Shown: piece after piece, positions 1 through 64,000 of the stretch | How the letters are laid out: each line of letters starts with the position of its first letter | Position numbering within the stretch: position 1 is the first letter of the stretch | From: Patescibacteria group bacterium | GTDB taxonomy: Bacteria; Patescibacteriota; UBA1384; XYA2-FULL-43-10; 1-14-0-10-43-13 | DNA: 64,000 nt | Reading direction: 5' to 3' | Assembly (NCBI GenBank): GCA_041666325.1 | Contig: JBAYHC010000004.1 | Location: 64,929 to 128,928, forward strand | Notes under the pieces: generated by a model | Database searches by the model: none | Seen by the model: the letters and a program-made list of their open reading frames with translations, nothing else | What the model was told of the DNA's origin: nothing | Made by a program: the position numbers and the translations under genes

Positions 1-677
1 TCAGGATACTCACTTCCAAAAAGCTCGCCGGCCTCCCGTTTTCCGCAGAGTTCAAGCTTTAGTTTACTAACAACTGACCAGCATTTTTCATAATCTAGCG
101 CGAACGCCTCCTTTTTACCTTTGCCAACTTTCAGCTTATCCTCATCGTACTCATAGAGAAAAGTCAGTGACTTAGCGTATTCGCTGATAATCGCCAGCAG
201 CTCCTTCTCCTGGCCGTCAAGCAGCTCAAATTTCGCCTTTGATTGGATTAATCTGATAGCATCCTGCAGCTCTTTCAGCGTTTCTGATTGCTCGACCAAT
301 CTTTGCTGGTTGACAACATAACCTTTAATTAAAAAGTCCCGAAGCACTCCATTAGCCCAAATACGAAACTGGGTCGCTTTCTTCGAGTTGACTCGATAGC
401 CCACTGAAATAATCACATCTAAGCTATAAAAATTCACCGGACGATCGGAGTTTGCAATGTGCATTTTTTGCACATTACCTTTTTCTTCGACTTCGCCGGA
501 ATTAAGAATGTTGTTGATGTGGCGCGTAATCACAGTACGATCCGTGCCAAAAACACCGGCAATTTCTTTTTGCGAAAGCCAGATATTATCATCCCGTAAT
601 CTCACCTCAATCTTCGGCCTATCCTCACCAGATCGATATATGATAACTTCGCCCCGAGTTTGTTCTCTTGTTTTCAT
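1..677 (-). CDS. RhuM-family (virulence-associated, DNA-binding) protein homolog; 3' end lies beyond the window
   Basis: Manual minus-strand translation from ATG (rc of 675-677): MKTREQTRGEVIIYRSGEDRPKIEVRL...NSDRPVNFYSLDVIISVGYRVNSKKATQFRIWANGVLRDFLIKGY, the hallmark RhuM block. Absent from the ORF track because it runs off the edge. Confidence 0.65.
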   Translation of the reverse strand, partial: MKTREQTRGEVIIYRSGEDRPKIEVRLRDDNIWLSQKEIAGVFGTDRTVITRHINNILNSGEVEEKGNVQKMHIANSDRPVNFYSLDVIISVGYRVNSKKATQFRIWANGVLRDFLIKGYVVNQQRLVEQSETLKELQDAIRLIQSKAKFELLDGQEKELLAIISEYAKSLTFLYEYDEDKLKVGKGKKEAFALDYEKCWSVVSKLKLELCGKREAGELFGSEYP

Positions 678-795
678 GATGCCTTCTACCTTCTACTTTC
701 TCCCATTGTGCCGAACATATCCCAAACAGTCAAATCTTTACGATCAAAAAACCGCAACCTCTGGGTTGCGGCACAATACGAAAGGGTCAGGTATC

Positions 796-1383
796 TCACG
801 AGTTATACCCCGCAAAACGAAGATGGCAACGATGAGTTAGCTCGCCGATAGCTTTGAGAGACTCGGCCTTAGTCAATATATCATCATAATCTTGAGGAAC
901 AGCATTATTCTCCAGCCACCGCCTGGTCCGGCGCAAAATCAGTTCCCAGGCAAGAAATGCACCGAAACTCCGATCAAAGAGAGGGTTCCCCGTCTGGGTA
1001 ACTTCAACGATAACCCTGTCCCCTGGCTGCAACCATAAAGCAGGCAAGAAATCGGTCGCTTGTATGCCATCCTTCTTCGGATTAATCTCCGAAAAACCAA
1101 AGAACATGAGCTTAATCGGAGAAGTTTCACTATGATGAATACTCGCCACAGACAAGACACTGTCTCCGCGATTCACCTCAATCTTGGCCGGTCGATAGCA
1201 ACCACGCCGACTCACAGTTTCATCGGGAAAGTAGTTAGCAAACTGCTTGAAGGCCGGAAGTCCATCGAGATGTATGATCATTCCGTTTGGTTGGCAATAA
1301 GCAAGTGTCATTTCCTGATCAAGATCTTCAGCCACAAACTCAAGCGGCTTGACTTGCATCAGATCCCTCCATTCCGATCTCAA
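796..1383 (-). CDS. hypothetical protein (195 aa)
   Basis: Intact ORF in the track, with no diagnostic motif recognised. Confidence 0.45.
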   Translation of the reverse strand: MRSEWRDLMQVKPLEFVAEDLDQEMTLAYCQPNGMIIHLDGLPAFKQFANYFPDETVSRRGCYRPAKIEVNRGDSVLSVASIHHSETSPIKLMFFGFSEINPKKDGIQATDFLPALWLQPGDRVIVEVTQTGNPLFDRSFGAFLAWELILRRTRRWLENNAVPQDYDDILTKAESLKAIGELTHRCHLRFAGYNS

Positions 1384-1501
1384 GGATCATCTGTCTTATA
1401 CAATATAATCACTCCCTTGTCCAGCCTTCGGCCGGCTTTTTCTTTACAAAAAAGCCGCCGGGGTACCGGCGACAGTGCAAAGAATACAATACTCAATCAA
1501 A

Positions 1502-2545
1502 TCACCTATCAAGGACATAATCACCTTTTAGCAATATATCAGCCGCCTCAGTGCGATACCGATAGACGATCATGAGGCTCCCCAGTTCATGCCTGCTTGG
1601 ATTGTTGTCCAATATTTCCCTGGCTGCCATGTCTTGCAACCATGATGGGATATTGGTAATCAAGCCGTTGGCCATGTTGCAGAGACCATATCTCGGACGC
1701 TCCCTGCTTATTAGCTCAACCAGTGCGGCCCAAGCGCGCTGACGAAGCTGCACATGTTCACACATGATCTTGACAAGATCAGTCCCTTTGTCGAAACCGC
1801 GCCGGGCCAATTCATCCCAGATCCTGTCTTGAAACTGAAAGAGGGAAAGGCGCTGTTGAAGATCTTCCGAACGCGGGTCGCGCTTGACATACTCGGGCCA
1901 GGCCCGCTCCGGCAGGTCTTCTATACCCTCAATCAACACTCGGCCAAAAGCGAAAGAAGATGGCCTAGATTCGTCACAATGAGCGATAAACTTAACCCAC
2001 GCTTCTTCACGTAAAGACGGGTTTCGTTGCGCATAGCGCCAGATCGCATTTAGATCAACAACATCTCTGGCACCCTCATGCAACAGCGCCGCCAAAGCCT
2101 CTTCGCGAAGATCCAGAACATTCTCAATAACCTTGACGTAACGCCTATGGCCATGTTGAGTCGCCATGTCAAGAATCTTCCTGCCAGCTAGACGAGAAAG
2201 AGCGGGGTCAGCCACGATATCAAAGATGCAATCCAAATCCTCCGGCTTGTCTGCAACGAGCGAGAGCAATAAAGGCGCGATCAGCCACCGGTTAGGCGGA
2301 CTATGCTTGATCAATGTTGTGCACGACTTAACACCGAGCGGCTCGCCTGTGCGCAAGGGTATAGCCATCAAATCGGCCACAGCATCTGCCCGACGCTCCG
2401 GCACATGCTCAATGATGTCGCAAAGTACCTCTTCGGAAAGTAGCGGTCTCTTTCTTCCTTTTTCTTCACTCACTTTAGGTTTTTTCTCCCTCCGTCGAGT
2501 GCGTACCAGCTGGCGGTCCTGCTTCTCCGGCAGTCCCCAGCTCAA
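1502..2545 (-). CDS. hypothetical protein (347 aa, GC-richer than flanks)
   Basis: Long uninterrupted ORF, Arg/Leu/Glu-rich, with no recognised catalytic motif. Confidence 0.5.
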   Translation of the reverse strand: MSWGLPEKQDRQLVRTRRREKKPKVSEEKGRKRPLLSEEVLCDIIEHVPERRADAVADLMAIPLRTGEPLGVKSCTTLIKHSPPNRWLIAPLLLSLVADKPEDLDCIFDIVADPALSRLAGRKILDMATQHGHRRYVKVIENVLDLREEALAALLHEGARDVVDLNAIWRYAQRNPSLREEAWVKFIAHCDESRPSSFAFGRVLIEGIEDLPERAWPEYVKRDPRSEDLQQRLSLFQFQDRIWDELARRGFDKGTDLVKIMCEHVQLRQRAWAALVELISRERPRYGLCNMANGLITNIPSWLQDMAAREILDNNPSRHELGSLMIVYRYRTEAADILLKGDYVLDR

Positions 2546-2642
2546 GGAAAGTATAATCAGGACCTAACAATTTGTCAACTTGGGTTGATATACAAGAGTC
2601 AAACTGATAGTTTAAGAACTAATTCCCGAGAGAGGAGAGCTT

Positions 2643-3023
2643 ATGGTTCGCCTTTCTGAGCTGCAAAGCATCAATCAGCCGACACCCGCATTGATGCAGT
2701 TAATCGACCGGCTTTGTGCCCGCATCCAACCCCTGACACCAAATGAGCTTCATTACGGCTTCGAATATCCGATGATCGGCCAGCCATTCTTTTACGTTAC
2801 CGAGATAGAACGCAAGAGATTGTTCAGATTCATTCCCCTTGGCAACAAGAAGAGATTGATCATGGCCATCTCTTCCGGATTTTTCGGAGAGGCTATTGGC
2901 AAAAAAGAAGTTCGAGGCTGGATTGGCAACAAGCAATTTGAAGCAATCATTCGCGAAGAGTTCGAGCGTTTTGCCTGCGATGTTGGTGCAAGCAGTCACA
3001 TGCTCGCCTATGCCTACCAATAG
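2643..3023 (+). CDS. hypothetical protein (126 aa)
   Basis: ORF preceded by GAGAGGAGAGC RBS-like sequence and followed by an intrinsic terminator. Confidence 0.45.
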   Translation: MVRLSELQSINQPTPALMQLIDRLCARIQPLTPNELHYGFEYPMIGQPFFYVTEIERKRLFRFIPLGNKKRLIMAISSGFFGEAIGKKEVRGWIGNKQFEAIIREEFERFACDVGASSHMLAYAYQ

Positions 3024-3037
3024 GGCGCCCCCATTAG

Positions 3038-3064
3038 CCGCAACAGCCCAGTTGCGGTTTTTTG
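3038..3064 (+). terminator. rho-independent terminator
   Basis: CCGCAAC-agccca-GTTGCGG hairpin followed by TTTTTTT. Confidence 0.6.
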
Positions 3065-3095
3065 ATTCACAGCCTCACCCCATGAATCAAAAAAC
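3057..3095. repeat. 12-bp inverted repeat TTTTTTGATTCA / TGAATCAAAAAA
   Basis: Perfect inverted repeat separated by 13 nt; the 15-mer AGTTTTTTGATTCAC recurs as a direct repeat near 3236-3252. Confidence 0.5.
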
Positions 3096-3253
3096 TAATT
3101 GTCTCTGAGATTTATTTTTCTTTCGTCATTCCAGACTTGATCTGGAATCCAGGCGCGATAACTATTTTATGGATCCTGAATCCCTTCGGTCTCGCTCAGG
3201 GCGGGCAAGTTCAGGATGACAACCTGAGAGCAGGATAGTTTTTTGATTCACGG

Positions 3254-3284
3254 ATTGACATACGCCCTAGTTCAGGCTATTATA
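3254..3284 (+). promoter_or_regulatory. sigma70-like promoter for the M50 protease gene
   Basis: TTGACA - 17 nt - TATTAT located about 45 nt upstream of the CDS start. Confidence 0.4.
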
Positions 3285-3326
3285 TTCACGCTTTGGTGAA
3301 TAACACGAGAGGGGAACAAGTAGAGA

Positions 3327-4127
3327 GTGAAAAAGTCCCTAGCCAGTTCAGCCAAACGCGTTAACTTGAGGCCTATCATTGTCTCGGCAATCGCGCTGAT
3401 GGTTATGTGCCACATCCTTGGAGCAACTGTCGGAACACTATTCTTCTCGATGCTAGTAGTACACGAACAGGGCCATCTTATCATTGCCAGAAAGCTCGGT
3501 TACGAGACGCAAGGCATGGTCGTTATTCCATTCATTGGCGCGATTGGTTTCCTTAAAGAGGAAGTCCAATCCAATAGAGACGAGGCTATCATTGCACTCG
3601 CCGGCCCGCTCGTTGGACTGGTCTTCAACATCATCTTGCTGGTAGCCTGGTTGCTCACGCTGTCGCCGGCGCTGCAGACTGTGGTTTGGATCAATGCGAT
3701 GGTCAATCTTTTTAATCTGCTGCCGATTTTTCCACTTGATGGCGGCAGAGTCGCTCGCGTAATTCTGCGTTCAATGAATATGGATGCGAGCGTTCTCCTA
3801 TCTCTGAGCGTGATTATAGCGGTAATTATGATTATCAAGCATCCGATTTTTCTTTTGCTTGCTCTCATGGCACGGCAAGCACTAAGGCAACACTGTTTTC
3901 TGTCGAGCCTGTCCAATCAAACCACGGCGCTGGCAGAAATCAAAGCCTCGGCCGAGAACGACCATGATCCAGAAGCGATGTCACTGATTCATCAGGTCGA
4001 CTCGTTCCGTGCCAGCCAGTCGGCACCGTGCCTGTCCCAGCGCGAAATAAGCATCACAGTTACGGCATATCTATTGGCATGCATTTGTCTCATCTCAATG
4101 GTGGTTGCCGTAAGCCTTCCCCATTGA
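3327..4127 (+). CDS. M50 family site-2 zinc metalloprotease (RseP/SpoIVFB-like)
   Basis: HEQGH (HExxH) in a predicted TM helix plus the LLPIFPLDGGR motif; multiple hydrophobic segments. Tool start is a non-ATG codon, so the exact start is uncertain. Confidence 0.7.
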   Translation: MKKSLASSAKRVNLRPIIVSAIALMVMCHILGATVGTLFFSMLVVHEQGHLIIARKLGYETQGMVVIPFIGAIGFLKEEVQSNRDEAIIALAGPLVGLVFNIILLVAWLLTLSPALQTVVWINAMVNLFNLLPIFPLDGGRVARVILRSMNMDASVLLSLSVIIAVIMIIKHPIFLLLALMARQALRQHCFLSSLSNQTTALAEIKASAENDHDPEAMSLIHQVDSFRASQSAPCLSQREISITVTAYLLACICLISMVVAVSLPH

Positions 4128-4307
4128 TTTTCCGCTGCACCCAGGTCCCTGCTCTTGGCAGGGCCTTTTTGTATATTGAACACAATCTCTTCCCTGGCAG
4201 TAACATTTTTTGGCAACATATTTTGCAAAGTTTTTAGATTATTGACAGCGGTCTGATTGTTGCTGTAATTTGTAGCTCAGATAATCATTTATTTACAATC
4301 ACTTGTT

Positions 4308-6686
4308 ATGCAAAATATATTCAAAATTGCCTTGATTTGTGGCGGACCCTCGCTTGAACGAGGCATTTCCCTCAATTCCGCCCGATCGGTCATGGATAAC
4401 TTGGAGGACGACAACATTGAAATCGTCCCGTTCTACCTTGACCAACAGAGAAGAGCTTATCGTCTATCCAAGCCGCAGCTTTACTCTAATACGCCCTCTG
4501 ATTTTGATTTTAAGCTTAGCCGGACCGCCAAGCCACTCAGCCAAATCTCCTTCATTCGCAGACTGAGAGAGTGTGATATCGCCTTCCCTGTCATGCACGG
4601 TACATACGGCGAAGACGGCGGGATTCAACGTTTTCTGGAGAAAAACTCGATTCCATTCGTTGGCTCCGACTCGACTTCATGCAAGCAGGTTTTTGATAAA
4701 TTCAACGCCCACCAACTTCTGGGGGATCTTGATTTCAAGGTTATGCCGACCGCGCTGCTCAAGATCTATCATCATGACCACAAGCAAATTATTGATAAAT
4801 TTTTTGAGGCAAACAAGATTAAGCACGCCGTCGTCAAGCCAGCAAGCGGCGGATCAAGTATGGGTGTTTTTCCGGTCAGTAATACGATCGAGGCGCTCGA
4901 GAGGGCCAACTACCTTTTTTCTAAGCGCATTGACACCAGGGTTGTACTAGAGCCGTTCGCCGAGGGTATAGAATTCACTACCATTGTACTCGAAAATCGT
5001 TTTGGCCAACCGGTGGCTATCTTGCCGACAGAGATTGAGGCTGATTATGCGGAGCACCAAATTTTCGATTTCCGCAAAAAATATTTGCCCACTCGCCACG
5101 TCACCTACCACTGCCCACCTCGTTTTCCCAACAAGCTGATCGAACAAATCCAGATTCAGGCAGAACAAATCTTTTCAGCCACCAAGATGTCTGATTTTGC
5201 ACGATTTGACGGCTGGGTATTATCAGACGGTTCGATCTGGTTTTCTGATTTGAATCCAATTAGTGGCATGGAGCAGCACAGCTTTCTCTTCCAGCAGGCC
5301 TCGCGAGTTGGGCTCAGCCACAGAGGTGTCTTGCGCCATATCGTCAAAAGCGCCTGCCGCCGGCAAAGCATTGACTTTCCGGAGCGCCAACCACAAGCCA
5401 AAACTAGGCGTCGCGAGATCAATATCCTTTTCGGAGGCAACACATCAGAACGCCAAGTCTCCCTCTTAAGCGGTACCAATGCTTGGCTCAAACTTTTACA
5501 ATCGAAAAAATACCTTCCCAAACCGTATCTACTCGATCGGGAAAACAATGTTTGGCAGTTACCTTACAGTCTTGTACTCAATCATACAGTCGAAGAGATT
5601 GCTACGAACTGCAGCAAATTCTCAAAGAGTGAAAGGCGCTTGCGCTATCTGGAGAACAGGGTCAGATTTAGGCTTGGTCTCAGCCCGGAATCGAGCGATG
5701 CGCCGCTCTTTGCACCCCAGAAGCTCTCTCTCAAGAATTTTATCAAGAACTCTTCCTTTGTCTTCAACGCCCTGCATGGCGGAGAGGGTGAGAACGGTAT
5801 CCTGCAGCAACAATTCGAAAAACTTGGCACAAAATACAATGGACCAGATGCCACAGTTTCAAATCTATGTGCTGACAAGGCTCTGACACTCGAAGCAGTC
5901 AAAGCGAGCGGCATTCCCGGCATACATACAGCAAACTACATCACAGTTAGCACCGACGAATTGATCCATTTTGATAATTTTGGACTGAGCAACTACTGGA
6001 AAAAAATACTGAAAGATCTCAAGGCTGACTCTGTCGTGATTAAGCCCAAGTCCGATGGCTGTTCCTCTGGTGTTGCCCACCTTTTCAACCACAAAGACCT
6101 GGCGAACTATATTCGAGCAATCAGGGAGAACTGGCCTTCTATCCCCAAGGGCACGCTCCCTCATCAATTGAATGACATTGAGATGCCGACAGAGCAGCCG
6201 CATGACTTTTTGATCGAAGAATATGTTACTACTGACAAAATCTCTGTTCGAAATAATAAGCTCAACTATCAGCGACGTCGGGGCTGGATCGAGGTAACGA
6301 TTGGTGTGATCGAAAAAGACAACGAGATAATTGCGCTCAACCCAAGCCTGACTGTGGCCTCCGGCGAAATACTTTCGGTTGAAGAGAAATTTCAGGGTGG
6401 TACAGGCATAAACATCACGCCTCCCCCAAAAGAAATTATCAGTCAAAAAGCAATTAACCGGACGAAAGAGTTGATTGGCAAATTATCAAATCGTCTTGGT
6501 ATCAAGGGCTATTCTCGAATCGACGCCTTTCTCCAAGTTGACCGCGGCGATCTCATTATCATTGAAATAAACACTCTCCCAGCACTCACGCCCTCGACCG
6601 TTCTCTTCCATCAGGCCCTAGCCGAAGAAAAGCCTCTCTATCCGCGAGAATTACTCGAACAAATCATCTCAAGTGCCGGATACTAA
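4308..6686 (+). CDS. ddl: tandem-duplicated D-alanine--D-alanine ligase (two complete Ddl / ATP-grasp modules in one 792-aa polypeptide)
   Basis: First module: IALICGGPSLERGISLNSA...HGTYGEDGGIQ...VVKPASGGSSMGV. Second module: INILFGGNTSERQVSLLSGTNA...ALHGGEGENGILQ...VIKPKSDGCSSGVAHL...IIIEINTLPALTPSTV. Both carry Ddl N-terminal, central and ATP-grasp signatures. Confidence 0.8.
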   Translation: MQNIFKIALICGGPSLERGISLNSARSVMDNLEDDNIEIVPFYLDQQRRAYRLSKPQLYSNTPSDFDFKLSRTAKPLSQISFIRRLRECDIAFPVMHGTYGEDGGIQRFLEKNSIPFVGSDSTSCKQVFDKFNAHQLLGDLDFKVMPTALLKIYHHDHKQIIDKFFEANKIKHAVVKPASGGSSMGVFPVSNTIEALERANYLFSKRIDTRVVLEPFAEGIEFTTIVLENRFGQPVAILPTEIEADYAEHQIFDFRKKYLPTRHVTYHCPPRFPNKLIEQIQIQAEQIFSATKMSDFARFDGWVLSDGSIWFSDLNPISGMEQHSFLFQQASRVGLSHRGVLRHIVKSACRRQSIDFPERQPQAKTRRREINILFGGNTSERQVSLLSGTNAWLKLLQSKKYLPKPYLLDRENNVWQLPYSLVLNHTVEEIATNCSKFSKSERRLRYLENRVRFRLGLSPESSDAPLFAPQKLSLKNFIKNSSFVFNALHGGEGENGILQQQFEKLGTKYNGPDATVSNLCADKALTLEAVKASGIPGIHTANYITVSTDELIHFDNFGLSNYWKKILKDLKADSVVIKPKSDGCSSGVAHLFNHKDLANYIRAIRENWPSIPKGTLPHQLNDIEMPTEQPHDFLIEEYVTTDKISVRNNKLNYQRRRGWIEVTIGVIEKDNEIIALNPSLTVASGEILSVEEKFQGGTGINITPPPKEIISQKAINRTKELIGKLSNRLGIKGYSRIDAFLQVDRGDLIIIEINTLPALTPSTVLFHQALAEEKPLYPRELLEQIISSAGY

Positions 6687-6727
6687 AAACCAGGGTATAA
6701 GCCCTGGCGATAGAAACGAACCAACCA

Positions 6728-7279
6728 TCATCTGGTAGGTTCAAGCAAATACTGGCAAGTCTCATAGCTCCGGCCACCCTCCTCGTACCTCTCGGGTATG
6801 ATCGGCGAAAGCTCAAAACCAAGACGCTCAAGAATATGGCGGCTGGAACGGTTGGAAGCAAGAACCTCAGCTAAGAGCAATGTGGCAAGGTTCGTCTCAA
6901 AGATATATTTGATTGCCCTCCTGGCCGAAGCTGTTGCCACACCCTGGCCGCGGAAACCCGGCGATACAGCATAATAAAGTCTACCAGTCTTGTGACCCTC
7001 AACTTCATTGACACCAAGCCGATAAGCACCAACCACTCCGGCAAATTGACCGTCAACGCATATCCACCAGAGAATGCCTTTTTCATTCTCCTTGGCCCGA
7101 TGAACTCTCTCTATGTACTCTTCCAGGCTGGGAACCTCATAACCAAGCATGAAATCAGGGTGCAATGATGGATCCCTCAAGAGTAACCAGGCGAGCTCAG
7201 CCTGATCGGGCCGTGGCTGCCGCAAAAAAATCGTTCTCAGGTCATGAGTCAAACCACAGAGCATCTCCGATCCATACAC
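6728..7279 (-). CDS. GNAT family N-acetyltransferase (RimJ/RimL-like)
   Basis: LRxLxxxDxxEL N-terminal pattern and the acetyl-CoA fold block RLGVNEVEGHKTGRLYYAVSPGFRGQGVAT. Confidence 0.7.
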   Translation of the reverse strand: MYGSEMLCGLTHDLRTIFLRQPRPDQAELAWLLLRDPSLHPDFMLGYEVPSLEEYIERVHRAKENEKGILWWICVDGQFAGVVGAYRLGVNEVEGHKTGRLYYAVSPGFRGQGVATASARRAIKYIFETNLATLLLAEVLASNRSSRHILERLGFELSPIIPERYEEGGRSYETCQYLLEPTR

Positions 7280-7434
7280 GAAGCATTCCCCCTTCCAGAA
7301 TGTCGCTCTCGTTGCGCCCTGATACTATAACCATATTTTGGTAATTTTCCAAGAGTAACAAAACTATTGACAGACTGACAAAAATCGGTTATTACATGAG
7401 TGCCAAAGAGGCAATCCACAAGGGAGGATAGACA

Positions 7435-8172
7435 ATGCAGGTACTGGTCGTAGGCACAGGCAGATCCGATCTGCCCCTTGTCGATACTTTGCTTAACCAT
7501 GGCATTATTGTCTCCATAGCCAGCAGTGACGGAGCGGCCGAAAAGTTCAACAGGGTTAAACCCGACATCGTTTTGGTCACCATTGAAGGACCCCTTCACA
7601 CAGCGGAAACCATCGAGAAAATCGTGGAGATTGATCCTGATGCCAGGATCGTTGCCATTTGCTTTGGAGACTCCAACGATCTTAGAGCAACCATTCGATC
7701 AGGAGCAATCTCTATATTGCTAGCTCCTGTTGACGAGGAACTCTTGCTCAGGCGGCTTGAACAGGTTGCGAAGCGGACTCCGGCCATCGGCGTCGATTCC
7801 CAATCAAAGCCGGGGAGCGGCAAGAAGTTCCTGGTCGTTGACGACGAACGACATATAATTGCCTTAATGAAGCTCAACCTGGAGCTCGCCGGGTTCGAGG
7901 TGGCGACTGCCGCCGATGGCATCGAGGCAGTTGAACGGTATCGGGCGTTCCAGCCTGATGTTGTTTTCATGGATCTGTGTATGCCGCGGATGGACGGCAC
8001 CGAAGCGATTCAGAAGATTATTGAGATGGATCCCGATGCCAGGATTATCTCCTCTTGCGGCATCGAAGAGAACGACCATGCCGCCCAAGCGGCAGGCGCT
8101 CGGGATTCGATTACCAAACCCTTCGGCCCGACTGATCTGATTAACAAGGCCTTAGTCTTGATGAAAGAATAG
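7435..8172 (+). CDS. response regulator with two receiver domains (first degenerate pseudo-receiver, second canonical CheY-like)
   Basis: Second half: KFLVVDDERHII...PDVVFMDLCMPRMDGTEAI...SSCG. First half is receiver-like but has Thr where the phospho-acceptor Asp is expected (DIVLVTIEGP). Confidence 0.7.
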   Translation: MQVLVVGTGRSDLPLVDTLLNHGIIVSIASSDGAAEKFNRVKPDIVLVTIEGPLHTAETIEKIVEIDPDARIVAICFGDSNDLRATIRSGAISILLAPVDEELLLRRLEQVAKRTPAIGVDSQSKPGSGKKFLVVDDERHIIALMKLNLELAGFEVATAADGIEAVERYRAFQPDVVFMDLCMPRMDGTEAIQKIIEMDPDARIISSCGIEENDHAAQAAGARDSITKPFGPTDLINKALVLMKE

Positions 8173-8186
8173 TATCGCATTCTGTT

Positions 8187-8214
8187 AGGCGCCCCCCGTG
8201 GGGTGCCTTTTTTC
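8187..8214 (+). terminator. rho-independent terminator
   Basis: AGGCGCCCC-ccgt-GGGGTGCCT hairpin followed by TTTTTT. Confidence 0.6.
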
Positions 8215-8350
8215 TTTCAAAACCTAAAGTTCAATGAGCACCAATAGTCTGATTTATCAAAATTTATTTACCGCATTACCACAAACATCTCTTAGGCTGT
8301 ATTCAGAGCTTCAGTGGTGGCTACACCACCTCCGATCAACCATATCTTAA

Positions 8351-8416
8351 GTGTCATCCTGAGGAACCTGCCGATTTGGCAGGTGACGTGAGGATCCCAT
8401 CATCGCGTTAGCGACG
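8351..8416 (+). other. candidate structured RNA motif, copy 1 (UCAUCCUGAG-hairpin-GUGAGGAUCCCAU-hairpin-CGAC)
   Basis: Shares an ordered motif with 21753-21810; stems differ by compensatory changes (ATCCT/AGGAT vs ATCCC/GGGAT; inner hairpins CCTGCC/GGCAGG vs GCAAG/CTTGC). Confidence 0.4.
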
Positions 8417-8574
8417 GGATTTCTCGCTTTGATTCATTCCGCCCGGCGGAAGGTCCCTCGGCAAGCTCGGAATGGCTTCGCCAGTTCACGCCAATGGCTC
8501 TAAATGACACCAAGGGAAGGGATTGCTGCGCCTCAAATGCATTAGCTAACGCTTGTGATCTCTAACTTTTAAAA

Positions 8575-8605
8575 CAAAAGCCCCTGAAGAGGGGCATCGG
8601 TGCGA
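8575..8605 (-). terminator. rho-independent terminator for the minus-strand nucleotidyltransferase gene
   Basis: On the minus strand: GCCCCTCTTCAGGGGC followed by TTTTGTTTT. Confidence 0.55.
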
Positions 8606-8607
8606 GC

Positions 8608-9444
8608 TTAAATCGGGGCTGGAGCAGTACGAACAAGATAGTTCTCAATAGAGCCGAGAAAGCTAAGCAGGACAATGCCACAATCAGCAACTCTCGTCTC
8701 GACCTCATACCACACTGCAGGATTGGGGTTAGTAAGCTGTTGCCCAAGGCAAACAGCATATTCCAGCCGCATCGCATCCAGATGAAGAAAGTCTTCGATC
8801 GCACCAGTATCCCGCAACAAAACATCCGGATCAAAGCAATCATGCATATCGTACATGTCCTGAAAACGGAAAAGCACATGGCGGTGAACACTCAGAATAT
8901 CGCCAAGCCAGTCGTACCAAGAATCGCCCCGGATACCGATCCCGCTACCTCGCTGACGGATAAAGTTGCCACGCGCCTTGTCAATCTTGCGAGCAACATA
9001 GCCAATGAGGTCGTCGCGGGAATTACCTGGCAACCCCGGTACGCAATCTATTGACCCCTTAATCAAGCCGCCCTTAGCAATAGCCCAATTGAGATGTCTG
9101 GCATAGCCATGACGAAGAGTATGGAGGCCAGCTTCCAGCTCATCCTCCGTCACAACATGGGGCTCAAATGGAACACCGTGCTCTGCTGCATCGGCACTGA
9201 TTGCACTGATCTGGGCTAAAGCCTCAACAATCTCGAATGAGCGCAATCCCTTGCCCAGGCAAACGACAAGATCAATATCGCTAGCCGGTGAGAGCATGTG
9301 CCGGACAGCCGAACCGGCCAAGATTGCCCAAGAAACATATTCGTTTTGGTCAATCGCCGCTCGCGCCAAATCGATAATCCGATCGAAATCTTCGACAGAT
9401 GGCACCAGTTTGTCCCGAATATCGGAGTATGGAATGAATCGCAT
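8608..9444 (-). CDS. Pol-beta superfamily nucleotidyltransferase domain protein
   Basis: GS-x9-DxD signature LAGSAVRHMLSPASDIDLVVCL; C-terminal helical region containing RHGYARH. Confidence 0.6.
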   Translation of the reverse strand: MRFIPYSDIRDKLVPSVEDFDRIIDLARAAIDQNEYVSWAILAGSAVRHMLSPASDIDLVVCLGKGLRSFEIVEALAQISAISADAAEHGVPFEPHVVTEDELEAGLHTLRHGYARHLNWAIAKGGLIKGSIDCVPGLPGNSRDDLIGYVARKIDKARGNFIRQRGSGIGIRGDSWYDWLGDILSVHRHVLFRFQDMYDMHDCFDPDVLLRDTGAIEDFLHLDAMRLEYAVCLGQQLTNPNPAVWYEVETRVADCGIVLLSFLGSIENYLVRTAPAPI

Positions 9445-9546
9445 GTGTTTCCCCCCTCCCGTACCGGTCTCGCAGGTACAGATCTGAGCGTATTTTACAC
9501 GAAAAATAGCTCCCCTGCAAGAAACAGCACCAACACAACGTTCTGT

Positions 9547-10326
9547 TTACACGCTAGAACACTGCCACAATGAGGCAAAGATCTGCGAGAAATTGCCAGC
9601 CAAATGCTGATTTGTTATGCGAATACCGACAAGACCGCCGCTCTCGAAGGAAAGTATGCTAACCATATCTCCAACAACATAGATGGCAAACTCTTTGATC
9701 ACTGTGCTCTTTGGCAGTAAACGAAATTCCAGCGCATTGCGCGTCTGGTAGTACTTAGCTTTATCTCTCTCGGTTGCTGAATCATTGATCAGCAATTTTG
9801 TCTTGATGCCTCGTTCAACTTTGAAATGCTTGACCAGATCGTGCCACTCCCGATCGAAAACAAATGACCATTCCTTGCTCCAGACAAACTCATCCCGCAG
9901 AATCAGCATCGTCTCGTTCTCCTTGGCCTGACGCAACATCGATAGATAGATTTTTTTAAGCCCTTCCTGCCCCTCAAAAAAAGTAATTTGAGGAATGGAC
10001 AGATCTTGATTGCCGAGTATTTTGAACTGTTCCTTGAGGTTTTTAACTAGTTGAAACTTCTGATCAATGGCGGCTTTCTCTTTCTCTACCATTTGTTCAA
10101 GCACGTTGTAATCTTCGACAATAAATTGTTTTACTTCGTTCTTGTACGTCGTGCTGACAAGACCCTTGGACTGCAAATCACTCAGAGCGGTGTAGACGCT
10201 GCTTCTAGAAAGATTAGTCTTCCTGGCAATGAGCGAGGCACCGGATGGCGACTTCTCAACCAGAGCAGAGTAGACCAGGGCCTCGTTTTTAGTAAACCCA
10301 AGTTTCTCGATCAATTGTTGAATCAT
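9547..10326 (-). CDS. TrmB-family transcriptional regulator (paralog 1 of 3)
   Basis: N-terminal winged HTH LGFTKNEALVYSALVEKSPSGASLIARKTNLSRSSVYTALSDLQSKGLV plus a C-terminal TrmB-like domain. Confidence 0.65.
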   Translation of the reverse strand: MIQQLIEKLGFTKNEALVYSALVEKSPSGASLIARKTNLSRSSVYTALSDLQSKGLVSTTYKNEVKQFIVEDYNVLEQMVEKEKAAIDQKFQLVKNLKEQFKILGNQDLSIPQITFFEGQEGLKKIYLSMLRQAKENETMLILRDEFVWSKEWSFVFDREWHDLVKHFKVERGIKTKLLINDSATERDKAKYYQTRNALEFRLLPKSTVIKEFAIYVVGDMVSILSFESGGLVGIRITNQHLAGNFSQIFASLWQCSSV

Positions 10327-10403
10327 CTGTCTCCTTTTGTGTTGTCGTAATTGTACGGCACATTGTACATATTGTCAATTAGCAGTATTATTGTGACAGA
10401 TTC

Positions 10404-11849
10404 TTGCAAATGCGCAAGGGAGAAATGGAAATGAAAACGACAGCACCGATAATCCAGCAGCACGAACTGACCACCGCCTGCAATAATGCTTGCGGCTTCT
10501 GCTACAACCCCGAACGATGCCAGAAATCATTCGCTCCACGGCAAGAATCGCGCCGGCAAAACTTGGCAGTGGCCGAAATGTCAGTCGCGCATGGTGTCAT
10601 GGCAGTGTGCCCGACCGGAGGAGAACCGCTCTTAGTTGGCAATCACCTCTTGGATGTGATGGCCATCTACAAACAAGGCGGATGTTACATCAGCGTTAAC
10701 ACCAATGCCAGACTGGCAACACCACGAGTGGCCAAACAGTTGGCACAAGCTGGGCTCAAATCGGCCCTCACCTCGCTTCATGGCGTGGGCAAACTGCACG
10801 ATGAGCTCGTTGGGGCCGACGGCGCATTCGAAGAAACATGGCGCGGCATGGTTACCCTGCGCTCTGAGGGCATCGCCGTAACACCCAACGTTGTCGTCAC
10901 AGCCAAGAACATCGGACGCATCGGCATGGTCGGCGCCTATCTGCTCAAGGAGGGATTCAGTTCGATCGCATTCACCCCCTTCCTGCCATCATGGGGGTCA
11001 GACCATCACCAGGATTTCCTTCTCACCGAGGATCAGCATCAAGCGTATTTCCGGCTTCTGAAGGAAATTGGCGAGCAAGGTGCACGCATCGACTCCACGC
11101 TACCGGTTCCGCCCTGCATTCTGCGCCAGATGCTTCCCTCAACATGGCCAGAATATCTGTCATTCCTGTCTCCGCGCGTTTGCATGGCCGGCCGATCATT
11201 CGGCGTTGTCTCGCCGGACGGCCACTTCCGAGCCTGCATCCAAGCACCGTTCTTCGACCAATTCGGCGGCAATGTTCACACGAACTATGCCCGGAGCTGG
11301 TCACGTGCAAACCGGTGGGCAGAACAAAAACTTCTCCCAGATGAGTGCCGGGACTGTGCCGTCCTCTCAGTCTGCGGAGGAGGCTGCCGCACGAGCAGTC
11401 TATGGCGAAACCAAGGAAGCGTTTGTGGCAAGACCATGTACATGGGTCAGCCACTCACGGCAGCCGAGGCTGAACCATTCAAACAGCGTGTGGTTGTCAA
11501 TGTCGCCGCTGCCGTTAGCTACCGCTGGCAGGATCACCTCAAGTTCCGGGATGAGGGCTGGGGCGTCATCGTCTTCAATGCAAAAAACCAGTCATTCACT
11601 ATTCTGGATCAGTCTGCGCGGACGATGCAACGGACGGGCATAGTCGCATTCGACGACGAAAAAACCGGCCGCGTGCTACAAGCAATGGGCGCAGTCGCAC
11701 CCGAGCACATGCTGGCAATACCGGCATGCACCTGCAACACCAAGGCACTTCCCGCCAACCTGCTCCTACCACGACTGGCAGGTGATCTCGATTCACCACA
11801 TGTAGTCTACCGCTTGCGTGCCGACACCGGCGAACGGTACTACTTCTAG
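10404..11849 (+). CDS. radical SAM / SPASM-domain enzyme with C-terminal PqqD-like (RRE) extension; putative peptide-modifying maturase
   Basis: CNNACGFC (CxxxCxxC), GGEPLL, SPASM cluster CRDCAVLSVCGGGC, and C-terminal FRDEGWGVIVFNAKNQSFTILDQSARTM resembling the PqqD fold. The gene is visibly GC-richer than its flanks. Confidence 0.8.
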   Translation: MQMRKGEMEMKTTAPIIQQHELTTACNNACGFCYNPERCQKSFAPRQESRRQNLAVAEMSVAHGVMAVCPTGGEPLLVGNHLLDVMAIYKQGGCYISVNTNARLATPRVAKQLAQAGLKSALTSLHGVGKLHDELVGADGAFEETWRGMVTLRSEGIAVTPNVVVTAKNIGRIGMVGAYLLKEGFSSIAFTPFLPSWGSDHHQDFLLTEDQHQAYFRLLKEIGEQGARIDSTLPVPPCILRQMLPSTWPEYLSFLSPRVCMAGRSFGVVSPDGHFRACIQAPFFDQFGGNVHTNYARSWSRANRWAEQKLLPDECRDCAVLSVCGGGCRTSSLWRNQGSVCGKTMYMGQPLTAAEAEPFKQRVVVNVAAAVSYRWQDHLKFRDEGWGVIVFNAKNQSFTILDQSARTMQRTGIVAFDDEKTGRVLQAMGAVAPEHMLAIPACTCNTKALPANLLLPRLAGDLDSPHVVYRLRADTGERYYF

Positions 11850-11853
11850 CCCC

Positions 11854-11885
11854 GTGGGCGGCCTTCCGCCCACTTTTTTTAATTA
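11854..11885 (+). terminator. rho-independent terminator
   Basis: GTGGGCGG-ccttc-CGCCCAC followed by TTTTTTTTT. Confidence 0.7.
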
Positions 11886-11936
11886 GTCCAATATTGATTA
11901 AATCCTCATCTTTTGGTATACCATTCCCGGAGGTGA

Positions 11937-12239
11937 ATGCTGATGCTTGACCGTCTGACAGCCGAACGTGCCCAACGGGCACAAAAAGCCACTTCATTTA
12001 CAGTTATCACGAGATCGAAGGGCGATTGGAGTAAAGAAGAGATAAGGGTGATTGTAGATGGCCGTCTTACTGAATGGTTTGGCCACCAGAAGCAGAAAGG
12101 AATTATGATTGGACTTGGCACCATTGACGCCAAGATGATAGAGCGGCGTTTGCTTCATCATAATTTCACTCATCAGATTGTCACTGATCGCACAGCTCTC
12201 CCCTTCGAGCCCCAAGATTATCTTTCCCCCAGCGCATAG
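11937..12239 (+). CDS. hypothetical protein (100 aa) downstream of the radical SAM gene
   Basis: GGAGG RBS 3 nt before the ATG; followed by a GCCGG/CCGGC hairpin plus T-run. Confidence 0.4.
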   Translation: MLMLDRLTAERAQRAQKATSFTVITRSKGDWSKEEIRVIVDGRLTEWFGHQKQKGIMIGLGTIDAKMIERRLLHHNFTHQIVTDRTALPFEPQDYLSPSA

Positions 12240-12260
12240 TCGGTTTGACTGTGCAACCGT

Positions 12261-12283
12261 GCCGGTTCACGCCGGCTTTTTTT
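12261..12283 (+). terminator. rho-independent terminator (overlaps the stop of the convergent minus-strand gene)
   Basis: GCCGG-ttcacg-CCGGC followed by TTTTTTT. Confidence 0.5.
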
Positions 12284-13037
12284 GTTCCTTTGATTGTTTG
12301 CAATAATTGATCATGGCTCCGGAAACGTATTGAGCCAAGCCCGGAGCAATCTTCTCGTAATTAGCGGTGAATCGCTCGTCTGCCACGTACATCTTGGCTA
12401 AGCCTTCAAAAATCTCCAGAGAACAATCATAGAAATTGTTCATGTACCTGTGATACTGGCCAGCTAGCTTGCGCACCTCGGCGTCTTCTGGCGGTACGCC
12501 AGCCTTCATCTTTTCGGCTATCTCGTTGACAATTGCACCACCCTCATCTTTGACGCTTTGGAGCTTTTCTTTGCTCCAGGATTTAACCCGAGCAACAGAC
12601 TGATCGACAGTGTCCTTGCCCCAACGTTGTCTTGCTTCCTCCTGATATTCCTGCACCTGCTCTTTGGTCAGTCCCTCGTATAGGTCTTCGTCTTTCATTC
12701 CTTTTTCTCCTGTCATTTTCTTTATCGTATTCTCAATTGTGTTAATCATCCGATCATAGCGATGTCTCTCGGCTTTAAGCGCTTCCCCGTGGCTGCTGAG
12801 GGCTTGAAGCATGTCAAAATTAGTGTCATCCAGTATCTGCTTAATCTCATCAAGTTTAAATTCTAACTCACGAAAAAAGAGGACCTGCTGCAAGCGCAAA
12901 AGATCTTTTTCCTCGTAGTAGCGATATAAATTCTCGCCAATATGCGATGGCTTGAGCAAACCGATCTGGTCATAGTAGTGGAGCGTTCTCACGCTTACGC
13001 CAGCCATCTTGGCTAACTTGTTGATTGTATATTTCAT
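12267..13037 (-). CDS. MerR-family regulator with TipAS-like C-terminal domain (TipAL/Mta-like)
   Basis: MerR HTH TINKLAKMAGVSVRTLHYYDQIGLLKP, a coiled-coil linker and a C-terminal TipAS-like region. Start taken at MKYTINK rather than the upstream in-frame Met. Confidence 0.75.
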   Translation of the reverse strand: MKYTINKLAKMAGVSVRTLHYYDQIGLLKPSHIGENLYRYYEEKDLLRLQQVLFFRELEFKLDEIKQILDDTNFDMLQALSSHGEALKAERHRYDRMINTIENTIKKMTGEKGMKDEDLYEGLTKEQVQEYQEEARQRWGKDTVDQSVARVKSWSKEKLQSVKDEGGAIVNEIAEKMKAGVPPEDAEVRKLAGQYHRYMNNFYDCSLEIFEGLAKMYVADERFTANYEKIAPGLAQYVSGAMINYCKQSKEQKKPA

Positions 13038-13128
13038 CTTAACAAGAGCATGCACTATAACGTTACGTCATAGTCAAGGGGTAAACAAAAAATATCATCT
13101 GATTACAGAGTATCTCTCTTTGCGCCTT

Positions 13129-14607
13129 TTACCCCACATTCATCTCAATCACCGGGGCGGAGCCATCCGGATTGCGCTGGAGCTCAACATCAGCAAAACG
13201 CATTTGAGCAGGATTAAAGTAGAGCATGACTTCGCCGGTCGGGCCGTTTCTGTGCTTGCGGATGAGAACCTCGGTGATACCCTTCTTCTCCGTATCTGGT
13301 TTGTAGTACTCTTCGCGGTAGAGGAACATGACGATATCAGCGTCCTGTTCGATAGAACCGGATTCACGCAGGTCAGAAAGCTGCGGCCGTTTGTCGTCTC
13401 GATGCTCAACCGCACGTGAGAGCTGAGAGAGGGCAATAACGGGCACATTAAGTTCGCGAGCCAAGCCTTTGAGTGATCGAGAAATCTCAGAGATCTCCTG
13501 AACGCGATTTCCATCGCTTCGGGACTTCCCCTCCATCAACTGCAAGTAGTCAATAATAATTAAACCAAGTCCATGCTCCATCTGCAGCCGTCTCGCCTTG
13601 GCTCGAACCTCCATAACATTGGCCCCAGGAGTGTCATCGATAAAGATCGGCGCCTCGGACAAAACACCCATAGCGTAACCAATCTTGGGAAAATCTTCAT
13701 CGGACAGATTGCCCGTACGTAATTTCCAAGAGTCAACGCCAGCTTGGGACGACAAGAGACGATCGACAAGCTGTTCCTTGCTCATTTCCAGAGAGAATAC
13801 ACCAACAGGCACCTTCTCTTCTATGGCTGCATTTTCGGCCAGGTTAAGGGCAAAGGAGGTTTTACCCATAGACGGGCGAGCGGCAAGAATAATAAGGTCA
13901 GATTTTTGAAAACCGGCTGTCTTGGTGTCTAGACCTTTGAAACCGCTGGGGACTCCGCGAATAGCACCCTTGTCCTTGTCGCGATGAATAGTGTCGATAC
14001 GCTCAAATGCTTCGGTTAGGACATCTCTTATGGGTAAGAATTTATCTTTCAAAAATTTTTGGGAGACCGCAAACAAAGACTGTTCTGCCCTATCTAGAGT
14101 TTCAGCGATTTCCCCATCCTCGTCGAAACCTAATCCGGATATATTGTTTCCAGCGCTAATCAATCGCCTCAAGACTGCCTTGTCTCTGACGATCTGTGCA
14201 TAGTGAGTGATGTTGGTCGCGGAGGGAGTGCCATTAACTATTTCGGCCAAATAGCTCGAACCGCCGACTTCCTTGATTTTGCCCTCGTTCTCCAGTGTCT
14301 CTGAGAGAGTGACAATATCAATCGGCATACGCTTTTCGAATAATCGAAGCATGGCTTCAAAGATAATGGCATGGCGATCCTCGTAATAGTCAGGAGGGGT
14401 AACCATATCGGCAACCTTGATAATCGCGTCTTTATCGAGCAGGATCGCACCCAAAACACTCCTCTCTGCTTCCGTGCTCTGGGGCGGGATGCGAACACCA
14501 GAAAAGGCTGCCTTCTTTTGGCTCTCGCCATCTCGATCAAAATTTTTTGCATTACCCCTTGGCATTCGCCCGTCCTTTTCGAATAACGTACTTGGACTCA
14601 ATAACAT
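13129..14607 (-). CDS. dnaB: replicative DNA helicase DnaB
   Basis: N-terminal domain RIPPQSTEAERSVLGAILLD, Walker A ARPSMGKTSFALNLA, and RecA-like core through the C-terminus. Start may be the internal Met at about 14562. Confidence 0.85.
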   Translation of the reverse strand: MLLSPSTLFEKDGRMPRGNAKNFDRDGESQKKAAFSGVRIPPQSTEAERSVLGAILLDKDAIIKVADMVTPPDYYEDRHAIIFEAMLRLFEKRMPIDIVTLSETLENEGKIKEVGGSSYLAEIVNGTPSATNITHYAQIVRDKAVLRRLISAGNNISGLGFDEDGEIAETLDRAEQSLFAVSQKFLKDKFLPIRDVLTEAFERIDTIHRDKDKGAIRGVPSGFKGLDTKTAGFQKSDLIILAARPSMGKTSFALNLAENAAIEEKVPVGVFSLEMSKEQLVDRLLSSQAGVDSWKLRTGNLSDEDFPKIGYAMGVLSEAPIFIDDTPGANVMEVRAKARRLQMEHGLGLIIIDYLQLMEGKSRSDGNRVQEISEISRSLKGLARELNVPVIALSQLSRAVEHRDDKRPQLSDLRESGSIEQDADIVMFLYREEYYKPDTEKKGITEVLIRKHRNGPTGEVMLYFNPAQMRFADVELQRNPDGSAPVIEMNVG

Positions 14608-14739
14608 TCACAGCAGGTATCAGGTATTTCGTATCTCGTAGCTCGTGTATCGTCTCATGTAACACACAAGGCACTGAAAAAAGTTTGATGTTTTCGCCTG
14701 ATACTAAAATACTAAAATACGAACTGCGGCACACAAACA

Positions 14740-16419
14740 TCAGCTTGCAACTTCAAAAACCTGCTCTGCCACCTTCTGTAACTCATCATCCGCGACGGGC
14801 TTTTTCTCCTTGGGCTTTGGAGTATTAATCTCGCACAGTATCCGGCAACTCCCACCAAGAATTGCGGCCGCTATCTCCTCAAGAATCTGCCGGTTTTTTA
14901 TCTCAGAGATACGGTCCTGGTGAAATTTGAATTTGACACCCAGGGTAAGAAGACCAGCATTTAAAGATAATGGTTGTGCATCACGAAGCAACGCCGCCAA
15001 TGTACCGTTCTCCTTTTTGGTTTGATCAATAATGCTCTGCCAAATATCATCTGTCATTTCTAGCACTGGCGCTGTGGCAGCAGCACTGTCCATGACCTTC
15101 TTCGGGTCATCTGTCGGAATGGATGCCTTGTTTGATTCATTTGGCTCTGTCTTTGGGCTTTCGACAGCATCCTTCAGGCCGGCATCTTTGCTCTCCGGTA
15201 TGAGAGATGATCCGTTTTCTTCTCTGTCCTCTTTCTTCTCGGCTGGTTTCGCCTGAAGTGTATCTGCTGCAGCCTTTGTCGTGCTCGCAACAGGTCGCGC
15301 TTCGGCTCTTGTCTCGCCTGACTTGCTTGCCTCTCCTCCTTCCACCTTCGCTGCAATCTGAACCACAGCCATCTCTAGCGGCAGTGTTGGAATCGATACA
15401 TCTTTAAGCGCCCGACCTTTTTCAATAAATATTTCTAGCGCAGCGACAACCCTCTCAACCGAAACCGTTGCGGCAATCTTCGAGATCTTTTCCAGTCCCT
15501 CTTTTGATTCATTCAGGATTGATTGACCGCCGATAAGATAGTGAAGTACGCGACGCAGGCCTTCGATCACCTGTCGGTTAAACACTGTCATTTCCGCACC
15601 GCTCTCATAGAGACGGTGGACGATTTTTAATCCCTCCTCCGGGAGACCATTAAAAATCGTCCACAGGAAGCTATCTACCTCCTCCCCTCGCACTACACCC
15701 AAAACACTTTCAACATCGGCAACGCCGATATCCTTGGTGCGGCTTGCGACCTGCTCAAAAAGACTAATCGCATCCCTATGACCGCCCTGTGCTGCACGAG
15801 CGATCAAGTCAAGTGCCCCGTCCGTTATTTTGATGGCCTCGCCTTCAGCAACACGCTTAAGATATTTGACAATGTCGCCGTGACTGACTCGCTTAAAGTC
15901 ATACCTCTGGGCCCTTGATAATATTGTGGCCGGAACCTTCTGCACCTCTGTCGTCGCCATAATAAAGACAACATGAGACGGCGGCTCCTCCAGGGTCTTT
16001 AGTAGTGCATTAAACGCACTCTTTGAGAGCATATGAATTTCATCGATGATGTAAACTTTCTTCTTCGACACAGCCGGGGCCAGTCTGGCCTTGTCGATAA
16101 TATCTCTGACATCATCAACGCTAGTGTGTGAAGCGGCATCGATTTCAATAACGTCGAGCGCTTTGCCTGCCGCTATCTCAAGACAGCGATCGCACGTATT
16201 GCACGGCTCCCCCCTACCGTTTTCCTCAATTTTCTGACAACAAAAGGCCTTGGCAAGCAAGCGAGCGGTAGTTGTCTTTCCTGTTCCGCGCGGTCCCGTC
16301 AAAAGATAGGCATGAGAAAGACTGCTGCTCTTGATAGCCTCAAGCAGAGTCAAACTAACATGGTCTTGACCAATAACATCAGAGAAGTTTTGAGGACGGT
16401 ATTTGTGATATAAGGCCAC
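14740..16419 (-). CDS. dnaX: DNA polymerase III subunit gamma/tau
   Basis: MALYHKYRPQNFSDVIGQDHV...LLTGPRGTGKTT, a zinc module CNTCDRC, and a low-complexity tau-like C-terminal region. Confidence 0.9.
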   Translation of the reverse strand: MALYHKYRPQNFSDVIGQDHVSLTLLEAIKSSSLSHAYLLTGPRGTGKTTTARLLAKAFCCQKIEENGRGEPCNTCDRCLEIAAGKALDVIEIDAASHTSVDDVRDIIDKARLAPAVSKKKVYIIDEIHMLSKSAFNALLKTLEEPPSHVVFIMATTEVQKVPATILSRAQRYDFKRVSHGDIVKYLKRVAEGEAIKITDGALDLIARAAQGGHRDAISLFEQVASRTKDIGVADVESVLGVVRGEEVDSFLWTIFNGLPEEGLKIVHRLYESGAEMTVFNRQVIEGLRRVLHYLIGGQSILNESKEGLEKISKIAATVSVERVVAALEIFIEKGRALKDVSIPTLPLEMAVVQIAAKVEGGEASKSGETRAEARPVASTTKAAADTLQAKPAEKKEDREENGSSLIPESKDAGLKDAVESPKTEPNESNKASIPTDDPKKVMDSAAATAPVLEMTDDIWQSIIDQTKKENGTLAALLRDAQPLSLNAGLLTLGVKFKFHQDRISEIKNRQILEEIAAAILGGSCRILCEINTPKPKEKKPVADDELQKVAEQVFEVAS

Positions 16420-16518
16420 AGCACCTCCGGTGCTCCCTACTTAATTGCAAATCAAACAAAACTACAAGCCTTACGAATTTGCTTACATGCGACTTTGTCC
16501 TATTCGTATTTTCGTAGG

Positions 16519-16562
16519 GGACATCCCCTTTGCCTCTGTATTATAAGGGCAAAGGGGATGTC
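16519..16562. other. perfect 16-bp palindrome (GACATCCCCTTTGCCC / GGGCAAAGGGGATGTC) with 12-nt AT-rich loop in the 460-bp dnaX-pilB intergenic region
   Basis: Read directly from the sequence; no U-tract on either side. A second imperfect hairpin sharing GGCAAAGGG lies at about 16668-16722. Confidence 0.5.
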
Positions 16563-16880
16563 TCGTGAACAGATGTACTATTATCTGCTGCTGGGCTTGA
16601 AGATATATTTGTGAGCTAAAACATAGCCCTCTTATCCCCATACATATCCACAGGAAGTCGATCAATAGGCAAAGGGCGTAAGTAAATCACATTCTTGACC
16701 ACGCTCCTTTCCCCTTACGCCTATCTTCATTATCCTGTCTTTTTTCCAATAAAAATGGTATATTTAACTAGACAATATCGATTGTCCAACTGCGCCCCAA
16801 CAGGTCAGGGCTATGAGGGACAACACTTCGCCAATTTGGCCTGCCGGCCGTAACCTTGGCGAGGGTCGGAGGGGAAATAA

Positions 16881-19292
16881 ATGAATCGGAGCGAGCTAGT
16901 CAGGGCCGTGGCGGACAAGACGGATTTTTCGCTGGTCAAATCAGATAAGTTGGTTACCGCCCTGTGCGACACCATTACAGAAGCTTTAGAACGAGGCGAC
17001 AGAGTCGTCTATTCTAACTTTGGTTCGTTTTACACCGTCCACTATCCCTCAAAGGTCATCATCCATCCCAAGCTTGGCCTGGCTAAAAAAATGATAATGT
17101 TACCAACAAACGTAGCCAAATGGATGCCATCAGAGAATATAAAGAGTTTGGTCAGATCCGGTGAAACCAAGGGTTCGCCAACGCTCCACGCACTAAAATC
17201 AACCAACAAAGAAGTTCCGTCCGGTACCATCGTAGCGAGCAACAACACTACGAGAACGGTTCGCGATGAAACACCAGACTCCGATGAAACCATCGTACCA
17301 ATCCGTCTCTCCAGCCGAAACGCCAAAAACATTGTCGGGGCAGAAATTAACCCCGAACAGAAAAACAAAAATATCAACATCTATGAAGAGTTAATGCAGG
17401 ACGGCAGCAAAGAAGAGACAACTTTTAATGGCGCAATCAGGGTCCCCAAAGACAGAAGCAAGCCATTTTGGAGCAAGCTCTTTAATCGCTCTAAAGACCA
17501 GGAATCATCTACCCCAACAATTGGTCACATAGACAACCAAAACAAAGACACCCAGAAAGTCTCACTGGTTGATTCAGGCGTATTCGATCCCGCCAGCAAA
17601 CCGGAAACTATGGCAGTGCAAGCCACTGCGGAACAAAGCGCTGGAGCCGGTCTTGCCAGTCATCCTCAGGGCGAGACAGTTTCAGTTCAGACAAACAATG
17701 ATCAGACACCCATCGAAAAACCCATTGCGCCATTTCCATCTAATCCGATGGAGATCTCGTATATAGATCTATCCAAAGCGATTGTTCCCAAAGAAATTCT
17801 ACAAAAAATCCCTGAGAAAATTGCTCGCCACTACGGAGTCGTGCCAGTCGAGGAGAACGATAACGAGCTTGTCGTTGCCATGACAGATCCCGAGGACATC
17901 GAGGCGAAAGAGTTAATCAAGAAGTATGCCCAAAAGCCGCTAAAAGTGAGGCTTGGCACACAAGCCGACATCAACCATGTGCTAGACCAATACCAAGGAC
18001 TAGAGTCAGAAGTCCTGGAAGCTATCGAAGAAGTGAACACCGAAGAGGAGGAGAACAACAAAACAGACAACGGCAAGGCAGCAAATCTTACGGTTGCCGA
18101 CGATGCTCCAACAGCAAGGATTGTCAATTCTCTCCTCAGGCGCGCGATTCGAGATAAGGCCTCGGACGTACATATTGAACCACTAGAGAATGAGGTTCAG
18201 GTCCGCTTCAGAATTGATGGCGTTTTACACAAAAAGTTAACTTTACCAAAAGATATTCAGCTGTCAGTCTCCTCCAGGATAAAGATCCTATCCAACATAA
18301 AGATTGACGAGCAACGCTTGCCTCAAGACGGACGATTTAGCATAAGCATCGACAACAGAAGAGTAGATTTTCGTGTCTCCACTCTCCCCACGGCTTACGG
18401 CGAAAAAATTGTCATGAGAATCCTAGATAAGGCCTCTGGAGTTTTAACAGTTGAGCAACTTGGTCTTCAGGGCATGGGCCTCGACGCGCTAACTCAAAAT
18501 CTAGAAAAATCACATGGCATGATCCTGGTGACTGGCCCAACGGGATCAGGTAAAACCACTACTCTTTACGCCCTGATTGATAAGCTTTTTGCCGAGGGCG
18601 TTAATATCGTCACTCTCGAAGACCCGATCGAGTACCAGATGCCAGGCATTAACCAGAGCCAGGTTAACTCCAACATAGACTACACTTTTGCATCAGGATT
18701 GCGCTCAATAGTCAGGCAGGATCCGGATATTATTATGATCGGGGAAATTAGAGACATGGACACAGCCGAGATGGCGGTTCAGGCCGCCCTGACCGGCCAC
18801 GTTGTCCTCTCCACTCTCCACACCAATGATGCTGCCGGCGCAGCACCGCGATTAATAGATATGGGTGTCGAGCCATTTCTTCTTACCTCCTCGGTCAATG
18901 TCATTATCGGACAACGCCTCGCCAGAAAGATATGCGATGAGTGCAAGGAGAAAGATGCGATTCCTGAAGCAGAGATAGAGAGCGTCAAAAAAATTATCGA
19001 CACTATGCCCGAAAAAGAAAAGAAGGAAATGTCCAGCAAGGAGCTTGTTTTCTATAAGGGAAAGGGTTGCAAATCCTGCGACAACACAGGCTATCGTGGC
19101 AGAATCGGCATATTCGAGGTCCTAAGTGTTACCGAGACAGTCAGAGATTTGGTTCTGCGCAAGGTCTCCTCGGGAGAGATTCAGACCAAGGCAATCGAGG
19201 ACGGGATGGTAACAATGATTCAAGACGGAATAATTAAGTCCCTTGAAGGCAAAACCTCGCTGGAAGAGGTTTGGAGAGTAACAAAAGATTAA
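16881..19292 (+). CDS. pilB: type IV pilus assembly ATPase PilB/GspE family with N-terminal HU/IHF-like DNA-binding domain and disordered linker
   Basis: C-terminal Walker A VTGPTGSGKTTTLYA, the GspE N-domain and a tetracysteine motif CDECK...CKSCDNTGYRGR. Residues 1-90 (MNRSELVRAVADKTDFSLVKSDKLVTALCDTITEALERGDRVVYSNFGSFYTV...) align with HU/IHF, followed by a Ser/Thr/Asn/Gln-rich linker of about 190 aa. Confidence 0.85.
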   Translation: MNRSELVRAVADKTDFSLVKSDKLVTALCDTITEALERGDRVVYSNFGSFYTVHYPSKVIIHPKLGLAKKMIMLPTNVAKWMPSENIKSLVRSGETKGSPTLHALKSTNKEVPSGTIVASNNTTRTVRDETPDSDETIVPIRLSSRNAKNIVGAEINPEQKNKNINIYEELMQDGSKEETTFNGAIRVPKDRSKPFWSKLFNRSKDQESSTPTIGHIDNQNKDTQKVSLVDSGVFDPASKPETMAVQATAEQSAGAGLASHPQGETVSVQTNNDQTPIEKPIAPFPSNPMEISYIDLSKAIVPKEILQKIPEKIARHYGVVPVEENDNELVVAMTDPEDIEAKELIKKYAQKPLKVRLGTQADINHVLDQYQGLESEVLEAIEEVNTEEEENNKTDNGKAANLTVADDAPTARIVNSLLRRAIRDKASDVHIEPLENEVQVRFRIDGVLHKKLTLPKDIQLSVSSRIKILSNIKIDEQRLPQDGRFSISIDNRRVDFRVSTLPTAYGEKIVMRILDKASGVLTVEQLGLQGMGLDALTQNLEKSHGMILVTGPTGSGKTTTLYALIDKLFAEGVNIVTLEDPIEYQMPGINQSQVNSNIDYTFASGLRSIVRQDPDIIMIGEIRDMDTAEMAVQAALTGHVVLSTLHTNDAAGAAPRLIDMGVEPFLLTSSVNVIIGQRLARKICDECKEKDAIPEAEIESVKKIIDTMPEKEKKEMSSKELVFYKGKGCKSCDNTGYRGRIGIFEVLSVTETVRDLVLRKVSSGEIQTKAIEDGMVTMIQDGIIKSLEGKTSLEEVWRVTKD

Positions 19293-19437
19293 TAAAGGCA
19301 AAAGTTAGCAAGGCACCAGGCGAAAAAGATGCGGTCAAGAAAGAATGTGGTTCTCTTACGCCTTACGCCTTTCACACTTACGCCCGCCTGCATCGTCTGG
19401 AGCGAAGCGACTGCGGGCAGGCCTTACACCATTTATC
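19290..19437 (+). repeat. intergenic repeat element copy A (AGGCAAAAGTTAGCAAG ... hairpin CGCCCGCCTGCATCGYCTGGAGCGAAGCGACTGCGGGCAGGC ... ACACC) immediately upstream of pilC
   Basis: Near-identical 42-nt hairpin core also at 20697-20739 and 37956-37998; flanking modules are also shared. Confidence 0.6.
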
Positions 19438-20628
19438 ATGCAATACACCTACAGCGCAAAAGATGACAAGGGAAATATTATAAAAGGCACGCTAGAAGCA
19501 GCGTCTGAAATCTCGGCTGCGAACGCTCTCCGCGCCAAGGCCCTTTTCCTGCTGGACCTCAAGACCAAAAAATCCCCAAGAGCGATTTGGCAACGCCGTG
19601 TTCCGCTCAAGGAGAGAATTATCTTTACTCAGCAATTGGAGATTATGGTCAGATCAGGCTTACCGCTCGTTGATGCGATCACATCTCTCCAGGAAGAAAC
19701 CGAAAACAAAAGATTTGCCTCCGAACTCTCGCAAGTTGTGGCTAGTGTGGAAACGGGATCACTTCTTTCGGACGCACTGGCCAAATTCCCCAAAACTTTC
19801 AGCGAAGTATACGTCAACCTGGTACGATCCGGAGAGAAGACGGGCCAACTAGACAAAGTCCTGCAACGTCTGTCTGGTCAACTTCAGAAAGACTTTGAGG
19901 TAAATAGAAAGGTGAAGGGCGCCCTATCCTACCCACTGTTTATTCTCACTGCGCTGATTGGCGTGATGGTTTTGATTCTAAACGCGATTATCCCGCAACT
20001 GCAACAAATATTTGACGATGTTGGTGCCGAGCTTCCCCTTTCTACCCGCATCGTGATTGGGGCTAGTAAATTTACACGAAGCTATGGCGTTTTTACTCTG
20101 GCGTTTATCATTGTGGCAATTGTCTTAATATCCCGTTGGCTCAAAACAGCCCAAGGCAAGAGATTCTTTGATCGTTTTTTACTGAAAATACCGGTTATCG
20201 GACTCTTGCTCAGAAAGTCGTACCTGGCTCGCTTGACTCGTACCTTTGCTGCTTTATCAAACGCCGGCCTACCAGTGCTTGAGGCGCTGCGGGTGTCGAG
20301 CAATGTAATCGGAAACTCCGTCTACGAAAGAGAGGTTGTGAAGGTTGCCGACAGAGTAAAAAATGGGCAAACAATCTCGAAGGCGTTCGGAGAGAGCCCG
20401 CTATTTCCGGCAATGATTATGCAGCTAGCCTCTGTTGGCGAAAAGTCCGGCAACATCGGAGAGGTTTTTGACAGCTTGGCCGACTTCTTCGACAGGGATG
20501 TCGACTCCATAACAACAAATTTATCAACAATGCTTGAACCACTGTTAGTCATTATTCTGGGTGTTGGGATAGCAGCCATCATCATATCTGTTCTGCAGCC
20601 AATCTATGGATTAGTAAATACGATGTAG
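19438..20628 (+). CDS. pilC: type IV pilus inner-membrane platform protein PilC (GspF family)
   Basis: Two GspF repeats and three TM segments. Start placed at MQYTYSAKD because the upstream tool start would translate through the repeat element. Confidence 0.8.
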   Translation: MQYTYSAKDDKGNIIKGTLEAASEISAANALRAKALFLLDLKTKKSPRAIWQRRVPLKERIIFTQQLEIMVRSGLPLVDAITSLQEETENKRFASELSQVVASVETGSLLSDALAKFPKTFSEVYVNLVRSGEKTGQLDKVLQRLSGQLQKDFEVNRKVKGALSYPLFILTALIGVMVLILNAIIPQLQQIFDDVGAELPLSTRIVIGASKFTRSYGVFTLAFIIVAIVLISRWLKTAQGKRFFDRFLLKIPVIGLLLRKSYLARLTRTFAALSNAGLPVLEALRVSSNVIGNSVYEREVVKVADRVKNGQTISKAFGESPLFPAMIMQLASVGEKSGNIGEVFDSLADFFDRDVDSITTNLSTMLEPLLVIILGVGIAAIIISVLQPIYGLVNTM

Positions 20629-20630
20629 AT

Positions 20631-20764
20631 GTTAGGCGAAAGTTAGCAAGACGAAAGTAAGACAAGTATCGATTCAAGCAGCAGCTCTGACACCTTGCGC
20701 CCGCCTGCATCGCCTGGAGCGAAGCGACTGCGGGCAGGCTTTTTACACCATTATTTGGAGACGT
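20631..20764 (+). repeat. intergenic repeat element copy B immediately upstream of pilM
   Basis: AGGCGAAAGTTAGCAAGACGAAAG ... GCGCCCGCCTGCATCGCCTGGAGCGAAGCGACTGCGGGCAGGC ... TTTTTACACC. Confidence 0.6.
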
Positions 20765-21706
20765 ATGTTTCTTCCCTTCTCTGAAAATTCAATTGTGGGT
20801 CTTGATATCGGCTTTGAAACGCTGAAGCTTGTCGAGCTCAACAAGGGCGGCGGCAAAGTTTCTCTGCGCGGCTTAAGCAATATTTCTCTACCAGAGCGCA
20901 TACTGGAGCGAGACCACTTCAAGGACAAAAAGGCCACTGCGCAGCTAATTGCAAAAGCTTGCGAGGAGGCAAAACCAGCCTCGATCAAGGCCAGAAAAAT
21001 TGTCTCTGCACTGCCAGAAACGTTTGTCTTCTCCAAGACAATTCAACTACCAAAGATGGAGGAAGGTGAATACGAAAAAGCTGTACCGATGGAAGCAGCT
21101 CAGTTCTTGCCCATACCTATCGAACACGTCTATCTTGACTTCGAGGTGCTCATCACCAGACCAGACCAACCGCTTGCAGACATCCTTATCGTCGCGTCAC
21201 CAAAACGCTTAGTCGAAGAGTACGTCGAGGTTGCCCAGTTGGCAGGATTTGAATTAACTGCCCTTGAACCAAAAGCTCTGGCAGTCGGCAGAGCCCTTTT
21301 GCCGCATGATTTCACTGAAGGAGTACTGATAGCCGAGATTGGGACGGAAATCACCAGAATATCGATTTGGGACGGAAATAAGCTTAGGCTGACAACGACT
21401 GTCAGCGCTGGCAACAACCAGATAGCCGAGAGCACCAAAGCGGGTGATTTTCACCATTTGCTTCCGATTATTGACGAGGTAGTAACCGCCATACGCTATC
21501 ATCAAAATCGCGATTATCAACCAAAACCAATTAGTAAAATTTTGCTATGCGGATCAGGCGCCTGCATTCCAGGCATAGATAAAATATTTGAAAACGAGAG
21601 TAAAATTAAGGTTGAGATTGCTAGGCCACAACTTCACGGCGAAGACGAGCTTGGGCCAGAATACACAACAGCATTCGGCCTGGCGCTAAGAGGAGAATAT
21701 GAATAA
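20765..21706 (+). CDS. pilM: type IV pilus assembly protein PilM (actin-like ATPase fold)
   Basis: IVGLDIGFETLKLVEL N-terminal actin-like start and LLCGSGACIPGIDK C-terminal block. Confidence 0.8.
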   Translation: MFLPFSENSIVGLDIGFETLKLVELNKGGGKVSLRGLSNISLPERILERDHFKDKKATAQLIAKACEEAKPASIKARKIVSALPETFVFSKTIQLPKMEEGEYEKAVPMEAAQFLPIPIEHVYLDFEVLITRPDQPLADILIVASPKRLVEEYVEVAQLAGFELTALEPKALAVGRALLPHDFTEGVLIAEIGTEITRISIWDGNKLRLTTTVSAGNNQIAESTKAGDFHHLLPIIDEVVTAIRYHQNRDYQPKPISKILLCGSGACIPGIDKIFENESKIKVEIARPQLHGEDELGPEYTTAFGLALRGEYE

Positions 21707-21752
21707 ATCAGAGTGTGAAAGGGCGAAAGTTCTAAGCACTAAGTAACACGCA

Positions 21753-21810
21753 GTGTCATCCCGAGCAAGTGAGGCTTGCGAGTCGAGGGATCCCATTGCA
21801 ACAATGCGAC
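21753..21810 (+). other. candidate structured RNA motif, copy 2 (UCAUCCCGAG-hairpin-GUCGAGGGAUCCCAU-hairpin-CGAC) in the pilM-pilN spacer
   Basis: See copy 1 at 8351-8416. Flanked by the inverted repeats GTGTGAAAG / CTTTCACAC and CTAAGCACTAAGT / ACTTAGTAC. Confidence 0.4.
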
Positions 21811-21868
21811 TCCTTTCGCCCCACAAAGGAGCCCCTGGTGGGACACTTAGTACTTTCACACCAATATC

Positions 21869-22408
21869 ATGTCCATTAATTTACTGCCACCAAAATTAAA
21901 GAAACAGAAAGGCGTTGAAAAAAAGCTTCGCTCAGTTTTGCTTGGCCTGATTTATCTCGCCGCCATGATCCTGGTTTTAAGCGGGGTGCTCTTTTCCTTC
22001 AATATTGTGAATAAAAATGAACTCGACCAAGTGATCGCACGCACAGAGGCGTACAAGACAGAAGCAAAAGCATACTCAGAGATCAAGGAAAAAATAACTA
22101 AGACCAACAGCAAGTTAGACAAAATCAGCCAGATAGACAATAACCGCGTTTTGTGGAGTGTCATAATCGCTGAAATAGAGATCCTTACTCCAGCTCAAGT
22201 CACAATTCGCACTATGGACCTATCCCACGATTCCAAGATCATTAATACAGTTGGAAAAGCTGAAAGCCGCTATGACGTTGTTCTGTTCAAGGACAAACTA
22301 GAGGCTTCACCGTTCTTCAAAAATGTCACCTTTTCCTCTTCGTCCTTCAATCCAGATGAGAACAATTACTCCTTTGCCTTAAAGTTCGAGCTGGAGAAAA
22401 ATAAATGA
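21869..22408 (+). CDS. pilN: type IV pilus assembly protein PilN
   Basis: MSINLLPPKLKKQK start, a single TM helix, then a coiled-coil/periplasmic domain; position after pilM. Confidence 0.7.
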   Translation: MSINLLPPKLKKQKGVEKKLRSVLLGLIYLAAMILVLSGVLFSFNIVNKNELDQVIARTEAYKTEAKAYSEIKEKITKTNSKLDKISQIDNNRVLWSVIIAEIEILTPAQVTIRTMDLSHDSKIINTVGKAESRYDVVLFKDKLEASPFFKNVTFSSSSFNPDENNYSFALKFELEKNK

Positions 22409-23004
22409 TGATTAGCTCATACAAAAAAACAATCGTCCTGCTTGTAGTAACAACCGTAATAATGACGGCAATAATTCAATTTGTGCTTTCTCCGCAAGTT
22501 CGCGTATTCGCCACGAACCGAAAGAAAATAACCAAGGCTCTGGAAGGCCAAACAAGCGTTCAGGTGGAAGTCGAACAATTAAAAAGGGTCAAAAAGAACG
22601 AAAAGGATGTTAGCGCTAAGGCAGAGCGAATTAATAAGCTCTGGCCGGACAGCAACGAAATATCAAGCTATATCATCCAGACAGAAGCGCTTGCCAGTAA
22701 AAACAATTTAGTCCTGAACAATATCACGATAACCGAAAGCACAAAGAAAGAGGCCAAGACCAGTGAGAACAAGGAAACCAAGGCCGATAGCGAAGCAGTG
22801 AACACCAGCACCAGCAAGAAGGGCAAGAGCGAAGAGGGCATACGATTTTCATTTGATGCCAGCGCCTCGTATGACAACTTCAAGCGTTTCGTTGACGGCA
22901 TGGAACAGCTTGAGCGATTCAACCTTGTTTCATTGGTAAATATTAGCTCAAGTGGTGGCGATGGAGTCACTTTTAAGATCAGTGGAGTGATATATGCTAA
23001 GTAA
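22405..23004 (+). CDS. pilO: type IV pilus assembly protein PilO-like
   Basis: N-terminal TM helix plus coiled coil, translationally coupled to pilN (ATGA overlap); position in operon. Confidence 0.55.
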   Translation: MMISSYKKTIVLLVVTTVIMTAIIQFVLSPQVRVFATNRKKITKALEGQTSVQVEVEQLKRVKKNEKDVSAKAERINKLWPDSNEISSYIIQTEALASKNNLVLNNITITESTKKEAKTSENKETKADSEAVNTSTSKKGKSEEGIRFSFDASASYDNFKRFVDGMEQLERFNLVSLVNISSSGGDGVTFKISGVIYAK

Positions 23005-23242
23005 AATTAAAAACAATGCTATCTATGGAGCGCTGATGCTTGTGCTGATCGCAGCAGCAGTATTTTATTGGAAAAACTCGACGCCGATAGTCCCCAGCAA
23101 ACAAAAGGCAAGCTCAGACAGCGCGCTCTCAATCAAACAAGACGCTTATTCACGGGCGACAAATGTACAAGAAACCAAATCCCCACTTTCAACCTCGACC
23201 GCTGGTTTCGGCCGAAACAACCCGTTTTCGCCATACAAATAA
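22994..23242 (+). CDS. small membrane-anchored protein (82 aa), possibly a PilP-like accessory
   Basis: Single TM helix; overlaps the pilO stop; no motif recognised. Confidence 0.4.
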   Translation: MLSKIKNNAIYGALMLVLIAAAVFYWKNSTPIVPSKQKASSDSALSIKQDAYSRATNVQETKSPLSTSTAGFGRNNPFSPYK

Positions 23243-23302
23243 GTACGCAAAAAAGAAGAAACCCTGCCTAGGGCTGCTTCTAATCGCAAAATTAAGACAG
23301 AA

Positions 23303-23701
23303 CTAAGCCACTGTCTTTTTGGCCACGCCTGCCGATTTTAGCGCACTCTCGATCTTCTCAACCACTTCCCCGGGCATGACCTCACTTTTGATGAGATAAG
23401 CATCGGTATCTCTCATCATCTCCTTGACCTTATCGATCTCGCGAACAAGGGCGGTCAATAGAATTACCGGGATACCGGCAGTCTCCTCATCCTCGCGCAG
23501 TTTCTTCATGACATCAATGCCGTTAACCTTCGGCATCATAATATCCAGAAGAATAACACTTGGCTTCTCGCTCGATGCCTTTTGGAGTGCTTCCTCTCCA
23601 TCAGAGGCGGAGATGATCTCGTAGCCGCCCTCCTTGAGCCGAGCTTCATACATTTCGCGCAAGATCATATCGTCATCAACAACCAGAATCTTTGCCATCA
23701 A
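23303..23701 (-). CDS. single-domain response regulator (CheY-like receiver)
   Basis: KILVVDDD ... VILLDIMMPKVNGIDV ... K near the C-terminus. Confidence 0.75.
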   Translation of the reverse strand: MMAKILVVDDDMILREMYEARLKEGGYEIISASDGEEALQKASSEKPSVILLDIMMPKVNGIDVMKKLREDEETAGIPVILLTALVREIDKVKEMMRDTDAYLIKSEVMPGEVVEKIESALKSAGVAKKTVA

Positions 23702-23707
23702 TACCTC

Positions 23708-24700
23708 CTAGTTTGCTTTGTAAACTACGTAGTCAAATAGATCATATAACGTTCCCGATTGGCGATCAATATCTGCGGTCAACTTTCGACTAGTTCCGTT
23801 GAAGTAACCGGTCGACTCAACGTGGGTATATGGTCCATATATTGGCAATCCAATCCCTGTTGGATTGTTCATGTCTCTAAAGGCAAAAGCAATATCCGCT
23901 CCGATCGGCTTGACTGACAGCTCCGCCTCCGGGTCCAACATATCACCCATTCCTTTAAGCATAAATTTAGCCTTGATACCGTTTATCGGGGCATATCCAT
24001 TGGTAGGATGCAGAGTATAATTTATCCTTGATGATGGATCAATATTAGAATTAATACCGTTGCAAACAGCGCTATTGTTATAAAACATAAGTTTGTGCTC
24101 CTCAAGGTTGCCGCCCTGTTTGCCGGTCAGCTTCATCTCCAGCAAGACGCATCGACTGTCAAGTGTGGTACCGGAATCGCTTGACGAGGCAATCGGCCTG
24201 AAAAAAAACTGAATATCGCTCGTAGATAAATTCACCTTAAACTTTTTAGCCTCATCCTTTAGAATCCGGTAGGGGGCAAACCGGTGTTCGCCATAGTTCT
24301 TATCGTCAGCGGCAGTTAGAGTGAAGGGAATAGAGATAATCTTGTTAACATTGCCGTGCGCAACCGAGCGAGAACCAAGCTTCAGATCATAATAGGCTTT
24401 GCTCACATCAAGGGGCAGGGCTACATTGGGTTGGCTGCCATCAGAAAGATTACTTCGAGTAAATTCATTTCTGTTGTAAGCTAGATCATCAAATGGGACC
24501 TCCGTGTCGCGATCGTAGCGGTAACGCAAGAAGCTCTCCTCGATGCCGGACTCAGCTGAGTAATAGGCAACGATGCCACTCTCGTAAATCGATGAGATAG
24601 TGCTCTCAGCAAAGAGAAGCCGACTCAAACCAAAAACAGTGCCGCCGATTGCGGTCAGAAGAAAAATAGTGATAATGAGCGCCGATCCCCTCCGCCTCAT
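23708..24700 (-). CDS. hypothetical secreted/membrane-anchored protein adjacent to the pilus cluster
   Basis: MRRRGSALIITIFLLTAIGGTVFGL signal-anchor-like N-terminus; Asn/Ser/Gly-rich body. Start taken at the second in-frame Met. Confidence 0.5.
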   Translation of the reverse strand: MRRRGSALIITIFLLTAIGGTVFGLSRLLFAESTISSIYESGIVAYYSAESGIEESFLRYRYDRDTEVPFDDLAYNRNEFTRSNLSDGSQPNVALPLDVSKAYYDLKLGSRSVAHGNVNKIISIPFTLTAADDKNYGEHRFAPYRILKDEAKKFKVNLSTSDIQFFFRPIASSSDSGTTLDSRCVLLEMKLTGKQGGNLEEHKLMFYNNSAVCNGINSNIDPSSRINYTLHPTNGYAPINGIKAKFMLKGMGDMLDPEAELSVKPIGADIAFAFRDMNNPTGIGLPIYGPYTHVESTGYFNGTSRKLTADIDRQSGTLYDLFDYVVYKAN

Positions 24701-24956
24701 CGGGCCTCCGTCAACTAGTAAGAGTATAAGCAAGTAAGCTGCACTGAATCCTGTGGCTGACTTACCAGCCTACTAGCTTATCTGCTTATCGCTATTTTAC
24801 CAGATTTACCCGACAAGCAACAAATCCCCCGCCCTAAATTACGATGACCGAGATACAAAAGATCAATGAGCCTGACATAATAAGACGCCGGAGCACAACC
24901 ACTTGCCCTAGCGGTGCCTTACCCCGTATAATTGGTTTAATATTCAAAGGAGGATA

Positions 24957-26249
24957 ATGTATAAGTTGCGCATCTCTTTTTGGGAAGCGGCCACCTGGTC
25001 GGTCGTCATCTTGATGACACTTATCGTTGTCTCTTTCTTCCCATGGTATACGGCCGAAAACCTGCTTCGATACATCTTCGCCACCTCAGGCGTAGCAGCA
25101 ATATTCTGGTATCTGAAGAGTCGTCGGCTTTATCGCGAGAGCCAGGAAAAAACTTTGGAAATTGCCCAAAAACAGAAGGAGATCTCTGCTCATCAAAAAA
25201 CCATTAGCCTGATCTTCGACAATTCCGCTGACGGCATTCTTATCCTCGACAACGACCAGATCATCACCGACTTCTCTCCGGGACTAGAAAAAATCACCGG
25301 CTACTCCAAGAATGAGGCTATCGGAAAAAATGCTCAAGAACTATTAAAGTTTTCCGGCGACAACAGCAACAGCTTGCTTCCAGATGCGATGTTCATCTCT
25401 CGCTCTCTCCACAAGAAGCCCTACATCAGAAACACCCTCATGACCAAGCAGGGCAGAGAAATTGATGTCGAAGCAAGCTACACCTTGATCTCTGATCCCG
25501 GCAAGAACAACATAAGCGGCATGGCAATCATTCGCGACATCACATATGAGAACGAACTCGTGCGAAGAGACAAAGAGTTTATTGCGATCACCTCTCACCA
25601 GCTCAACACCCCGCTCTCTATCATTCAAGGCTACGTCTCTCTGATCAAGGAGGGCAAGGCGGGAAAAGTAACTGAAACTCAGATGAATTACATTAATGAA
25701 ATTGTATCGGCACTCAAAAAGATGATCGACCTCACGAACAATCTTCTATCTATCTCACGGATTGAGCAAAATAAAATCAAGTTGGAGAAGAGTGATGTCA
25801 ACGTCGCTGAGATAATAAAAAAGATTATGGACACATTTGGCTCTTTTGCCAAGAAGAAAAATATCGATCTAATTTGCATGCAACCCAAGAAGGACCTATT
25901 GGTTTACGCTGACCAAGAAAAGTTAATTCAAGCACTATCAAATATCACCAGTAACGCCATAAAATACACTCAAAAAGGCAAGGTCGAACTATCCGTCAAC
26001 AGAGAGGCTGGCAATATTGTCTTTCAAATCAAAGATAGCGGCATCGGTATCGCCCCAGAGGAAATAGAGCGTATTGGCGAAAAGTTTTATAGAACGCAAC
26101 AAGCGATTGATGCCGACCACCAGGGCACAGGTCTGGGCGTCTTCATTGCCAAGACAATAATCGAAAAGCACGGCGGGACGCTGGCGATCAGAAGTGTTCT
26201 AAATAAAGGCACAACCTTTGTCGTGTCTCTGCCGGCAACTAACTATTAG
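24957..26249 (+). CDS. sensor histidine kinase (TM + PAS + HisKA + HATPase_c)
   Basis: H-box ITSHQLNTPLSIIQGYVSLI, N-box SNAIKYT, G-boxes DSGIGI and GTGLGV; PAS-like segment FSPGLEKITGYSKNEAIGKN. Confidence 0.8.
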   Translation: MYKLRISFWEAATWSVVILMTLIVVSFFPWYTAENLLRYIFATSGVAAIFWYLKSRRLYRESQEKTLEIAQKQKEISAHQKTISLIFDNSADGILILDNDQIITDFSPGLEKITGYSKNEAIGKNAQELLKFSGDNSNSLLPDAMFISRSLHKKPYIRNTLMTKQGREIDVEASYTLISDPGKNNISGMAIIRDITYENELVRRDKEFIAITSHQLNTPLSIIQGYVSLIKEGKAGKVTETQMNYINEIVSALKKMIDLTNNLLSISRIEQNKIKLEKSDVNVAEIIKKIMDTFGSFAKKKNIDLICMQPKKDLLVYADQEKLIQALSNITSNAIKYTQKGKVELSVNREAGNIVFQIKDSGIGIAPEEIERIGEKFYRTQQAIDADHQGTGLGVFIAKTIIEKHGGTLAIRSVLNKGTTFVVSLPATNY

Positions 26250-26257
26250 AGGAGTAT

Positions 26258-26620
26258 ATGAAAAAGGTATTAATCGTCGACGACGAAGAAGCAATATTAA
26301 AAATGTATTCGGTCGTGCTACAGGATGAATTCGAGGTTATAACCGCTCATAATGGCAACGAGGGCTTTGAGACTGCAAAAAGGGAAAAGCCAGATTTGAT
26401 TTATCTCGATATCATTATGCCGCAACTGAACGGACTTGACGTCTTGGGCAAGCTGAAGGATGACAAGGAGACGACCACCATTCCGGTTGTTCTTCTAACC
26501 AATCTTCCCAAGGAAGCTTCTGCCGATAAAGCTAAAGCGCTTGGTGCTGCTGACTATTTTGTTAAGGTTGAGACTGAGCCGAGCAAGATTGCCGAAATTA
26601 CCAAACAAATACTGGGCTAG
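26258..26620 (+). CDS. single-domain response regulator (receiver)
   Basis: KVLIVDDEE ... LIYLDIIMPQLNGLDV ... K. Confidence 0.75.
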   Translation: MKKVLIVDDEEAILKMYSVVLQDEFEVITAHNGNEGFETAKREKPDLIYLDIIMPQLNGLDVLGKLKDDKETTTIPVVLLTNLPKEASADKAKALGAADYFVKVETEPSKIAEITKQILG

Positions 26621-26636
26621 CACTGCTATTAAAATT

Positions 26637-26666
26637 AAAAGCGCTACTTCGGTTAGCGCTTTTAAT
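26637..26666 (+). terminator. rho-independent terminator
   Basis: AAAAGCGCTA-cttcggt-TAGCGC followed by TTTT. Confidence 0.6.
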
Positions 26667-26761
26667 TTTGTACTTCGATGCTGTTGACAAACTGAGTGAT
26701 AAAATGTACAGTGTTGCGTTAAGCTACTATTTGACTATCGGGCCAGTATGGCCTAGTCGTT

Positions 26762-27214
26762 TTGATTATTATGAAAAAGAAAACTAGAAAAAATAGAAAA
26801 ATTCTTATCATCGATGATGATTGGACTATCGCCCAGATGTATGGCGAAAGACTGGACACAGAGGGCTACGATGTTGTCTGGGCCAATGATGGTGTTGTCG
26901 GACTTGAGAAGATACTCCACCACAAGCCTGATTTGATCATTCTTGATCTCTTCATGCCCAACCGTGGTGGTTTAGGCGTCTTGCGAGTTCTGCGAAGCAT
27001 TCCAAAGACTGCCCAGATCCCAGTCATCGTTCTAACTGCCTATCCGAAAGAGGAGTTTACCTCTGTTGCCGAACGTTACGGCATATCATCATTCTTTGGC
27101 AAGGCAAGCACTCTTCCTGCTGAGATCGTACTAAAGGTAAAAGAGGCTATGGCAGTACCAAGGACAGTCAGGAAAAGCTACACCCAGGAAATCACAATCG
27201 CAAAGTTGTACTAA
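26762..27214 (+). CDS. single-domain response regulator (receiver)
   Basis: ILIIDDD ... LIILDLFMPNRGG ... K; start possibly at MKKKTRKN. Confidence 0.7.
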   Translation: MIIMKKKTRKNRKILIIDDDWTIAQMYGERLDTEGYDVVWANDGVVGLEKILHHKPDLIILDLFMPNRGGLGVLRVLRSIPKTAQIPVIVLTAYPKEEFTSVAERYGISSFFGKASTLPAEIVLKVKEAMAVPRTVRKSYTQEITIAKLY

Positions 27215-27223
27215 TATCACCTC

Positions 27224-27252
27224 AAAAAGCGGTCAGCCTTGACCGTTTTTTG
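27224..27252. terminator. bidirectional intrinsic terminator
   Basis: AAAAAGCGGTCA-gcct-TGACCG followed by TTTTTT, with an A-run on the other side. Confidence 0.55.
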
Positions 27253-28012
27253 TTTTGGCTTCGACTCCCAAAACATCAAGCGCAATCCGCGTTGCTCCCT
27301 CAAGGTTTTTAGCGCAAACATCCGTACCATAGATCGAGGTAAACTTACCATCCAGATAATAGTCACTGATAACCTGGAGGGAGGCAATTTTAACACCCTT
27401 CTCCTTGGCGATCGCAAACAAAGCAGAACATTCCATCTCGAAGCCAGCAATATTATTTTCTTTGGCGTGATCAATCTCAGCCAGCGTCTGTCTAAACATA
27501 CAATCGGTTGTCCAGATTGAAATCGGCTTAGCACCCTTTTCGATCAGCCTGTCTGTCAAATCCTTGTCTGGATAAGCCCACGGATCACTGTTCTCCGTGT
27601 AATGATGCGACACACCTTCGTCCCGCATTGCCCTGGTTACTGCGTAGACGGCATCGTTGTCGTGCTTCGTGCTCACTTTGCCATACAATCCGATATAAAC
27701 GAAATTCTTGATACCGTAGGCAACCAATTGCTCAAATACCCATGCCCACATCGGAGAACCGAATCCGACGAAAGCACAAAAAACAGCCACATCCTCATTC
27801 ATCAATATCGGCTCGATAATATTCGGTCCCTTGGCCAGATCCAAATCTTGTTCCAATCCACTCCGCAGCCTCGCCAACGGACTAAAAATACAATTCTCTG
27901 GCGCCAGTGGAAGCTCCGATAAGTCGGAGGCCTTGTTGTTCTTCAGGAACATGTCGATCGCCCGAAGGGAATTCTCCGAGCTAAACTTTTCCTTTCGCTG
28001 AGGTAAATACAT
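27233..28012 (-). CDS. PNP/UDP family 1 nucleoside phosphorylase-like protein
   Basis: GFEMECSALFAIAKEKGVKIASLQVISD matches the conserved phosphorylase block (compare DeoD [29 protein letters not shown]). Confidence 0.6.
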   Translation of the reverse strand: MYLPQRKEKFSSENSLRAIDMFLKNNKASDLSELPLAPENCIFSPLARLRSGLEQDLDLAKGPNIIEPILMNEDVAVFCAFVGFGSPMWAWVFEQLVAYGIKNFVYIGLYGKVSTKHDNDAVYAVTRAMRDEGVSHHYTENSDPWAYPDKDLTDRLIEKGAKPISIWTTDCMFRQTLAEIDHAKENNIAGFEMECSALFAIAKEKGVKIASLQVISDYYLDGKFTSIYGTDVCAKNLEGATRIALDVLGVEAKTKNGQG

Positions 28013-28092
28013 GAGATCTCACTTATTTAGTTATTATCCATCTAATCCTAGTCTTTTCACTGTTCTGATTCAATGCTCAAAAAAAGCGCCAG

Positions 28093-28470
28093 CTAACTGG
28101 CGCGGCGGCAACTTACTTCTAAGGAAATCGGCTGCAAAACGCAACCCTCAGGAATTTCCCCCGGCGAATAATATCCAATATATCGAACAGTAAGGTCAAA
28201 GAGGGTCCATTGACCTGTTTTACCTCTTGGGTGATAGGGATTACCGAACTCCAAATCAAGCATCGGCTGACCGCACTGAATTAACCAATCAATCGGGAAA
28301 AAGCCGTCCTTAACAGAACTGCAAGAAAACTGGCATCTCACTCTCCTGGTATCAATAACTTGCACATAAATGGCATCACCGAGATTTGGCTTACGCCATG
28401 TTCCATCGACAAGCAAACAAAATATCTCGCCTGGCCGCCTTGGCCGGGCCACGTCCAGAGGTATTCTCAC
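28093..28470 (-). CDS. hypothetical protein (125 aa, GC-rich)
   Basis: ORF only; no motif recognised. Confidence 0.4.
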   Translation of the reverse strand: MRIPLDVARPRRPGEIFCLLVDGTWRKPNLGDAIYVQVIDTRRVRCQFSCSSVKDGFFPIDWLIQCGQPMLDLEFGNPYHPRGKTGQWTLFDLTVRYIGYYSPGEIPEGCVLQPISLEVSCRRAS

Positions 28471-28598
28471 CCGGCACCTCCTTGGTCAGAATATTTATAC
28501 TACCCCAAAGCAAATTTATCAACCACTGCCACTAAAAGATTGCCCCGACAATAGTTGCCGGGGCGGGGATTTTCCTCTGCTCGATCCCTTCGTCCTCA

Positions 28599-29237
28599 CT
28601 ATGCGACCATCCTCTCCGGCCGCGATACCCGTGCCATCTTCATCAACTTGATTTCCTCCATGGCTTCGATCCAGGTCAGGATCTGCCGGGCAGCAACATC
28701 GAGATAGACGTTGTCGATCTTCCTGATCATGTTCAGCGTCGGCAAGCGACGCGGACAGAGCTCGTCGACATACTCGCCGAAGACGTTGTGCTCGGCCATG
28801 CGCTCCCGGTCGATAACGACCAGATCCGTCGAAGCTGGCTGCATACAGTTGAGGTATGGTGCAGCGGCACGCCGATCGCTGAGATGGAAGGTGTCGACAT
28901 CGATCCGGATCATTGTCATCTCCTCGATGGTGGGAAGATTGACGATCCGGCCGATGCAGCGGGCTGAGACGAACGGCTCGAAGCCTCCGCTCTGGTTTCT
29001 GGTTGCGTATCGCCCCCAGTCGACGATTGTTATACCAGGGGGCAGGAGAGCTATGGTCTGTTCCAGATACCGCTCGAAGTCCTGGATGCCGCCATTGGCG
29101 TTACCGAGATAGACCGCAGCACAAACTTCCATGTTGAAACGATGGAAGTCGGGCCGCCACTCGATCAATCGACTAACGACACTTGTGACCCCGCTACAGC
29201 GCGGGCCTCCGATCGTGACCAGAACGTTTCTCATCAT
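28599..29237 (-). CDS. hypothetical protein with degenerate P-loop-like N-terminus (GC-rich)
   Basis: VTIGGPRCSGVTSV resembles a Walker A motif with Val in place of Lys. Confidence 0.45.
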   Translation of the reverse strand: MMRNVLVTIGGPRCSGVTSVVSRLIEWRPDFHRFNMEVCAAVYLGNANGGIQDFERYLEQTIALLPPGITIVDWGRYATRNQSGGFEPFVSARCIGRIVNLPTIEEMTMIRIDVDTFHLSDRRAAAPYLNCMQPASTDLVVIDRERMAEHNVFGEYVDELCPRRLPTLNMIRKIDNVYLDVAARQILTWIEAMEEIKLMKMARVSRPERMVA

Positions 29238-29361
29238 GGTGCTCCTCTCTGTCGACGTTCGATCGACCCCATCATAATACGATTAGAAATTGCTCCAAGA
29301 GATCTTGTCTATAATTTTGACAACTAATTAATTGCAATAGTACTTAGCTCGATCTATAATA

Positions 29362-30117
29362 TTGTCAATGAACAACAAAAATCTCGAAACATTAATCGAT
29401 CTTGGTATGGAGGACAAAGAGGCAAGAATCTATCTTTCACTCCTTGCGCTTGGCAATGCCACCGTCGCTGATGTTGCACAACGATCTGGTATTAAGCGAA
29501 CTACCATTTATTTCATACTGGAAAATCTCAAGAAGAAAGGGCTGGCTCACCGATTGAAGGTAGATACAAAAACTTTCTATTCGGCTGAGCGTCCGCAAAT
29601 GCTACTGCGCCACGAGAATGAAAAAGTTAAAAAATTAGAGGAGATACTACCCTCCCTTGTTTCATTGGGTCACGCCAAATCACAGAGAGCAAAGGTACTC
29701 TTTTTTGACAGCGAGGAGGGCTTCAAGCAAATCTGGTTTCGCCTCTTCCAATCTGGCGAAAAAGAGTACTTGATTATCACCGACCCAAGAGAGATGCTCT
29801 ACTTCGTACGCAAAAATTACATCACCGGCAAGATCATTAAGGAAAAAATCGAACGAGATATAAGCAGTCGCCAGATCATCGCGGCATCAACCTACGCCAA
29901 AGAGATTGTGGCCAAGGACAAAGAAGAAAACCGCACCTCAAAAATTTTGCCGTTCGGCCACTCGCTACCCTTCACCACGATAATCTTTGGCGATAATGTT
30001 GCCCTTATCTCTCCCATCATGGAGAATATTATTCTTCTAATTGAAAGCGAGGCCTTTGCGCAAACCGAACGCTCCAAGTTCGAGGCGCTGTGGCAATCAT
30101 TGTCCGCTAGCAGCTAA
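29362..30117 (+). CDS. TrmB-family transcriptional regulator (paralog 2 of 3)
   Basis: wHTH LIDLGMEDKEARIYLSLLALGNATVADVAQRSGIKRTTIYFILENLKKKGL. Confidence 0.65.
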   Translation: MSMNNKNLETLIDLGMEDKEARIYLSLLALGNATVADVAQRSGIKRTTIYFILENLKKKGLAHRLKVDTKTFYSAERPQMLLRHENEKVKKLEEILPSLVSLGHAKSQRAKVLFFDSEEGFKQIWFRLFQSGEKEYLIITDPREMLYFVRKNYITGKIIKEKIERDISSRQIIAASTYAKEIVAKDKEENRTSKILPFGHSLPFTTIIFGDNVALISPIMENIILLIESEAFAQTERSKFEALWQSLSASS

Positions 30118-30408
30118 ACCATCGATCTCCTCTGCCAGCTCAAAGTCTTTTGCCGTTACGGCTTCAACGTCATGGGTCCACGTCTCTATGATAACTTCGT
30201 TGAATGAGATATGAATCTCAGGATGGTGTTTGCGACGCTCGGCGATTGCGCCGACATCATTAACAAATTGCAACGCCTCAGGGAAATCCTTGAAGGCGAA
30301 CTGACCGAAGAGCGTCATGTCGTCTTCATCGATAAACCAGCTTTCTGATAATTGGTCGAGCCGCTCCTCCATTTCGTCCTCATTCATTTTTTGTTCTTCA
30401 TTAGCCAT
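30097..30408 (-). CDS. pterin-4a-carbinolamine dehydratase (PCD/DCoH)
   Basis: ERRKHHPEIHISFNEVIIETWTHD signature. Start set at MANEEQK because the longer tool ORF overlaps the neighbouring gene. Confidence 0.7.
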   Translation of the reverse strand: MANEEQKMNEDEMEERLDQLSESWFIDEDDMTLFGQFAFKDFPEALQFVNDVGAIAERRKHHPEIHISFNEVIIETWTHDVEAVTAKDFELAEEIDGLAASGQ

Positions 30409-30469
30409 GAATGCTCCTTCCTGCTCACATTGTAACAAAAAATGTACCCGGGCAGGGACCGGGTACGGA

Positions 30470-31051
30470 CTAGGGCAACAAGAGACTATAAAACTCCTGC
30501 CAAGAGTAGACGCGAACGGCAATGTCACCAGGATCCTCGTCCCGGTTGTAGGGTTGATCAAAGAGATACAAACGTGGCACGACGCCAACGAGGCACTGCA
30601 GGGCCTCAATACTGTCGTCGACGTAAACATCAAGACCGCCGAGGTCACGCACAATCGCCGTCTTGTCCTTGCTCATCCCATTGCTTAGGACTGGAATATC
30701 CCATCCATGCAACTGGAAAAGCTCAACAATGTGCCTGGCAGCAACCTCCGGCCGACTACTGATAACTGGCACAAACCAGCCATCACGCAACATTCGGTCA
30801 ATGTGCTCTCTGGCACCGGGAACAAACTGGAAGGTCAGGGCCTGCTCGCGAACCTTATAAGCAAAGTCCTTAATCGCATCATACTGTTTGCTTGTAATAA
30901 TACCCTCCCGAACCAGAAGCTCGCGCTTGGCAAATCGGGGCGGAATATCAATACCAAAAAGTATTCTTGACGCCCTGGACTTGGCTTCGGCACCGTCAAG
31001 GACAACACCGTCACCATCAAGGCCGACACGCAGACGGGTCAACAAAACCAC
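30470..31051 (-). CDS. HAD-superfamily hydrolase, 5'(3')-deoxyribonucleotidase-like
   Basis: HAD motif I LDGDGVVLD near the N-terminus; C-terminal DD-containing motif YVDDS. Confidence 0.55.
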   Translation of the reverse strand: MVLLTRLRVGLDGDGVVLDGAEAKSRASRILFGIDIPPRFAKRELLVREGIITSKQYDAIKDFAYKVREQALTFQFVPGAREHIDRMLRDGWFVPVISSRPEVAARHIVELFQLHGWDIPVLSNGMSKDKTAIVRDLGGLDVYVDDSIEALQCLVGVVPRLYLFDQPYNRDEDPGDIAVRVYSWQEFYSLLLP

Positions 31052-31149
31052 CCCCTCTCCTGTCGTAGAGTGACCATCCGATATTAGTCTAAGCCTTTTT
31101 TTATCAGATGGGCAAGACCTTGGGACCCGAGATACAAATATTTAGTAAA

Positions 31150-31740
31150 CTATGCCTGGTCAAACTTTTTGACATTTTCATGTAGGCGCGAAAAGGAGAA
31201 CTCCAGTCGATCCAAAAGAGCTTGTGCCGTTTTGGGAAAACGCTTAAATTCGATTGAACCCATCTCTTCCCGCATCTCCTCAACGATGGGAAGAAAAAAT
31301 GAATGAGCCCAGTCAGAACCGAGATCGTGCAGTCCATAGGCGACACAGATCGTATTTTCAACCAAATCACTCAGCTTTATAAGTTTCGCCTCTTCCGGTG
31401 CCTCTGCCATTTTGGTCAAGTAGGCATCGCGGTCAGCGTCGCCGCCCTCATTGGTCAAAAACCAGATAAGCTCGTCAACCTCCTTGCCAAAATGCTTAAT
31501 GATCTCACCTCTCTTGATACTTGTGTCTTCGTAGAGATCGTGGCCGAGAGCCGCCAACAAGATTTGTTCCAATCTTTTCTTGTTATGACTGAGCTCATTA
31601 GACTGGATGAGTGCATTGTTTAATATCTCAGATACGCTTACCAGATGGTGCCAATAAGGAACTTTGTCAGCATTGCGCCCCTGGTGAGCATGATATTTTT
31701 TGATAACCTCGACCATTTCCTTGTATTGCGCGCTTTCCAT
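31150..31740 (-). CDS. HD-domain phosphohydrolase
   Basis: H...HD metal-binding pattern HHLVSVSEI ... ALGHDLYED. Confidence 0.65.
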   Translation of the reverse strand: MESAQYKEMVEVIKKYHAHQGRNADKVPYWHHLVSVSEILNNALIQSNELSHNKKRLEQILLAALGHDLYEDTSIKRGEIIKHFGKEVDELIWFLTNEGGDADRDAYLTKMAEAPEEAKLIKLSDLVENTICVAYGLHDLGSDWAHSFFLPIVEEMREEMGSIEFKRFPKTAQALLDRLEFSFSRLHENVKKFDQA

Positions 31741-31827
31741 ATTGCCTCCAAATTATCTAGATCTAATTTAGCAACTTTTGAGAACAAAAACAGCCCCGCA
31801 AGCAACGCCTGCAGGGCCGGAAAACGG

Positions 31828-32520
31828 TCAAAACAAAGAACGGTAATAATCCAGGAAATGGCGGTAGTCCAGTTCATCCTGGGCCGGATGTTCACCAGGG
31901 ATCTGACGCGGACGATGGCTCAGGTATTCGACCCTGGCTAGATTTGCCGGCAACCCACCACCCATGGTGTAGTCAGGAAGCGCCGTATTGGCGCGCATCA
32001 GGAGCCAGGCGCTTGCCATCTTGGCCGCCTTGCCGCAACCATCAGCAAAGAAATGGTCCCGCATATCAATGTGCCACTCAGCCAGAGCGGCCAAGGTAAT
32101 GGCGTCAGCACCGCTTCTTATCTGCTGGTGCAGATTGTAGTAGAAGCGCTGCATGGCCCTCTCAAGATCAGCCACCCGAGTGTAAAGATATTTGTCAGAA
32201 TCGGCACCGCCACGGAAAAGGCAGCCATCACGCAGAATTCCCCGATTGACCTTCTGAGCCAGAGTTTCGATCACAAAGCGAAGTGATTGCGGACAGGTCA
32301 CAAATCCAATCTCATGACGGCCCTCAAATGCATACTCGACGGCCATCTCCAGGTTCAAGCGAGCCAGTTCGGCCGCCCCTTCAGCATCCAATCCTGGCAC
32401 GATCTTTGCCCCCTTATCGGCTGACGCGCCAAGATCCAATATACCTTTGGCCGTCCGACTCATCAGTAGCAGATTGCGACCTGCTTGTTCCTGATACTCC
32501 TCTAGCGTTGGCACTGTCAT
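31828..32520 (-). CDS. Fic/Doc-family protein with degenerate active-site motif
   Basis: HFFADGCGKAAKMASAWLLMRAN in place of HPFx[DE]GNGRxxR (N->C, R->K). Start at MTVPTLEEY, preceded by GGAGAGGAGG. Confidence 0.55.
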   Translation of the reverse strand: MTVPTLEEYQEQAGRNLLLMSRTAKGILDLGASADKGAKIVPGLDAEGAAELARLNLEMAVEYAFEGRHEIGFVTCPQSLRFVIETLAQKVNRGILRDGCLFRGGADSDKYLYTRVADLERAMQRFYYNLHQQIRSGADAITLAALAEWHIDMRDHFFADGCGKAAKMASAWLLMRANTALPDYTMGGGLPANLARVEYLSHRPRQIPGEHPAQDELDYRHFLDYYRSLF

Positions 32521-32536
32521 TCCTCCTCTCCGTTCC

Positions 32537-32998
32537 CTACTCACGCATAACCGCCAGATCAGTCGTCTCGACAACCTGAAGACCGTTGTTGTTGAGAACC
32601 TCTTCAACATCGGCGTAAACAGGCATTATGGCGGCAACGCCAGTAACCGTGATCGCCCGCTGGACTATCGGCTGCAAACCGACAAGAACGAATGGCGCGC
32701 TCAACTCAGGCGGGAGAGCGGGCCGATCCGCACTGGCAATGCCAGTGAATTCAACCAAGCCCTGGATAAGCACCCCTAGACCGACGCTATCCATGAAATC
32801 AACTTCAATCATGTCGACAATGACGCCAAATCCGATCGGCGCTCGCTTGTGCAGTTCAGAGAGAATATCCCTCAACTGCTCCGCGGTATGGCCGTCGAGC
32901 TCGCCGGAGAGCTCGACGACATAGAATTCACCCTCAATCCGTACGGGGTTAATATGCAGATAGCTCACTTCATCTATCTGCAAATGTCTCGGGTTCAT
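32537..32998 (-). CDS. STAS-domain protein (anti-sigma-factor antagonist-like)
   Basis: FYVVELSGELDGHTAEQLRDIL ... VIVDMIEVDFMDSVGLGVLI matches the SpoIIAA-like pattern. Confidence 0.6.
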   Translation of the reverse strand: MNPRHLQIDEVSYLHINPVRIEGEFYVVELSGELDGHTAEQLRDILSELHKRAPIGFGVIVDMIEVDFMDSVGLGVLIQGLVEFTGIASADRPALPPELSAPFVLVGLQPIVQRAITVTGVAAIMPVYADVEEVLNNNGLQVVETTDLAVMRE

Positions 32999-33116
32999 GC
33001 TACACCTCCGTACGTTCTTATAACATAAAAAAGAATATTAAGCAATGGCTAATATTGCATGCCGGCACTTTCCGTGTTATTATGCGCGCAGCGACAGGCA
33101 AAGGAGGGAACAGGTC

Positions 33117-34100
33117 ATGCCTGATGATCCGTATCGCGCTACGTTTGATTGCCGAGTGGTGGGGATGAAGTTTTCGCCCATCTCGCTCGACCTGATTGTC
33201 CTGCTTGAAGACGCCCGCCTTGTTGTGTTGGGTGACGACGGGCAGCGCAAAGTATTTCTGCCAGAAAGAGTTGGCGGCAGGGCCTACTCGCTCGCAGTCT
33301 CTCCGACTGAGGACGCGTCCAGGGAGTTTCCCCAGTTTGTTGTTGCCTGCGATAAACCGTTCGAGCATTCGGATGATACGCATTTCTTGCAATTCAGGGG
33401 TCTGAGAAGCAGCTCACACCACCTCATGACAATCGCAACCGATCACCCGATCGGTGTGATGTCTTACTTTAAACGAGATGGCAATCTCAACCTGCTTTAC
33501 GGTGACACAGATGGCAAGTTGGCCTGTTTCGATATGCAGAGAGGAGGAAGTAACTGGCATGAGCCAATCTGGCAAAACCGAGTGGCCTCTGGACCGATCC
33601 TCTCTCTGGCAGTGTCACCCGATGGAACGTGGGCCGTTGCCGGAAGCGAAAGGCCATCGTTTGTTACATTTGATCCTACCAGTGGCAGCGAGATAAACCG
33701 TAGGCAACTTTCTCTTTATGGTGATCCAATCGGGCCGGTTACCTCACTGGCGATAGGCAAAGACACATCCGATTACTTTGTCTACACAACTTCCAACGGC
33801 GCAATCTGCGCGCATCACTATGCCAGCAGTGCCTATGCCTGGTTTATCTCCGATTCTCAGTTTGACTACAGAACCGTTGTTGCCCACAAGAATTCCCGAA
33901 CAATGATCGCTGGCAGCAACTTTAACACCCTGCGTATCTTTGACGAAATTCGTGGCGAAACACCAGCCCGCCACATTGCCACTGAGCCATCAGTTTACTT
34001 CCTCGATGTTCATCCATTCCGAGGTTGGCTTGCTATCTGTTCCATTATCGGAGTACACGGCGGCGTCAAGTCGAAAGTTCGAGTTTGCACTACCCCCTAA
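33117..34100 (+). CDS. WD40/PQQ-like beta-propeller repeat protein
   Basis: Repeated blocks of the form ILSLAVSPDGTWAVAGSERPSFVTFDPTSG. Start at MPDDPYRATF, preceded by AGGAGGG. Confidence 0.55.
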   Translation: MPDDPYRATFDCRVVGMKFSPISLDLIVLLEDARLVVLGDDGQRKVFLPERVGGRAYSLAVSPTEDASREFPQFVVACDKPFEHSDDTHFLQFRGLRSSSHHLMTIATDHPIGVMSYFKRDGNLNLLYGDTDGKLACFDMQRGGSNWHEPIWQNRVASGPILSLAVSPDGTWAVAGSERPSFVTFDPTSGSEINRRQLSLYGDPIGPVTSLAIGKDTSDYFVYTTSNGAICAHHYASSAYAWFISDSQFDYRTVVAHKNSRTMIAGSNFNTLRIFDEIRGETPARHIATEPSVYFLDVHPFRGWLAICSIIGVHGGVKSKVRVCTTP

Positions 34101-34218
34101 TTCTATTGGACGAATTGTCATGGGCGCAGTACTGACTGCGTCCTTTTTTATTACAAAAAAATCGGAGGAGATCCGATTTCGGCTAAAGGGGCGGGCTGAC
34201 ACCCTTGCCCCGGGGAGA

Positions 34219-34575
34219 TTATTGAGGCTCTATGGCCTCTTCCAATGTTCTATATAACCGGATAACGCTGAGACGCTTCGCCAGACCAAGGATCCTTTTG
34301 ACCCGGGACGAGACACCGACCAACTTTACCTCGCCATTATTCTGACTGGCCTTCTTGTAGTACCGGCTGATGGCGCTGATACCGCTCGCATCCATAAATG
34401 ACACCCGGCTCAGATCGATCACAATGTTGTAGCAACCTTCATTTAATACTCGATCCAGGCAATCGCAAAGCTCAGGAACGGTATAAATGTCAATTTCACC
34501 CTCGACACTTACAACCGTCCATCCGCCGAGCCCCCTAGATACCACGAGGAACTGGGGACCTGGAGTCTGTTGCAT
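34219..34575 (-). CDS. STAS-domain anti-sigma-factor antagonist (SpoIIAA-like)
   Basis: WTVVSVEGEIDIYTVPELCDCL ... IVIDLSRVSFMDASGISAI. Confidence 0.65.
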   Translation of the reverse strand: MQQTPGPQFLVVSRGLGGWTVVSVEGEIDIYTVPELCDCLDRVLNEGCYNIVIDLSRVSFMDASGISAISRYYKKASQNNGEVKLVGVSSRVKRILGLAKRLSVIRLYRTLEEAIEPQ

Positions 34576-34854
34576 GGGCTTCCTCCTTTGAATGGCCTCT
34601 CATTTTATCACATAGTTGACAACAAGAAAAGACGGGTAGGAATAATTAATCTCAGGTTAAGATCAAAACAGTCTGACAAATTAGATTAGACAGACTCTCG
34701 CATCCAAGACACCTTGCACATAAGCCAACAAACAAAGCAGCTATTCCGACCGACCAACTATGTGCCTCCCCAACAGAATAATATCATCAACCAAATATTA
34801 CATATTACAAAAAAGCCACCGGCTATGATCCGGTGGACGTGTGAGAATACACCA

Positions 34855-35397
34855 CTATGTGCCAAGGGGCCAGCAACCCTTCGCAAGAAGATATCGGTCA
34901 ACATTCGCCGCTCCAGCCATACGCAAACCAATATCAAGATCCAAAAGTGCCTCACTGGGAGGCTCGCTTCTTCCGACAAAAGCGGTTCCACCACACGACC
35001 AGTCACAAGACTGGCCAGATGCCAAACCATAAACAGTGACATTAAACCTCGGTCCGGTCGGCTGATCACCGTTCAAACGTGCGGATTCGTAGCACAAATA
35101 CTCTCGGAGCTCATGACAACGATCAATTGTTGAAACATGGACAACTATGGTTGGAACAGGTAGCGATAATGATATGGCCGACTTCAAAAAGGCGGCTATC
35201 TGTCCTTTCCACGCACCCGATTCACCAATCTCTATCAATCCAATAGCACCATTGCCCATAACAACATCACAGTCGCACGAAAGTGTCTTCGGAAGCTGCT
35301 CGCTTCGTGGCAACGTTGGATCGTACACCAACAGAATCGATCGAGCCGATGGTCTCATCAGCGCCTCCTCTCGACACGATTTAACCAAATTTATCAC
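34855..35397 (-). CDS. hypothetical protein (180 aa, GC-rich)
   Basis: ORF only; start may be the internal Met (MRPSARSILLVYD). Confidence 0.35.
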   Translation of the reverse strand: MINLVKSCREEALMRPSARSILLVYDPTLPRSEQLPKTLSCDCDVVMGNGAIGLIEIGESGAWKGQIAAFLKSAISLSLPVPTIVVHVSTIDRCHELREYLCYESARLNGDQPTGPRFNVTVYGLASGQSCDWSCGGTAFVGRSEPPSEALLDLDIGLRMAGAANVDRYLLAKGCWPLGT

Positions 35398-35513
35398 TTA
35401 CTTAGGTCTTTTTCAACTATTCCAATTGCTCTGAGCTAGGCCCAACAACCAATAAACCGCCAAACAAGTTGGCAGTTTTTAAAAAACACTCAAACCGTAG
35501 CTTGAGCATTTTT

Positions 35514-35590
35514 TGGTACCGCGTATGGGAGTCGAACCCATGATTTCCGCCGTGAGAGGGCGGCGTCCTAGACCACTAGACGAACGCGGC
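35514..35590 (-). tRNA. tRNA-Glu (anticodon CUC)
   Basis: Hand-folded cloverleaf: acceptor GCCGCGU/ACGCGGU, anticodon stem CCGCC/GGCGG with loop CUCUCAC, T-loop GUUCGACU, encoded CCA. Confidence 0.8.
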
Positions 35591-35666
35591 ACGTCGTGTC
35601 TGTCCCGCTAACAACGAATCTCGATAGACTTTGCAATAATAGCACAATCTGGCCTTTTTCTCAAGC

Positions 35667-36230
35667 CTATAGTTGTTCCTGGGGCTGCTCGTTCGCAGTT
35701 TTTACATCTGCAAAGAGCAAACTGTCAACTATTGCGCGCGCGAAGTCAGTCGCAACCTCGGAACTGCTAGCAGTAATAATATTACCGTCTGTCACGACAT
35801 CATTGCCAGAAAACTTGGCACCGACTTCATCAATTGCTTCTCGTGCCCCACTCCAAGCGGCAACGTTATGGCCAGACAAAATCCCTGCCTTGGCAAGCAC
35901 GACCGGAGCCCAACAGATCGCGCAAACGTATTTCCCAGTACTGGCAAACTCCTGAGCCAAGCCCAAGGCCAAGTCATCCGCGAAATAGCGCTCAACTCCA
36001 TTCCCGCCCACATAAACAATGCCATCGAATTCATCAGGGTTGACTTCATCAAAAGTTAGATCTACCCCAATTGTAGTTCCGCCGATTCCGGTACACTCTC
36101 CTGGCTCTGCGGCCGCAATCTTTATTCCGATTCCGTTATCCGAAAGCATCTCATAAGGCACACTAAACTCCTCATCACGAAACTCATAGTTCGGCACAAC
36201 CATAACTACCTTTTTCTCTGAATCCATCAC
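35667..36230 (-). CDS. DJ-1/PfpI family protein
   Basis: Nucleophile elbow YVCAICWAPVVLAKAGIL and the overall ThiJ fold pattern. Confidence 0.75.
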   Translation of the reverse strand: MMDSEKKVVMVVPNYEFRDEEFSVPYEMLSDNGIGIKIAAAEPGECTGIGGTTIGVDLTFDEVNPDEFDGIVYVGGNGVERYFADDLALGLAQEFASTGKYVCAICWAPVVLAKAGILSGHNVAAWSGAREAIDEVGAKFSGNDVVTDGNIITASSSEVATDFARAIVDSLLFADVKTANEQPQEQL

Positions 36231-36420
36231 GCCTCCTTATCGTTAACGATAGAAACCCTTTGATCATTATAATGCGTATCATTCCCCCAGAGCAACCTTT
36301 TAGCTTTTGTCGTATTGCGAACAACTGAGTGTTTGTCCAAAAGCGCAACACCCCGTTCCTTGTCTTTTTTGAAAAGAAATGTTAACATTCGATCGCCAGG
36401 CACTAATGTTTTGAGATCAT

Positions 36421-36494
36421 TCCGAGATCGTCTAGTGGCAGGACAGCGGATTCTGGCTCCGCTAACCTAGGTTCGAATCCTAGTCTCGGAACCA
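36421..36494 (+). tRNA. tRNA-Gln (anticodon CUG)
   Basis: Hand-folded: acceptor UCCGAGA/UCUCGGA, anticodon stem GCGGA/UCCGC with loop UUCUGGC, T-arm CUAGG-UUCGAAU-CCUAG, encoded ACCA. Confidence 0.8.
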
Positions 36495-36665
36495 AGAAAA
36501 GAGCTTTCATTGAGAGCTCTTTTCTTGGTTTGTAGGATTCGAACTGGGAAGGGGTCGGGAAACGGGAGTTTCCCGTGTCGGAAGGTTGGGAAACCGAGGG
36601 TTTCCCAAAGCGAGACGTAGAAGCGAGCGCTCGAGATCCTAGTCTCGGAACCAAGAAAAGCACTC
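36495..36665 (+). repeat. tRNA-Gln-linked repeat: terminator-like 16-bp hairpin, shared 31-nt GGGAAAC/GTTTCCC motif (antisense), then a direct duplicate of the tRNA 3' end plus a loop-flipped hairpin
   Basis: GA(A)TCCTAGTCTCGGAACCAAGAAAAG occurs at 36474-36499 and 36638-36665; the hairpin loops agctttcattgagagct and cactctcaatgaaagtg are near reverse complements. Confidence 0.6.
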
Positions 36666-37051
36666 TCAATGAAAGTGCTCTTCTTGGTTAATCAAGACTA
36701 CTCAAATTTGCTCGTATACGTATTTTAACTCGGCCCCAGGACTCAATAATTTCTCCATTTATTTAGTCCTATGAGAGCAATTTTTTTCAATTAAGCGTTT
36801 GGAATCTGCTTGTCTCCATAAATCCAAGCGGAACTCGCTGTAAGCTAGAGTTGGAGCCACAAGGACCTGTTCAAATACTTTTTCCTGAAGCGAGAGCGAG
36901 ATGATATCAGGCGAAAAACAGGAATTGTGAGGAGGAATAGCCAAAAGCTATTATGACAAGCAATTCGTGCTTTGCAGCCGAAATCAGCCGCTCACAGCTA
37001 TCGGACACAAGTGTTTGGGCAGGTCCCAATGCTCGGAAAGGAGGTGAGAAT

Positions 37052-37858
37052 ATGCAGATAAGACTGAGGACACGAATGACAATCTGGCTCATAGCAGCGA
37101 TAATTGCAGTTGGCGGATCAATAGGTCTCGGCTCTAATTCAGCTGAGGCGCACGACTGCGCTTGTAGCTGTGGGCAGCAGGTTCAAACCACAACAAAACG
37201 GGTTATCGCCGCACCTAAAAAATTCAGACACAGAAAGGTTGTTCATCAGGCCCCGATCGAGAAAAGAATTATAGTCAAAAAGGTTGTCGTCAAAGAAGTA
37301 GTTCATGAGCCGATTGAGAAAACCGTCATCGTGAAGGAGCCGGTGGTGCTGCGTGAAAGCATTGTCAATGAAGGACCAGTTGTTGTCGAAAAGAAGGTAA
37401 TCGTGAAGGAGCCGGTGGTGGTTAAAGAGCCAACCATTATCAAGGAAACAAAGGTGATTAAAGAACCCGTTATAATCAAAGAAAAAGTAGTAATCAAGGA
37501 GCCTGTTGTCGTCAAGGAAAAAGTAATTATCAAAGAACCGATAATAATCAAGAAGCCCATCATTATCAAAGAACCGGTCGTGATTAAGGAACCGGTAATA
37601 ATCAAAGAGCCGGTCATTATCAAACAACCAACCCCCGCTGTTCAACAGCCGATTCAGCACAACGAGATTACGGATATCGAGCGAACAACAATAAGAAGCG
37701 GTGACGACGTCAACGTTTCTACCCGCTCAGTCAACACGATCAATGCAAGAGGATCAAGTTTCAACCGAATCTACAACGCTGATCGTCAAAGTATTTCGGC
37801 CGATGGTGATGTTAGTGTTAGTAACACCAATATCAACACAATAAACGCAAGGTTCTAG
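37052..37858 (+). CDS. secreted repetitive protein with about 25 tandem hexapeptide (V/I)(V/I)(I/V)KEP repeats
   Basis: GGAGGTG RBS, then a signal peptide MQIRLRTRMTIWLIAAIIAVGGSIGLGSNSAEA, then repeats VIVKEPVVVKEPTIIKETKVIKEPVIIKEKVVIKEP... Confidence 0.6.
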   Translation: MQIRLRTRMTIWLIAAIIAVGGSIGLGSNSAEAHDCACSCGQQVQTTTKRVIAAPKKFRHRKVVHQAPIEKRIIVKKVVVKEVVHEPIEKTVIVKEPVVLRESIVNEGPVVVEKKVIVKEPVVVKEPTIIKETKVIKEPVIIKEKVVIKEPVVVKEKVIIKEPIIIKKPIIIKEPVVIKEPVIIKEPVIIKQPTPAVQQPIQHNEITDIERTTIRSGDDVNVSTRSVNTINARGSSFNRIYNADRQSISADGDVSVSNTNINTINARF

Positions 37859-37904
37859 GTACAACCAACTTAGATAACTTAACTAAGGCCCCGCTCGGGG
37901 CTTT

Positions 37905-38040
37905 GGTGTATAACTTAGGCAAAAGGCGAAAGGAAAGCAAATATATGGCCCTCTTGCGCCCGCATGCATCGCCTGGAGCGAAGCGACTGCGGGCAGGCCT
38001 CTCACACTTACGCCTAATATATGCTATAATCCCTCATATC
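37905..38040 (+). repeat. intergenic repeat element copy C immediately upstream of gmk
   Basis: AGGCAAAAGGCGAAAGG ... GCGCCCGCATGCATCGCCTGGAGCGAAGCGACTGCGGGCAGGC ... CACACTTACGCC, followed by an extended -10 TGCTATAAT. Confidence 0.6.
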
Positions 38041-38616
38041 ATGAACAATAAACCACCCCTAATCGTTATCGTTTCCGGCCCGTCAGGGGCAGGCAAAAAT
38101 TCTGTCGTCGCACCACTGCGAGCAAAGACCGATGATTTTGCTTTTTCTATTTCTTACACAACAAGACAAACAATTCGCCCCGACGAAATCGATGGGCGAG
38201 ACTATCATTTTGTGAGTAGCGCTGAGTTCGCTCATTCTATCCAGAAAGAAGAATTTTTGGAGTGGCAAGATGTCTTTGAAAACCGTTATGGCACCAAAAG
38301 GTCTGATTTTGAGAAGCTTCTTACAACAAACAAGACTGTTGTTGCTCTCCTGGACGTTAAGGGAGCGATGTGCGTAAAGGGGGAGTACCCAAATGTTGTA
38401 ACTGTTTTTGTTATGCCGCCCGATTTAGACATCGCCTCAGAACGGCTGGAGAAGCGGGCAACGGACTCCGAAACGTCTCGGAATATCCGCAAAGAAAGAT
38501 ATGCCCTAGAAATGGACTACAAGGACAAATACGACTATATTATTGTCAACGACGACCTACCAATGGCCCAGCAAGAACTCTCTAGCATTATCAGTAGCAG
38601 ATTGCTCAAAAATTAG
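38041..38616 (+). CDS. gmk: guanylate kinase
   Basis: LIVIVSGPSGAGKNSV P-loop, the YHF guanylate-binding block and RLEKRATDSE. Start at MNNKPP, since the upstream tool start would read through the repeat. Confidence 0.8.
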   Translation: MNNKPPLIVIVSGPSGAGKNSVVAPLRAKTDDFAFSISYTTRQTIRPDEIDGRDYHFVSSAEFAHSIQKEEFLEWQDVFENRYGTKRSDFEKLLTTNKTVVALLDVKGAMCVKGEYPNVVTVFVMPPDLDIASERLEKRATDSETSRNIRKERYALEMDYKDKYDYIIVNDDLPMAQQELSSIISSRLLKN

Positions 38617-38664
38617 AAAGGCTCCCGCATTTAAGGAAGCCTTTCTCGCTTGAATATTGAGCAC

Positions 38665-38931
38665 TTATCGCAGTACGTTAACCCATTTCAAGACGGCGAT
38701 AAGTACGACTGCCCCAACGACGCCCCACAACAACCCGAAGAGTGAGAGCGTTCCGGCGGCAGCAGCAGAACCGATGCCCAATAGATTGAAGAAGATAAAC
38801 CTGGCCAACAACGCTCCGATTATTCCAACTATCACGTTGGCCAGTATTCCCTGCTGTTCATCGGTTCTCATAACCATGCTTGCTAGCCAGCCGACGATTC
38901 CGCCGACAATGATGGCTACTAATATATCCAT
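38665..38931 (-). CDS. GlsB/YeaQ/YmgE family stress-response membrane protein
   Basis: Three glycine-zipper TM helices (IVGGIVGWLA, GIIGALLARFIF). Confidence 0.65.
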   Translation of the reverse strand: MDILVAIIVGGIVGWLASMVMRTDEQQGILANVIVGIIGALLARFIFFNLLGIGSAAAAGTLSLFGLLWGVVGAVVLIAVLKWVNVLR

Positions 38932-39198
38932 TGTGCCTCCCGATTTATTACAAGATGCGCAAGTTACCCAAAGGACACACGCTGCGCAACAAAAGGGTAA
39001 TACTTCGAAGGTTCCTGTTTGTCAAAGCTTCGGGCCCGACAACTACCTGACACTCATCGGCTAGCACCCTTTTATTTCATTATGGGCACTTCTCCCTCTT
39101 AATTATACCATTCGTATTCAAGTTGTTTTCTCAACAATTCCCCGCTCCCAGAAACGACAAAAGTGCTGGCAAAAATAGATCTCTGGTACAACAAAAGG

Positions 39199-41001
39199 CT
39201 ATTGAGTGCGTCCAAGTTTTTTTGCCAGCACCCTGGCTTCTGCGAGAAGAGCCGCTACCTCCAAAAGCCCCTTTTCCCAGAAAGTCTTGTCCTCAATGTC
39301 AACACCGAGCCCTCTAAAAATATTTGTGGGCGAATCAGATAACCCCGCCGAAAAAAATACTTTTACCTTCTGCATAAATTTGTGATCTCGCCTGACTGAG
39401 CTTTGCAATGATTTCGAAATTAATAATCCGCTAGCATAGGAGTAGACATAGAAGAATGTTCTAAAGTGCTGCCAGTAAACCCACCAGTTCTCTGATCCGC
39501 TCGTTTGCTCAACCGCCGAACCCATATAGTCAGCCATGTGCTTCTGGAAGATAGCACCTATCTCCTCCTTAGAGAGATAGCCCTTCTCCCTCAGAGCATT
39601 GTGTAGTTCTTTCTCGAATTGATATGCTGCCACCTGTCGAAAGATTGTGGCAATATCATCATCGAGTTTGGCAACCATGAACGCCAGCTTGGTCTCCTCG
39701 TCAGCCTCTCCCCGTAATTCCTCGAGCGCAAAGTCCTCCATAAATGTACTCGCCACCTCGGCCGTGGACAAAGGAGTGCCGAAGTTCAACGCATTTTGCT
39801 TTGCCTTGATCAGTTCATCGTTAATACCGTGTCCCATTTCGTGAGCAAAGGTAGACACGTCCCCAGCCTTGTTGGTGTAATTCAAGAAAACATAAATCGG
39901 CTGAGATATCAGGTTGCCCATGCAAAAAGCGCCACCGTGCTTGCCCTGACGAGGATAGACGTCGATTCTACCTTCATCAACGAAACGCTCGAATATCTGG
40001 CTAAACTCCGGATCAAGGTTCGAAAAAACTTTGCGCAGCAGCACGACGGCATCTTCATATGAATATTCTTTGTTGATATCGCCATAGACGAGGCTGCGCC
40101 AATGGTAGGGAAGGGATTTCACACCAAACAGCTCAGCCTTAAACTGGTAGAAATCCCTCGAAATTGAAAAGTGATCGGAGACCGCCTCGACAAGCGCATC
40201 AACACTGGTTGAGCTGATATCATCGCTCAAATGTCTAGCAGCATCGGGCCGCACAAAGCCCCGCAGCTCGTCGTTAATTTTTTTGTCTTGCAAAATTGAG
40301 TTAATCTCCGCCTCAGCCACATCAACATATTTGACCAAGACCTCGTTGATTGCCTTGCCCGCGCTATCGCACACGTCAGTATTGCTTGTTTGGAGCATGT
40401 TCTGAATTTCGGAGAAACTTTTTTTCTCTCTCGTGCCCTCCTCGGTCAAAACCTCTCGAGTTTCGCGGGAAAGAAATCCGGAGGTCATTTTGCGCCAGTT
40501 GGAATAGGCCGGCGTCGACTTGAGGTTTAATATCTTCTCCTCGTCCTCGCCCAAGAGATATTGAGCCTCAGCAAAAAGCTTCTCCAAAAAGTGATGATAA
40601 GCAGAGAGCTCCTTGCTCTCCAGAAAGGTTTTCTGCCTGTCAGCCGGCACCTTGGCAAGCCTCAAGACGAAGAACTGCATCTCGTTCTCGCATTTAATCG
40701 AAAAATCATTTATCTGGTTATACTTTGCCTTTAGCTCGGGATTGTTCTCGTCTTGCTGGGTTCGAAGGTAGTAGTAATATCTCTCTCCGCCACCGTTAGA
40801 ATAGACCCGCTCCCACTCATCATATTCAGACAGTGCCTCACTAAGAACCTCCGGCTTCTCCAAATAATCGTTTCTGTTTCGCCACTTCTCAACGAATTCC
40901 TTGAGTTTGTTTTCTATCTCTCGACGCTCATCTTGCGCCTTCTCGTCACTCTCAAATAGCGGCGACAGGTTCCACTCTGTTTGATATTTTCCGTGATTCA
41001 T
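39199..41001 (-). CDS. pepF: oligoendopeptidase F (M3 family)
   Basis: HEMGHGIND zinc motif; length and architecture of the PepF family. Confidence 0.8.
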   Translation of the reverse strand: MNHGKYQTEWNLSPLFESDEKAQDERREIENKLKEFVEKWRNRNDYLEKPEVLSEALSEYDEWERVYSNGGGERYYYYLRTQQDENNPELKAKYNQINDFSIKCENEMQFFVLRLAKVPADRQKTFLESKELSAYHHFLEKLFAEAQYLLGEDEEKILNLKSTPAYSNWRKMTSGFLSRETREVLTEEGTREKKSFSEIQNMLQTSNTDVCDSAGKAINEVLVKYVDVAEAEINSILQDKKINDELRGFVRPDAARHLSDDISSTSVDALVEAVSDHFSISRDFYQFKAELFGVKSLPYHWRSLVYGDINKEYSYEDAVVLLRKVFSNLDPEFSQIFERFVDEGRIDVYPRQGKHGGAFCMGNLISQPIYVFLNYTNKAGDVSTFAHEMGHGINDELIKAKQNALNFGTPLSTAEVASTFMEDFALEELRGEADEETKLAFMVAKLDDDIATIFRQVAAYQFEKELHNALREKGYLSKEEIGAIFQKHMADYMGSAVEQTSGSENWWVYWQHFRTFFYVYSYASGLLISKSLQSSVRRDHKFMQKVKVFFSAGLSDSPTNIFRGLGVDIEDKTFWEKGLLEVAALLAEARVLAKKLGRTQ

Positions 41002-41031
41002 TCTTGTTTCCTTCTATCTCCCTCGCCCCCT

Positions 41032-41052
41032 GGGTGAGGGTGAGGGTGAGGG
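41032..41052 (+). other. canonical G-quadruplex-forming motif (GGGTGA)3GGG in the pepF leader
   Basis: G3N3G3N3G3N3G3 read directly; the C-rich complement lies on the pepF sense strand. Confidence 0.5.
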
Positions 41053-41142
41053 TAATGATCAAGTTGATACTACCTTATTCTAGCACAAAACGCCGCCCCG
41101 GAGACTTTCGGGGCGGCCGTGTTGATGAGATATTTTTGGATA

Positions 41143-41715
41143 TTAGTCCCAATCGCCACTCCGTATCATCCCATAGTGCTCCAATACCCGGATAGCCAAT
41201 CTGGGCTCTTTCCCTTTTAACTGTTGGAACACTTGGTAGACCTCCCGATGATCTTCGGGCGAAAGGCCATGGAAAAGTTCATCCTCAAGATCAGGGCAAA
41301 TCTTAACGACTGCGAGAAGGCAACGAAGATTGATGCAAGCAACTTGATTACCCATAATCCGTGTATACGGCGGCCTAAAAAATTCTTTTCTTAGAGCTTC
41401 CTGTATTTCTCTAAGTCTCTCCGGTACCAGATCGGCAATTTGTGCTGACAACCAGAGGAAGGTTGACGCAATTTCAGCTGCCGATTCTGGCAGGTCACGG
41501 GCGATCTGAATCATAACCTCATCCCTAAAACTCAGATGCGCCAACTCTACCGCCTTATCGGGGAAAGCCATGGCTAGTTCATAGTACTTTCCCGACTCTG
41601 ACGCGATCCAGTTGAGAAGACCAGGGTATTGCCTAGCGAGCTCAATCGCACTATCGGGGTTGTCGTGTAGCCGTCGAACTACTGCACAACGCTCTCCTTT
41701 AGTAATGCTGTTCAC
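41143..41715 (-). CDS. hypothetical protein (190 aa)
   Basis: ORF only; helical, no motif recognised. Confidence 0.4.
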   Translation of the reverse strand: MNSITKGERCAVVRRLHDNPDSAIELARQYPGLLNWIASESGKYYELAMAFPDKAVELAHLSFRDEVMIQIARDLPESAAEIASTFLWLSAQIADLVPERLREIQEALRKEFFRPPYTRIMGNQVACINLRCLLAVVKICPDLEDELFHGLSPEDHREVYQVFQQLKGKEPRLAIRVLEHYGMIRSGDWD

Positions 41716-41950
41716 TTTTCCCCCTATTCCGCATTGTCAAGCCAGCCTATTCCAGCCTGATTGAGGTATTGTAGATTAGTTGCTACTAATATTCAAGTGT
41801 TTCCACTTGTTTTGTGGTGGTTTTATGCTAACATTGGGGCAGCTATCACTATATTTGTTTTGTCATCGCTGGTCGAGTCAGGAATTCAATGATATTAATT
41901 TCTAGATTCCTGATCGAGAAGCCCCCGCCTGGAATGACAGAGGAGTAATT

Positions 41951-42688
41951 ATGTATCGAATCTTAAAGCAGATAGGTTTAACCTCAAAAGAAGCAGAGGC
42001 GTATGAGGCCCTGCTTCGGCTTGGCGAAGTGCCAGTTTCGGAGATCGTTAGGGAGACAGGTGATCATTCGCAGATCATTTATCGAGCAATAGATGGATTG
42101 GTTGCTCTTGGCTTAGTTGCAGTCTCCTATCAGCAACATCGAAAATTTGTGAAGGCCGAGGACCCAACTACTTTGGAGCGGCTCGAGGAGAAACGATTGG
42201 AGGAGCTTCGACTAGTGGTGCCAGAGTTATTGTCAATTCAAAGACAAGCTCACAATACCTCAATCATCAGGACAAGCAAGGGCAATGAGGCGATTAGAGC
42301 AATGAGACTGGATAGCCTGGAGAGATTAAAAGCGGGAGACTGTTACTACGCCATTGGAGCAACTGGAGACCGGTACTTAGAAGCAATGGGCCAGTATTAT
42401 TATGAGCAAACCGAGAGACGCCGGATCAAAAAAAAGATTCAGCGCAAAATGCTCTCTTATGACAATCAACGAGATAGATGGGAGTACGCCAAACCGTATA
42501 AAGAACTAGCTGAGACTCGATATCTGCCGGAGAGCTATACTATCCCCGCAACTACTAATATCCATGCGGATGTGGTGACAATTATCATTTGGGATGATAT
42601 TCCGGTAGTGGTGACAATTGAAAGCAAAGCTATTGCCGAAAGTTACTTGCACTATTTTCATATGCTCTGGCAGATCGCTAAACTTTAA
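41951..42688 (+). CDS. TrmB-family transcriptional regulator (paralog 3 of 3)
   Basis: wHTH LTSKEAEAYEALLRLGEVPVSEIVRETGDHSQIIYRAIDGLVALGLV. Confidence 0.65.
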   Translation: MYRILKQIGLTSKEAEAYEALLRLGEVPVSEIVRETGDHSQIIYRAIDGLVALGLVAVSYQQHRKFVKAEDPTTLERLEEKRLEELRLVVPELLSIQRQAHNTSIIRTSKGNEAIRAMRLDSLERLKAGDCYYAIGATGDRYLEAMGQYYYEQTERRRIKKKIQRKMLSYDNQRDRWEYAKPYKELAETRYLPESYTIPATTNIHADVVTIIIWDDIPVVVTIESKAIAESYLHYFHMLWQIAKL

Positions 42689-42857
42689 TTTTTCAGTGCA
42701 CGATAAAAATGTGTCACTTCTTACATCCCGACGAAGCCACTTGAAGCTACGACAGAGAAATTGACAAACATTTTACAATTGATAATTGGGCCTACCAAAC
42801 GGCCACGGCCAAATGCCTGAGACACTCTGGGCACCGGTGTAACAGCCTTAGAACTAG

Positions 42858-43793
42858 TTATAGTCCGGCATTAGTCAAAATACGGCGGTGGATCTCGAAG
42901 GCGGCGAGAGCCCCTTCGCCGCCGGCGATAATCGCCTGATCGGGACCATTATTGCACGGTCCAACGGCGAACAAATTGTGATGCGAGCTTTCGAGTGAAT
43001 GGAAATCAACCTTAATATAGCCGTCATCATCACGTTCCACCTCGATGCCGCCTTCATCCAGAAAACGGTCCAGCCTCTCATGTCCGAGCATGGTAAAAAT
43101 CGCCTCTGCCTGAATCCGTGTGCCATCTTCTAAAATAATGTGTTCCAGATAGCCTTCATCCCCTTGCAGCTGGCTGATTGGGCTAACATAGGTATCTATG
43201 CCGTTTTTCTTGGCTCTACTCATCATCCCCGCACTGAATGCAGACGCTTTGTCAGAGAGAATTACCGCAATAGCTGATTCCGGCCTCATAAACTTAAAAA
43301 TCAACGCCTCTGAGATTGTTCGATCATTGTTGCCGACAACAGCAATTTTTTTGCGCCTATTTTGATACCAATCACAGGCAGGGCAGTGAAAAACAGAGTG
43401 ATCAAAAAACTCGTCAGGAATATCAATCGGCGGGATCGGATCAACAACTCCAACCGCCACAATGACATACCGGGCTTGATATTTATTTCCCTCCTCCGTC
43501 ACGACGTCAAAACCATCTCCGCTAAACCTGACAGTGGTCACCCTCTCTTCCTTGCACTCAATCGGCAGATTGGCGATCTGCTCTCGGATGCGCCGCAAGA
43601 AATCCTGACCGGGCGTCACCTCGGCATGACCAAGAAAGTTCTTGAGGTTTGTCGCCACCGCCGTTCTGCCGGTAATTTTTTCCGGAACATCAAAAAGGAT
43701 GACCTCGTGGCAGAAACGAGCAAGGTAGATAGCCGCACTCGATCCAGCCGGTCCGCCGCCAATAATAATTGTTTTATCCTGAAAATTATCCAT
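42858..43793 (-). CDS. trxB: thioredoxin-disulfide reductase-like FAD/NAD(P) oxidoreductase
   Basis: GGGPAGSSAA FAD-binding motif, redox-active CPACD and a second dinucleotide-binding GxGxxA. Confidence 0.7.
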   Translation of the reverse strand: MDNFQDKTIIIGGGPAGSSAAIYLARFCHEVILFDVPEKITGRTAVATNLKNFLGHAEVTPGQDFLRRIREQIANLPIECKEERVTTVRFSGDGFDVVTEEGNKYQARYVIVAVGVVDPIPPIDIPDEFFDHSVFHCPACDWYQNRRKKIAVVGNNDRTISEALIFKFMRPESAIAVILSDKASAFSAGMMSRAKKNGIDTYVSPISQLQGDEGYLEHIILEDGTRIQAEAIFTMLGHERLDRFLDEGGIEVERDDDGYIKVDFHSLESSHHNLFAVGPCNNGPDQAIIAGGEGALAAFEIHRRILTNAGL

Positions 43794-43959
43794 TCTTTTC
43801 CTCCCTGCTGATAAGCAGGTAATTATAAAGGGTATAATACCCCGGGGGCAAGTCCTGACCCAAGATTTCGTAGCAACATACGGGTTATTAACCCTTTGTT
43901 ACGCCCTGATTCTACGTCTTTTATATCTTGTAATAGCAAGAATTCAAGAATTGGATAAT

Positions 43960-43998
43960 TCAACAAAAAAAAGACAGTAAGCACCCACGGCTTGACCG
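43960..43998 (-). terminator. rho-independent terminator for the glycosyltransferase gene
   Basis: On the minus strand: GACGGTCAAGC-cgtgggt-GCTTACTGTC followed by TTTTTTTT. Confidence 0.5.
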
Positions 43999-44000
43999 TC

Positions 44001-45125
44001 TTAGTTTGTTAGTTCTAAATAGAGCTGTTCCAGTCTGTCGGTCACAGATGGCCAGCTGAATTGCTTGATTCTTTCCCTTCCCTCAGTGACAAGATGACTG
44101 GCAAGATCTTTGTCGCCCAGAATTCGCAGAGTTGCGCTACCGATCTCCGCAGGAAAGCGCGGTCTCACGAGCAGTCCGCTCTTTTCGTTTTCGATCACAT
44201 CAGGAATTCCGCCGACTCTTGTCGCCACAACCGGCACCTTCATCGCCATTGCCTCGAGAAGAACGATGCCAAACGTCTCCGCAAGAGAGGGAAGGACGAA
44301 AACGTCCCAGTGCTTAAGATACTTCTCCACATCTTTCTTGTGCCCCAAGAGCGAGATATGATGTTCTAGGCCTAATTTATTGATAAACCTCTCCAGTGAC
44401 TGACGATCTTCTCCATCGCCGATTATCTCGAGAGTGGCAAGCGGGTATTTTTTGATAATCCCAGACATTGCCTCAATCAAAAATCTGTGCCCCTTCTGAG
44501 AATTAAGGTTGCCAATGGAGCCAATGATTGGGTTGTTGGTTTTTTGCTTCTCTGCGCGGGACCTCGGCTCAAAGTCTCTAAGGTCAACCGCATTTGGAAT
44601 GACAACAATCCGCTCTCGCCTAACCAACCCTTCGTCAATTAAAAATTTCCTCACCGACTCGGAGACAGCGATAACCGCGTCTGTGTTATGGTTTAGCCAG
44701 CCAAGGATTTTCTTCTGGACCCACTCATTAATAGGGCTCCCAAGATGAAAATCGGAGTCAAAACGATGCTCAGTGTACACATAACAAACCCCCGGGATTC
44801 GCTTCAGACGGGAGAACAAGCTTGCTCTCGAACCGTGCGAGTGAACGATCATCGGCCCGAACGGATCGTTCTCTGCCCGAATTTCTTCGATTATTCCATG
44901 GAAGCCAGACATGGCACGAAGATCAAATTTTGACTTGAAAGAAAGGGTGTAGACCTTCGTGCCAGCTATCTTCCTCGCCTCTTGGTTGAGATAACCGGCA
45001 GGGCAGATGAGATAGCAATCGAATCTGCTTCGATCCAAATTGGCGAGCAAACCAAGAATATGCTTCGGCCCCCCACCTAAGCCGGAATCAGCGATAACCT
45101 GAATAACTTTTATTTTACGCCTCAT
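44001..45125 (-). CDS. GT4-family glycosyltransferase
   Basis: EAMAMKVPVVATRVGGIPDVIENEKSGLLV, with the E-x7-E-like GT4 C-terminal signature. Confidence 0.75.
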   Translation of the reverse strand: MRRKIKVIQVIADSGLGGGPKHILGLLANLDRSRFDCYLICPAGYLNQEARKIAGTKVYTLSFKSKFDLRAMSGFHGIIEEIRAENDPFGPMIVHSHGSRASLFSRLKRIPGVCYVYTEHRFDSDFHLGSPINEWVQKKILGWLNHNTDAVIAVSESVRKFLIDEGLVRRERIVVIPNAVDLRDFEPRSRAEKQKTNNPIIGSIGNLNSQKGHRFLIEAMSGIIKKYPLATLEIIGDGEDRQSLERFINKLGLEHHISLLGHKKDVEKYLKHWDVFVLPSLAETFGIVLLEAMAMKVPVVATRVGGIPDVIENEKSGLLVRPRFPAEIGSATLRILGDKDLASHLVTEGRERIKQFSWPSVTDRLEQLYLELTN

Positions 45126-45152
45126 CGTACCCTCCTAGGTCGCAATCATGAT

Positions 45153-46535
45153 TTACGATTCGAGCATTTGTAGTGCTCGATCAATTCTTTGCAATGATTC
45201 GGATTTGCCTAGCGCTATCAATAGTTCAACAGGCGATGGAGATTTCTCCTCACCAGAAAGCGCCACTCGAACAGGCCAAAAAACATCACCATTCGTTAGA
45301 TTCAAATCACTAACCACCCCCAGAAGTAAGTTTTGCAATTCTTCGTTGCTCCAAATATCTGTCGCCGCAAGCTTAACTCTTGCCTCTTTTAGTCCAGCAA
45401 GTGTTTTTACTTTGGTTGATTTCTTAAAGACGAGGAGATCGGCATCGTACCTTGGTTCACTGCGCAACTTCTCAATGGTGTCAACGATCTCTCTCAAGGT
45501 CTTGTAGCCGCCACGCTGGGCCAGAGCAATCTCGCCCTCAGTCGGGCACGGAAGACCAAAACCAGCCAACTCCACCGCAAGCCTTCCCGGATCTTGATCG
45601 CGAATATATTTTTCATTGATACTGTTGAGCTTGTCGACATCAAAAACAGCCGGAGACGTATTGATGTTTTCCAGACTAAACTCACGAATTAGCTGCTCTC
45701 TGGTAAATTCTTCTCTGTTGTCCTTAGGATTCCAGCCAAGAAGCACCAAAAAGTTAACGAGCGCATCTGGCAAATATCCAGCCTCCTTGTATTCAAGTGT
45801 TGATGTCGCCCCATGCCTCTTGGAGAGTTTCTTGCGGTCCGAACCAAGGATGAGCGGCAGATGAGCGAAGAGTGGTGGTTCCCAGCCAAAAGCTTTATAA
45901 AGTTCGATATGCTTAGGCGTTGAAGAGAGCCATTCTTCAGCCCGAATAACATGGCTAATCTCCATTTCATGATCGTCAACAACCGCTGCTAAATGATATG
46001 TTGGAAAGCCATCAGATTTTAAAATAACGGGATCATCAATCAAAGCGGCATCAAAGTCGATCCGACCCTTCACTAAATCGTTAACCTCAATAATCCCAGA
46101 ATGGGGCATCTTCAGACGGATGACACAGCCTTCTTTGTATTTGAGATCGAGATCACGGCATTGACGATCGTATTGAGGCGGAAGCTTTTTTTTCTCTTGC
46201 TCCTCCCGTAGTTTTTCCAGGCGATCCTTCGAGCATTCACAGACATAGGCAGAACCCTTTTCAACTAGCTCGAGAGCGTGTTTAAGATAGATATCTTTGC
46301 GTTCAGACTGAACCATCGGATTATCAAAGTTGTCGGGTGTTATCGAAAGCCAATTGAGAGAAGCGACAATCTGTTCAATTGCGCTCTCATCGTATCGCTC
46401 GCGGTCAGTGTCCTCGATACGCAACAAAAACTCGCCTCCGCTGTGCTGGGCGAAGAGATATGAAAACAGTGCCGACCTGACATTGCCGATATGCAGCTTG
46501 CCAGTCGGGCTTGGAGCGAATCGCGTTCTAATCAT
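45153..46535 (-). CDS. gltX: glutamate--tRNA ligase
   Basis: RFAPSPTGKLHIGN (HIGH), KLSKRHG (KMSKS), and a class I core. Confidence 0.85.
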   Translation of the reverse strand: MIRTRFAPSPTGKLHIGNVRSALFSYLFAQHSGGEFLLRIEDTDRERYDESAIEQIVASLNWLSITPDNFDNPMVQSERKDIYLKHALELVEKGSAYVCECSKDRLEKLREEQEKKKLPPQYDRQCRDLDLKYKEGCVIRLKMPHSGIIEVNDLVKGRIDFDAALIDDPVILKSDGFPTYHLAAVVDDHEMEISHVIRAEEWLSSTPKHIELYKAFGWEPPLFAHLPLILGSDRKKLSKRHGATSTLEYKEAGYLPDALVNFLVLLGWNPKDNREEFTREQLIREFSLENINTSPAVFDVDKLNSINEKYIRDQDPGRLAVELAGFGLPCPTEGEIALAQRGGYKTLREIVDTIEKLRSEPRYDADLLVFKKSTKVKTLAGLKEARVKLAATDIWSNEELQNLLLGVVSDLNLTNGDVFWPVRVALSGEEKSPSPVELLIALGKSESLQRIDRALQMLES

Positions 46536-46603
46536 GCTTTGATCTTAACATAATCTTGCCATTTTCTAAAGAGTAGGCTAGACTTTCAGCGAGCCTGTCA
46601 GCT

Positions 46604-47353
46604 ATGACGGGTTTCGGCAAGGAGAAGACGATGGCAGAACCAACCAGGGAAAACATTGCCAAAGCTTCAGACAAATTGATTATTCCTCCCGGAAGCCAAG
46701 TTAACAAGTATCTTGACTTGATCGATCGAGACAGCCAGGGTGATCACACAGGGCTTGGCCCTATCTATCATGGTCCAGACCTCGAGTTCACTTCCTATCC
46801 CGGCAGGAATCTGATAGTTGATGCGTATGTAATTGAGCGTGCCAGCATTCCGGAGCTCAAAGACCACTCCGTCACAGCTTATCGCAATTTGACCGGCTTC
46901 TCACTTGAAATGTTGCCCGGCATGATCGAGGCCACCATTCTGGCCGGGTCAGATCATCTGATCCTGCCATATCCCGGGACCAATAACTGGGATGAGCCTA
47001 AGAGATGGATGGTCGCCAAGAACAAAGCGGTCGAGGCGGCACAAAGGCCTAGTCAGCCGAAAACATACATGTGGTCTCCTCCGAGTCTGGGCGGCATTAT
47101 ATCTGGTGCTGCTGCCAGTTTCGGTTTCGATGGTATCATTACCCACTTTGGAGGTTTTCCTTCGGCCAAAAGCCAGTCCGAAGGAAAACAGGTTGAAATC
47201 ATCGTCGAGCTCGATGATGGCGATGAAGATACTGTTACCAAGGCCCTTCAGGCCGGAGCAGATAAAGTAATCGTTTACGGCCTTGATACGAGCACCGATC
47301 AGTGCGTTAAGCGAGTCCAAACCTTGATCAACGAGATCATCGCCACTCTTTAG
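46604..47353 (+). CDS. hypothetical protein (possible TIM-barrel-like C-terminus)
   Basis: ORF; the C-terminal block VEIIVELDDG...ALQAGADKVIVYGLD is weakly reminiscent of phosphate-binding barrels. Confidence 0.45.
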   Translation: MTGFGKEKTMAEPTRENIAKASDKLIIPPGSQVNKYLDLIDRDSQGDHTGLGPIYHGPDLEFTSYPGRNLIVDAYVIERASIPELKDHSVTAYRNLTGFSLEMLPGMIEATILAGSDHLILPYPGTNNWDEPKRWMVAKNKAVEAAQRPSQPKTYMWSPPSLGGIISGAAASFGFDGIITHFGGFPSAKSQSEGKQVEIIVELDDGDEDTVTKALQAGADKVIVYGLDTSTDQCVKRVQTLINEIIATL

Positions 47354-47436
47354 TCCTCACTGACCATTTCGCCCCCCCGACGAGTCGGGGGAATCCCCAC
47401 ACTCATTGATCTTTTGTTCACATCCTTTTTCCCTGC

Positions 47437-47462
47437 GCCTGCCCCAGGCGCTTTTTTGAACA
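47437..47462 (+). terminator. rho-independent terminator
   Basis: GCGCCTG-cccc-AGGCGC followed by TTTTTT. Confidence 0.6.
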
Positions 47463-47486
47463 ACAAAAAAGACGCCCGGAAGGACG

Positions 47487-47825
47487 TCATGGTTGGCCAA
47501 CTCTGCTTCGGACAGAGCTTAATATAAGACGGACAATTTCCCTCTCATCCAGTTCACCGGCCAAATATTGGTCCAGGATTTTGTGCAAACCAGGATAAGT
47601 TTCAAACAACTTGGCTATGGCTGCTCTCCTGCAGCTACAATATTCACACCGAATGATGTGTTCTTTTTTGAGTTCATCCAGTGCGTCACCACGGAGCAGG
47701 TCAACCAAAAGCACATGACTTGGGTCTTGATCAAATGCATGAATTTCTTCATCGGTAAATCGCCTGTTTGAATCAGGTGGGAGCATCCCACAAATAGTCC
47801 TTTCCATTGAGTCGCCGTGTCCCAT
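47487..47825 (-). CDS. hypothetical protein with zf-HC2-like motif (possible anti-sigma factor)
   Basis: H-x3-C-x2-C element HIIRCEYCSC. Confidence 0.4.
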   Translation of the reverse strand: MGHGDSMERTICGMLPPDSNRRFTDEEIHAFDQDPSHVLLVDLLRGDALDELKKEHIIRCEYCSCRRAAIAKLFETYPGLHKILDQYLAGELDEREIVRLILSSVRSRVGQP

Positions 47826-47970
47826 ACGATCACCCCCTCTCCTCCCTATTCGTTATCATAGATAATTATGATGTCTTTGTCAATGTAGACCAAATTGCCT
47901 GGCCCCGCTTGATTCAAAAGCTGTGACTGTGATAGGTTAAAAACATAATTACCACTCATTGGAGGTTAGG

Positions 47971-48861
47971 ATGGAAGGACTTAGGCCACCAGATGGAGAA
48001 ATCAAGGTAGATGAAAATCTTGATCTCTATTCATTGCCACGCGAAAAACGCCCGCCTACCGAAAAAACACCGTCTTCTATCAAAGAGTTAGCAGAAACAC
48101 GCCAGAAACTCCTGGAAACAACAGCATTGTTGTCTCATCCAGAATTCCAAAGGGAACTTTATCAGTTCAGCAAAGCTATAGCCGAGTTCATTCATCGCAA
48201 GCAGATTCCGCATACCGTTCTTCTAGACCGATCTGCCCGGCCAATATACGTTGGAGTAATCGAATACTGGCGCCGCAGATATCAAGAAGAGCCCTTACCA
48301 CAAATTCACTTTGTCAACCCAGATGGGTTCAAAGCAGCAAATAGACTTGGTGTCCAACAAATGTTAAAAGTGGCCACAGACTCTATGCTAAAACAGGACG
48401 TTGTTTACAACCCCTTTGATATGCGTGAAAGCAGTGAAATTATTGAGGAATTTCAAAGGACATATCATCGGCTGTACGCAGATAGGGACAAACCCGTGCT
48501 CATCATGGATGTCTGCTCGCATAGCGGCGAAGCAATCAGACATGTCAAAACGATCTTCCAAGAAGCGGGTTTCAGCAACCTAGCGGTTGCCACCGTAAGC
48601 CCACCAGATGATCCCAACAACGATGTCGTAGATCTAGTTATATCCGACAGAGAAGCAACTGCAGGTTGCTACCCATTTGGCCATGATACTATGGTTACTA
48701 AAAACATAAAGCGTACTTACTCAGACCCAAATCCGGCTTGGGGCGCACATCAGCTAGCCGGAACTCTTCGAAGAAACATTAAGAAAGTTGTTGGTGAGTG
48801 CTACAAATTAGACCACCAACAAGTCACCCTACAACGCCAACTCAAAACACAGCATTTCTAA
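47971..48861 (+). CDS. hypothetical protein (possible phosphoribosyltransferase-like fold)
   Basis: GGAGG RBS 5 nt upstream; VLIMDVCSHSGEAI loosely resembles a PRTase PRPP-binding loop. Confidence 0.45.
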   Translation: MEGLRPPDGEIKVDENLDLYSLPREKRPPTEKTPSSIKELAETRQKLLETTALLSHPEFQRELYQFSKAIAEFIHRKQIPHTVLLDRSARPIYVGVIEYWRRRYQEEPLPQIHFVNPDGFKAANRLGVQQMLKVATDSMLKQDVVYNPFDMRESSEIIEEFQRTYHRLYADRDKPVLIMDVCSHSGEAIRHVKTIFQEAGFSNLAVATVSPPDDPNNDVVDLVISDREATAGCYPFGHDTMVTKNIKRTYSDPNPAWGAHQLAGTLRRNIKKVVGECYKLDHQQVTLQRQLKTQHF

Positions 48862-49204
48862 TGTGATCAATCTTCGGTTCGCCATCGCCAAACTCAATAC
48901 CGATTACATCAATCCGAATGGTTCTGTTCGGATATTTTTGCTCGAGCGCTCTGGCTAGCATTTTGAGCTTTTGTTGTTTTTTGAAACGCACCAGCTCTTG
49001 GGCCAAGCCAAATCCAGTACCACGGACAGTTTTAACCTCGACAATGACGATAACTTGGTGATCTTCAGCCAGAATATCAATCTCGCCAAAGGAAAAATTT
49101 ATATTCCGGCCCAATATTTTATAACCCAGAGCCAACAGATACTTTTCTGCCTCGTTCTCACCTCTTGCACCCGTGCTCTTGTTTTTCGTCTTGTCAAACA
49201 TCAT
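48842..49204 (-). CDS. YraN-family (UPF0102) endonuclease-like protein
   Basis: GENEAEKYLLALGYKILGRNINFSFGEIDILA ... VIVIVEVKTVR matches the YraN pattern. Confidence 0.7.
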   Translation of the reverse strand: MMFDKTKNKSTGARGENEAEKYLLALGYKILGRNINFSFGEIDILAEDHQVIVIVEVKTVRGTGFGLAQELVRFKKQQKLKMLARALEQKYPNRTIRIDVIGIEFGDGEPKIDHIRNAVF

Positions 49205-49240
49205 AGTAATGAAAAGTTAAAAAATTTAATAAGGAGGAAA

Positions 49241-49492
49241 ATGCCCCTAACTGAAGCCCCCTCGATGTTACCGCAAGATCCTGAGATGGGAAAACCGCTG
49301 GAAAGCCGCCCTGTGGCAATCAGGCGTTTGGAGCGCGAAATTGCCATTGTTGAGGGATGCCTGGATTACGAGATAGGCTCTGAACCAAACGAATACAGCC
49401 ACCCGCTCACTGTCAATAAATCACACACTGAGCTGTTGGACATGCTAAAACAACGCAAACGAGAACTGGATGATCTAATTGCCAACAGATAG
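49241..49492 (+). CDS. hypothetical small protein (83 aa)
   Basis: AAGGAGG RBS 4 nt before the ATG (MPLTEAP). Confidence 0.4.
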   Translation: MPLTEAPSMLPQDPEMGKPLESRPVAIRRLEREIAIVEGCLDYEIGSEPNEYSHPLTVNKSHTELLDMLKQRKRELDDLIANR

Positions 49493-49541
49493 CGGCGTGG
49501 TTGCGTTCCCCTTTCTACTTTCTATTCTCAGCCTTACATAA

Positions 49542-49748
49542 TCAGCCTCTGCCCTCCTGATTTAGAATTTTAATCTGTCTCTCCAAAAAATCCAAACGGT
49601 GCCTGACATCGGCCAGCTCTTTGGCGAAAGCAATATCATCATCATACGAGCGTTTTTCGATACTATCGATCTTTGTGATAATCTCGCCCAAATCAGCGCG
49701 CAGCTCCTTGATCTCTCCTTTGACGGAAATAAGCTCTTTCTCAATCAT
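49542..49748 (-). CDS. hypothetical small coiled-coil protein (68 aa)
   Basis: ORF with a heptad-like periodicity. Confidence 0.35.
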   Translation of the reverse strand: MIEKELISVKGEIKELRADLGEIITKIDSIEKRSYDDDIAFAKELADVRHRLDFLERQIKILNQEGRG

Positions 49749-49816
49749 AATTTTCCCTTCGTCATTAACATCAAAAACGGCTTTTCAGTATAGCACGAAT
49801 GTTGTATTTTTAGACT

Positions 49817-50248
49817 ATGAAAGCAGGCAAAGATTTTATCGGCGTGGGTTGTGGAGCATTAATCGTTAATGACAAAGGCGAGACTTTATTGATGAAGCGT
49901 GCAGCCAAAAGTAAGAACGAAGTGGGCTACTGGACTAAGCCCGGCGGCACTATTGAGTTTGGAGAAACTGTAGCCGAGGCTATCAAGCGCGAAGTGAAAG
50001 AAGAGCTAGGTATCGAAGTCGAACTGACAGATTTCATCAACTATACCGACCACATCATTGCCGAAGAAGAACAGCACTGGATTGCGATCAATTATGCAGC
50101 GAGAATTATCCGCGGCAAACCCAGAATAATGGAACCAGAAAAAGCGGAAGAAATCCGCTGGTTTCCACTGGATGAATTGCCTGACAAGATCTCCCAGACT
50201 ACCATTGAGCCAGCAGAAGTCTATCTAGATAAACACAAAGGAACATAG
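49817..50248 (+). CDS. NUDIX hydrolase
   Basis: Nudix box GGTIEFGETVAEAIKREVKEELGI. Confidence 0.75.
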   Translation: MKAGKDFIGVGCGALIVNDKGETLLMKRAAKSKNEVGYWTKPGGTIEFGETVAEAIKREVKEELGIEVELTDFINYTDHIIAEEEQHWIAINYAARIIRGKPRIMEPEKAEEIRWFPLDELPDKISQTTIEPAEVYLDKHKGT

Positions 50249-50249
50249 T

Positions 50250-50471
50250 ATGAGTGAGCAACTTGGCCCGATTCCAGCAGAAGAGCAAATGCTTCAGATT
50301 GAAAAGGAAATCAATCGAAGAATGCTCGAGATGAGGGAAATTATTCAAAAGAGTCCACACGGTCGTGCTTCTGGGCATCTCTATCTTAGCCACCCGGTTA
50401 TCCGCAGGCTTGATGACGAAATTGCAGACTTAAAAACTAAACTAGAAGATTTAAAAAGTGAAACTGCCTAG
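50250..50471 (+). CDS. hypothetical small protein (73 aa)
   Basis: ORF translationally coupled to the Nudix gene (TAGTATG). Confidence 0.4.
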   Translation: MSEQLGPIPAEEQMLQIEKEINRRMLEMREIIQKSPHGRASGHLYLSHPVIRRLDDEIADLKTKLEDLKSETA

Positions 50472-50649
50472 CTAGTATCTTGTTAAAACAAAAATGCCCC
50501 AATCGGTTGACTCGGCCAGGTACCAGGTGGTACAAGGTTTCGCTTGGACTAGGGCATTCATTAATTGTATTATATCACATCGCTTCCGCTTGTGCCTGAT
50601 TGAGCGTAATTTGAGAAGCACATGTATAAAATGTTGCGGCAGGAGAGGA

Positions 50650-51147
50650 TTATTCCTTAATTCGATCTCCGGCAGCTATTCTTGCTTTGCGCTCAATTTC
50701 CTCTTCCTCGGCCTTTTTCTTGGCCTCGGCCTCGGCGGCTTCCTTGGCCTTTTCCTCAGCAATTCTAGCTATCTCTTCCTCTGCCTCTTTCTCTTCCCAG
50801 ACAACCAAATCTCGATTTACTTCCTTGAGTCTGGCGTTTTTGCCGGTAAGCTCTCTCATGAAGTAGAGCTTACTGCGACGGACTTTGGATTGTTTGATGC
50901 GCTCGACTTTAACGATCTTTGGTGAATGAATTGGGAAGGTTCTCTCGACGCCAACACTAAAGGATTCTTTTCGGACAGTAAACGTACCGTCAAGACCATT
51001 GCCGTGTTTGGTAGCAATCACAAGGCCCTCAAAAATCTGAACACGTTCTTTGCCTGCTTCTCGGACGAGAAGGTGGACACGGACAGTGTCGCCACTAGCG
51101 ACGGCCGGAGCATTCTTTTTGGTATATTTTTCGAGTAATTTTTCCAT
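50650..51147 (-). CDS. rplS: 50S ribosomal protein L19 with C-terminal Lys/Ala/Glu-rich extension
   Basis: GDTVRVHLLVREAGKERVQIFEGLVIA...HSPKIVKVE matches L19; about 50 extra residues of AEEKAKEAAEAEAKKKAEEEE follow. Confidence 0.85.
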   Translation of the reverse strand: MEKLLEKYTKKNAPAVASGDTVRVHLLVREAGKERVQIFEGLVIATKHGNGLDGTFTVRKESFSVGVERTFPIHSPKIVKVERIKQSKVRRSKLYFMRELTGKNARLKEVNRDLVVWEEKEAEEEIARIAEEKAKEAAEAEAKKKAEEEEIERKARIAAGDRIKE

Positions 51148-51155
51148 GTCAGTGC

Positions 51156-51446
51156 TTATTTAGCTGATTCCTGTGAAACAACGTGAACGAATGTTCGTTT
51201 TTCTTTGTTTCCATTAAATGCAGTTGCTCTTTTTTGTTGGAACTTGACTGTGCCTGAGGCTAGAGCAAACAATGTGTCATCGCCACCCCGACCAACATTG
51301 TCACCAGGGTGATATTTGGTGCCACGTTGGCGAATAATGATACCACCAGCCGAGACTCTCTGGTCACCAAAAATCTTGACTCCAAGCATCTTTGGATTCG
51401 AATCTCGTCCTAGTCTTGTACTACCACCGGCTTTTTTATGGGCCAC
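51156..51446 (-). CDS. rpmA: 50S ribosomal protein L27
   Basis: [29 protein letters not shown] ... [14 protein letters not shown]. Confidence 0.85.
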
Positions 51447-51470
51447 AGCAACTCCTCTGGGGATGAAATC

Positions 51471-52727
51471 TTAGCTCTTGTTCCCCAAAAACACAATTTT
51501 ACGTTTAACTACCTGATAATCCCTGCCATAAATTAATGGCGGACGTATATCAATATAACCTAATTTTTTAATCTCGTCAACACTCTCCTCAAATAAATCA
51601 AAACGATTAGTGTCAGAGGTCTCGACGAGAGGGAAAACAAGACACAAGTTTGATAGCGCGAGCACATTGGCATCAGACAATTTTTTGATATTTTGCAAAA
51701 ATTTAATATATATATCTTTAATCTTTCTGTATTCACCCCTGGCACTGTTCAATGATGGCTTAAACTTCTTCGGTTGACCAAGATATGGCTCAGTGATAAT
51801 AAAGCTTTTTAGTTTTAGGCTCTCTGCCTTGGAGCTCAACCAGTTTAAAAGCTCATTCGTAGTTGCATCAATCTGTTCAATATCAATGATCGAACTCGCT
51901 AAATCAGGAAATCTGCCAGCAAGCCATTCTAGATTTTGTTTTGTATCGAGTACCGCCTTGCTAGAAACATCGCTGCCAGCCACATCGTACCCAAGCAATA
52001 GAGCCTCTATCAAGATATTACCGGAGCCACAAAAAGGATCGATTACCACGCTCTTGATCTCAATATTTTCGTTTTTCAGCGCAAGACTGTTCTCTTCTGT
52101 CGCAATATTAACCAACATTCTTGCCAATTTAGGCGGCACCATGCCTGAGTAGCGGTCCCCTGCCGGCTTGCCATAATCACGCTCGCCCCACTCCTCGGGG
52201 TTATTTAGTGCAATTAGAGCTCCGACACCAGACTCAAAAAGGCCAATTTCGATACCTCCGTCTATCAGCTTGTTTTTAAGAACAACGATCGACGACAGCT
52301 CGTTACTATCACGCAGAGCAACGAAGCGCGAGTTTATGCCCGCCTTTTTGAGCTCTTTTTTTACCTCAAGACCGAGAGAGTTTACTCCCCACTGCGACAA
52401 CTTCCTGGTGTATGATGAAATACCAAAGTCCGTCTTACCAGATTTGTTGGGCCGGCACTCTGCAATAGCCTTCGCAAGATCGGTTTTTGTGCTATTTGGG
52501 CCCGGTATCAACTGAAAAATCTTAACCACGCCAGCCAAAACTTCAATTAACTTTGCAACATCTTCCTCTGACTTGTCAACGTTGGCAAAAACAACGTTTC
52601 CCGATACACTGGTGACATCAAAACAAAAATCAAAGCGGTGAAAAACCGCTTTTAATTCCTCCAGGGCCAGCTCGCGTTCCCGCCCCAAAACAAAAGCAAA
52701 TGTATTTTGGCTCACAATAGAACTCAT
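51471..52727 (-). CDS. THUMP-domain class I SAM-dependent RNA methyltransferase
   Basis: SAM motif I VIDPFCGSGNILIEALLLG; N-terminal THUMP-like region. Confidence 0.65.
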   Translation of the reverse strand: MSSIVSQNTFAFVLGRERELALEELKAVFHRFDFCFDVTSVSGNVVFANVDKSEEDVAKLIEVLAGVVKIFQLIPGPNSTKTDLAKAIAECRPNKSGKTDFGISSYTRKLSQWGVNSLGLEVKKELKKAGINSRFVALRDSNELSSIVVLKNKLIDGGIEIGLFESGVGALIALNNPEEWGERDYGKPAGDRYSGMVPPKLARMLVNIATEENSLALKNENIEIKSVVIDPFCGSGNILIEALLLGYDVAGSDVSSKAVLDTKQNLEWLAGRFPDLASSIIDIEQIDATTNELLNWLSSKAESLKLKSFIITEPYLGQPKKFKPSLNSARGEYRKIKDIYIKFLQNIKKLSDANVLALSNLCLVFPLVETSDTNRFDLFEESVDEIKKLGYIDIRPPLIYGRDYQVVKRKIVFLGNKS

Positions 52728-53130
52728 AGTGCTCTTACTATACCAGAAATTATATCGTTTGTCACTCGGTTAGTTTTGTTAAAAAAGGGGGCATCTCCAC
52801 GTGGATAGCCCCGACGGCGTTGAGGGCTCACGCCCCCATGCGAGTCCAGGCTCGCATTCAGTCCTTCATCCCAGCCGTGCGACGACTGAGCACAATCTGC
52901 TCGGGATCTTGGCCCACTCCCCATGCTTCCTCACCCTTGTCGTGGGCCTTTGCCGAACTCGGTCTCTCGTCGACAGCTACCGTAGCCGACACGGGGAAGA
53001 GTAGCACTGCGGCTCTTCCGCGTACATTGTGGCCGGCAGCCGCACCTCGAACGCTCCGACTCGCCATGGCACACCTCCCAATGATGATCTATGTCATCCA
53101 TAGTATATTAATTAATCCCCAACATCAAGA

Positions 53131-56100
53131 ATGGACGATCAAGAAAAAAAATTTGTCCACCTCCATGTCCATAGCCATTTCTCCATGCTCGATGGTATGG
53201 GTAAGATTCCCGATCTTGTCGCCAAGGCCAAGGCCGAGGGCCAGCATGCGCTCGCTCTTACCGACCATGGCGTCATGCACGGATCGATTGAATTCTATGA
53301 GGAGTGCGAGAAACAGGGTATCAAGCCATTGATCGGCGTTGAGACCTACGTTGCTGCCAGAACACTGCGGGACAAAACTCCGCGCATTGACGCCCACCCT
53401 TATCACCTTGTACTCATCGCCAAGAACGACGAAGGATATCGAAACTTGCTCAAGCTAACCTCGATTGCACACCTTGAGGGCTATTACTACAAGCCTCGCA
53501 TTGACAAAGAAACTTTGCGCCAGCACTCGAAGGGCGTAATAGGCCTCTCTGCCTGCCTGCAAGGCGAGGTCACGCGAAAATCGCTCGAAAGCCTGGACAA
53601 AGCCCGCGAAGCACTCAAGGAATATTTGGAAATCTTCGAGCCTGGAGATTTTTACCTCGAGGTCCAAAAGCACCCCTCAATTCGAGAGCAGGAAACAGCC
53701 AATGCAAATATCTTTACGCTTGCAAAAGAGTTCAACCTGAAGGTCGTGGCGACGTGCGACACTCATTATGTCAACAAAGAGGACGCCATCGCCCAGGACG
53801 CCCTGATCTGCCTTCAGACAGGCAGGCTCCTGTCAGACACCAATCGGATGTCGATGGCAGACGATGACTATTCTCTGATGACAACCGATCAAATGCTAGC
53901 CAACTTTCCAGACAACCCCGAGGTTATCACCAATACAGTCGAGATTGCAGACAAGTGTAGCCTCACCATGGAGCTAGGTAAGTTTAAATTCCCCGAGTTT
54001 CCATTACCGGAAGGCGAAACTTATGAATCATATTTGCGCAAACTGATTGACGAGAGACTGCCACAAAGAGTCGGGGAAATCACGCCCAGCATGAGAGAGC
54101 GTCTGGAATACGAACTAGATGTTATCAAACAAAAAGGATATCTGGGATACTTTCTCATTGTTCAAGATTTCTTCAACTGGGCCAAGGAGCATGGAATCCC
54201 GACCAATACGAGAGGCTCGGCCGCTGGTTGTTTTGTCTCTTACGCTGTGGGTATAACTCCAAAGCAGCTAAACCCACTGGACTACAATTTGCCCTTCGAG
54301 CGCTTTTTGAACCCTTTCCGACCCTCGGCGCCTGATATTGACGCTGACATTGCTGATTCCGGACGTGACGCCATTATCCAATATGTGTCGGACAGATACG
54401 GCAAAGACCACGTGGCCCAAATTATCACCTTTGGTACCATGGCTGCCCGCATGGCAGTCAGAGACGTCGGCCGAGTGCTCGGCATGACCTATAACGAGGT
54501 CGACATAATAGCCAAACTGATTCCGCCGATGAAAACGACTCTTGATCAGGCGCTCGAAAACATCGCGGAGCTAAAAAGTCTCTACAATTCAGACGGGCAC
54601 GTCAGGCAGTGCATAGACATCGCCAGGAAGCTTGAGGGTGTTGTTCGCCACGCCTCCGTTCACGCTGCCGGCGTCGTGATAGCGCCCGAGGATATCACCA
54701 ATTTCACCCCTGTTATGATGGATGCCAAAAACGAACGGCTTATCACTCAATACGAGATGCACGCGGTAGGTGAGGATGGCGTAGGATTGATCAAGATGGA
54801 CTTTCTGGGATTGGCCAACTTGTCAATCATCCAAAATGCTCTGCGCATCATTCGAAAAACAAGAGGCACCGAGATAAACCTCGATGAAATCCCCCTGGAC
54901 GACAAAAAAGCCTTTGAGCTCCTCTCCCGCGGCGAGACAATCGGCGTCTTCCAGTTGGAAAGTGAGGGCATGAGAAAAAATATCAAGGAGCTTCGCCCGA
55001 CAAGCATTCACGATATCATGGCCATGGTCGCCCTATATCGTCCTGGCCCAATGGCGTTCATCCCTGAGTATATTGCCCGAAAACGCAATCCGGCACGAAT
55101 TGTTTATCCTGACGCCCGCATGGAAAAAATTCTTGCCAAGTCTCTTGGCTTAATCGTCTACCAAGACGATGTTTTGATGATCGCAATCGAGCTTGCCGGA
55201 TACAACTGGCAAGAGGTTGACAAGTTTAGAAAGGCTATCGGCAAAAAGATTATCAAGGAGATGGCCGCGCAAAAAGAGAAATTCTTCAAACAGATCATCG
55301 AGCGAGGCATGCAGCAAGAAGTAGCGACTGAACTCTGGGCACAGATCGAGACATTCGCCGGCTACGGTTTCAACAAGGCCCATGCTGCGAGTTATGGTAT
55401 TGTCGCATATCAAACCGCCTACCTCAAGGCCAACTATCCGCCGGAATACATGTCCGCTCTCATGACCTCGAACAAGGACGACCTTGACAAGCTGGCAATG
55501 GAGATAGAAGAGTGCAAACGAATGGGTATCGAGGTTATGGTTCCCTCCATCAACGAATCCTTCGTTGACTTCGGCGTGGTCAAGGACACAAACAACGTTC
55601 GCTTTGGCCTGTCCGCCATCAAAAACGTTGGCCAGGCCGTTGCCGAAGCAATCGTTGAGGAGAGAAAAAACGGTGGCAACTACAAAGACTTGAAGGATTT
55701 TGTCACCAGGCTCGACTCGAAGGTAATTAATAAAAAGTCTCTGGAATCGCTTGTTATGGCTGGAGCGATGGAGGATCTGGGTGAGCGTGCCGAGCTGCTC
55801 TTCAACATGGAGAAGATCCTCGCTTTTGCAAGCATCTTTCACAAAAATAAATCTGCCGGACAATCATCTCTCTTTGGCGACTCAACCGAAGTGCAGATAG
55901 GCGATATTCCGCTCGAGGCCACAAGACCGGCAGACCAGAAACAGCGCTTGGCCTGGGAGCGGGAGCTGCTTGGCATGTACATCTCCGAACACCCCCTTTC
56001 AAATATCGGGCCCCTGCTTGAACAGGCCCGCACCAAAGCACTGTCAGAGATCAAGGAGAACCTGGAAAACCAATTTGTCAGAGTTTCGGGCATAATCACG

Positions 56101-56700
56101 GCAACGCAAAAGATATTAACGCGCGCAAATCAGAATATGGTATTCGCTCGATTCGAGGACCGAACAGGCAATGTTGAGGTCTTGGCCTTTCCCAAGGTTC
56201 TCGAAGCGAATCCCATTCTTTGGGTAACTGACAAAATTGTTGCTATCGATGGATTCGTATCATTCAAGGACGGCGCCCCCAAAATCCTCGCAGAAACGAT
56301 TTTCGAGCTTTCTGACAACATTACAATTCCACCCTTCGAGACAAGAAGCAAAAGATCTCGGGGCTTCGGCGGCGGCAAGAATGGAGGCTCCTACGGGTCA
56401 AGTGGATCATACGGACAGAGCGGTAATACCGGAAGCACCGCAACCAAGTCGCCGGCGCCGGTGTTTGTTCCACAATTTTCCTCCCCTCTGGTCGTCACCA
56501 TTCCCTCTGGCTCTGACCGATCTGTTCTCAATGAGATTAAAGCTATCCTCGAGAAACATCCGGGAAGTTCAGGTGTAACTCTCAAGATCCCCAACAATGG
56601 CTCCGGACACAAGGAACTCAAACTTAAACAAAAAATTGAGCCTGCCCCGGTGGTCCTGCGCAAGCTCAAAGAACTCGTCGGCAACGAGAATGTTGTATAG
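53131..56700 (+). CDS. dnaE: DNA polymerase III alpha subunit with Gly/Ser-rich insertion and C-terminal extension
   Basis: PHP domain HLHVHSHFSMLDG, a palm/fingers core and an OB domain; C-terminal GFGGGKNGGSYGSSGSYGQSGNTGS low-complexity run plus about 90 extra residues. Confidence 0.9.
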   Translation: MDDQEKKFVHLHVHSHFSMLDGMGKIPDLVAKAKAEGQHALALTDHGVMHGSIEFYEECEKQGIKPLIGVETYVAARTLRDKTPRIDAHPYHLVLIAKNDEGYRNLLKLTSIAHLEGYYYKPRIDKETLRQHSKGVIGLSACLQGEVTRKSLESLDKAREALKEYLEIFEPGDFYLEVQKHPSIREQETANANIFTLAKEFNLKVVATCDTHYVNKEDAIAQDALICLQTGRLLSDTNRMSMADDDYSLMTTDQMLANFPDNPEVITNTVEIADKCSLTMELGKFKFPEFPLPEGETYESYLRKLIDERLPQRVGEITPSMRERLEYELDVIKQKGYLGYFLIVQDFFNWAKEHGIPTNTRGSAAGCFVSYAVGITPKQLNPLDYNLPFERFLNPFRPSAPDIDADIADSGRDAIIQYVSDRYGKDHVAQIITFGTMAARMAVRDVGRVLGMTYNEVDIIAKLIPPMKTTLDQALENIAELKSLYNSDGHVRQCIDIARKLEGVVRHASVHAAGVVIAPEDITNFTPVMMDAKNERLITQYEMHAVGEDGVGLIKMDFLGLANLSIIQNALRIIRKTRGTEINLDEIPLDDKKAFELLSRGETIGVFQLESEGMRKNIKELRPTSIHDIMAMVALYRPGPMAFIPEYIARKRNPARIVYPDARMEKILAKSLGLIVYQDDVLMIAIELAGYNWQEVDKFRKAIGKKIIKEMAAQKEKFFKQIIERGMQQEVATELWAQIETFAGYGFNKAHAASYGIVAYQTAYLKANYPPEYMSALMTSNKDDLDKLAMEIEECKRMGIEVMVPSINESFVDFGVVKDTNNVRFGLSAIKNVGQAVAEAIVEERKNGGNYKDLKDFVTRLDSKVINKKSLESLVMAGAMEDLGERAELLFNMEKILAFASIFHKNKSAGQSSLFGDSTEVQIGDIPLEATRPADQKQRLAWERELLGMYISEHPLSNIGPLLEQARTKALSEIKENLENQFVRVSGIITATQKILTRANQNMVFARFEDRTGNVEVLAFPKVLEANPILWVTDKIVAIDGFVSFKDGAPKILAETIFELSDNITIPPFETRSKRSRGFGGGKNGGSYGSSGSYGQSGNTGSTATKSPAPVFVPQFSSPLVVTIPSGSDRSVLNEIKAILEKHPGSSGVTLKIPNNGSGHKELKLKQKIEPAPVVLRKLKELVGNENVV

Positions 56701-56709
56701 GGAAAATAA

Positions 56710-56745
56710 AAAAAAGGGTCACGCTAAGCGTAACCCTGTGGCGTT
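56710..56745. terminator. bidirectional intrinsic terminator
   Basis: AAAAAAAA-GGGTCACGC-taa-GCGTAACCC-TGTGGCGTTTT. Confidence 0.55.
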
Positions 56746-57056
56746 TTGCCCTTCTCCCTGTCTCGGTGAAAGAACAACATGGATAAGGCAAGTAGAAAAA
56801 TCAATCCCATCACTACATCTGCGATGTATGTGAACAGCCTCATACTAAACCCGAAATACCAAATATTAAGGCCTGCAGTGACAGCTATCACCTGAATGAC
56901 TGACAAGGCAAATACTTTGAAGCGGCATTGTCTGGGTAGCGTCCCGGCCAAAGCGTGTAGGGTGAGCAACAGTATCATCGCCAGCAATAGAAGGAAAACA
57001 ATGCCAGCAATCCGTTGTAATCTTGCTGGCGTCCCAGAGATGATGGGCCAAAGCAC
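56724..57056 (-). CDS. hypothetical membrane protein (110 aa)
   Basis: Three hydrophobic helices. Confidence 0.4.
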   Translation of the reverse strand: MLWPIISGTPARLQRIAGIVFLLLLAMILLLTLHALAGTLPRQCRFKVFALSVIQVIAVTAGLNIWYFGFSMRLFTYIADVVMGLIFLLALSMLFFHRDREKGKTPQGYA

Positions 57057-57130
57057 TATTGCAGCAAAAATGAGTGCTGCGATCGGATGAGCGTATCCGC
57101 GTAAAATAGAACGGACTTCGCTATTGATAT

Positions 57131-57454
57131 CTATTCTCCATTCATCCTGCGGAGTGCATCTGCGGAACGTCGTGCAAATTGCCGCGGATTACAGTCAAGG
57201 ACCAAAGCCAGCAAGCACTTCGTCGACAATGCCCTGATTTCATCGCTGCACTCTCCCAGACCTTCCAACACGGACTCAAACGCCACGCGCATTTCGCTGT
57301 CGTCCCTCAGGCGCAACAACGCCCGCGTATCCAGTGAAGCTTCGCTGCTGATCTCCCCGCCAAGCTCAACCTCAACAAGAAAAGCGTCTTCAAGCGGCAG
57401 GGAGACCTCATCGTCTAGCCACCCCACGCGAACCTTACCAGTCGCACCGTTCAT
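57131..57454 (-). CDS. hypothetical protein (107 aa, GC-rich, acidic)
   Basis: ORF only. Confidence 0.35.
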   Translation of the reverse strand: MNGATGKVRVGWLDDEVSLPLEDAFLVEVELGGEISSEASLDTRALLRLRDDSEMRVAFESVLEGLGECSDEIRALSTKCLLALVLDCNPRQFARRSADALRRMNGE

Positions 57455-57604
57455 ACTCGCTCTCCCTTCCGGATGGTATCGCTCACCATTGAAGCAGTGA
57501 AATTATACAACAAAACCGCCATTATTTCAATAGCGGCGAAGACATCACGAGCAATTTTTAACAGTGAGTCACTACGCGGGGCCCGACGGATCAAACAAGG
57601 AGGG

Positions 57605-58087
57605 CTATTTAGTACCAACTATCAACTGCTGAACCGCATACGGGTTGGCAACATTTCTGATAATGATCTCGCTGCCAGCAGTAGCACCAGCCGTACGAAC
57701 AACCAGATCACCATATTTAAAAACTGTGCGCAGCAAGCCGGACGTACTAGAGGAGATATCTTGAATATTCGAAAGCTCTGTCTCAGTTATCTTTTTGCGT
57801 AAATAACCGCCCTGATCAATGTTAACAATCCTCATATTGGTAACAATAAGGTTACTGCGCGAAAATAAATAATATGAACGAGAAAAGATGCCTATCCCAA
57901 CTATACTCAGGACAAATGCAATTAACCCAGAATACTCATTGGACCAAAACCAGACGAGCGCAACAGCCATAGCGAGAACAACAACCAGCTTTATCCCTGG
58001 CCCAAATAAAACAAAGGGGTGGTTTTTCACCACGGCAAGAATTTTCTCGCCCGGCTTCTGGCCATCAAATTTGAATTCTTCGTTCAT
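57605..58087 (-). CDS. membrane protein with bacterial PH (bPH_2/YdbS-like) domain
   Basis: Two TM helices followed by the block YLFSRSNLIVTNMRIVNIDQGGYLRKKITETELSNIQDI. Confidence 0.55.
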   Translation of the reverse strand: MNEEFKFDGQKPGEKILAVVKNHPFVLFGPGIKLVVVLAMAVALVWFWSNEYSGLIAFVLSIVGIGIFSRSYYLFSRSNLIVTNMRIVNIDQGGYLRKKITETELSNIQDISSSTSGLLRTVFKYGDLVVRTAGATAGSEIIIRNVANPYAVQQLIVGTK

Positions 58088-58222
58088 GCGTCAGTTCGTA
58101 AAGTTCTTAAAGTTTATAAGGTTCATAAAGTGATGTCGCAATTCAATGCCCATTGCTCTTATATTAAGGCATCCAATCAGTAACAAGTGCCGAGTTGCTG
58201 GTTGCGATTAACTTTATAAACT

Positions 58223-59332
58223 TTATGAACTTTTCACTTTATGAACTATGTGCTTGGCGCGATAATTCAATACCTTGATCAAGATTATCAAAAGAACCAC
58301 AAGAACAAAAGCGCTCACTACCTTATTGAGTGTCTTCAATTGAAGCGCAAACGCACCAAACACTCCCGAGATGATATAGAGAACGATGATTGATTGCCTC
58401 ACGGAAAAACCTGCCTGCAGAAATCGGTGATGTAAATGAGTTTTATCAGGAGTTGTCAGTGGGTTCTCACCGCGCATGATCCGACCCCCCGCCACAAGAA
58501 TACCATCGATAATCGGGAAACCAAGCACCAGGAAGGCAGTTGCCAACTTGCCGCCAGAGATGATAGCCAAAACACCGAGCATAAACCCCAGGAACATGCT
58601 GCCGGAATCACCCATAAATATCTTGGCTGGCGGAAAGTTCCAAACCAAGAAACCAGCCGTTGATCCAGCAAGAATTGCAGCAAGTAGTGCTGTGGCTGGC
58701 TGGCTGACTTCGACACTGACAGACAGGAGCAATATTGTCACGGCGGCAATGGTAGATATGCCCGCAGCCAGACCATCGACCCCATCAACAAAATTAATAA
58801 CGTTCATCATTCCCACGAGCCAAACAAGCGTAAAAAGGTCAGACCACAAAGAAAAGTGGTAAGACACACCGTTTATCTTCATGATGGGAATGTAAACAGA
58901 GTTTAGGTCGATGGCTAGGCCGAAGGGATTTGATATCTTGTCGATACCAACACCCGCAGAGACAACAATGGCTACCGCCAAAATCTGAAAGAATACCTTC
59001 TGCCAAACTTTTAATCCCCTCACGTCATCAACTAGCATTGAGAGAACAATAACAAAACCAGCAAGCCAGATGCCAACCAGATGCTTATCAACGCCAAACC
59101 ACAAGCCGGGTCCAAATTTAAGAGTAGGATTATCGATCAAGAATGTGATCGCCGAAACAACAACGAAGGCAGCAAAGAAGCCTACGCCACCGATCCTCGG
59201 TGTCGGCTTCTTGTGAACATCCCGTGCACGGGGAACAGAAAGAAGACCAGCAGAAAGCCCAATCTTCCTCACTATTGGGGTCAAAACAGCCGCAAGCAGA
59301 AACGAAGATATTAAGGGAAGAAAATATGGCAT
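58223..59332 (-). CDS. MraY/WecA-family polyprenyl-phosphate N-acetylhexosamine-1-phosphate transferase
   Basis: NFVDGVDGLAAG and IFMGDSGSMFLGF motifs; about 10 TM helices. Confidence 0.7.
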   Translation of the reverse strand: MPYFLPLISSFLLAAVLTPIVRKIGLSAGLLSVPRARDVHKKPTPRIGGVGFFAAFVVVSAITFLIDNPTLKFGPGLWFGVDKHLVGIWLAGFVIVLSMLVDDVRGLKVWQKVFFQILAVAIVVSAGVGIDKISNPFGLAIDLNSVYIPIMKINGVSYHFSLWSDLFTLVWLVGMMNVINFVDGVDGLAAGISTIAAVTILLLSVSVEVSQPATALLAAILAGSTAGFLVWNFPPAKIFMGDSGSMFLGFMLGVLAIISGGKLATAFLVLGFPIIDGILVAGGRIMRGENPLTTPDKTHLHHRFLQAGFSVRQSIIVLYIISGVFGAFALQLKTLNKVVSAFVLVVLLIILIKVLNYRAKHIVHKVKSS

Positions 59333-59414
59333 AAAAGACTATAAGCTAGTAGGAAATGAGCCGGCAAGCAAGGCACGGCAAAGACGCAAACCGCCCGCTT
59401 GAATTTATTATTAA

Positions 59415-60026
59415 CTAAAACATTGCCTTGTGCTCGCTTCTATCGTAGTCGTGTATCTCCTCCTCGGAAAACCAATGGCCAATTTCATGTTTGGCTTCAC
59501 CCACTGTTTCAGATGCATGGATAAGGTTCTTGATTGCTCGCTTGCTCAGATTAGCGGCAGCAGGAGAGTCAACAGAGTAGTCGCCACGAATAGTGCCAAT
59601 ATCCGCTTTGGCCGGAAGAGTAGAACCGGTAATCTTTCTGACCATGTCAATCGCATGCACACCTTCGATCACCATGGCTACAACAGGGGCATCGGCAATA
59701 TAATCCATGAGCCACTGCCGTACTTGCTTGCCAGCTTCCTTCTTGTCGTCTGTCCCCATGACTTCCTTTGGATCAATCCCGTGTTCTGCGAAAGTATTAA
59801 ACCCCTTCTCTCCCAAGCGTTCAATCCAAGAGTCGTCTTTAGGATAGTGCTCATCGACATGTTCAAGAGAAGGCTTTACCATCTTCATGGCGATTATCTT
59901 TAGCCCACGCTGCTCATATCGCTTAATAATCTCGCCGGTCAAGCCACGCTCTACACCATCGGGCTTAATCATAACAAATGTGCGTTCAAGAACAATTTCT
60001 GGGACAAGATCCTTCAATTCAGACAT
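59415..60026 (-). CDS. ndk: nucleoside-diphosphate kinase (with C-terminal extension)
   Basis: ERTFVMIKPDGVERGLTGEII and NAIHGSD-like GTIRGDYSVD blocks; about 50 extra C-terminal residues. Confidence 0.85.
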   Translation of the reverse strand: MSELKDLVPEIVLERTFVMIKPDGVERGLTGEIIKRYEQRGLKIIAMKMVKPSLEHVDEHYPKDDSWIERLGEKGFNTFAEHGIDPKEVMGTDDKKEAGKQVRQWLMDYIADAPVVAMVIEGVHAIDMVRKITGSTLPAKADIGTIRGDYSVDSPAAANLSKRAIKNLIHASETVGEAKHEIGHWFSEEEIHDYDRSEHKAMF

Positions 60027-60127
60027 GGAGACTCCTTATTAGACTAAAGAACGCAAAAACAAACTCTTAGTACAAATCTTTTGAAGTGTATTGTTCTTCA
60101 GCTATTACTGTTATATCACAATCAATA

Positions 60128-61393
60128 TTAAATCTTAAAGATTTGGTTAAGATCTTTTTCCTTGAGCGCGGGTCCAATGTAAGCAAGGCTCATGCGATTG
60201 TCCAAGATATATTTCTTTGCAACTTCGGTGATATCTTTCACCGTCACTTTTTCATAACGCTCTAGGATTTCCTCTGGCGTCAGTGTTTGGTTCGCCACTA
60301 TCTCAGAAATGGCATAATGAGTAGCCAAGTCAAGCGAATCCTCAAAAGAGATAAGAACTCGGCCAGAGATCATCTCCTTTGCCCTTGCGAGCTCAACTTC
60401 TGTTACTCCGCCGTCCCTGATCTTGGCGTATTCTGAAATCACCGCCCTGACTGTTTCCCCGACCTTGTCGTGAGGAACGCCAACCTGAGTTTCAATTGAT
60501 CCAGCGTCGCTGTAGCCGGAAACTGACGTTCGAACAGCATAGGCCAAGCCTCGTTTTTCCCTAATTTCAGCAAACATCCTGGAACTCATGCCGCCGCCCA
60601 ATATAACACCGAGAAGTTTAAGTTTGTATCTATCAGGGTGGGCATAAGCAGGACCATGAAAACCAATAACCATGTGTGACTGTTCTGTCTTCTTGGAACA
60701 AATCAGATGGCTCTTGGCCTGATTTACGATTAATGGCGGAAGATCAATGGGCGTTGATGAAGGAAGGGGAAACATCTCCTCAATCATGGCCATTAAGTCC
60801 TCCCTGGAGTACTGACCAAAATTACCGGCGATAACGATAATTGTGTTCGGCCCGGTGTAATACGAAGACTTATAATCCTGCAAACTCTTCGAGGAAACAC
60901 CTGAGACGGTTTGCTTGTAGCCAATGATGTCTCGGCCAAGAGAATTGTTGCCGAAGAGGCTCTCTTCGAATTTGCTATCAACCATCTCCGAGGGAGAATC
61001 TTCGTACATGTTGATCTCTTCAATGATTACATTTTTCTCACGAGCAAGCTCCTCCTCTTTCATAACGGAGTTGATCACGATGTCGGACAAGAAATCAAAC
61101 GCATCCCGAAGATGTTTTGGCGCAACCTTGACGTAGTAACCCGTGTACTCCTTGCCGGTAAAAGCATTGTGCTCTCCTCCGATCGATTCGATGAATTCAG
61201 CGACTTCAATAAAAGTGGGCCGTTTCTTTGTGCCTTTGTAATGCATGTGTTCTAGCACATGTGAAATGCCCGCGTTTTCCTCTGATTCATAGCGACTTCC
61301 CACCCCAAACATTGTCATTATTGTGACGACTTTTGTTGCATTATTTGGCGCAAGTATGACCTTGAGACCGTTCTTTAAAATTTCCTTCTGCAT
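60128..61393 (-). CDS. M16 family zinc peptidase (pitrilysin/insulinase-like)
   Basis: Inverted zinc motif HVLEHMHYKGT with a downstream Glu. Confidence 0.75.
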   Translation of the reverse strand: MQKEILKNGLKVILAPNNATKVVTIMTMFGVGSRYESEENAGISHVLEHMHYKGTKKRPTFIEVAEFIESIGGEHNAFTGKEYTGYYVKVAPKHLRDAFDFLSDIVINSVMKEEELAREKNVIIEEINMYEDSPSEMVDSKFEESLFGNNSLGRDIIGYKQTVSGVSSKSLQDYKSSYYTGPNTIIVIAGNFGQYSREDLMAMIEEMFPLPSSTPIDLPPLIVNQAKSHLICSKKTEQSHMVIGFHGPAYAHPDRYKLKLLGVILGGGMSSRMFAEIREKRGLAYAVRTSVSGYSDAGSIETQVGVPHDKVGETVRAVISEYAKIRDGGVTEVELARAKEMISGRVLISFEDSLDLATHYAISEIVANQTLTPEEILERYEKVTVKDITEVAKKYILDNRMSLAYIGPALKEKDLNQIFKI

Positions 61394-61465
61394 AGATTTA
61401 TCTCAAAATTAAAAACTCAAACCCCAAAACCATTGTAGCGCATCTCTACTCACTTAGGGAAATTT

Positions 61466-61744
61466 TGGTACCCGCGACAGGACTTTCACGTCGCCCTGCT
61501 CCCTAGGAACCCACGGTTCCTAGTGTCCTCCCCTAGCGGGAAACTCCCGTTTCCCGACCCCTTCCCAGGTTCAAACTCTTCATCGCCAGAAAACAAAAAT
61601 CACCTTTCGGTGATAATATAGGCCCCTCGACAAGCTCGGGGTCATTCGACTTCATGCCACGAATAAACAAGAAGGCATTTTAAAATATGGCTTGCCATGA
61701 GCGAAATCCCGATTTATCGGGATGGAGTCGAATGGTACCCGCGA
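61466..61744. repeat. tRNA-Arg-linked repeat: 20-nt direct duplicate of the tRNA 3' end (61466-61485) and intervening hairpin-rich segment containing the shared 31-nt motif
   Basis: TGGTACCCGCGACAGGACTT occurs at 61466 and 61745; CGGGAAACTCCCGTTTCCCGACCCCTTCCCAG lies at about 61540-61575 in the same relative orientation as downstream of tRNA-Gln. Confidence 0.6.
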
Positions 61745-61821
61745 CAGGACTTGAACCTGTGACCTTCAGATCCGCAATCTGACGCTCTATCCAACTGAGC
61801 TACGCGGGCAGACATAGCAAG
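61745..61821 (-). tRNA. tRNA-Arg (anticodon GCG as parsed)
   Basis: Hand-folded: acceptor GCCCGCG/CGCGGGU, D-arm GCUC-AGUUGGAUA-GAGC, anticodon stem UCAGA/UCUGA with loop UUGCGGA, T-arm ACAGG-UUCAAGU-CCUGU, ACCA. Confidence 0.75.
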
Positions 61822-61910
61822 TAAGCACATAAGCAGGTAGGCTAATAAGCAAAGGCTTGCAAACACAGCTTGTCACAGGCTTACCAGCTTACCAACTTAA
61901 TTCTTACAAA

Positions 61911-62411
61911 CTAGAATCTTAGTATTCTGTTGACCATATCCATTAAATCTTCGCCTGTGGGTTCGGTCTCCGGCAAATACTTTTTCAAATAAATGCGGAC
62001 CTGGCTAATATCAACGTTCTTTAAGGGCAGGGCAACCTCTCCGCCAAATTGCCCGACCTGAACTAAACGAACCTTTGGAAGCTCAGACAGAGCAAGGCTG
62101 AACGATTTGAACTCATCGAAACGATAAACCCTGTCGTTCACAACGATTCCATCCCGATAGATAGCACACTTTACAGTGCGCGGATGCACGCTCGACAAAC
62201 TGATAAGAGCAATTGTCCCAGCTATCGTAACAATCACCCCACTCAAGAGACCGGACAGGTAGAGGACGACCGCCATAGCCACAGCAACCACAACTACTGC
62301 AGCATACCACCCATTGCTCTTTGAGTGATGAACATATTCTGGTGAATCCCAAGAAAAAACAGGATATTCACCGTCACCATCAGCACGAACTTTTGTCTTC
62401 TCAAGAGCCAT
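61911..62411 (-). CDS. hypothetical membrane protein (166 aa)
   Basis: Two TM helices; ORF only. Confidence 0.4.
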   Translation of the reverse strand: MALEKTKVRADGDGEYPVFSWDSPEYVHHSKSNGWYAAVVVVAVAMAVVLYLSGLLSGVIVTIAGTIALISLSSVHPRTVKCAIYRDGIVVNDRVYRFDEFKSFSLALSELPKVRLVQVGQFGGEVALPLKNVDISQVRIYLKKYLPETEPTGEDLMDMVNRILRF

Positions 62412-62552
62412 TTCCCTCCTTGAAGAATTGGAAGTAATACTATTTGGTCCTACCCAACTCTATCATACAAATGCTCTGCGCGAATCGCATCAAACCTATT
62501 TATTAACTGGCTTGTTATAAGCTTGCCGAATCCCCTGCACCTTTAAATATAG

Positions 62553-62645
62553 TGGCGGAAGGTGCGGGATTCGAACCCGCGTGGCGGCTTTTAAACCACC
62601 GACGGTTTAGCAAACCGTTCCCTTAAGCCTCTCGGGCAACCTTCC
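62553..62645 (-). tRNA. tRNA-Ser (anticodon GCU, long variable arm)
   Basis: Hand-folded: acceptor GGAAGGU/ACCUUCC, anticodon stem ACGGU/ACCGU with loop UUGCUAA, 20-nt variable arm, T-arm GCGGG-UUCGAAU-CCCGC, GCCA. Confidence 0.8.
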
Positions 62646-62986
62646 GTAGCATCGACTTTCAAACACAAAAAAACATTTTGATTAGTGCCGTCCGCTCTAA
62701 ATCCGGCTTTTCTAGATCACTCTATCAAAAAAACTCAATAAAATCTACCCCGCTCCTCAACGCTAGAACGTCCAGAATAATTTAATTAATGATAACTGAA
62801 AACTATCTTTTGTCATCCAGAGAAAATAATTTAAGACAGGGCCAATGCACCTATCCCCCAGGTATTTTATTAATCTTTAATCAATGTTACAATCGTCTAT
62901 GAACAAACTCGGGCGCACTACAGCACATTATCACGATCAATTAAGGACAGACAGTTGATTTAGTTACTCACAGGAGAACCGTTTCA

Positions 62987-64000
62987 ATGAAAAAATTACT
63001 AGTATTCATGGTTGCGCTGCTTGTTAGCATAAGCATTTTTTCGTCCTCTCAAGTGGGGGCAGCAAATACGGTAAATATATATTTTTTCCGCGGAGAGGGC
63101 TGCCCTCACTGCGCCAAAGAAGAAATTTTTCTCGAAGAGCTTAAGTCAAGATACCCGAGCATGAAAGTGAGTGACTATGAGGTCTGGTACAACAAGAACA
63201 ACCAGGAGCTGCTAACAAAAGTCGCCGAGAAATTGAACGTCAAGGTTTCAGGTGTCCCATTTACTATTATTGGCGATAAAACATTCTTTGGTTTTTCCGA
63301 GTCAGCCACCGGCCCGGCGATGGAGGCACGGGTCAAAGAAGGGTTAGAATCAACTTTGCCTGATTCGGTTGCTGACACGATTAAAGCTGAAACGTCAAAA
63401 CCAGTGGCTGACCCTCAGCCCGAACCAGGAGCTGGCAGTTTACAGCCCATACCCATGGCGCCAGACCCAAAAAGTGAGGATAATTCAGAAGATAACTCCA
63501 TAAAACAAAACGACATACCAGACAGCGTGCAAGTTCCCTTTATCGGAGATATTAAAACTAAGAATCTATCTCTGCCACTCCTGGCAGTAGTATTCGGTAC
63601 GCTGGACGGATTTAATCCCTGTGCTATGTGGACCCTAATTTTTCTTATTAGTCTGCTCATAGGCATGAACGACAGAAAAAGAATGTGGATACTGGGAAGT
63701 GCCTTTATTATCGCTTCTGCATCCGTCTACTTCCTTTTTATGGCAGCCTGGCTCAACCTCCTGCTCATTATCGGCCTTGTCACCAGTATTCGAGCGTTAA
63801 TCGGCCTTGTCGCCCTTGGCGGAGGTGGCTTCAACATCAGGGAGTACTTCAAGAGCAAGGAAATTGCGTGCAAGGTGACCAACCACAAAAAAAGACGCCG
63901 TATTTTTGAAAAACTCAAAGAGATCACTCTGGAAAAAAAGTTTCTACTAGCCCTGGGTGGAATTATCCTCTTGGCAGTTGCAGTCAATCTGGTTGAGCTT
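62987..64000 (+). CDS. thioredoxin-like (CPHC) domain fused to DsbD/CcdA-like transmembrane disulfide-transfer domain; 3' end beyond window
   Basis: AGGAG RBS; signal peptide; FFRGEGCPHCAKEE thioredoxin-fold motif; TM region with GFNPCAMW. Runs off the edge, so it is absent from the ORF track. Confidence 0.6.
   Translation, partial: MKKLLVFMVALLVSISIFSSSQVGAANTVNIYFFRGEGCPHCAKEEIFLEELKSRYPSMKVSDYEVWYNKNNQELLTKVAEKLNVKVSGVPFTIIGDKTFFGFSESATGPAMEARVKEGLESTLPDSVADTIKAETSKPVADPQPEPGAGSLQPIPMAPDPKSEDNSEDNSIKQNDIPDSVQVPFIGDIKTKNLSLPLLAVVFGTLDGFNPCAMWTLIFLISLLIGMNDRKRMWILGSAFIIASASVYFLFMAAWLNLLLIIGLVTSIRALIGLVALGGGGFNIREYFKSKEIACKVTNHKKRRRIFEKLKEITLEKKFLLALGGIILLAVAVNLVEL

What the first reader, a model, noticed from the sequence alone, without database searches (positions are those of the whole stretch)
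16881..19292. PilB/GspE secretion ATPase fused to an N-terminal HU/IHF-like DNA-binding domain
Residues 1-90 of the 803-aa ORF align convincingly with bacterial HU/IHF (MNRSELVRAVADKTDFSLVKS...GDRVVYSNFGSFYTV...). After a low-complexity Ser/Thr/Asn-rich linker of about 190 aa come a GspE N-domain and the full hexameric ATPase core with its tetracysteine motif. There is no stop codon between the HU-like domain and the ATPase. A histone-like DNA-binding module joined in one polypeptide to the type IV pilus extension motor is not a standard architecture. In a small-genome, likely symbiotic organism this could couple DNA handling to pilus/competence function.
Basis: partly seen in the sequence, partly recalled or inferred. 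Interest (0 to 1): 0.7.

Follow-up and report, generated by a model that had tools for sequence, protein, structure and literature searches.

The report
HU domain fused to pilus motor
A group of ultra-small Patescibacteria makes its type IV pilus assembly motor (PilB) as one protein with a histone-like HU DNA-binding domain on a long floppy tether, and related species keep the HU part intact even where the motor has decayed, so the HU part does something of its own.

Summary
Window 16881..19292 (+) is one 803-aa ORF: an HU/IHF-fold module (residues 1-93), a ~200-aa disordered linker, an MshEN/N1 domain and a complete PilB-type ATPase with its tetracysteine motif. It is not an assembly join, because the identical ORF lies inside contigs of two other independent assemblies. 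About 100 protein clusters and 20 GTDB species, all Patescibacteria MAGs, carry the same architecture in the same locus (dnaB-dnaX | HU-pilB-pilC-pilM-pilN-pilO). This HU type is never found free-standing in 1.84 billion representative proteins. Its beta-arm is as conserved as the ATPase core but remodelled: canonical R53/R55/R61 become V/Y/aromatic, while Pro63 and the net positive charge are kept. In at least two independent lineages the ATPase catalytic motifs have decayed and pilC is lost from the locus, yet the ORF and the HU module stay fully conserved. The HU module therefore has a function that does not need motor activity. My best reading is a dimeric nucleic-acid clamp displayed on a PilB hexamer scaffold, linking DNA to the pilus base. 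DNA binding itself is untested. I found no description of this architecture in the searchable literature, so I rate it a new variant of a known kind.

The parts
16868..16872 (+). Shine-Dalgarno GGAGG, 8 nt upstream of the ATG of the HU module
   Evidence: Read directly from the sequence. It supports translation starting at HU residue 1, as in nearly all homologues.
16881..19292 (+). Complete HU-PilB ORF, 803 aa plus stop codon
   Evidence: The identical ORF occurs in two other assemblies.
16881..17159 (+). HU/IHF (DNABII) fold module, residues 1-93: alpha1, alpha2, beta-sheet with extended arm, alpha3
   Evidence: PF00216 at 54.6 bits. PDB HU proteins match at E=4e-8. AF2 pLDDT is about 91. 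All top 50 Foldseek PDB hits are HU/IHF.
17010..17129 (+). Beta-arm region, residues 44-83, with the family signature YSNFGxFYTVHYPSKVIxHPKLGxxKKMIMLPTNVxKWMP. It is the most conserved part of the N-terminal half.
   Evidence: (103 sequences): F47/G48/F50 100 %, P63 102/103, K58 97/103, K78 102/103; canonical R53->V, R55->Y, R61->Y/F/N; a 2-residue insertion at the tip; fraction identical 0.9 over residues 41-60.
17160..17753 (+). Disordered linker, residues 94-291. Family length range 135-315 aa, acidic on average.
   Evidence: pLDDT below 50 over 104-287. Linker length range and mean net charge of -9.6. No PDB or Pfam match.
17286..17306 (+). Linker island 'E-x-IPI-R/K', residues 136-142
   Evidence: Conserved across the family and retained in most dead-motor forms.
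17370..17495 (+). Linker island NIYEELMxDGSKEExTFxGAIRV...FWxKLF, residues 164-205
   Evidence: Fraction identical about 0.5 in an otherwise 0.1-0.3 linker. Weak beta and helix prediction. Lost in most dead-motor forms and in some active ones.
17556..17588 (+). Linker island VSLxxSGIFD, residues 226-236
   Evidence: G233 is at least 90 % conserved.
17754..18008 (+). MshEN / GspE-N (N1) domain, residues 292-376, without the c-di-GMP 24-mer motifs
   Evidence: PF05157 at 63.2 bits. The motif search was negative.
18096..19277 (+). PilB-type hexameric ATPase (N2 + C-terminal domain), residues 406-799, with catalytic boxes and tetracysteine
   Evidence: PF00437 at 446.7 bits. Motifs located. Best solved relatives are Geobacter and Myxococcus PilB at E about 1e-130, against PilT at 1e-35.
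19345..20628 (+). pilC (platform protein, T2SSF)
   Evidence: PF00482 at 194 bits; syntenic in relatives.
20765..21706 (+). pilM
   Evidence: PF11104 at 110 bits.
21869..22408 (+). pilN
   Evidence: PF05137 at 32 bits.
22405..23004 (+). pilO-like gene
   Evidence: PF04350 at 22.1 bits, right at the cut-off; syntenic.
14740..16419 (-). dnaX, transcribed divergently from HU-pilB; a conserved neighbour
   Evidence: The divergent dnaB-dnaX arrangement appears wherever the upstream flank is held (18 of the 20 related loci).
13129..14607 (-). dnaB, a conserved neighbour

Best explanation
Shown: this is a genuine single-polypeptide, lineage-specific variant of the type IV pilus extension ATPase PilB. 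It carries at its N-terminus a folded HU/IHF (DNABII) module joined by a 135-315-aa disordered, mostly acidic linker to an otherwise complete PilB (N1/MshEN + ATPase + zinc tetracysteine), and it is encoded at the head of a pilB-pilC-pilM-pilN-pilO cluster. The HU module is under purifying selection as strong as that on the ATPase core. It occurs only in this fused state. It persists unchanged in lineages where the motor's catalytic residues have decayed. Inferred: HU folds are obligate dimers and PilB is a hexamer, so the protein most likely displays three basic HU-type clamps on flexible tethers around a PilB ring. The arms keep the intercalating proline and a net charge of about +4, but arginines are replaced by Tyr/His/Lys. 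They most likely still bind a nucleic acid, with altered specificity (possibly distorted or single-stranded DNA). The protein would thereby tether DNA, chromosomal or incoming, to the cytoplasmic base of the pilus machine. In the dead-motor lineages the ring would serve only as an oligomeric scaffold for the HU clamps.
For: Domains and motifs. HU fold. Not an artefact: three independent assemblies; about 100 homologous clusters with PF00216+PF05157+PF00437; 20 species loci with conserved synteny; in-frame conserved islands inside the linker. Selection on HU: mean column conservation is 0.71 for HU (0.9 in the arm), 0.79 for the ATPase and 0.26 for the linker; invariant F47/G48/F50, P63 in 102/103, basic K58/K64/K67/K68/K78/K86. 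The module's net charge averages +8.4 across the family, against +5.8 for free HUs. Fused-only state: in an exhaustive search of 1.84e9 representatives, the top 22 hits (65-121 bits) are N-terminal modules of long proteins, all those tested being HU+(MshEN)+T2SSE, except one 100-aa contig-end fragment (P0136). Free ~90-aa HUs appear only at 52 bits or less and 30-37 % identity. Motor-independent function: in L011, L014, L016, L020, P0131, P0133 and P0134 catalytic motifs are lost (Walker A Lys, Asp box, Walker B Glu, His box and/or Arg fingers; L014 only the Asp-box Glu and His box), and the T2SSE score falls from 441-450 to 132-318 bits, while HU stays at 48-58 bits and 53-58 % identity with a near-identical arm. 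On a DnaB+DnaX marker tree the dead forms are not monophyletic: 0 % bootstrap for monophyly, 100 % for L014 with active L018, and 100 % for the clade mixing L011/L016/L020 with active L012/L013. HU and ATPase pairwise identities are correlated (Spearman 0.43), consistent with joint vertical descent.
Against: No binding assay or multimer model could be run. Three of the four canonical arm arginines (R53, R55, R61) and body lysines K80/K83 are replaced, and the PROSITE-type HU signature (recalled from memory) is not satisfied, so double-stranded DNA binding of the classical kind may be lost. The acidic linker could mask the basic module. In cultivated TM7x the pilus locus with the same gene order is dispensable for competence (PMC11623550). 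PilB is normally a low-copy protein, which fits poorly with a general nucleoid-packaging role. 'Dead motor' is inferred from motifs only; L014 and L020 keep the Walker A lysine. The marker tree is neighbour-joining on two proteins.
Confidence: 0.5

Rival explanations
1. The HU fold has been repurposed as a pure dimerisation or protein-binding module with no nucleic-acid ligand. It would cross-link PilB protomers or hexamers, or use its remodelled Tyr/His/Lys arm to grip a protein partner (PilM, PilC, a response regulator, or its own acidic linker) and so regulate assembly.
For: Canonical arm arginines are replaced by V/Y/aromatic residues and the arm tip carries a 2-residue insertion. The linker has conserved short motifs typical of docking peptides. 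Response regulators and a conserved unknown gene (orf341) stay adjacent in every locus that extends past the pil cluster. The HU/IHF superfamily is known to have multidomain clades with non-classical roles (PMC5499826).
Against: The module is more basic than free HUs (+8.4 against +5.8). The intercalating Pro63 and K58/K86 are kept. A mere dimeriser would not need an arm that is the best-conserved segment of the N-terminal half. Persistence after the motor decays is hard to explain if its only job were to regulate that motor.
Confidence: 0.25
2. The fusion is a neutral gene fusion of an essential housekeeping hup gene with its downstream neighbour pilB. The two halves work independently, HU as the cell's general nucleoid protein and PilB as an ordinary motor, and the long linker merely makes the fusion harmless.
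For: The gene sits next to the replication genes dnaX and dnaB in every locus where the upstream flank is held. No second HU gene lies in the 64-kb window or in the 12-kb flanks of the 20 related loci. HU is retained when the motor decays, as expected for an essential nucleoid protein.
Against: This HU type never reverts to a free gene. No free-standing copy exists among 1.84e9 representatives, and even dead-motor forms keep a 528-755-aa scaffold with an intact tetracysteine. The arm is strongly derived from housekeeping HUs. Whether these genomes hold another hup could not be tested, because only 64 kb of this genome was available.
Confidence: 0.15
3. The fusion is an artefact: a mis-assembly, a sequencing frameshift or a missed stop codon has joined a separate hup gene to pilB.
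For: The NCBI/JGI copy of this contig breaks inside the HU module. One related locus (L005) has the ORF split in two.
Against: The identical uninterrupted ORF lies in the interior of two other assemblies made from other data. More than 100 homologous clusters from NCBI, ENA, JGI and Logan share the architecture. Linker motifs are conserved in frame. The HU start coincides with a good ribosome-binding site, and no ribosome-binding site precedes any internal Met.
Confidence: 0.01

Closest known systems
Canonical type IVa pilus extension ATPase PilB (Geobacter metallireducens PilB, PDB 5TSG/5ZFR/6OLJ; Myxococcus xanthus PilB, 3JC8)
   Same: N1 (MshEN/GspE-N) domain, N2 and C-terminal ATPase domains, Walker A / Asp / Walker B / His boxes and a zinc tetracysteine. 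E about 1e-130 over residues 272-803. Encoded with pilC, pilM, pilN and pilO.
   Different: It has an extra 291 N-terminal residues (HU module plus disordered linker). It lacks the two 24-residue c-di-GMP motifs of MshEN. It scores below the NCBIfam PilB equivalog cut-off, 572 against 675.65 bits. No pilT or secretin lies in the locus.
Thermus thermophilus PilF (PDB 6F8L, 5OIU, 5IT5)
   Same: A PilB-family motor with a long N-terminal extension in front of the ATPase (E=4e-111). From general knowledge, PilF serves both piliation and natural transformation, and its N-terminal domains separate these roles.
   Different: The PilF extension consists of repeated MshEN/GSPII domains that bind c-di-GMP. 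Here the extension is a DNABII fold on a disordered tether.
Free-standing HU/IHF (DNABII) proteins, e.g. Bacillus stearothermophilus HU (1HUE/1HUU), Anabaena HU-DNA (1P51/1P71), E. coli IHF (1IHF)
   Same: The same fold and topology (Foldseek probability 1.00, TM 0.55-0.65). The core residues F47/G48/F50/L6/L36 are conserved. The arm-tip proline P63 and basic residues at positions 3, 41, 58 and 86 are kept.
   Different: Only 25-37 % identity. R53/R55/R61 become V/Y/aromatic, G60 becomes I and N62 becomes H. There is a 2-residue insertion at the arm tip. It is never free-standing. It falls far below the NCBIfam HU/IHF equivalog cut-offs, 27-39 against 111-162 bits.
Actinobacterial HU with long tails (Mycobacterium HupB/MDP1, Streptomyces HupS)
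   Same: An N-terminal HU fold followed by a long low-complexity region (general knowledge; the papers were listed but not read).
   Different: Their tail is basic (Lys/Ala-rich), itself binds DNA, and ends the protein. Here the tail is on average acidic and leads into an ATPase.
Multidomain HU clades HU-HIG and HU-CCDC81 (Burroughs et al. 2017, PMC5499826)
   Same: HU domains embedded in larger proteins, with proposed non-classical roles.
   Different: This module matches PF00216 itself. HU-HIG scores only 17 bits against a cut-off of 26.2. That survey mentions no PilB, GspE or ATPase fusion.

Membership tests
HU/IHF (DNABII, Pfam PF00216) | Profile match above the curated threshold over the whole domain | tested here: met
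   54.6 bits (58.8 for the module alone) against a cut-off of 22.4, covering profile positions 1-89 of 90.
HU/IHF (DNABII, Pfam PF00216) | Fold: two helices, a beta-sheet with a protruding beta-ribbon arm, and a C-terminal helix | tested here: met
   AF2 pLDDT 91, elements H3-14, H18-37, E42-83, H85-93. All 50 significant Foldseek PDB hits are HU/IHF/Hbb/TF1-type proteins.
HU/IHF (DNABII, Pfam PF00216) | Intercalating proline at the arm tip (P63) | tested here: met
   P in 102 of 103 family members, including this one.
HU/IHF (DNABII, Pfam PF00216) | Arg-rich DNA-contacting arm (R53, R55, R58, R61; R-N-P motif) | tested here: not met
   V53, Y55, K58, I/Y/F/N61 and H62. Arm net charge is nevertheless about +4.
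HU/IHF (DNABII, Pfam PF00216) | Membership of the HU-alpha/beta or IHF-alpha/beta equivalog families | tested here: not met
   Best is 39.2 bits against a cut-off of 111 (IHF-alpha); HU-alpha scores 30.9 against 162.
HU/IHF (DNABII, Pfam PF00216) | Homo- or heterodimer that binds and bends DNA | not testable with these tools
   No multimer prediction or binding assay is available. Dimer-core residues are conserved.
PilB-type type IV pilus extension ATPase | T2SSE ATPase core with Walker A, Asp box, Walker B and His box | tested here: met
   PF00437 at 446.7 bits. Motifs at 552, 579, 614 and 638, invariant in the active family members.
PilB-type type IV pilus extension ATPase | Tetracysteine zinc-binding motif in the C-terminal domain | tested here: met
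   C685/C688 and C730/C733 are invariant.
PilB-type type IV pilus extension ATPase | N-terminal GspE-N/MshEN (N1) domain | tested here: met
   PF05157 at 63.2 bits, residues 292-376.
PilB-type type IV pilus extension ATPase | Closer to extension (PilB) than to retraction (PilT) ATPases | tested here: met
   PilB structures at 1e-126 to 1e-130, against PilT at 1e-31 to 1e-35.
PilB-type type IV pilus extension ATPase | Encoded with the pilus platform and alignment genes | tested here: met
   pilC, pilM, pilN and a pilO-like gene lie immediately downstream. In related species pilC follows in 12 of the 20 loci and pilM/N/O in two more, L012 and L020.
PilB-type type IV pilus extension ATPase | NCBIfam equivalog TIGR02538 score above the cut-off | tested here: not met
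   572.3 against 675.65 bits. GspE TIGR02533 scores 580.7 against 630.25, and ComGA NF041000 scores 255.4 against 300. It is PilB-like but sits outside every curated equivalog.
MshEN c-di-GMP receptor | Two tandem 24-residue motifs RLGxx(L/V/I)(L/V/I)xxG(L/V/I/F)(L/V/I)xxxxLxxxLxxQ | tested here: not met
   No match to the strict or the relaxed pattern anywhere in the protein. The PilB profile alignment starts at profile position 36.

The most novel reading that the evidence does not exclude
The PilB ring has been co-opted as a multivalent scaffold for three specialised HU-fold clamps. Their Tyr/His/Lys-lined arms would bind single-stranded or distorted DNA and hold incoming or chromosomal DNA at the cytoplasmic base of the pilus machine. 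This would be the first direct physical link between a type IV pilus motor and DNA inside the cell, in organisms that must scavenge DNA for nucleotides. The same protein would survive as a motor-dead DNA-organising hexamer in lineages that lost the pilus.
Probability: 0.15. Interest if true: 0.85.

Novelty: new variant of a known kind. Interest (0 to 1): 0.6.

Why it matters
Type IV pili are among the few conserved surface machines of Patescibacteria (CPR) and are thought to underlie host attachment and the DNA scavenging these nucleotide auxotrophs depend on. No cytoplasmic link between the pilus motor and DNA has been described in any bacterium. A conserved PilB that carries its own HU-type module gives a concrete, testable candidate for such a link. 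The repeated decay of the motor with retention of the HU module shows that the added domain, not the motor, is the indispensable part. That suggests a hexamer-displayed nucleoid-associated protein of a new kind. It also extends the HU/IHF superfamily with a clade that has a remodelled arm and exists only as a fusion.

Tried and rejected
1. Assembly join or frameshift: rejected.
2. c-di-GMP-binding MshEN motif: absent.
3. A regulatory RNA in the 460-bp upstream intergenic region: Rfam gathering-threshold scan found only four tRNAs elsewhere in the window.
4. The 15-bp perfect inverted repeat at 16520-16562 as a conserved operator or HU target: it is unique in the window but absent from the equivalent regions of 11 related loci, so it is not part of the system.
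5. A second, free HU gene: none in the window or in the flanks of the related loci. The rest of the genome could not be reached.
6. Searching the 90 %-cluster database with the HU module alone to size the family: the word index returned only 4 candidates, so this was uninformative. Family size rests.
7. Linker against PDB and Pfam: no match.
8. orf341 and orf82, the conserved neighbours: no family or structure match.
9. Literature: no paper combines PilB with an HU domain or with Bac_DNA_binding+T2SSE. The HU/IHF superfamily survey, the 2024 PilB review, the CPR protein-family paper and the Saccharibacteria pilus paper do not mention it.
10. An internal translation start that would make a separate PilB: the internal Met codons lack ribosome-binding sites and are not conserved.
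11. dN/dS analysis: not attempted, because synonymous sites are saturated at 55-60 % amino-acid identity.
Full report
OBSERVATION. Window 16881..19292 (+) is a single 803-aa ORF. A GGAGG ribosome-binding site lies 8 nt upstream of the ATG. Pfam finds three domains above their curated thresholds:
- Bac_DNA_binding (PF00216), residues 1-91, 54.6 bits against a cut-off of 22.4, covering the whole profile.
- MshEN (PF05157), residues 292-376.
- T2SSE (PF00437), residues 406-799, 446.7 bits.
The ATPase has Walker A, Asp box, Walker B, His box and two CxxC pairs. The closest solved structures of residues 272-803 are PilB of Geobacter and Myxococcus (E about 1e-130), then GspE and Thermus PilF. PilT is far weaker at 1e-35.

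NOT AN ARTEFACT. The 100 %-identical NCBI/JGI protein (P0001) is 'partial' and starts at residue 38 only because that 131,885-bp contig ends inside the gene. The complete, identical 803-aa product is encoded in the interior of an ENA contig of 193 kb and a Logan contig of 30 kb, with the same neighbours. Among the 120 best homologues in the 5.8-billion-protein collection, about 100 clusters (45-63 % identity, 740-915 aa, from NCBI, ENA, JGI and Logan assemblies) carry PF00216+PF05157+PF00437. The HU module starts at residue 1 in nearly all of them. A scan of GTDB species representatives with one strict arm peptide pattern found 20 species, all MAGs labelled Patescibacteria, Saccharibacteria or Berkelbacteria and none cultivated. 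Gene order is conserved: dnaB and dnaX on one strand, diverging from HU-pilB, which is followed by pilC-pilM-pilN-pilO-orf82 in the complete loci (domain identities).

THE HU MODULE. By sequence it matches solved HU proteins over its whole length (1HUE, E=4e-8). AlphaFold2 gives pLDDT of about 90 for residues 1-100, both in the full-length model and alone, with the alpha1-alpha2-beta-arm-alpha3 topology. All 50 significant Foldseek hits in the PDB are HU/IHF-type proteins, several in complex with DNA.

Across 103 family members the hydrophobic and dimer core is kept: L6, L36, F47, G48 and F50 are invariant or nearly so. The arm-tip proline P63 is kept in 102 of 103, and basic residues are kept at positions 3, 41, 58 and 86. 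The arm is remodelled into a family-specific signature, YSNFGTFYTVHYPSKVIxHPKLGxxKKMIMLPTNVxKWMP. Canonical R53, R55 and R61 are V, Y and Y/F/N. G60 is I and N62 is H. Two residues are inserted at the tip, and K78 is new and near-invariant. Net charge stays positive, at about +4 for the arm. For the whole module it is +5 here and +8.4 on average in the family, against +5.8 for free HUs.

Column conservation is 0.71 for HU and 0.90 in the arm. It is 0.79 for the ATPase, 0.68 for MshEN and 0.26 for the first part of the linker. So the arm is a selected ligand-binding surface, not a relic, but it is not the classical arginine-rich one.

FUSED-ONLY CLADE. An exhaustive HMMER search of 1.84 billion representative proteins with residues 1-100 gave 23 hits at E<=1e-10. 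The top 22 (65-121 bits) carry the module at the N-terminus of long proteins, apart from one contig-end fragment (P0136, below). All the short ones tested are HU+MshEN+T2SSE fragments or HU+T2SSE. The next hits are multi-HU proteins and ordinary ~90-aa HUs at 52 bits or less and 30-37 % identity. The only ~100-aa 'free' hit (P0136) comes from a 587-bp contig and is a fragment. Berkelbacteria-type members (about 620-660 aa, short linker) have a more canonical arm, K-S-R-x-I-P-N-P. This suggests the fusion began with an ordinary HU whose arm was later remodelled.

THE LINKER. Residues 94-291 are predicted disordered (pLDDT below 50), match nothing in Pfam or the PDB, vary from 135 to 315 aa across the family and are on average acidic, with net charge -9.6. 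The linker is not featureless. Conserved in-frame islands occur just after HU (T-x-H/F-G-x-x-K-K), at 136-142 (E-x-IPI-R/K), at 164-205 (NIYEELMxDGSKEExTFxGAIRV...FWxKLF) and at 226-236 (VSLxxSGIFD).

MOTOR DECAY WITH HU RETAINED. In four of the 17 species aligned (L011, L014, L016, L020) and three representative clusters (P0131, P0133, P0134), the ATPase has lost catalytic residues. The Walker A lysine is lost in L011, P0131, P0133 and P0134. The Walker B glutamate is lost in L011, L016 and the three clusters. The His box is lost in all seven (P0134 keeps its first His), and the Arg fingers and the Asp box in most. ATPase identity to the window protein is 30-46 %, against 67-77 % in active members. 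The Pfam T2SSE score is 132-318 bits, against 441-450.

The ORFs are nevertheless intact (528-755 aa), the tetracysteine is kept, and the HU module scores the same as in active proteins (48-58 bits, 53-58 % identity, arm nearly identical). These genes sit in the same dnaX-adjacent locus, but pilC is gone, and in three of the loci pilM-N-O-orf82 are gone as well.

On a DnaB+DnaX neighbour-joining tree (990 columns, 300 bootstraps):
- L014 pairs with active L018 (100 %).
- L011, L016 and L020 fall in a 100 %-supported clade with active L012 and L013.
- Monophyly of the dead forms has 0 % support.
So decay occurred at least twice independently. The post-HU motif and the IPI island persist in most dead forms, while the NIYEE and SGIFD islands mostly do not. 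Caveats: the tree uses two proteins and a distance method, 'dead' is inferred from motifs only, and L014 and L020 keep the Walker A lysine.

MECHANISM. Shown: one polypeptide; a folded HU module with a conserved basic arm; a disordered tether; a complete PilB in a pilBCMNO cluster; the HU module selected independently of motor catalysis; never free-standing. Inferred from established knowledge: HU/IHF proteins are obligate dimers that clamp DNA with two arms, PilB works as a hexamer at the cytoplasmic face of the PilC/PilM platform, and its N1 domain contacts PilM. A hexamer would therefore present six HU protomers, or three clamps, on tethers long enough to reach roughly 10 nm or more into a very small cell. 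The most economical function is tethering a nucleic acid to this ring. The replacement of arginines by Tyr/His/Lys on the inner face of the arm suggests a changed preference, possibly for distorted or single-stranded DNA. The acidic linker could compete with DNA for the basic module, as acidic tails do in other DNA-binding proteins; this step is inference only. Because HU outlives the motor, the ring seems to serve HU as a scaffold at least as much as HU serves the motor.

RIVALS. The rivals are a protein-binding or dimerisation role without nucleic acid, a neutral fusion of an essential hup gene with its neighbour, and an artefact. They are weighed in the rival section. The neutral-fusion rival could not be tested decisively, because only 64 kb of this genome was accessible and it contains no other HU gene.

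COMPARISON WITH THE KNOWN. As a motor it works like PilB but falls below the curated equivalog cut-offs for PilB, GspE and ComGA, and it lacks the c-di-GMP motifs of MshEN. As an HU it meets the profile, fold and proline criteria, but not the arginine-arm or equivalog criteria. The closest architectural analogue is Thermus PilF, whose long N-terminal extension consists of MshEN repeats. On the HU side the closest are the tailed actinobacterial HupB/HupS and the multidomain HU clades of Burroughs et al. (PMC5499826), which do not include ATPase fusions. The 2024 PilB review (PMC11656802), the CPR protein-family study (PMC6744442) and the Saccharibacteria pilus study (PMC11623550) do not mention an HU module, and no searchable paper combines the terms. 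The Saccharibacteria study reports a locus with the same order, pilB2-pilC2-pilM2-pilN2 and no pilT, whose mutants keep competence. It is unknown whether that PilB2 has an HU module, and no cultivated strain appeared in the genome scan.

VERDICT. This is a real, conserved, lineage-restricted and apparently undescribed PilB variant with a specialised HU module whose function is separable from motor activity. Novelty: new variant of a known kind. Interest: 0.6.

Noticed in passing
window 4308..6686 (+): A 792-aa ORF holds two tandem D-Ala-D-Ala ligase units (Dala_Dala_lig_N and _C each matched twice, plus a second ATP-grasp at 576-647). It looks like a duplicated or fused Ddl.
   Followed up: no
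window 16520-16534 / 16548-16562: A perfect 15-bp inverted repeat with a 13-nt loop lies in the dnaX / HU-pilB divergent intergenic region. It is unique in the window and not conserved in 11 related loci.
   Followed up: yes
window 23303..24733 (-) and 24957..27214 (+): A receiver-only response regulator and an unannotatable 341-aa gene (orf341) sit convergent to the pil cluster, followed by a PAS histidine kinase and two more receiver proteins. The RR-orf341 pair stays adjacent to HU-pilB even in loci that lost pilC-pilO.
   Followed up: partly
proteins P0090, P0097-P0099 and P0101-P0107: A separate family of about 1004-aa GspE/PilB-like ATPases in Parcubacteria/Buchananbacteria has a roughly 440-aa N-terminal extension that is not HU. 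N-terminal elaboration of this motor seems common in Patescibacteria.
   Followed up: no
L015:586-3264 (-): The DnaB homologue is 892 aa instead of the usual 470-490 aa, possibly because of an intein or another insertion.
   Followed up: no
L009:2967-4678: A 1.7-kb spacer lies between dnaX and HU-pilB, against 250-560 bp elsewhere. It contains several long palindromes, including a 36-bp perfect palindrome at 3664-3699, and may be an inserted element.
   Followed up: no
L005:932-3083: HU-pilB is split into two overlapping ORFs (413 + 350 aa) and has lost its catalytic motifs. This is either a real pseudogene or a frameshift error in a short contig.
   Followed up: partly
protein P0146: This free-standing 104-aa HU has an arm reading ...LRHYPAQSFKKPKTGE..., sharing the H-Y-P feature of the fused clade. 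It is the best-scoring free HU (51.8 bits) and a possible relative of the ancestor.
   Followed up: no
window 9547..10326 (-), 29362..30117 (+), 41951..42688 (+): Three TrmB-family transcriptional regulators lie within 64 kb of a reduced genome.
   Followed up: no
proteins P0110 and P0112: These close PilB relatives (64-65 % identity, 582-597 aa; one from Berkelbacteria RIFOXYA2_FULL_43_10) start at the SGIFD linker island and lack HU. They are either truncated gene calls or natural HU-less forms.
   Followed up: no

Follow-up and report, generated by a model that had tools for sequence, protein, structure and literature searches.

Nested palindromic repeats beside pilus genes and gmk in a Patescibacteria genome, probably selfish mobile elements

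The closest described systems to the repeats analysed here are REPs and REPINs, MIRUs, MITEs and the RPEs of Rickettsia. REP/REPIN sequences, which are mobilised by REP-associated tyrosine transposases (RAYT; IS200/IS605-type Y1), are short (20–40 nt), GC-rich imperfect palindromes that occur in many copies and form hairpins as ssDNA or RNA; REPs are by definition extragenic, have a GTAG-type tetranucleotide conserved on their 5′ side and do not duplicate the target on insertion. MIRUs, which Supply and co-workers are said to have described in 1997, are reportedly short operon-spacer repeats in one orientation, sometimes with small ORFs in phase with their neighbours. Bacterial MITEs such as Correia in Neisseria, which duplicates TA on insertion, and ERIC in enterobacteria are non-coding, have terminal inverted repeats and occur in several copies. 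MITEs are known to insert into one another and to lie 5′ of genes (PMC10969869). RPEs, which are Rickettsia-specific and about 100–150 bp long, are multi-copy palindromes found between genes and in frame within unrelated housekeeping genes, to which they add a short peptide that the protein tolerates (PMC10969869).

We analysed a 64,000-nt stretch of a Patescibacteria genome (the window) together with neighbouring sequence of the same contig, about 80 kb in all. The repeats that precede pilC, pilM and gmk are most likely of an ordinary kind rather than a new regulatory RNA: in a Patescibacteria (CPR) MAG they are probably two selfish, non-coding repeats, mobile, palindromic and nested, of the type represented by MITEs, REPs and the RPEs of Rickettsia. 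The inner one (element B) is a hairpin of 39–41 nt that, like the RPEs, is a multi-copy palindrome found between genes and in frame within unrelated housekeeping genes. We know of no sequence similarity between the two, and of no RPE described as keeping frame by triplication of a 7-mer. Element B shares the GC-rich, imperfectly palindromic character of REPs, but half of its copies are intragenic and several have direct repeats of 5–7 nt. GTAG adjoins none of the hairpin copies, and the Pfam tables of the approximately 80 kb examined list no transposase or RAYT (Y1) gene. The outer one (element A) resembles MITEs in its terminal inverted repeats, length (60–105 nt), lack of coding function and copy number, and also in lying beside gene starts and being nested with another repeat; unlike Correia and ERIC, to which it has no sequence similarity, it yielded no consistent target-site duplication and no shared promoter or IHF site. 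With MIRUs the repeats share their short length, location in operon spacers, single orientation relative to transcription and occasional in-phase small ORFs, whereas MIRUs are tandem minisatellites whose ORFs overlap the flanking stop and start codons, and the palindromic copies here mostly stand alone and also occur within genes and antisense.

A conserved hairpin within a diverged element

The first-pass annotation had described three same-strand copies of a repeat of about 130 nt. The three copies are real: a GC-rich 41-nt core, GCCCGCCTGCATCGCCTGGAGCGAAGCGACTGCGGGCAGGC, precedes pilC, pilM and gmk with at most one mismatch (Table 1), and dinucleotide-shuffled sequence gave no matches, so that none are expected by chance. 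The length of the repeat requires revision. Only about 55 nt are well conserved, forming a gap-free family with 87–100% identity, while the other approximately 80 nt align poorly, with indels and a mean column identity of 65% (core included), and belong to a separate, older element distinct from the hairpin. The repeat is a composite, with the 39–41-nt hairpin lying inside an older, diverged element of 60–105 nt. Six hairpin copies were found in about 80 kb of the contig, three of them in the window, and none beyond these; they are 95–100% identical, whereas their flanks are only about 60% alike. An independent assembly of the same organism (a Logan contig) stops at about position 37979, within hairpin copy 3, which is the expected behaviour of a repeat.

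Table 1. Positions of the repeats and neighbouring features. Coordinates refer to the window unless a contig is named; mismatches are counted against the 41-nt core.
Feature	Position	Strand	Description
Short hairpin-less member of the element A family	16665..16724	−	ATAGGC..GGCGTAAG....CTTACGCCTAT; divergent dnaX-pilB spacer
Element A, copy 1	19294..19384	+	purine-rich arm AAAGGCAAAAGTTAGCAAGGCACCAGGCGAAAAAG... versus pyrimidine-rich arm with three CTTACGCC units
Hairpin, copy 1 (39–41 nt, W-type)	19382..19422	+	pilB-pilC spacer; 1 mismatch; direct repeat CTTAC on both sides
3′ tail CTTACACCATTTATC	19423..19437	+	adjoins pilC ATG (19438); without Shine-Dalgarno
Element A, copy 2	20631..20701	+	TGTTAGGCGAAAGTTAGCAAG...CTTGCGCC; most degenerate copy
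Hairpin, copy 2	20699..20739	+	pilC-pilM spacer; 0 mismatches; T5 run 3′ of hairpin, terminator-like
Related terminal-inverted-repeat element	21713..21861	+	GTGTGAAAG...CTTTCACAC; fills pilM-pilN spacer; fold z −3.5
Terminator-like hairpin	37888..37904	+	GCCCC-GCTC-GGGGC + TTT; of the upstream gene, just 5′ of element A
Element A, copy 3	37915..38017	+	terminal inverted repeat TTAGGC...GCCTAA
Hairpin, copy 3	37958..37998	+	5′ of gmk; 1 mismatch
Extended −10 box	38022..38030	+	TGcTATAAT, pattern match only; 10 nt before gmk ATG (38041), downstream of element A
Gap-free 55-nt family	19377–19431; 20694–20748; 37953–38007		well-conserved part of the repeat
Hairpin-less element A	L124 4477–4557, just outside window	antisense	5′ of holA; perfect 9-nt terminal inverted repeat
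Hairpin copies outside window	L123 1063–1100, 1109–1146, 4414–4454	antisense to window copies	inside the IscS-like gene and mnmA

Element B (CCGCCTGCATCGCCTGGAGCGAAGCGACTGCGGGCAGG) consists in effect of two arms of about 14 nt with a 10-nt loop between them. A 10-bp stem, GCCCGCCTGC/GCGGGCAGGC, had been proposed, but its arms are only imperfectly complementary; folding predicts a stem of about 14–15 pairs that includes a G.U pair and is interrupted by a C.A mismatch and a bulge. Folded as RNA, the hairpin reaches a free energy between −22 and −24 kcal/mol, although its z score is only −1.6 to −2.1 relative to shuffled sequences. The 3′ half, CTGGAGCGAAGCGACTGCGGGC, is unchanged even across genomes while the 5′ arm varies, a hint of some sequence-specific constraint in addition to selfish spread. 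Copy 1 reads CACA-CTTAC-hairpin-CTTAC-ACC, and direct repeats also lie beside the hairpins in an IscS-like gene (ACGAGAT) and in mnmA (CGAGCTA); around copies 2 and 3, and around an rsmH insert of the related contig L004, such repeats are missing or inexact.

Element A ends in terminal inverted repeats (AGGCGTAAG...CTTACGCCT; consensus TTAGGCGTAAGGCGAAAG ... CTTTCACRCTTACGCCTAA), and its 5′ arm is purine-rich and its 3′ arm pyrimidine-rich, making the whole element a long imperfect palindrome. Two of its motifs are over-represented, AGGCRAAAG (6 occurrences versus 1.7 expected) and CTTRCGCC (13 versus 3.7). Element B sits right after CTTRCGCC, at a position that differs between copies; in copy 3 it is placed between CTCTTGCGCC and CTCTCACACTTACGCC. 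The family has five to six members of 60–150 nt, which occupy 6 of the 63 spacers that measure 70 nt or more in the 80 kb. Terminal inverted repeats are present in the member 5′ of holA, in the dnaX-pilB member and in copy 3 (fold z −2.7 to −3.5), with flanks that read AT|..|AT, TC|..|TC and TT|..|AA and show no consistent target-site duplication. A profile with the hairpin removed matched copy 1 with an nhmmer E-value of 1e-26, copy 1 itself being in the building set, and matched the dnaX-pilB member (fold z −3.5) on the − strand with E=6e-4. The related module GGCGAAAGTT that had been noticed in the pilM-pilN spacer is present; the element there has a different internal hairpin (GTCATCCCGAG...TCGAGGGATC, 21755–21792) and abuts the pilN ATG, where there is no Shine-Dalgarno sequence. 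The tail TTAGCAAG, put forward as a module common to the three copies, is absent from the gmk copy.

Intragenic copies, relatives and a shared 18-nt centre

The repeat had been described as confined to sense-strand 5′ leaders. This does not hold: three further hairpin copies lie inside genes of the same contig, at most 9 kb beyond the window, an IscS-like gene containing two as a tandem pair and mnmA one, all antisense to the window copies, and element A is antisense before holA. A census of strand and position, which the first-pass annotation had suggested, found intragenic copies on the opposite strand, the kind of outcome it had named as refuting a regulatory role. Half of the known hairpin copies (3/6) are intragenic, with 7-nt direct repeats alongside and the reading frame kept. 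The IscS-like protein has a 33-aa insert, PRYLPAVASLQAMQADEIPARSRFAPGDAGGRD, encoded by 2 × 39 nt plus 3 × the 7-mer (99 nt), and that of MnmA, PARSRFAPGDAGRRAMSYEL, is encoded by 39 nt plus 3 × the 7-mer (60 nt); both coincide with gaps relative to solved homologues. A 39-nt in-frame insert, LPAKAGAKRLRAG, was also found in rsmH of the related metagenome contig L004. All three genes stay open, and solved homologues can be aligned with the protein to the left and right of each insert. The MnmA segment occurs in none of 13 aligned Patescibacteria homologues, the six shorter of which are gapped there, and the closest relatives have unrelated inserts at the identical spot.

Among the relatives examined, the two nearest (L128, L129) have no copy of the element in their orthologous pilB-pilC, pilC-pilM or pilM-pilN spacers; with only about 60% protein identity, this is a comparison between relatives rather than between near-identical strains. 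The pilB-pilC gap of L129 is 4 nt, and the other pil spacers of the relatives contain long inverted repeats of unrelated sequence.

The repeats thus occur in multiple copies, one nested in the other, within genes and in both orientations, beside direct repeats, and they are missing from the spacers of relatives. We favour selfish DNA elements because the same hairpin sits in frame in housekeeping genes, and the miniature-repeat alternative that had been offered from the outset proves right. Element A would be the older host, of MITE architecture, and element B the younger hairpin, inserted into A and into coding genes; an enzyme with no gene nearby presumably mobilises element B in trans. Insertion would often leave direct repeats of 5–7 nt, and copies would survive only at permissive sites, namely gene spacers and protein loops, the latter being tolerated where 39 nt (13 codons) and three 7-mers preserve the frame. 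Co-transcribed in a pilB-pilC-pilM mRNA, the hairpin could form an exonuclease barrier or, at copy 2, a weak terminator; any effect on expression would be secondary.

The three window copies share one strand and lie near start codons, and two are in frame with the gene that follows, an arrangement that speaks against a selfish repeat; with only six copies known, orientation statistics are weak. The lack of a transposase or RAYT gene in the approximately 80 kb, the incomplete direct repeats and the invariant 3′ half of the hairpin also weigh against it.

An 18-nt centre, GGAGCGAAGCGACTGCGG, is identical between the window hairpin, a second variant from Patescibacteria and over 85 copies of a hairpin with GTCAT...ATC ends (GTCATTGCGAA-GGAGCGAAGCGACTGCGG-CAATCT), a multi-copy family in MAGs of many phyla for which we found no name. 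The window hairpin and the GTCAT-hairpins also share CAT(C/T)GC on the left of the centre, and both are multi-copy, but the window hairpin has its own outer stem (CCGCCTGCA / TGCGGGCAGG) and lacks the GTCAT...ATC ends. The outer stems of the GTCAT-hairpins vary through compensatory changes. The GTCAT-hairpins occur as inverted doublets, resembling REPINs, and relatives of the family insert in frame in Patescibacteria genes; mnmA of other Patescibacteria contains in-frame GTCAT doublets. It is possible, if doubtful, that GGAGCGAAGCGACTGCGG is a functional recognition module (e.g. for a widespread ssDNA transposase or a host factor) that defines an undescribed cross-phylum REP/RPE-like superfamily; if so, such a superfamily would remodel proteins of CPR bacteria by in-frame insertion.

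Gene context and alternative readings

The identities of pilB, pilC, pilM, pilN, pilO and gmk were confirmed by Pfam. The copies had been placed within 0–45 nt of a start codon, which is correct only if their boundaries are drawn to the ATG; the repeated part stops 15, 8–25 and 23 nt before the start codons of pilC, pilM and gmk, respectively. A Shine-Dalgarno sequence is present in 46 of 64 genes of the genome, and pilC, pilN, gmk and holA, which lack one, start right after an element end (WTATC-ATG or AATATT-ATG). A weaker possibility is that element ends create Shine-Dalgarno-independent start sites (WTATC-AUG) within operons. The gmk copy lies between a terminator-like hairpin, read from the sequence and missing from a consensus scan of the region, and an extended −10 box; judged by these two motifs, it is probably upstream of the gmk promoter and outside the gmk mRNA. 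The suggestion that the repeat carries a promoter is unsupported: the copies have no promoter-like site in common, nor a shared IHF site.

A less probable explanation is that the hairpins have been co-opted, in the manner of E. coli REP/BIME, as intercistronic structures that set differential pilus gene expression within a pilB-pilC-pilM-pilN transcript, by blocking 3′–5′ exonucleases, by partial termination or through processing by an RNase, which would free starts lacking a Shine-Dalgarno sequence. We regard this as unlikely. Three spacers of one operon are indeed filled, two by copies 1 and 2 and one by the pilM-pilN element, the RNA hairpin is stable, the same spacers of relatives hold inverted repeats of their own, and element-adjacent genes lack a Shine-Dalgarno sequence and share WTATC-ATG; Correia and ERIC are moreover processed by RNase III and RNase E (PMC10969869). 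The TTTTT that follows copy 2, however, is found at only one of the six copies, and an intrinsic-terminator scan listed none of them. The hairpin also occurs within ORFs and antisense, the gmk copy is probably not co-transcribed with gmk, and pilC lacks a Shine-Dalgarno sequence even in a relative without the element.

Far less probable is the dedicated cis-regulatory leader RNA, riboswitch- or attenuator-like and common to pilC, pilM and gmk, that the first-pass annotation had proposed from three sense copies near start codons and a stable core hairpin. That it did not recognise the repeat as a named family agrees with Rfam 15, which at the gathering threshold returned only four tRNAs in the whole window and in E-value mode gave only chance-level miRNA matches for copy 1 (E ≥ 0.045), so that a novel RNA could be envisaged. 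In RNAalifold, however, a small sample of seven copies from three genomes showed changes on both sides in 0 of 15 predicted pairs, with a covariation term of +1.25 (positive, unfavourable). Conservation is poor outside the hairpin, copies are intragenic and antisense, the element is missing from orthologous leaders in relatives, the likely gmk promoter is downstream of the gmk copy, and no function links pilC, pilM and gmk.

Equally improbable is a coding reading, with the repeats as functional N-terminal peptide modules: copies 1 and 3 are open and in frame into the downstream gene (from an ATG at 19345 within element A copy 1, ORF 19345–20628, MWFSYALRLSHLRPPASSGAKRLRAGLTPFI-PilC; from 37945, MALLRPHASPGAKRLRAGLSHLRLIYAIIPHI-Gmk), gene callers include the extensions (PilC 427 aa, Gmk 223 aa) and element A has a Shine-Dalgarno-like AAGGA(G) followed by ATG, but the frame of copy 2 is not that of pilM, gmk has its extended −10 box 3′ of the upstream ATG, a database search with both peptides gave no match, Pfam domains and the N-termini of relatives fit the short starts (PilC of relatives begins MQY/MQF, and in the long ORF residue 55 is the first of the Gmk domain), and two GC-rich in-frame open stretches are not improbable by chance.

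Two nested palindromic repeats

The repeat is real, yet composite: it consists of two small palindromic repeats, one nested in the other. The inner one is a GC-rich hairpin whose 41-nt core, GCCCGCCTGCATCGCCTGGAGCGAAGCGACTGCGGGCAGGC, occurs in the window as three plus-strand copies with 0-1 mismatch (copies 1, 2 and 3, upstream of pilC, pilM and gmk), as the first-pass annotation had read them; no match to the core arose in 100 dinucleotide-preserving shuffles. Pfam likewise bore out the identities assigned to the neighbouring genes, including pilC, pilM and gmk (also pilB, pilN and pilO). The length of about 130 nt originally given to the repeat holds in part: a repeat finder returned a gap-free block of 55 nt with 87-100% identity, whereas beyond it copies 1-3 align poorly, with indels. 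The side modules described with the core do recur, AGGCRAAAG being observed six times in the window (1.7 expected) and CTTRCGCC 13 times (3.7 expected), and the GGCGAAAGTT module is indeed present in the pilM-pilN spacer. A stable hairpin is predicted, with 14-15 pairs that include a C.A mismatch, a G.U pair and a bulge, although the two 10-mers proposed as its stem are inexact complements. Its RNA folding energy (-22 to -24 kcal/mol) is 1.6-2.1 standard deviations better than that of shuffles and no more, and the fold is about equally good on the opposite strand and as DNA. For the same organism, a Logan assembly stops at ~37979, within copy 3, which is behaviour typical of repeats.

The outer repeat, here called the host element, has the ends AGGCGTAAG...CTTACGCCT. 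With the hairpin excised, copies 1-3 align with one another and with a hairpin-less host element in the flank L124, which ends in a perfect 9-nt inverted repeat and sits between the stop codon of a polA-like gene and the holA ATG; because its strand is opposite to both genes, it lies antisense in a 5′ region. The related element in the pilM-pilN spacer has a different internal hairpin (GTCATCCCGAG...TCGAGGGATC). These elements fold as long imperfect palindromes (z -2.7 to -3.5); of 63 spacers that measure 70 nt or more across 80 kb, they occupy six.

In all three window copies the hairpin follows a CTTRCGCC motif, at differing positions in the host: in copy 3 it is placed after the first CTCTTGCGCC unit, and in copy 1 after the last CACACTTACGCC unit, with CTTAC on both sides. 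The hairpins are 95-100% identical, whereas their hosts are only ~60% identical. The simplest reading of these sequences would be that the hairpin inserted recently and independently into an old element that offered a preferred target; the alternative to independent insertions is that one composite unit, host plus hairpin, spread.

Just beyond the window, in a GC-rich spacer (57%), lies a short hairpin, CTGCCCGC-AAATGGA-GCGGGCAG (flank L123 ~8020-8050, ~64,360-64,390 in window numbering), whose stem matches that of the window repeat and whose loop is shorter by 10 nt. This hairpin is perhaps a relative of the repeat, either decayed or ancestral.

Coordinates of the hairpins, host elements and associated features (L123 and L124, flanks on the same contig; L131 and L132, mnmA loci of other Patescibacteria; all others, window numbering)
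Feature	Location	Strand	Context	Evidence
Hairpin core copy 1	19382-19422	+		Sequence match
Hairpin core copy 2	20699-20739	+		Sequence match
Hairpin core copy 3	37958-37998	+		Sequence match
Hairpin-less host element	L124 4477-4557	Opposite to both neighbours		Alignment: AGGCGTAAGGCGAAAGTTAGCAAGGAGAAAAAATATGTGGCTCTCTTGCACCTCTCACTTGAGCCTTTCACGCTTACGCCT
Short fifth host-element member	16665-16724		Divergent dnaX-pilB spacer	nhmmer profile of four sequences
Related element, ends GTGTGAAAG...CTTTCACAC	21713-21861		pilM-pilN spacer	
Terminator-like hairpin	37888-37904		Upstream of gmk, before element	
Element	37915-38017		Upstream of gmk	
Extended -10 box TGcTATAAT	38022-38030		Followed by gmk ATG at 38041	
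Hairpins in tandem 46-nt units	L123 1063-1100, 1109-1146	Antisense	IscS-like (cysteine desulfurase) gene	blastn-short
Hairpin	L123 4414-4454	Antisense	mnmA	blastn-short
mnmA with GTCAT-hairpin doublets	L131 3001-4296; L132 770-2053			Checked at DNA level

Hairpin copies inside genes

About 16 kb of extra flank on the same contig (L123, L124) was reached via window proteins near both ends, and blastn-short of these flanks found three further hairpin copies just past the right end of the window. All three are intragenic and, relative to the window copies, antisense to their host gene. The IscS-like and MnmA reading frames stay open, and solved homologues align on both sides with a gap exactly at the inserts, which are translated as PRYLPAVASLQAMQADEIPARSRFAPGDAGGRD in the IscS-like protein (its two hairpins being read in two different frames) and as PARSRFAPGDAGRRAMSYEL in MnmA. 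At the DNA level the inserts are ACGAGAT-CCAAGAT-(39 nt)-ACGAGAT-(39 nt)-ACGAGAT and CGAGCTA-(39 nt)-CGAGCTA-TGAGCTA-TGAACTA, respectively, such that a 7-nt direct repeat flanks every 39-nt hairpin in both genes. Each gene carries exactly three extra 7-mers, and the insert totals (99 nt in the IscS-like gene, 60 nt in mnmA) are therefore divisible by three. Insertion of 39 + 7 nt would shift the frame, and the survivors in essential genes would be only those derivatives with additional 7-mer duplications.

Among 13 Patescibacteria homologues in the alignment, none shares the MnmA insert segment; the six shorter ones have a gap at this position, and the closest relatives carry unrelated inserts there. 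Lineage-specific inserts at a small number of hot spots make MnmA homologues in Patescibacteria vary in length between 334 and 448 aa (alignment A3), and such repeat inserts may account for some of the differences in length among CPR proteins. A metagenome scan for the central 20-mer turned up a variant of the hairpin, CCTGCCCGCCAAAGCTGGAGCGAAGCGACTGCGGGCGGG, on contigs of lower GC, where one copy adjoins a tRNA (L003/L007) and another forms a clean 39-nt insert in rsmH that reads in the sense direction as 13 codons (...APDG-LPAKAGAKRLRAG-KILAFELD). A six-frame peptide query for more in-frame copies against a set of 5.8 billion proteins gave 699 candidates, none at E <= 10. Over ~80 kb (window and flanks), the Pfam tables list no transposase among the called genes. 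PilM is identical on ENA ERZ27249449:k141_1320167 (193 kb) and JGI 3300037810 Ga0376277_0000969, and its next-closest homologues share at most 61% identity.

The hairpin has the behaviour of a mobile insert, its copies lying in spacers and protein loops, in both orientations and with flanking direct repeats, and on the same grounds the earlier suggestion of a miniature repeat stands. The closest comparisons are with the RPEs of Rickettsia for its in-frame insertion, with REP/REPINs for its size and shape, and with MITEs for the host element (background in PMC10969869), but neither sequence nor the full set of defining features places the window repeats in any of these. Like Rickettsia with RPEs, this genome tolerates hairpins within essential genes (cysteine desulfurase and tRNA thiouridylase; rsmH in a related contig), and a small, streamlined Patescibacteria genome still harbours nested, probably mobile palindromes.

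Regulatory and other readings

The repeat had also been proposed to be a cis-regulatory RNA whose copies always lie in 5′ leaders on the sense strand. The latter does not hold, since three copies are intragenic and antisense and the hairpin-less host element is antisense before holA. Rfam 15 gave no match at the gathering threshold for the repeat in the window or in 12 related loci, and chance-level matches only in E-value mode, in agreement with the initial failure to recognise a named family. RNAalifold found no compensatory pair change among seven copies from three genomes, in which the 3′ half of the hairpin, CTGGAGCGAAGCGACTGCGGGC, is invariant and the 5′ arm differs.

Two syntenic relatives (dnaX; HU-pilB, pilC, pilM, pilN, pilO) were examined. 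Between pilB and pilC, L128 has 123 nt and L129 has 4 nt (TAGaataATG), and in their other pil spacers there are unrelated inverted repeats of the CACACTGATC...GATCAGTGT type. Because the element is missing from the relatives' pil spacers it is lineage-specific, and compared with at least one of them it represents an insertion. Together with the Rfam and RNAalifold results and the intragenic antisense copies, this argues against a cis-regulatory RNA; the co-transcribed hairpins may secondarily affect how stable pil mRNA is or how it is processed. The relatives' own inverted repeats, which also include AGTTATTAGTTATCAGT...ACTGATAACTAATAACT, lie at L128 2808-2930, 4131-4204 and 5165-5284 and L129 5988-6087; pil spacers are either insertion hot spots or else structured spacers under selection. 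The pilus ATPase PilB (16881-19292; L128 381-2807; L129 1193-3694) has an N-terminal HU-type DNA-binding domain (Pfam Bac_DNA_binding, residues 1-91), a fusion kept in the two relatives, whose PilM is ~60% identical.

Scans found no promoter- or terminator-like site common to the copies, so that a promoter-bearing repeat, as first suggested, is not supported, and a shared promoter was rejected; a T-run follows the hairpin in copy 2 only, and the copy 3 element probably lies outside the gmk mRNA. Also rejected were a self-cleaving ribozyme (no Rfam match), an integron attC site (GTTAGGC in copy 2 only; the genes are core, not cassettes), a CRISPR remnant (irregular spacing) and a DNA-uptake sequence (~1 copy per 13 kb, far too low a density). 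The 55-nt repeat (20694-20748) had no match in plasmids.

From copies 1 and 3 an open reading frame runs on, in phase, into pilC and gmk, respectively (ORFs 19345-20628 and 37903-38616), so that gene callers report an extended PilC (427 aa) and Gmk (223 aa). Pfam coordinates and the relatives' N-termini favour the shorter products, with starts at 19438 and 38041, and we regard the longer proteins as false N-terminal extensions. Such repeats call for masking during annotation: they extend N-termini falsely, break assemblies and can be mistaken for riboswitches.

A clear Shine-Dalgarno sequence precedes 46 of 64 genes of this genome. It is absent from pilC (19438), pilN (21869) and gmk (38041), where WTATC-ATG directly follows the element, and from holA (L124 4468), where GCCTGAATATT-ATG (AATATT-ATG) follows the hairpin-less host copy. 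The relatives' pilC and pilN likewise lack a clear Shine-Dalgarno sequence, thus the elements are not obviously what destroyed it. The association of element ends with such starts at these four genes, like the open frames of copies 1 and 3, is at odds with regarding the elements as nothing but 'junk'. A TATAAT-like box lies 5-10 nt ahead of the start codon in several genes that lack a Shine-Dalgarno sequence (29368, 58223 (-), 12267 (-), 38041 and others), which suggests that this genome has mRNAs with no leader or almost none.

A shared hairpin centre and other features of the region

Among 185,579 species-representative genomes, the 23-mer GGAGCGAAGCGACTGCGGGCAGG had no match and the 18-mer GGAGCGAAGCGACTGCGG was found in at least 113 stretches. 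About 85 of 120 among the matches listed have the context GTCATTGCGAA-GGAGCGAAGCGACTGCGG-CAATCT. This separate repeat, the GTCAT-hairpin, occurs, among the matches listed, in several copies per MAG and under the labels WOR-3, Planctomycetota/Pirellulales, Elusimicrobia, Sphingomonadales, Omnitrophota, CPR2, Dadabacteria and others; rare variants (ATCGC...GCGAT, ATTCC...GGAAT) keep the outer stem through two-sided changes. Complete genomes that contain the GTCAT-hairpin include that of Porticoccus sp. W117. No match was obtained for the family in Rfam, for its 35-mer in plasmids or for the 18-mer in viral contigs. The window hairpin has in common with it the centre and CAT(C/T)GC to the left, whereas its outer stem differs and the GTCAT...ATC ends are absent; the shared centre may reflect either descent or a common constraint. 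The internal hairpin of the pilM-pilN spacer element (21755-21792) is of the GTCAT...GATC style, like the GTCAT-hairpin.

Related GTCAT-hairpins occur in mnmA of other Patescibacteria as in-frame inverted doublets (e.g. GTCATTCCTGCGAAAGCAGGAATC-TTAA-GATCCCTGATCTAGTCAGGGATGAC) that encode, for example, SCHSERSEES and SCHSCESRNL; two of the lineage-specific MnmA inserts (L131, L132) proved to be such doublets at the DNA level. Full-text literature searches with GTCATTGCGA, GAGCGAAGCGA, TCGCAATGAC or typical repeat peptides gave unrelated primer matches or nothing, and provided no name for the GTCAT-hairpin family; the literature on MITEs in Patescibacteria yielded no paper on these repeats. Shared across phyla, the 18-nt centre may point to a very widespread family of hairpin repeats that is so far uncharacterised.

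Elsewhere in the region, the last 18 nt of tRNA-Gln and a 40-nt palindrome (36477-36530) are repeated ~105 nt away at 36636-36689 with 85% identity; this arrangement (36421-36689) resembles the att-site scar left by an integrated element of which almost nothing remains. Three units of 33 nt, GAGAAAACCGTCATCGTGAAGGAGCCGGTGGTG (37316-37582, 70-100% identity), are a coding repeat within ORF 36953-37858, for which Pfam gives no match. A 792-aa protein (4308-6686) contains two complete D-Ala-D-Ala ligase modules, and DNA polymerase I is apparently split into two genes, 5′-3′ exonuclease and polymerase (L124 4559-7059).

Follow-up and report, generated by a model that had tools for sequence, protein, structure and literature searches.

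Why should a bacterial tRNA gene be followed by a second copy of its own 3' end, starting only 159 nt beyond the start of the first? This question is raised by the tRNA-Gln(CUG) gene of the window, that is, the whole 64,000-nt stretch of DNA analysed here. Islands and prophages mobilized by tyrosine integrases of the T-loop sublocation class insert in the 3' part of tRNA genes and bring a replacement end with them, and direct repeats of a tRNA 3' end that start in the T-loop are typical of such elements. The preliminary description of the locus had considered a decayed or excised island as well as a miniature tRNA-targeting repeat. The results presented below favour the second idea, and the locus belongs to an apparently undescribed family of tiny, protein-less, probable insertion elements that is widespread in CPR/Patescibacteria.

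The arrangement first described is present, namely tRNA-Gln(CUG), a hairpin, a stretch of about 105 nt in which two GGGAAAC-type hairpins lie, and a repeated tRNA end with a related hairpin (Table 1). Here the 3' end in use is called X, its downstream copy X', and an inverted copy lying between them rc(X). Two details have to be corrected. The hairpin after the tRNA (T1) exists but is not strictly perfect, its 20-nt arms containing one G.T pair, and the copy of the tRNA end, given as 19 nt, is exact for 18 nt, the 19th base being G against A in the tRNA. The exact identity of the two ends covers 25 nt, the last of them in the trailer; with the second hairpin included, the direct repeat extends over 54 nt with 85% identity. 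In no shuffled version of the window did the 25-mer or the 32-nt core match twice. The length of the element is based on the start-to-start spacing of this repeat. Within the interval 36531-36635, the GGGAAAC-GGGA-GTTTCCC hairpin occupies 36557-36574. T1 is not called by a simple terminator scan; it sits at the tip of a long X:rc(X) hairpin on which the RNA and DNA folds agree. The inverted copy of the T-loop region, TAGGATTCGAAC, had been overlooked, and it ends 1 nt upstream of the core.

Table 1. Features of the two element copies in the window. Element limits and the roles of X and X' at tRNA-Gln are putative.
Feature	Position	Strand	Basis or remark
tRNA-Gln(CUG), CCA encoded	36421-36494	+	ARAGORN; Rfam tRNA model, 61.5 bits
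Putative inserted element, 159 nt: X, T1, rc(X), core, P3, variable right end	36477-36635	+	
X, putative replacement 3' end (tRNA positions 59-76)	36477-36494	+	exact direct repeat of 36636-36653
Hairpin T1, terminator-like A-tract/T-tract palindrome, 41 nt	36490-36530	+	inverted repeat, 20-nt arms, 95% complementary
rc(X), TAGGATTCGAAC, inverted T-stem/T-loop copy	36533-36544	+	12 nt, 100% complementary to 36471-36482
Conserved core: purine-rich J1 GGGAAGGGGTC and hairpin P2	36546-36575	+	exact 32-nt copy at 61537-61568
Hairpin P2, CGGGAAAC-GGGA-GTTTCCCG	36556-36575	+	
Hairpin P3, TTGGGAAACC-GAG-GGTTTCCCAA	36586-36608	+	inverted repeat; covariation; covariance-model match
Covariance-model match, tRNA-Gln copy	36538-36609		90.2 bits
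Variable right end, ~27 nt, finishing ...GCGCTCGAG, degenerate T-loop-like segment	36609-36635	+	
X' and T2, putative original tRNA 3' end, now displaced, and its terminator-like hairpin	36636-36689	+	54-nt direct repeat
X', ATCCTAGTCTCGGAACCA	36636-36653	+	exact for 18 nt of tRNA (positions 59-76)
Hairpin T2, second 41-nt palindrome	36649-36689	+	
tRNA-Arg(GCG), host gene of second copy	61733-61809	-	ARAGORN, Rfam
Second element, 267 nt	61486-61752	-	direct repeat and covariance-model match
X of tRNA-Arg copy	61733-61752	-	
Terminator-like site in ~150-nt spacer with hairpins, tRNA-Arg copy	61599-61614	-	
rc(X) of tRNA-Arg copy	61567-61575	-	
Core of tRNA-Arg copy	61537-61568	-	exact 32-nt match to tRNA-Gln core
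P3 of tRNA-Arg copy	61505-61525	-	
X' of tRNA-Arg copy	61466-61485	-	20 nt, 100% identical to tRNA-Arg 3' end
Covariance-model match, tRNA-Arg copy	61501-61574		86.1 bits

The reported flip of the hairpin loop is real, as the central 13 nt of the second hairpin (CTCTCAATGAAAG) are the exact reverse complement of those of the first. The two 41-nt palindromes are 88% complementary as against about 80% directly identical (the latter by hand count), and the flip rests on only a few asymmetric positions, namely the base in the loop and one or two pairs that are wobbles or mismatches. Since X, terminator and rc(X) make up one long palindrome, its tip could plausibly be inverted. Across 60 loci, the similarity between the sequences that follow X and X' is no greater in reverse-complement than in direct orientation, and because the flip is thus absent across the family it is given little weight.

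The suggestion that the core might recur elsewhere proved fruitful. An exact 32-nt copy lies beside tRNA-Arg(GCG), and a covariance model finds exactly two copies in the 64 kb window. As the second core stands next to tRNA-Arg together with a copy of the tRNA-Arg end, each copy bears the end of its own neighbour tRNA. Beyond the window, the core 18-mer GGGAAGGGGTCGGGAAAC occurs at no fewer than 118 loci in genome contigs. Among the matches listed, 108 were taken as members, being those which show a hairpin after the 18-mer. Nearly all of these 108 come from CPR bacteria, including Saccharibacteria, Paceibacteria/Parcubacteria, Moraniibacteriota, Berkelbacteria, and others; a few matches lie in genomes labelled Bdellovibrionales or Gammaproteobacteria, labels that are given as found and may reflect wrong binning. 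Ten listed loci, Actinobacteria and Acidobacteria records among them, have no such hairpin and look like chance matches, except for L028, in which an insertion lies within the P2 loop. Additionally, the covariance model detects further divergent copies within the same 8-kb stretches, for instance three in L005.

The hosts of these elements are diverse. A same-strand tRNA gene lies just upstream of 79 of the 108 listed copies, covering 19 amino-acid identities and 33 isoacceptors, while an opposite-strand tRNA gene lies just upstream of none of the 108. The remaining hosts include the ends of rplL, rplK, and rpsI. The element measures from about 110 to 270 nt in the family. The collections of known RNAs and mobile elements gave no relative. 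At the gathering threshold, Rfam 15, whose families cover known ribozymes, group I and II introns, tmRNA, and RNase P RNA, recognizes four tRNAs only in the window, and at E up to 10 it yields in the element region spurious matches of microRNA type, far below threshold. The core 18-mer had 0 matches in viral contigs, BLAST against phage records and plasmid records gave no match, and literature searched by keyword and by sequence string yielded nothing relevant.

Which of the two gene ends is the original one can be read from alleles with and without the element. At rplL, empty and filled alleles, which differ by 191 nt in length, occur in one species with an identical L7/L12 protein. In the empty allele (L123) the gene ends ...GCAGGAGGAAAGGTTGAGTTGAAGTAA, followed by TCTTCAACGATAC... 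and a terminator. In the filled alleles (L119, L120) it ends GGCAGGTGGAAAAGTAGAATTAAAATAA, which encodes the same peptide; a comparison of the sequences gives 7 differing positions between the filled and the empty end in use, all of them synonymous. After the gene end, L119 and L120 have another terminator followed by rc(X), core, and variable part, and only then GGAGGAAAGGTTGAGTTGAAGTAATCTTCAACGATAC..., which is the empty-allele sequence. Because this downstream sequence equals the end of the empty L123, X' is the displaced original, and X came with the element from another lineage. Furthermore, in L128, whose L7/L12 protein is 95% identical, a stop codon has been acquired in X', as would be expected of a remnant. 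The right junction at rplL reads GCTGG against GCAGG in the empty allele, with no clean crossover point. A long target-site duplication and a local snap-back duplication were also considered as sources of the repeat and rejected, since at rplL synonymous differences separate X from X' and it is X' that agrees with the empty allele.

Related tRNA-Gln loci give a similar picture. The filled locus L144 is syntenic with the empty loci L140, L141, and L148, and the terminator after its X' corresponds to the terminator after the tRNA in those three, with 95-97% identity. The comparison took in 37 metagenome contigs, which are those with an identical tRNA-Gln 3' end. Five of them carry an element of the covariance-model family directly after tRNA-Gln, four have other small inserts of the same layout, and in the remaining contigs nothing is inserted at this place, apart from a possible decayed copy in L147. 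The junction ...CG(C/A)TCGAG-ATCCTAG (the hyphen marking the junction) is common to the tRNA-Gln copy of the window and to the other tRNA-Gln copies L144, L150, L154, L157, and L163. The allele comparisons thus demonstrate, at the level of sequence, empty and filled alleles at both kinds of gene, with X' as the evident original end and X as an element-borne end imported from another lineage. This polarity is opposite to that of the preliminary description, in which the downstream repeat was the scar left by integration. The empty-site junction of the window's own tRNA-Gln had 0 matches in the metagenome collection, so that its polarity rests on analogy with the related tRNA-Gln loci. By this analogy, the element and the old gene end would have the limits given in Table 1, and the last 18 nt of the tRNA-Gln gene in the window would be supplied by the element.

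The same observations bear on another explanation, namely that the tRNA operon ends in a fixed trailer or terminator structure, to which an arrangement shared by all relatives would have pointed. Such a structure would agree with the A-tract/T-tract hairpins found after both copies of the tRNA end. It is contradicted by the presence/absence polymorphism at rplL and at the related tRNA-Gln loci, by copies beside unrelated genes, and by the tRNA-Gln contigs themselves, only five of 37 having a covariance-model match and four more another small insert. Its probability is accordingly close to nil. The idea of a miniature tRNA-targeting repeat is borne out by the second copy in the window, by more than 100 copies in other genomes, and by the same polymorphism.

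When read in the same direction as the host gene, all copies share one layout, consisting of X, a spacer, rc(X), the core (J1, P2, and J2), P3, variable hairpins, and X'. The spacer after X is often an A-tract/T-tract terminator hairpin, and hence an element-borne terminator is often found upstream of the core; in copies with a short spacer, no terminator separates the tRNA from the element. The loops tolerate additional hairpins within them. The identity of X and X' starts at T-loop positions 57-60 in 50 of 58 tRNA loci and overall anywhere from 53 to 65. The flanking direct repeat is variable in length (12-45 nt), often continues into the genomic trailer for another 5-20 nt, and comes without CCA where CCA is not encoded. 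The trailer extension and the missing unencoded CCA show that the repeat was copied from DNA or a primary transcript and not from mature tRNA. A retrovirus-like primer-binding site, with priming by mature tRNA, had been suggested by the 18 nt that correspond to positions 59-76; this candidate was rejected because the repeat enters the trailer, lacks unencoded CCA, and varies in its start from 53 to 65.

The segment rc(X) is a true inversion, as non-palindromic T-loops such as TTCAAGT and TTCGATC are flipped there. It is 9-21 nt long, its sequence varies with the target, and the gap between it and the core is 0-1 nt in 33 of 51 loci. Its commonest start is tRNA position 53 (range about 50-54), and its end lies at positions 60-68. 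In 63 of 66 loci it complements the upstream X better than X', and this far better pairing with X indicates that the built-in structure is a long hairpin made of X, terminator, and rc(X). Folded as RNA or as DNA, the tRNA-Gln locus gives this long X:rc(X) hairpin together with P2 and P3, with a z of about -8. As modelled, the X:rc(X) hairpin reproduces the target site in double-stranded form.

The hairpins P2 and P3 were evaluated on anchored sub-alignments, as the variable region misaligns at full length. In P3, 99.2% of cells are paired, five of nine pairs have changed on both sides, and 0 of 500 shuffles score as high, a test that is partly circular because the sequences were chosen for having the hairpin; across the family its tip is conserved and its outer stem covaries. 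For P2 and P3 together, 97.2% of cells are paired in 103 model-aligned copies, with both partners changed in 11 of 17 pairs and 0 of 500 shuffles as high, in an alignment that was fitted to the covariance model and so favours the proposed structure. Variants of P2 keep their pairing, e.g., GGGGAAC/GTTCCCC and GGGAAAA/TTTTCCC. The substitution patterns argue firmly that base-pairing in both hairpins is under selection. Moreover, G.U combinations outnumber A.C combinations on the tRNA-sense strand (27 vs 6), an excess indicative of either a sense-strand RNA or a single-stranded DNA form of the top strand.

Several known motifs were tried on the element and rejected. A G-quadruplex in GGGAAGGGGTCGGGAAACGGG would take its fourth G-run from the variable P2 loop (GGTA, GGAA, AGGA, and others) and is not conserved. 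A CsrA-type GGA loop, a hammerhead-like or HDV-like core, a permuted or split tRNA, and a tmRNA or RNase P fragment showed no motif fit by inspection and no Rfam match. As for an own promoter, the tRNA-Gln copy has one weak sigma-70-like match, overlapping T1 and rc(X), and the corresponding sequence is not conserved in the family.

No protein gene is linked to the element. The elements of the window leave no room for one, as they measure only 159 and 267 nt. Clustering of the open reading frames up to 3 kb away from the 108 listed copies gave no family in more than five loci and no integrase. None of the 108 listed loci contains a larger parent element with the same ends. Thirty open reading frames of the window, compared with Pfam, include no recombinase and no reverse transcriptase, so that the cognate integrase for which the preliminary description had proposed to look was found neither around the listed copies nor among these thirty. 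These open reading frames do encode type IV pilus proteins, namely a PilM-like protein and an ATPase of the T2SSE family.

These searches also decide the case of a decayed integrase-bearing island or prophage at a tRNA gene. Such an origin would give direct repeats of the tRNA 3' end starting in the T-loop, as observed. However, integrase and cargo are absent near the 108 listed copies, no larger relative shares the core, and filled and empty alleles differ by the mini-element alone. Independent decay, furthermore, would not leave elements of conserved size with the same covarying 70-nt core by 33 isoacceptors. A decayed island is therefore highly improbable, though a shade less so than the fixed trailer, and both are excluded by target range, conserved core, and polymorphism.

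The explanation that is considered probable is that the two copies delimited in Table 1 are miniature, non-autonomous, structured, and protein-less insertion elements which restore the gene they interrupt. Members of the family lie within the last roughly 18-30 nt of highly conserved and highly expressed genes, and in tRNA hosts the junction falls in the 3' half of the T-loop. The element-borne X, often accompanied by a terminator hairpin, would keep the interrupted gene intact, while the host's original end X' would be pushed downstream and survive as a direct repeat. The element may travel as a single-stranded intermediate, either a small circle or a hairpin (dumbbell), that comprises X, the terminator, rc(X), the core, and the variable part. 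Insertion could then proceed by pairing or single-strand exchange within X, between the target replica and the chromosomal gene end, and single-strand exchange by such a circle or dumbbell would give exactly the observed order of X ... X'. The enzyme would presumably be encoded elsewhere, with the conserved core serving as its handle, or else the core might itself be an active RNA. It counts against this model that a move to dozens of different gene ends demands the joint replacement of X and rc(X).

A bolder version of this proposal dispenses with the enzyme. The element could be a self-sufficient parasite, in which a structured RNA or single-stranded DNA of about 150 nt finds gene ends by its target replica or by a guide, inserts by its own catalysis or with general host enzymes only, and patches the gene; it would be reprogrammable and specific to ultra-small bacteria. 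This is a tentative idea, and it is more likely wrong than right.

The extreme conservation of the core could also mean that the element is retained for a host function rather than for mobility. On that reading the element is a host-serving small RNA gene, whose stem mimics the acceptor and T-stem of tRNA. Its RNA would arise by read-through from a strong gene and be trimmed by tRNA-processing enzymes, and its only route of spread would be ordinary homologous recombination following DNA uptake, in which the tRNA provides the left arm and X' the right. The strongly conserved and covarying core with its sense-strand G.U excess, the highly expressed nature of all hosts, and the lack of a terminator before the element where the spacer is short are in favour of it. 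The same holds for the tRNA-Thr(GGU) copies, which occur across several genomes labelled Moraniibacteriota or Parcubacteria (L012, L022, L070, L110, L115), and for the type IV pilus proteins encoded in the window, since type IV pili can serve DNA uptake. Nevertheless, 33 isoacceptors and three protein genes each need a matched X, rc(X), and X', none of which homologous recombination creates. The terminator carried by the element often stands upstream of the core, the element is dispensable in view of its presence and absence within a species, and no Rfam family matches it. A small RNA gene of this kind is thus regarded as unlikely.

Somewhat less likely again is RNA-guided homing, in which rc(X), lying 5' of a conserved scaffold, acts as a guide that sends a remote effector to an unoccupied gene end. 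The target-dependent sequence of rc(X), its length of 9-21 nt, its close spacing to the core in 33 of 51 loci, and selection on sense-strand structure would suit such a guide. To our knowledge, the guide RNAs of mobile elements adjoin their protein gene, whereas no effector gene is linked to this element within 3 kb of the 108 listed copies or among the 30 open reading frames compared in the window. Additionally, X, being complementary to the guide and present in cis, would mask it, and no Rfam family was matched. The small RNA and guide readings are not mutually exclusive.

Compared with known systems, the insertion element preferred here is a small, protein-less counterpart of the tRNA-integrating islands. 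Both share the T-loop junction, the element-borne 3' end which keeps the gene intact, the displaced original that forms a direct repeat, and the use of conserved gene ends as portable targets. Unlike the islands, the element is 110-270 nt long instead of kilobases and has neither integrase nor cargo; it has a covarying structured core and an inverted target copy, and near-identical cores stand at 33 or more tRNA isoacceptors and at the 3' ends of protein genes. A second parallel, and a precedent for the proposed strand exchange, is offered by integron attC sites and the attP(+) of phage CTX, where a folded single strand rebuilds a double-stranded recombination site. In the predicted folds, the X:rc(X) hairpin likewise replicates the target duplex in one strand, its use in recombination being a proposal. 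In contrast to attC, no R and L boxes and no dif-like motif are visible on reading the element sequence, and in contrast to both systems, the paired region is the variable, target-specific part rather than a conserved recombinase site.

Like MITEs and CIMEs, the element is small and non-coding, is present in several copies per genome, and is presumably moved by something encoded elsewhere. Unlike MITEs, it has no terminal inverted repeats, its sole inverted repeat, X/rc(X), being internal and target-derived, and it makes no short target-site duplication of fixed length; the flanking repeat is not a duplication, because the rplL copies differ at synonymous sites. Unlike a CIME, it has no autonomous or larger parent in the 108 listed loci, the viral contigs, or the phage and plasmid records. 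Guides of mobile elements are represented by the bridge RNA of IS110, the omega-RNA of IscB, the reRNA of TnpB, and the tRNA-directed crRNA of type V-K CRISPR-associated transposons. A guide that corresponds to the tRNA gene beside the insertion site is not without precedent. The likeness to these guide RNAs is one of form only, in that a target-complementary segment abuts a conserved structured scaffold, and the element differs from them in having no adjacent effector gene and no Rfam match. TIGR systems consist of arrays of 36-nt units beside tas genes (PMC12045711). A relationship to TIGR-Tas was rejected, as this architecture differs from that of the element (PMC12045711).

If the interpretation holds, CPR/Patescibacteria carry a common and apparently unnoticed class of very small mobile elements, for which the most conserved gene ends in biology serve as landing sites and which repair the damage they cause. 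The duplicated tRNA ends of CPR genomes would thereby be explained. For annotation, it would mean that an active gene end can be of foreign origin and that the repeats give rise to spurious open reading frames and pseudo-ends. The element is also a candidate for a new RNA- or structure-guided integration mechanism or for a new widespread small RNA. As a single scaffold is combined with dozens of target segments, it could attract interest as a programmable insertion system once its machinery is known. In the window, the element has a gene for a DJ-1 protein as neighbour, which is identical to a protein of a Patescibacteria-group (CPR) metagenome-assembled genome, and this DJ-1 protein has one relative only with more than 60% identity, on a contig of 914 nt.

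Some copies of the miniature protein-less elements carry insertions of about 40–75 nt within their hairpin loops, in the P2 loop at L028 and in the P3 loop at L042, L054, L027, L060, and L081 (L-numbers denote loci in other genomes or metagenomes). Most of these loop insertions have common motifs such as GCTTTAGCGAA(A/G)GG and GTAC(A/T)...TGT, the former being absent from the insertion of L028, and they may represent a second small structured module nested in the element. Additionally, a short GC-rich palindrome, CCTGCCTGCCGGCAGGCAGG, is present together with close variants in the element copies L014, L033, and L077, and a shorter variant, CCTGCCGACAGGCAGG, is found at 4732–4823 of L075. Since the same palindrome lies at differing places in otherwise unrelated copies, it suggests a tiny palindromic insertion.

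At the rplL locus L015, the 3' end of the gene is present in three successive versions with remnants in between, which indicates that this gene end was hit repeatedly. L015 is also one of the family copies (with L023, L024, L025, L029, L033, and L048) which, among the matches listed, lie on contigs labelled as Bdellovibrionales, Gammaproteobacteria or Bacteriovorax. These copies could reflect either a genuine spread of the family beyond CPR or mis-binned contigs.

Other small inserts were observed 3' of the same tRNA-Gln in the metagenome loci L134, L155, L164, and L161. They have the same order as the element family, namely the gene 3' end in use (X), a hairpin, an inverted T-arm, and the second gene end (X'), with a middle part that is far shorter than that of the family or unrelated to it (e.g., CTAGGATGAGAAGTTTACCCTACTTTAGAGGGAATCCTAG). 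These inserts could have arisen from the family by deletion, or they could form sister families. At a further metagenome locus, L160 (4465–4632), the tRNA-Gln 3' end is matched twice, at a distance of 143 nt. The second match seems to be part of a gene resembling tRNA-Gln whose 5' half is interrupted by about 45 inserted nt.

Features surrounding the two element copies in the window, and copies of a 55-nt repeat
Feature	Position	Strand	Remark
Low-complexity ORF, 301 aa	36953–37858	+	KEPVV/IIKEP-type repeats; just downstream of tRNA-Gln element
Spacer, tRNA-Arg to its element	61586–61732	-	about 150 nt, unusually long
55-nt repeat, CTTGCGCCCGCCTGCATCGCCTGGAGCGAAGCGACTGCGGGCAGGC...	19377–19431, 20694–20748, 37953–38007	+	three window copies, identity 87–100%

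A Pfam search with the KEPVV/IIKEP-repeat protein gave no match. The tRNA-Arg spacer contains three hairpins, of which one is terminator-like (61599–61614). The 55-nt repeat family is separate from the tRNA-linked elements; the motif GGAGCGAAGCGAC is common to this repeat and the variable part of those elements. Moreover, the repeat produces spurious N-terminal extensions in the ORFs starting at 19345 and 37945.
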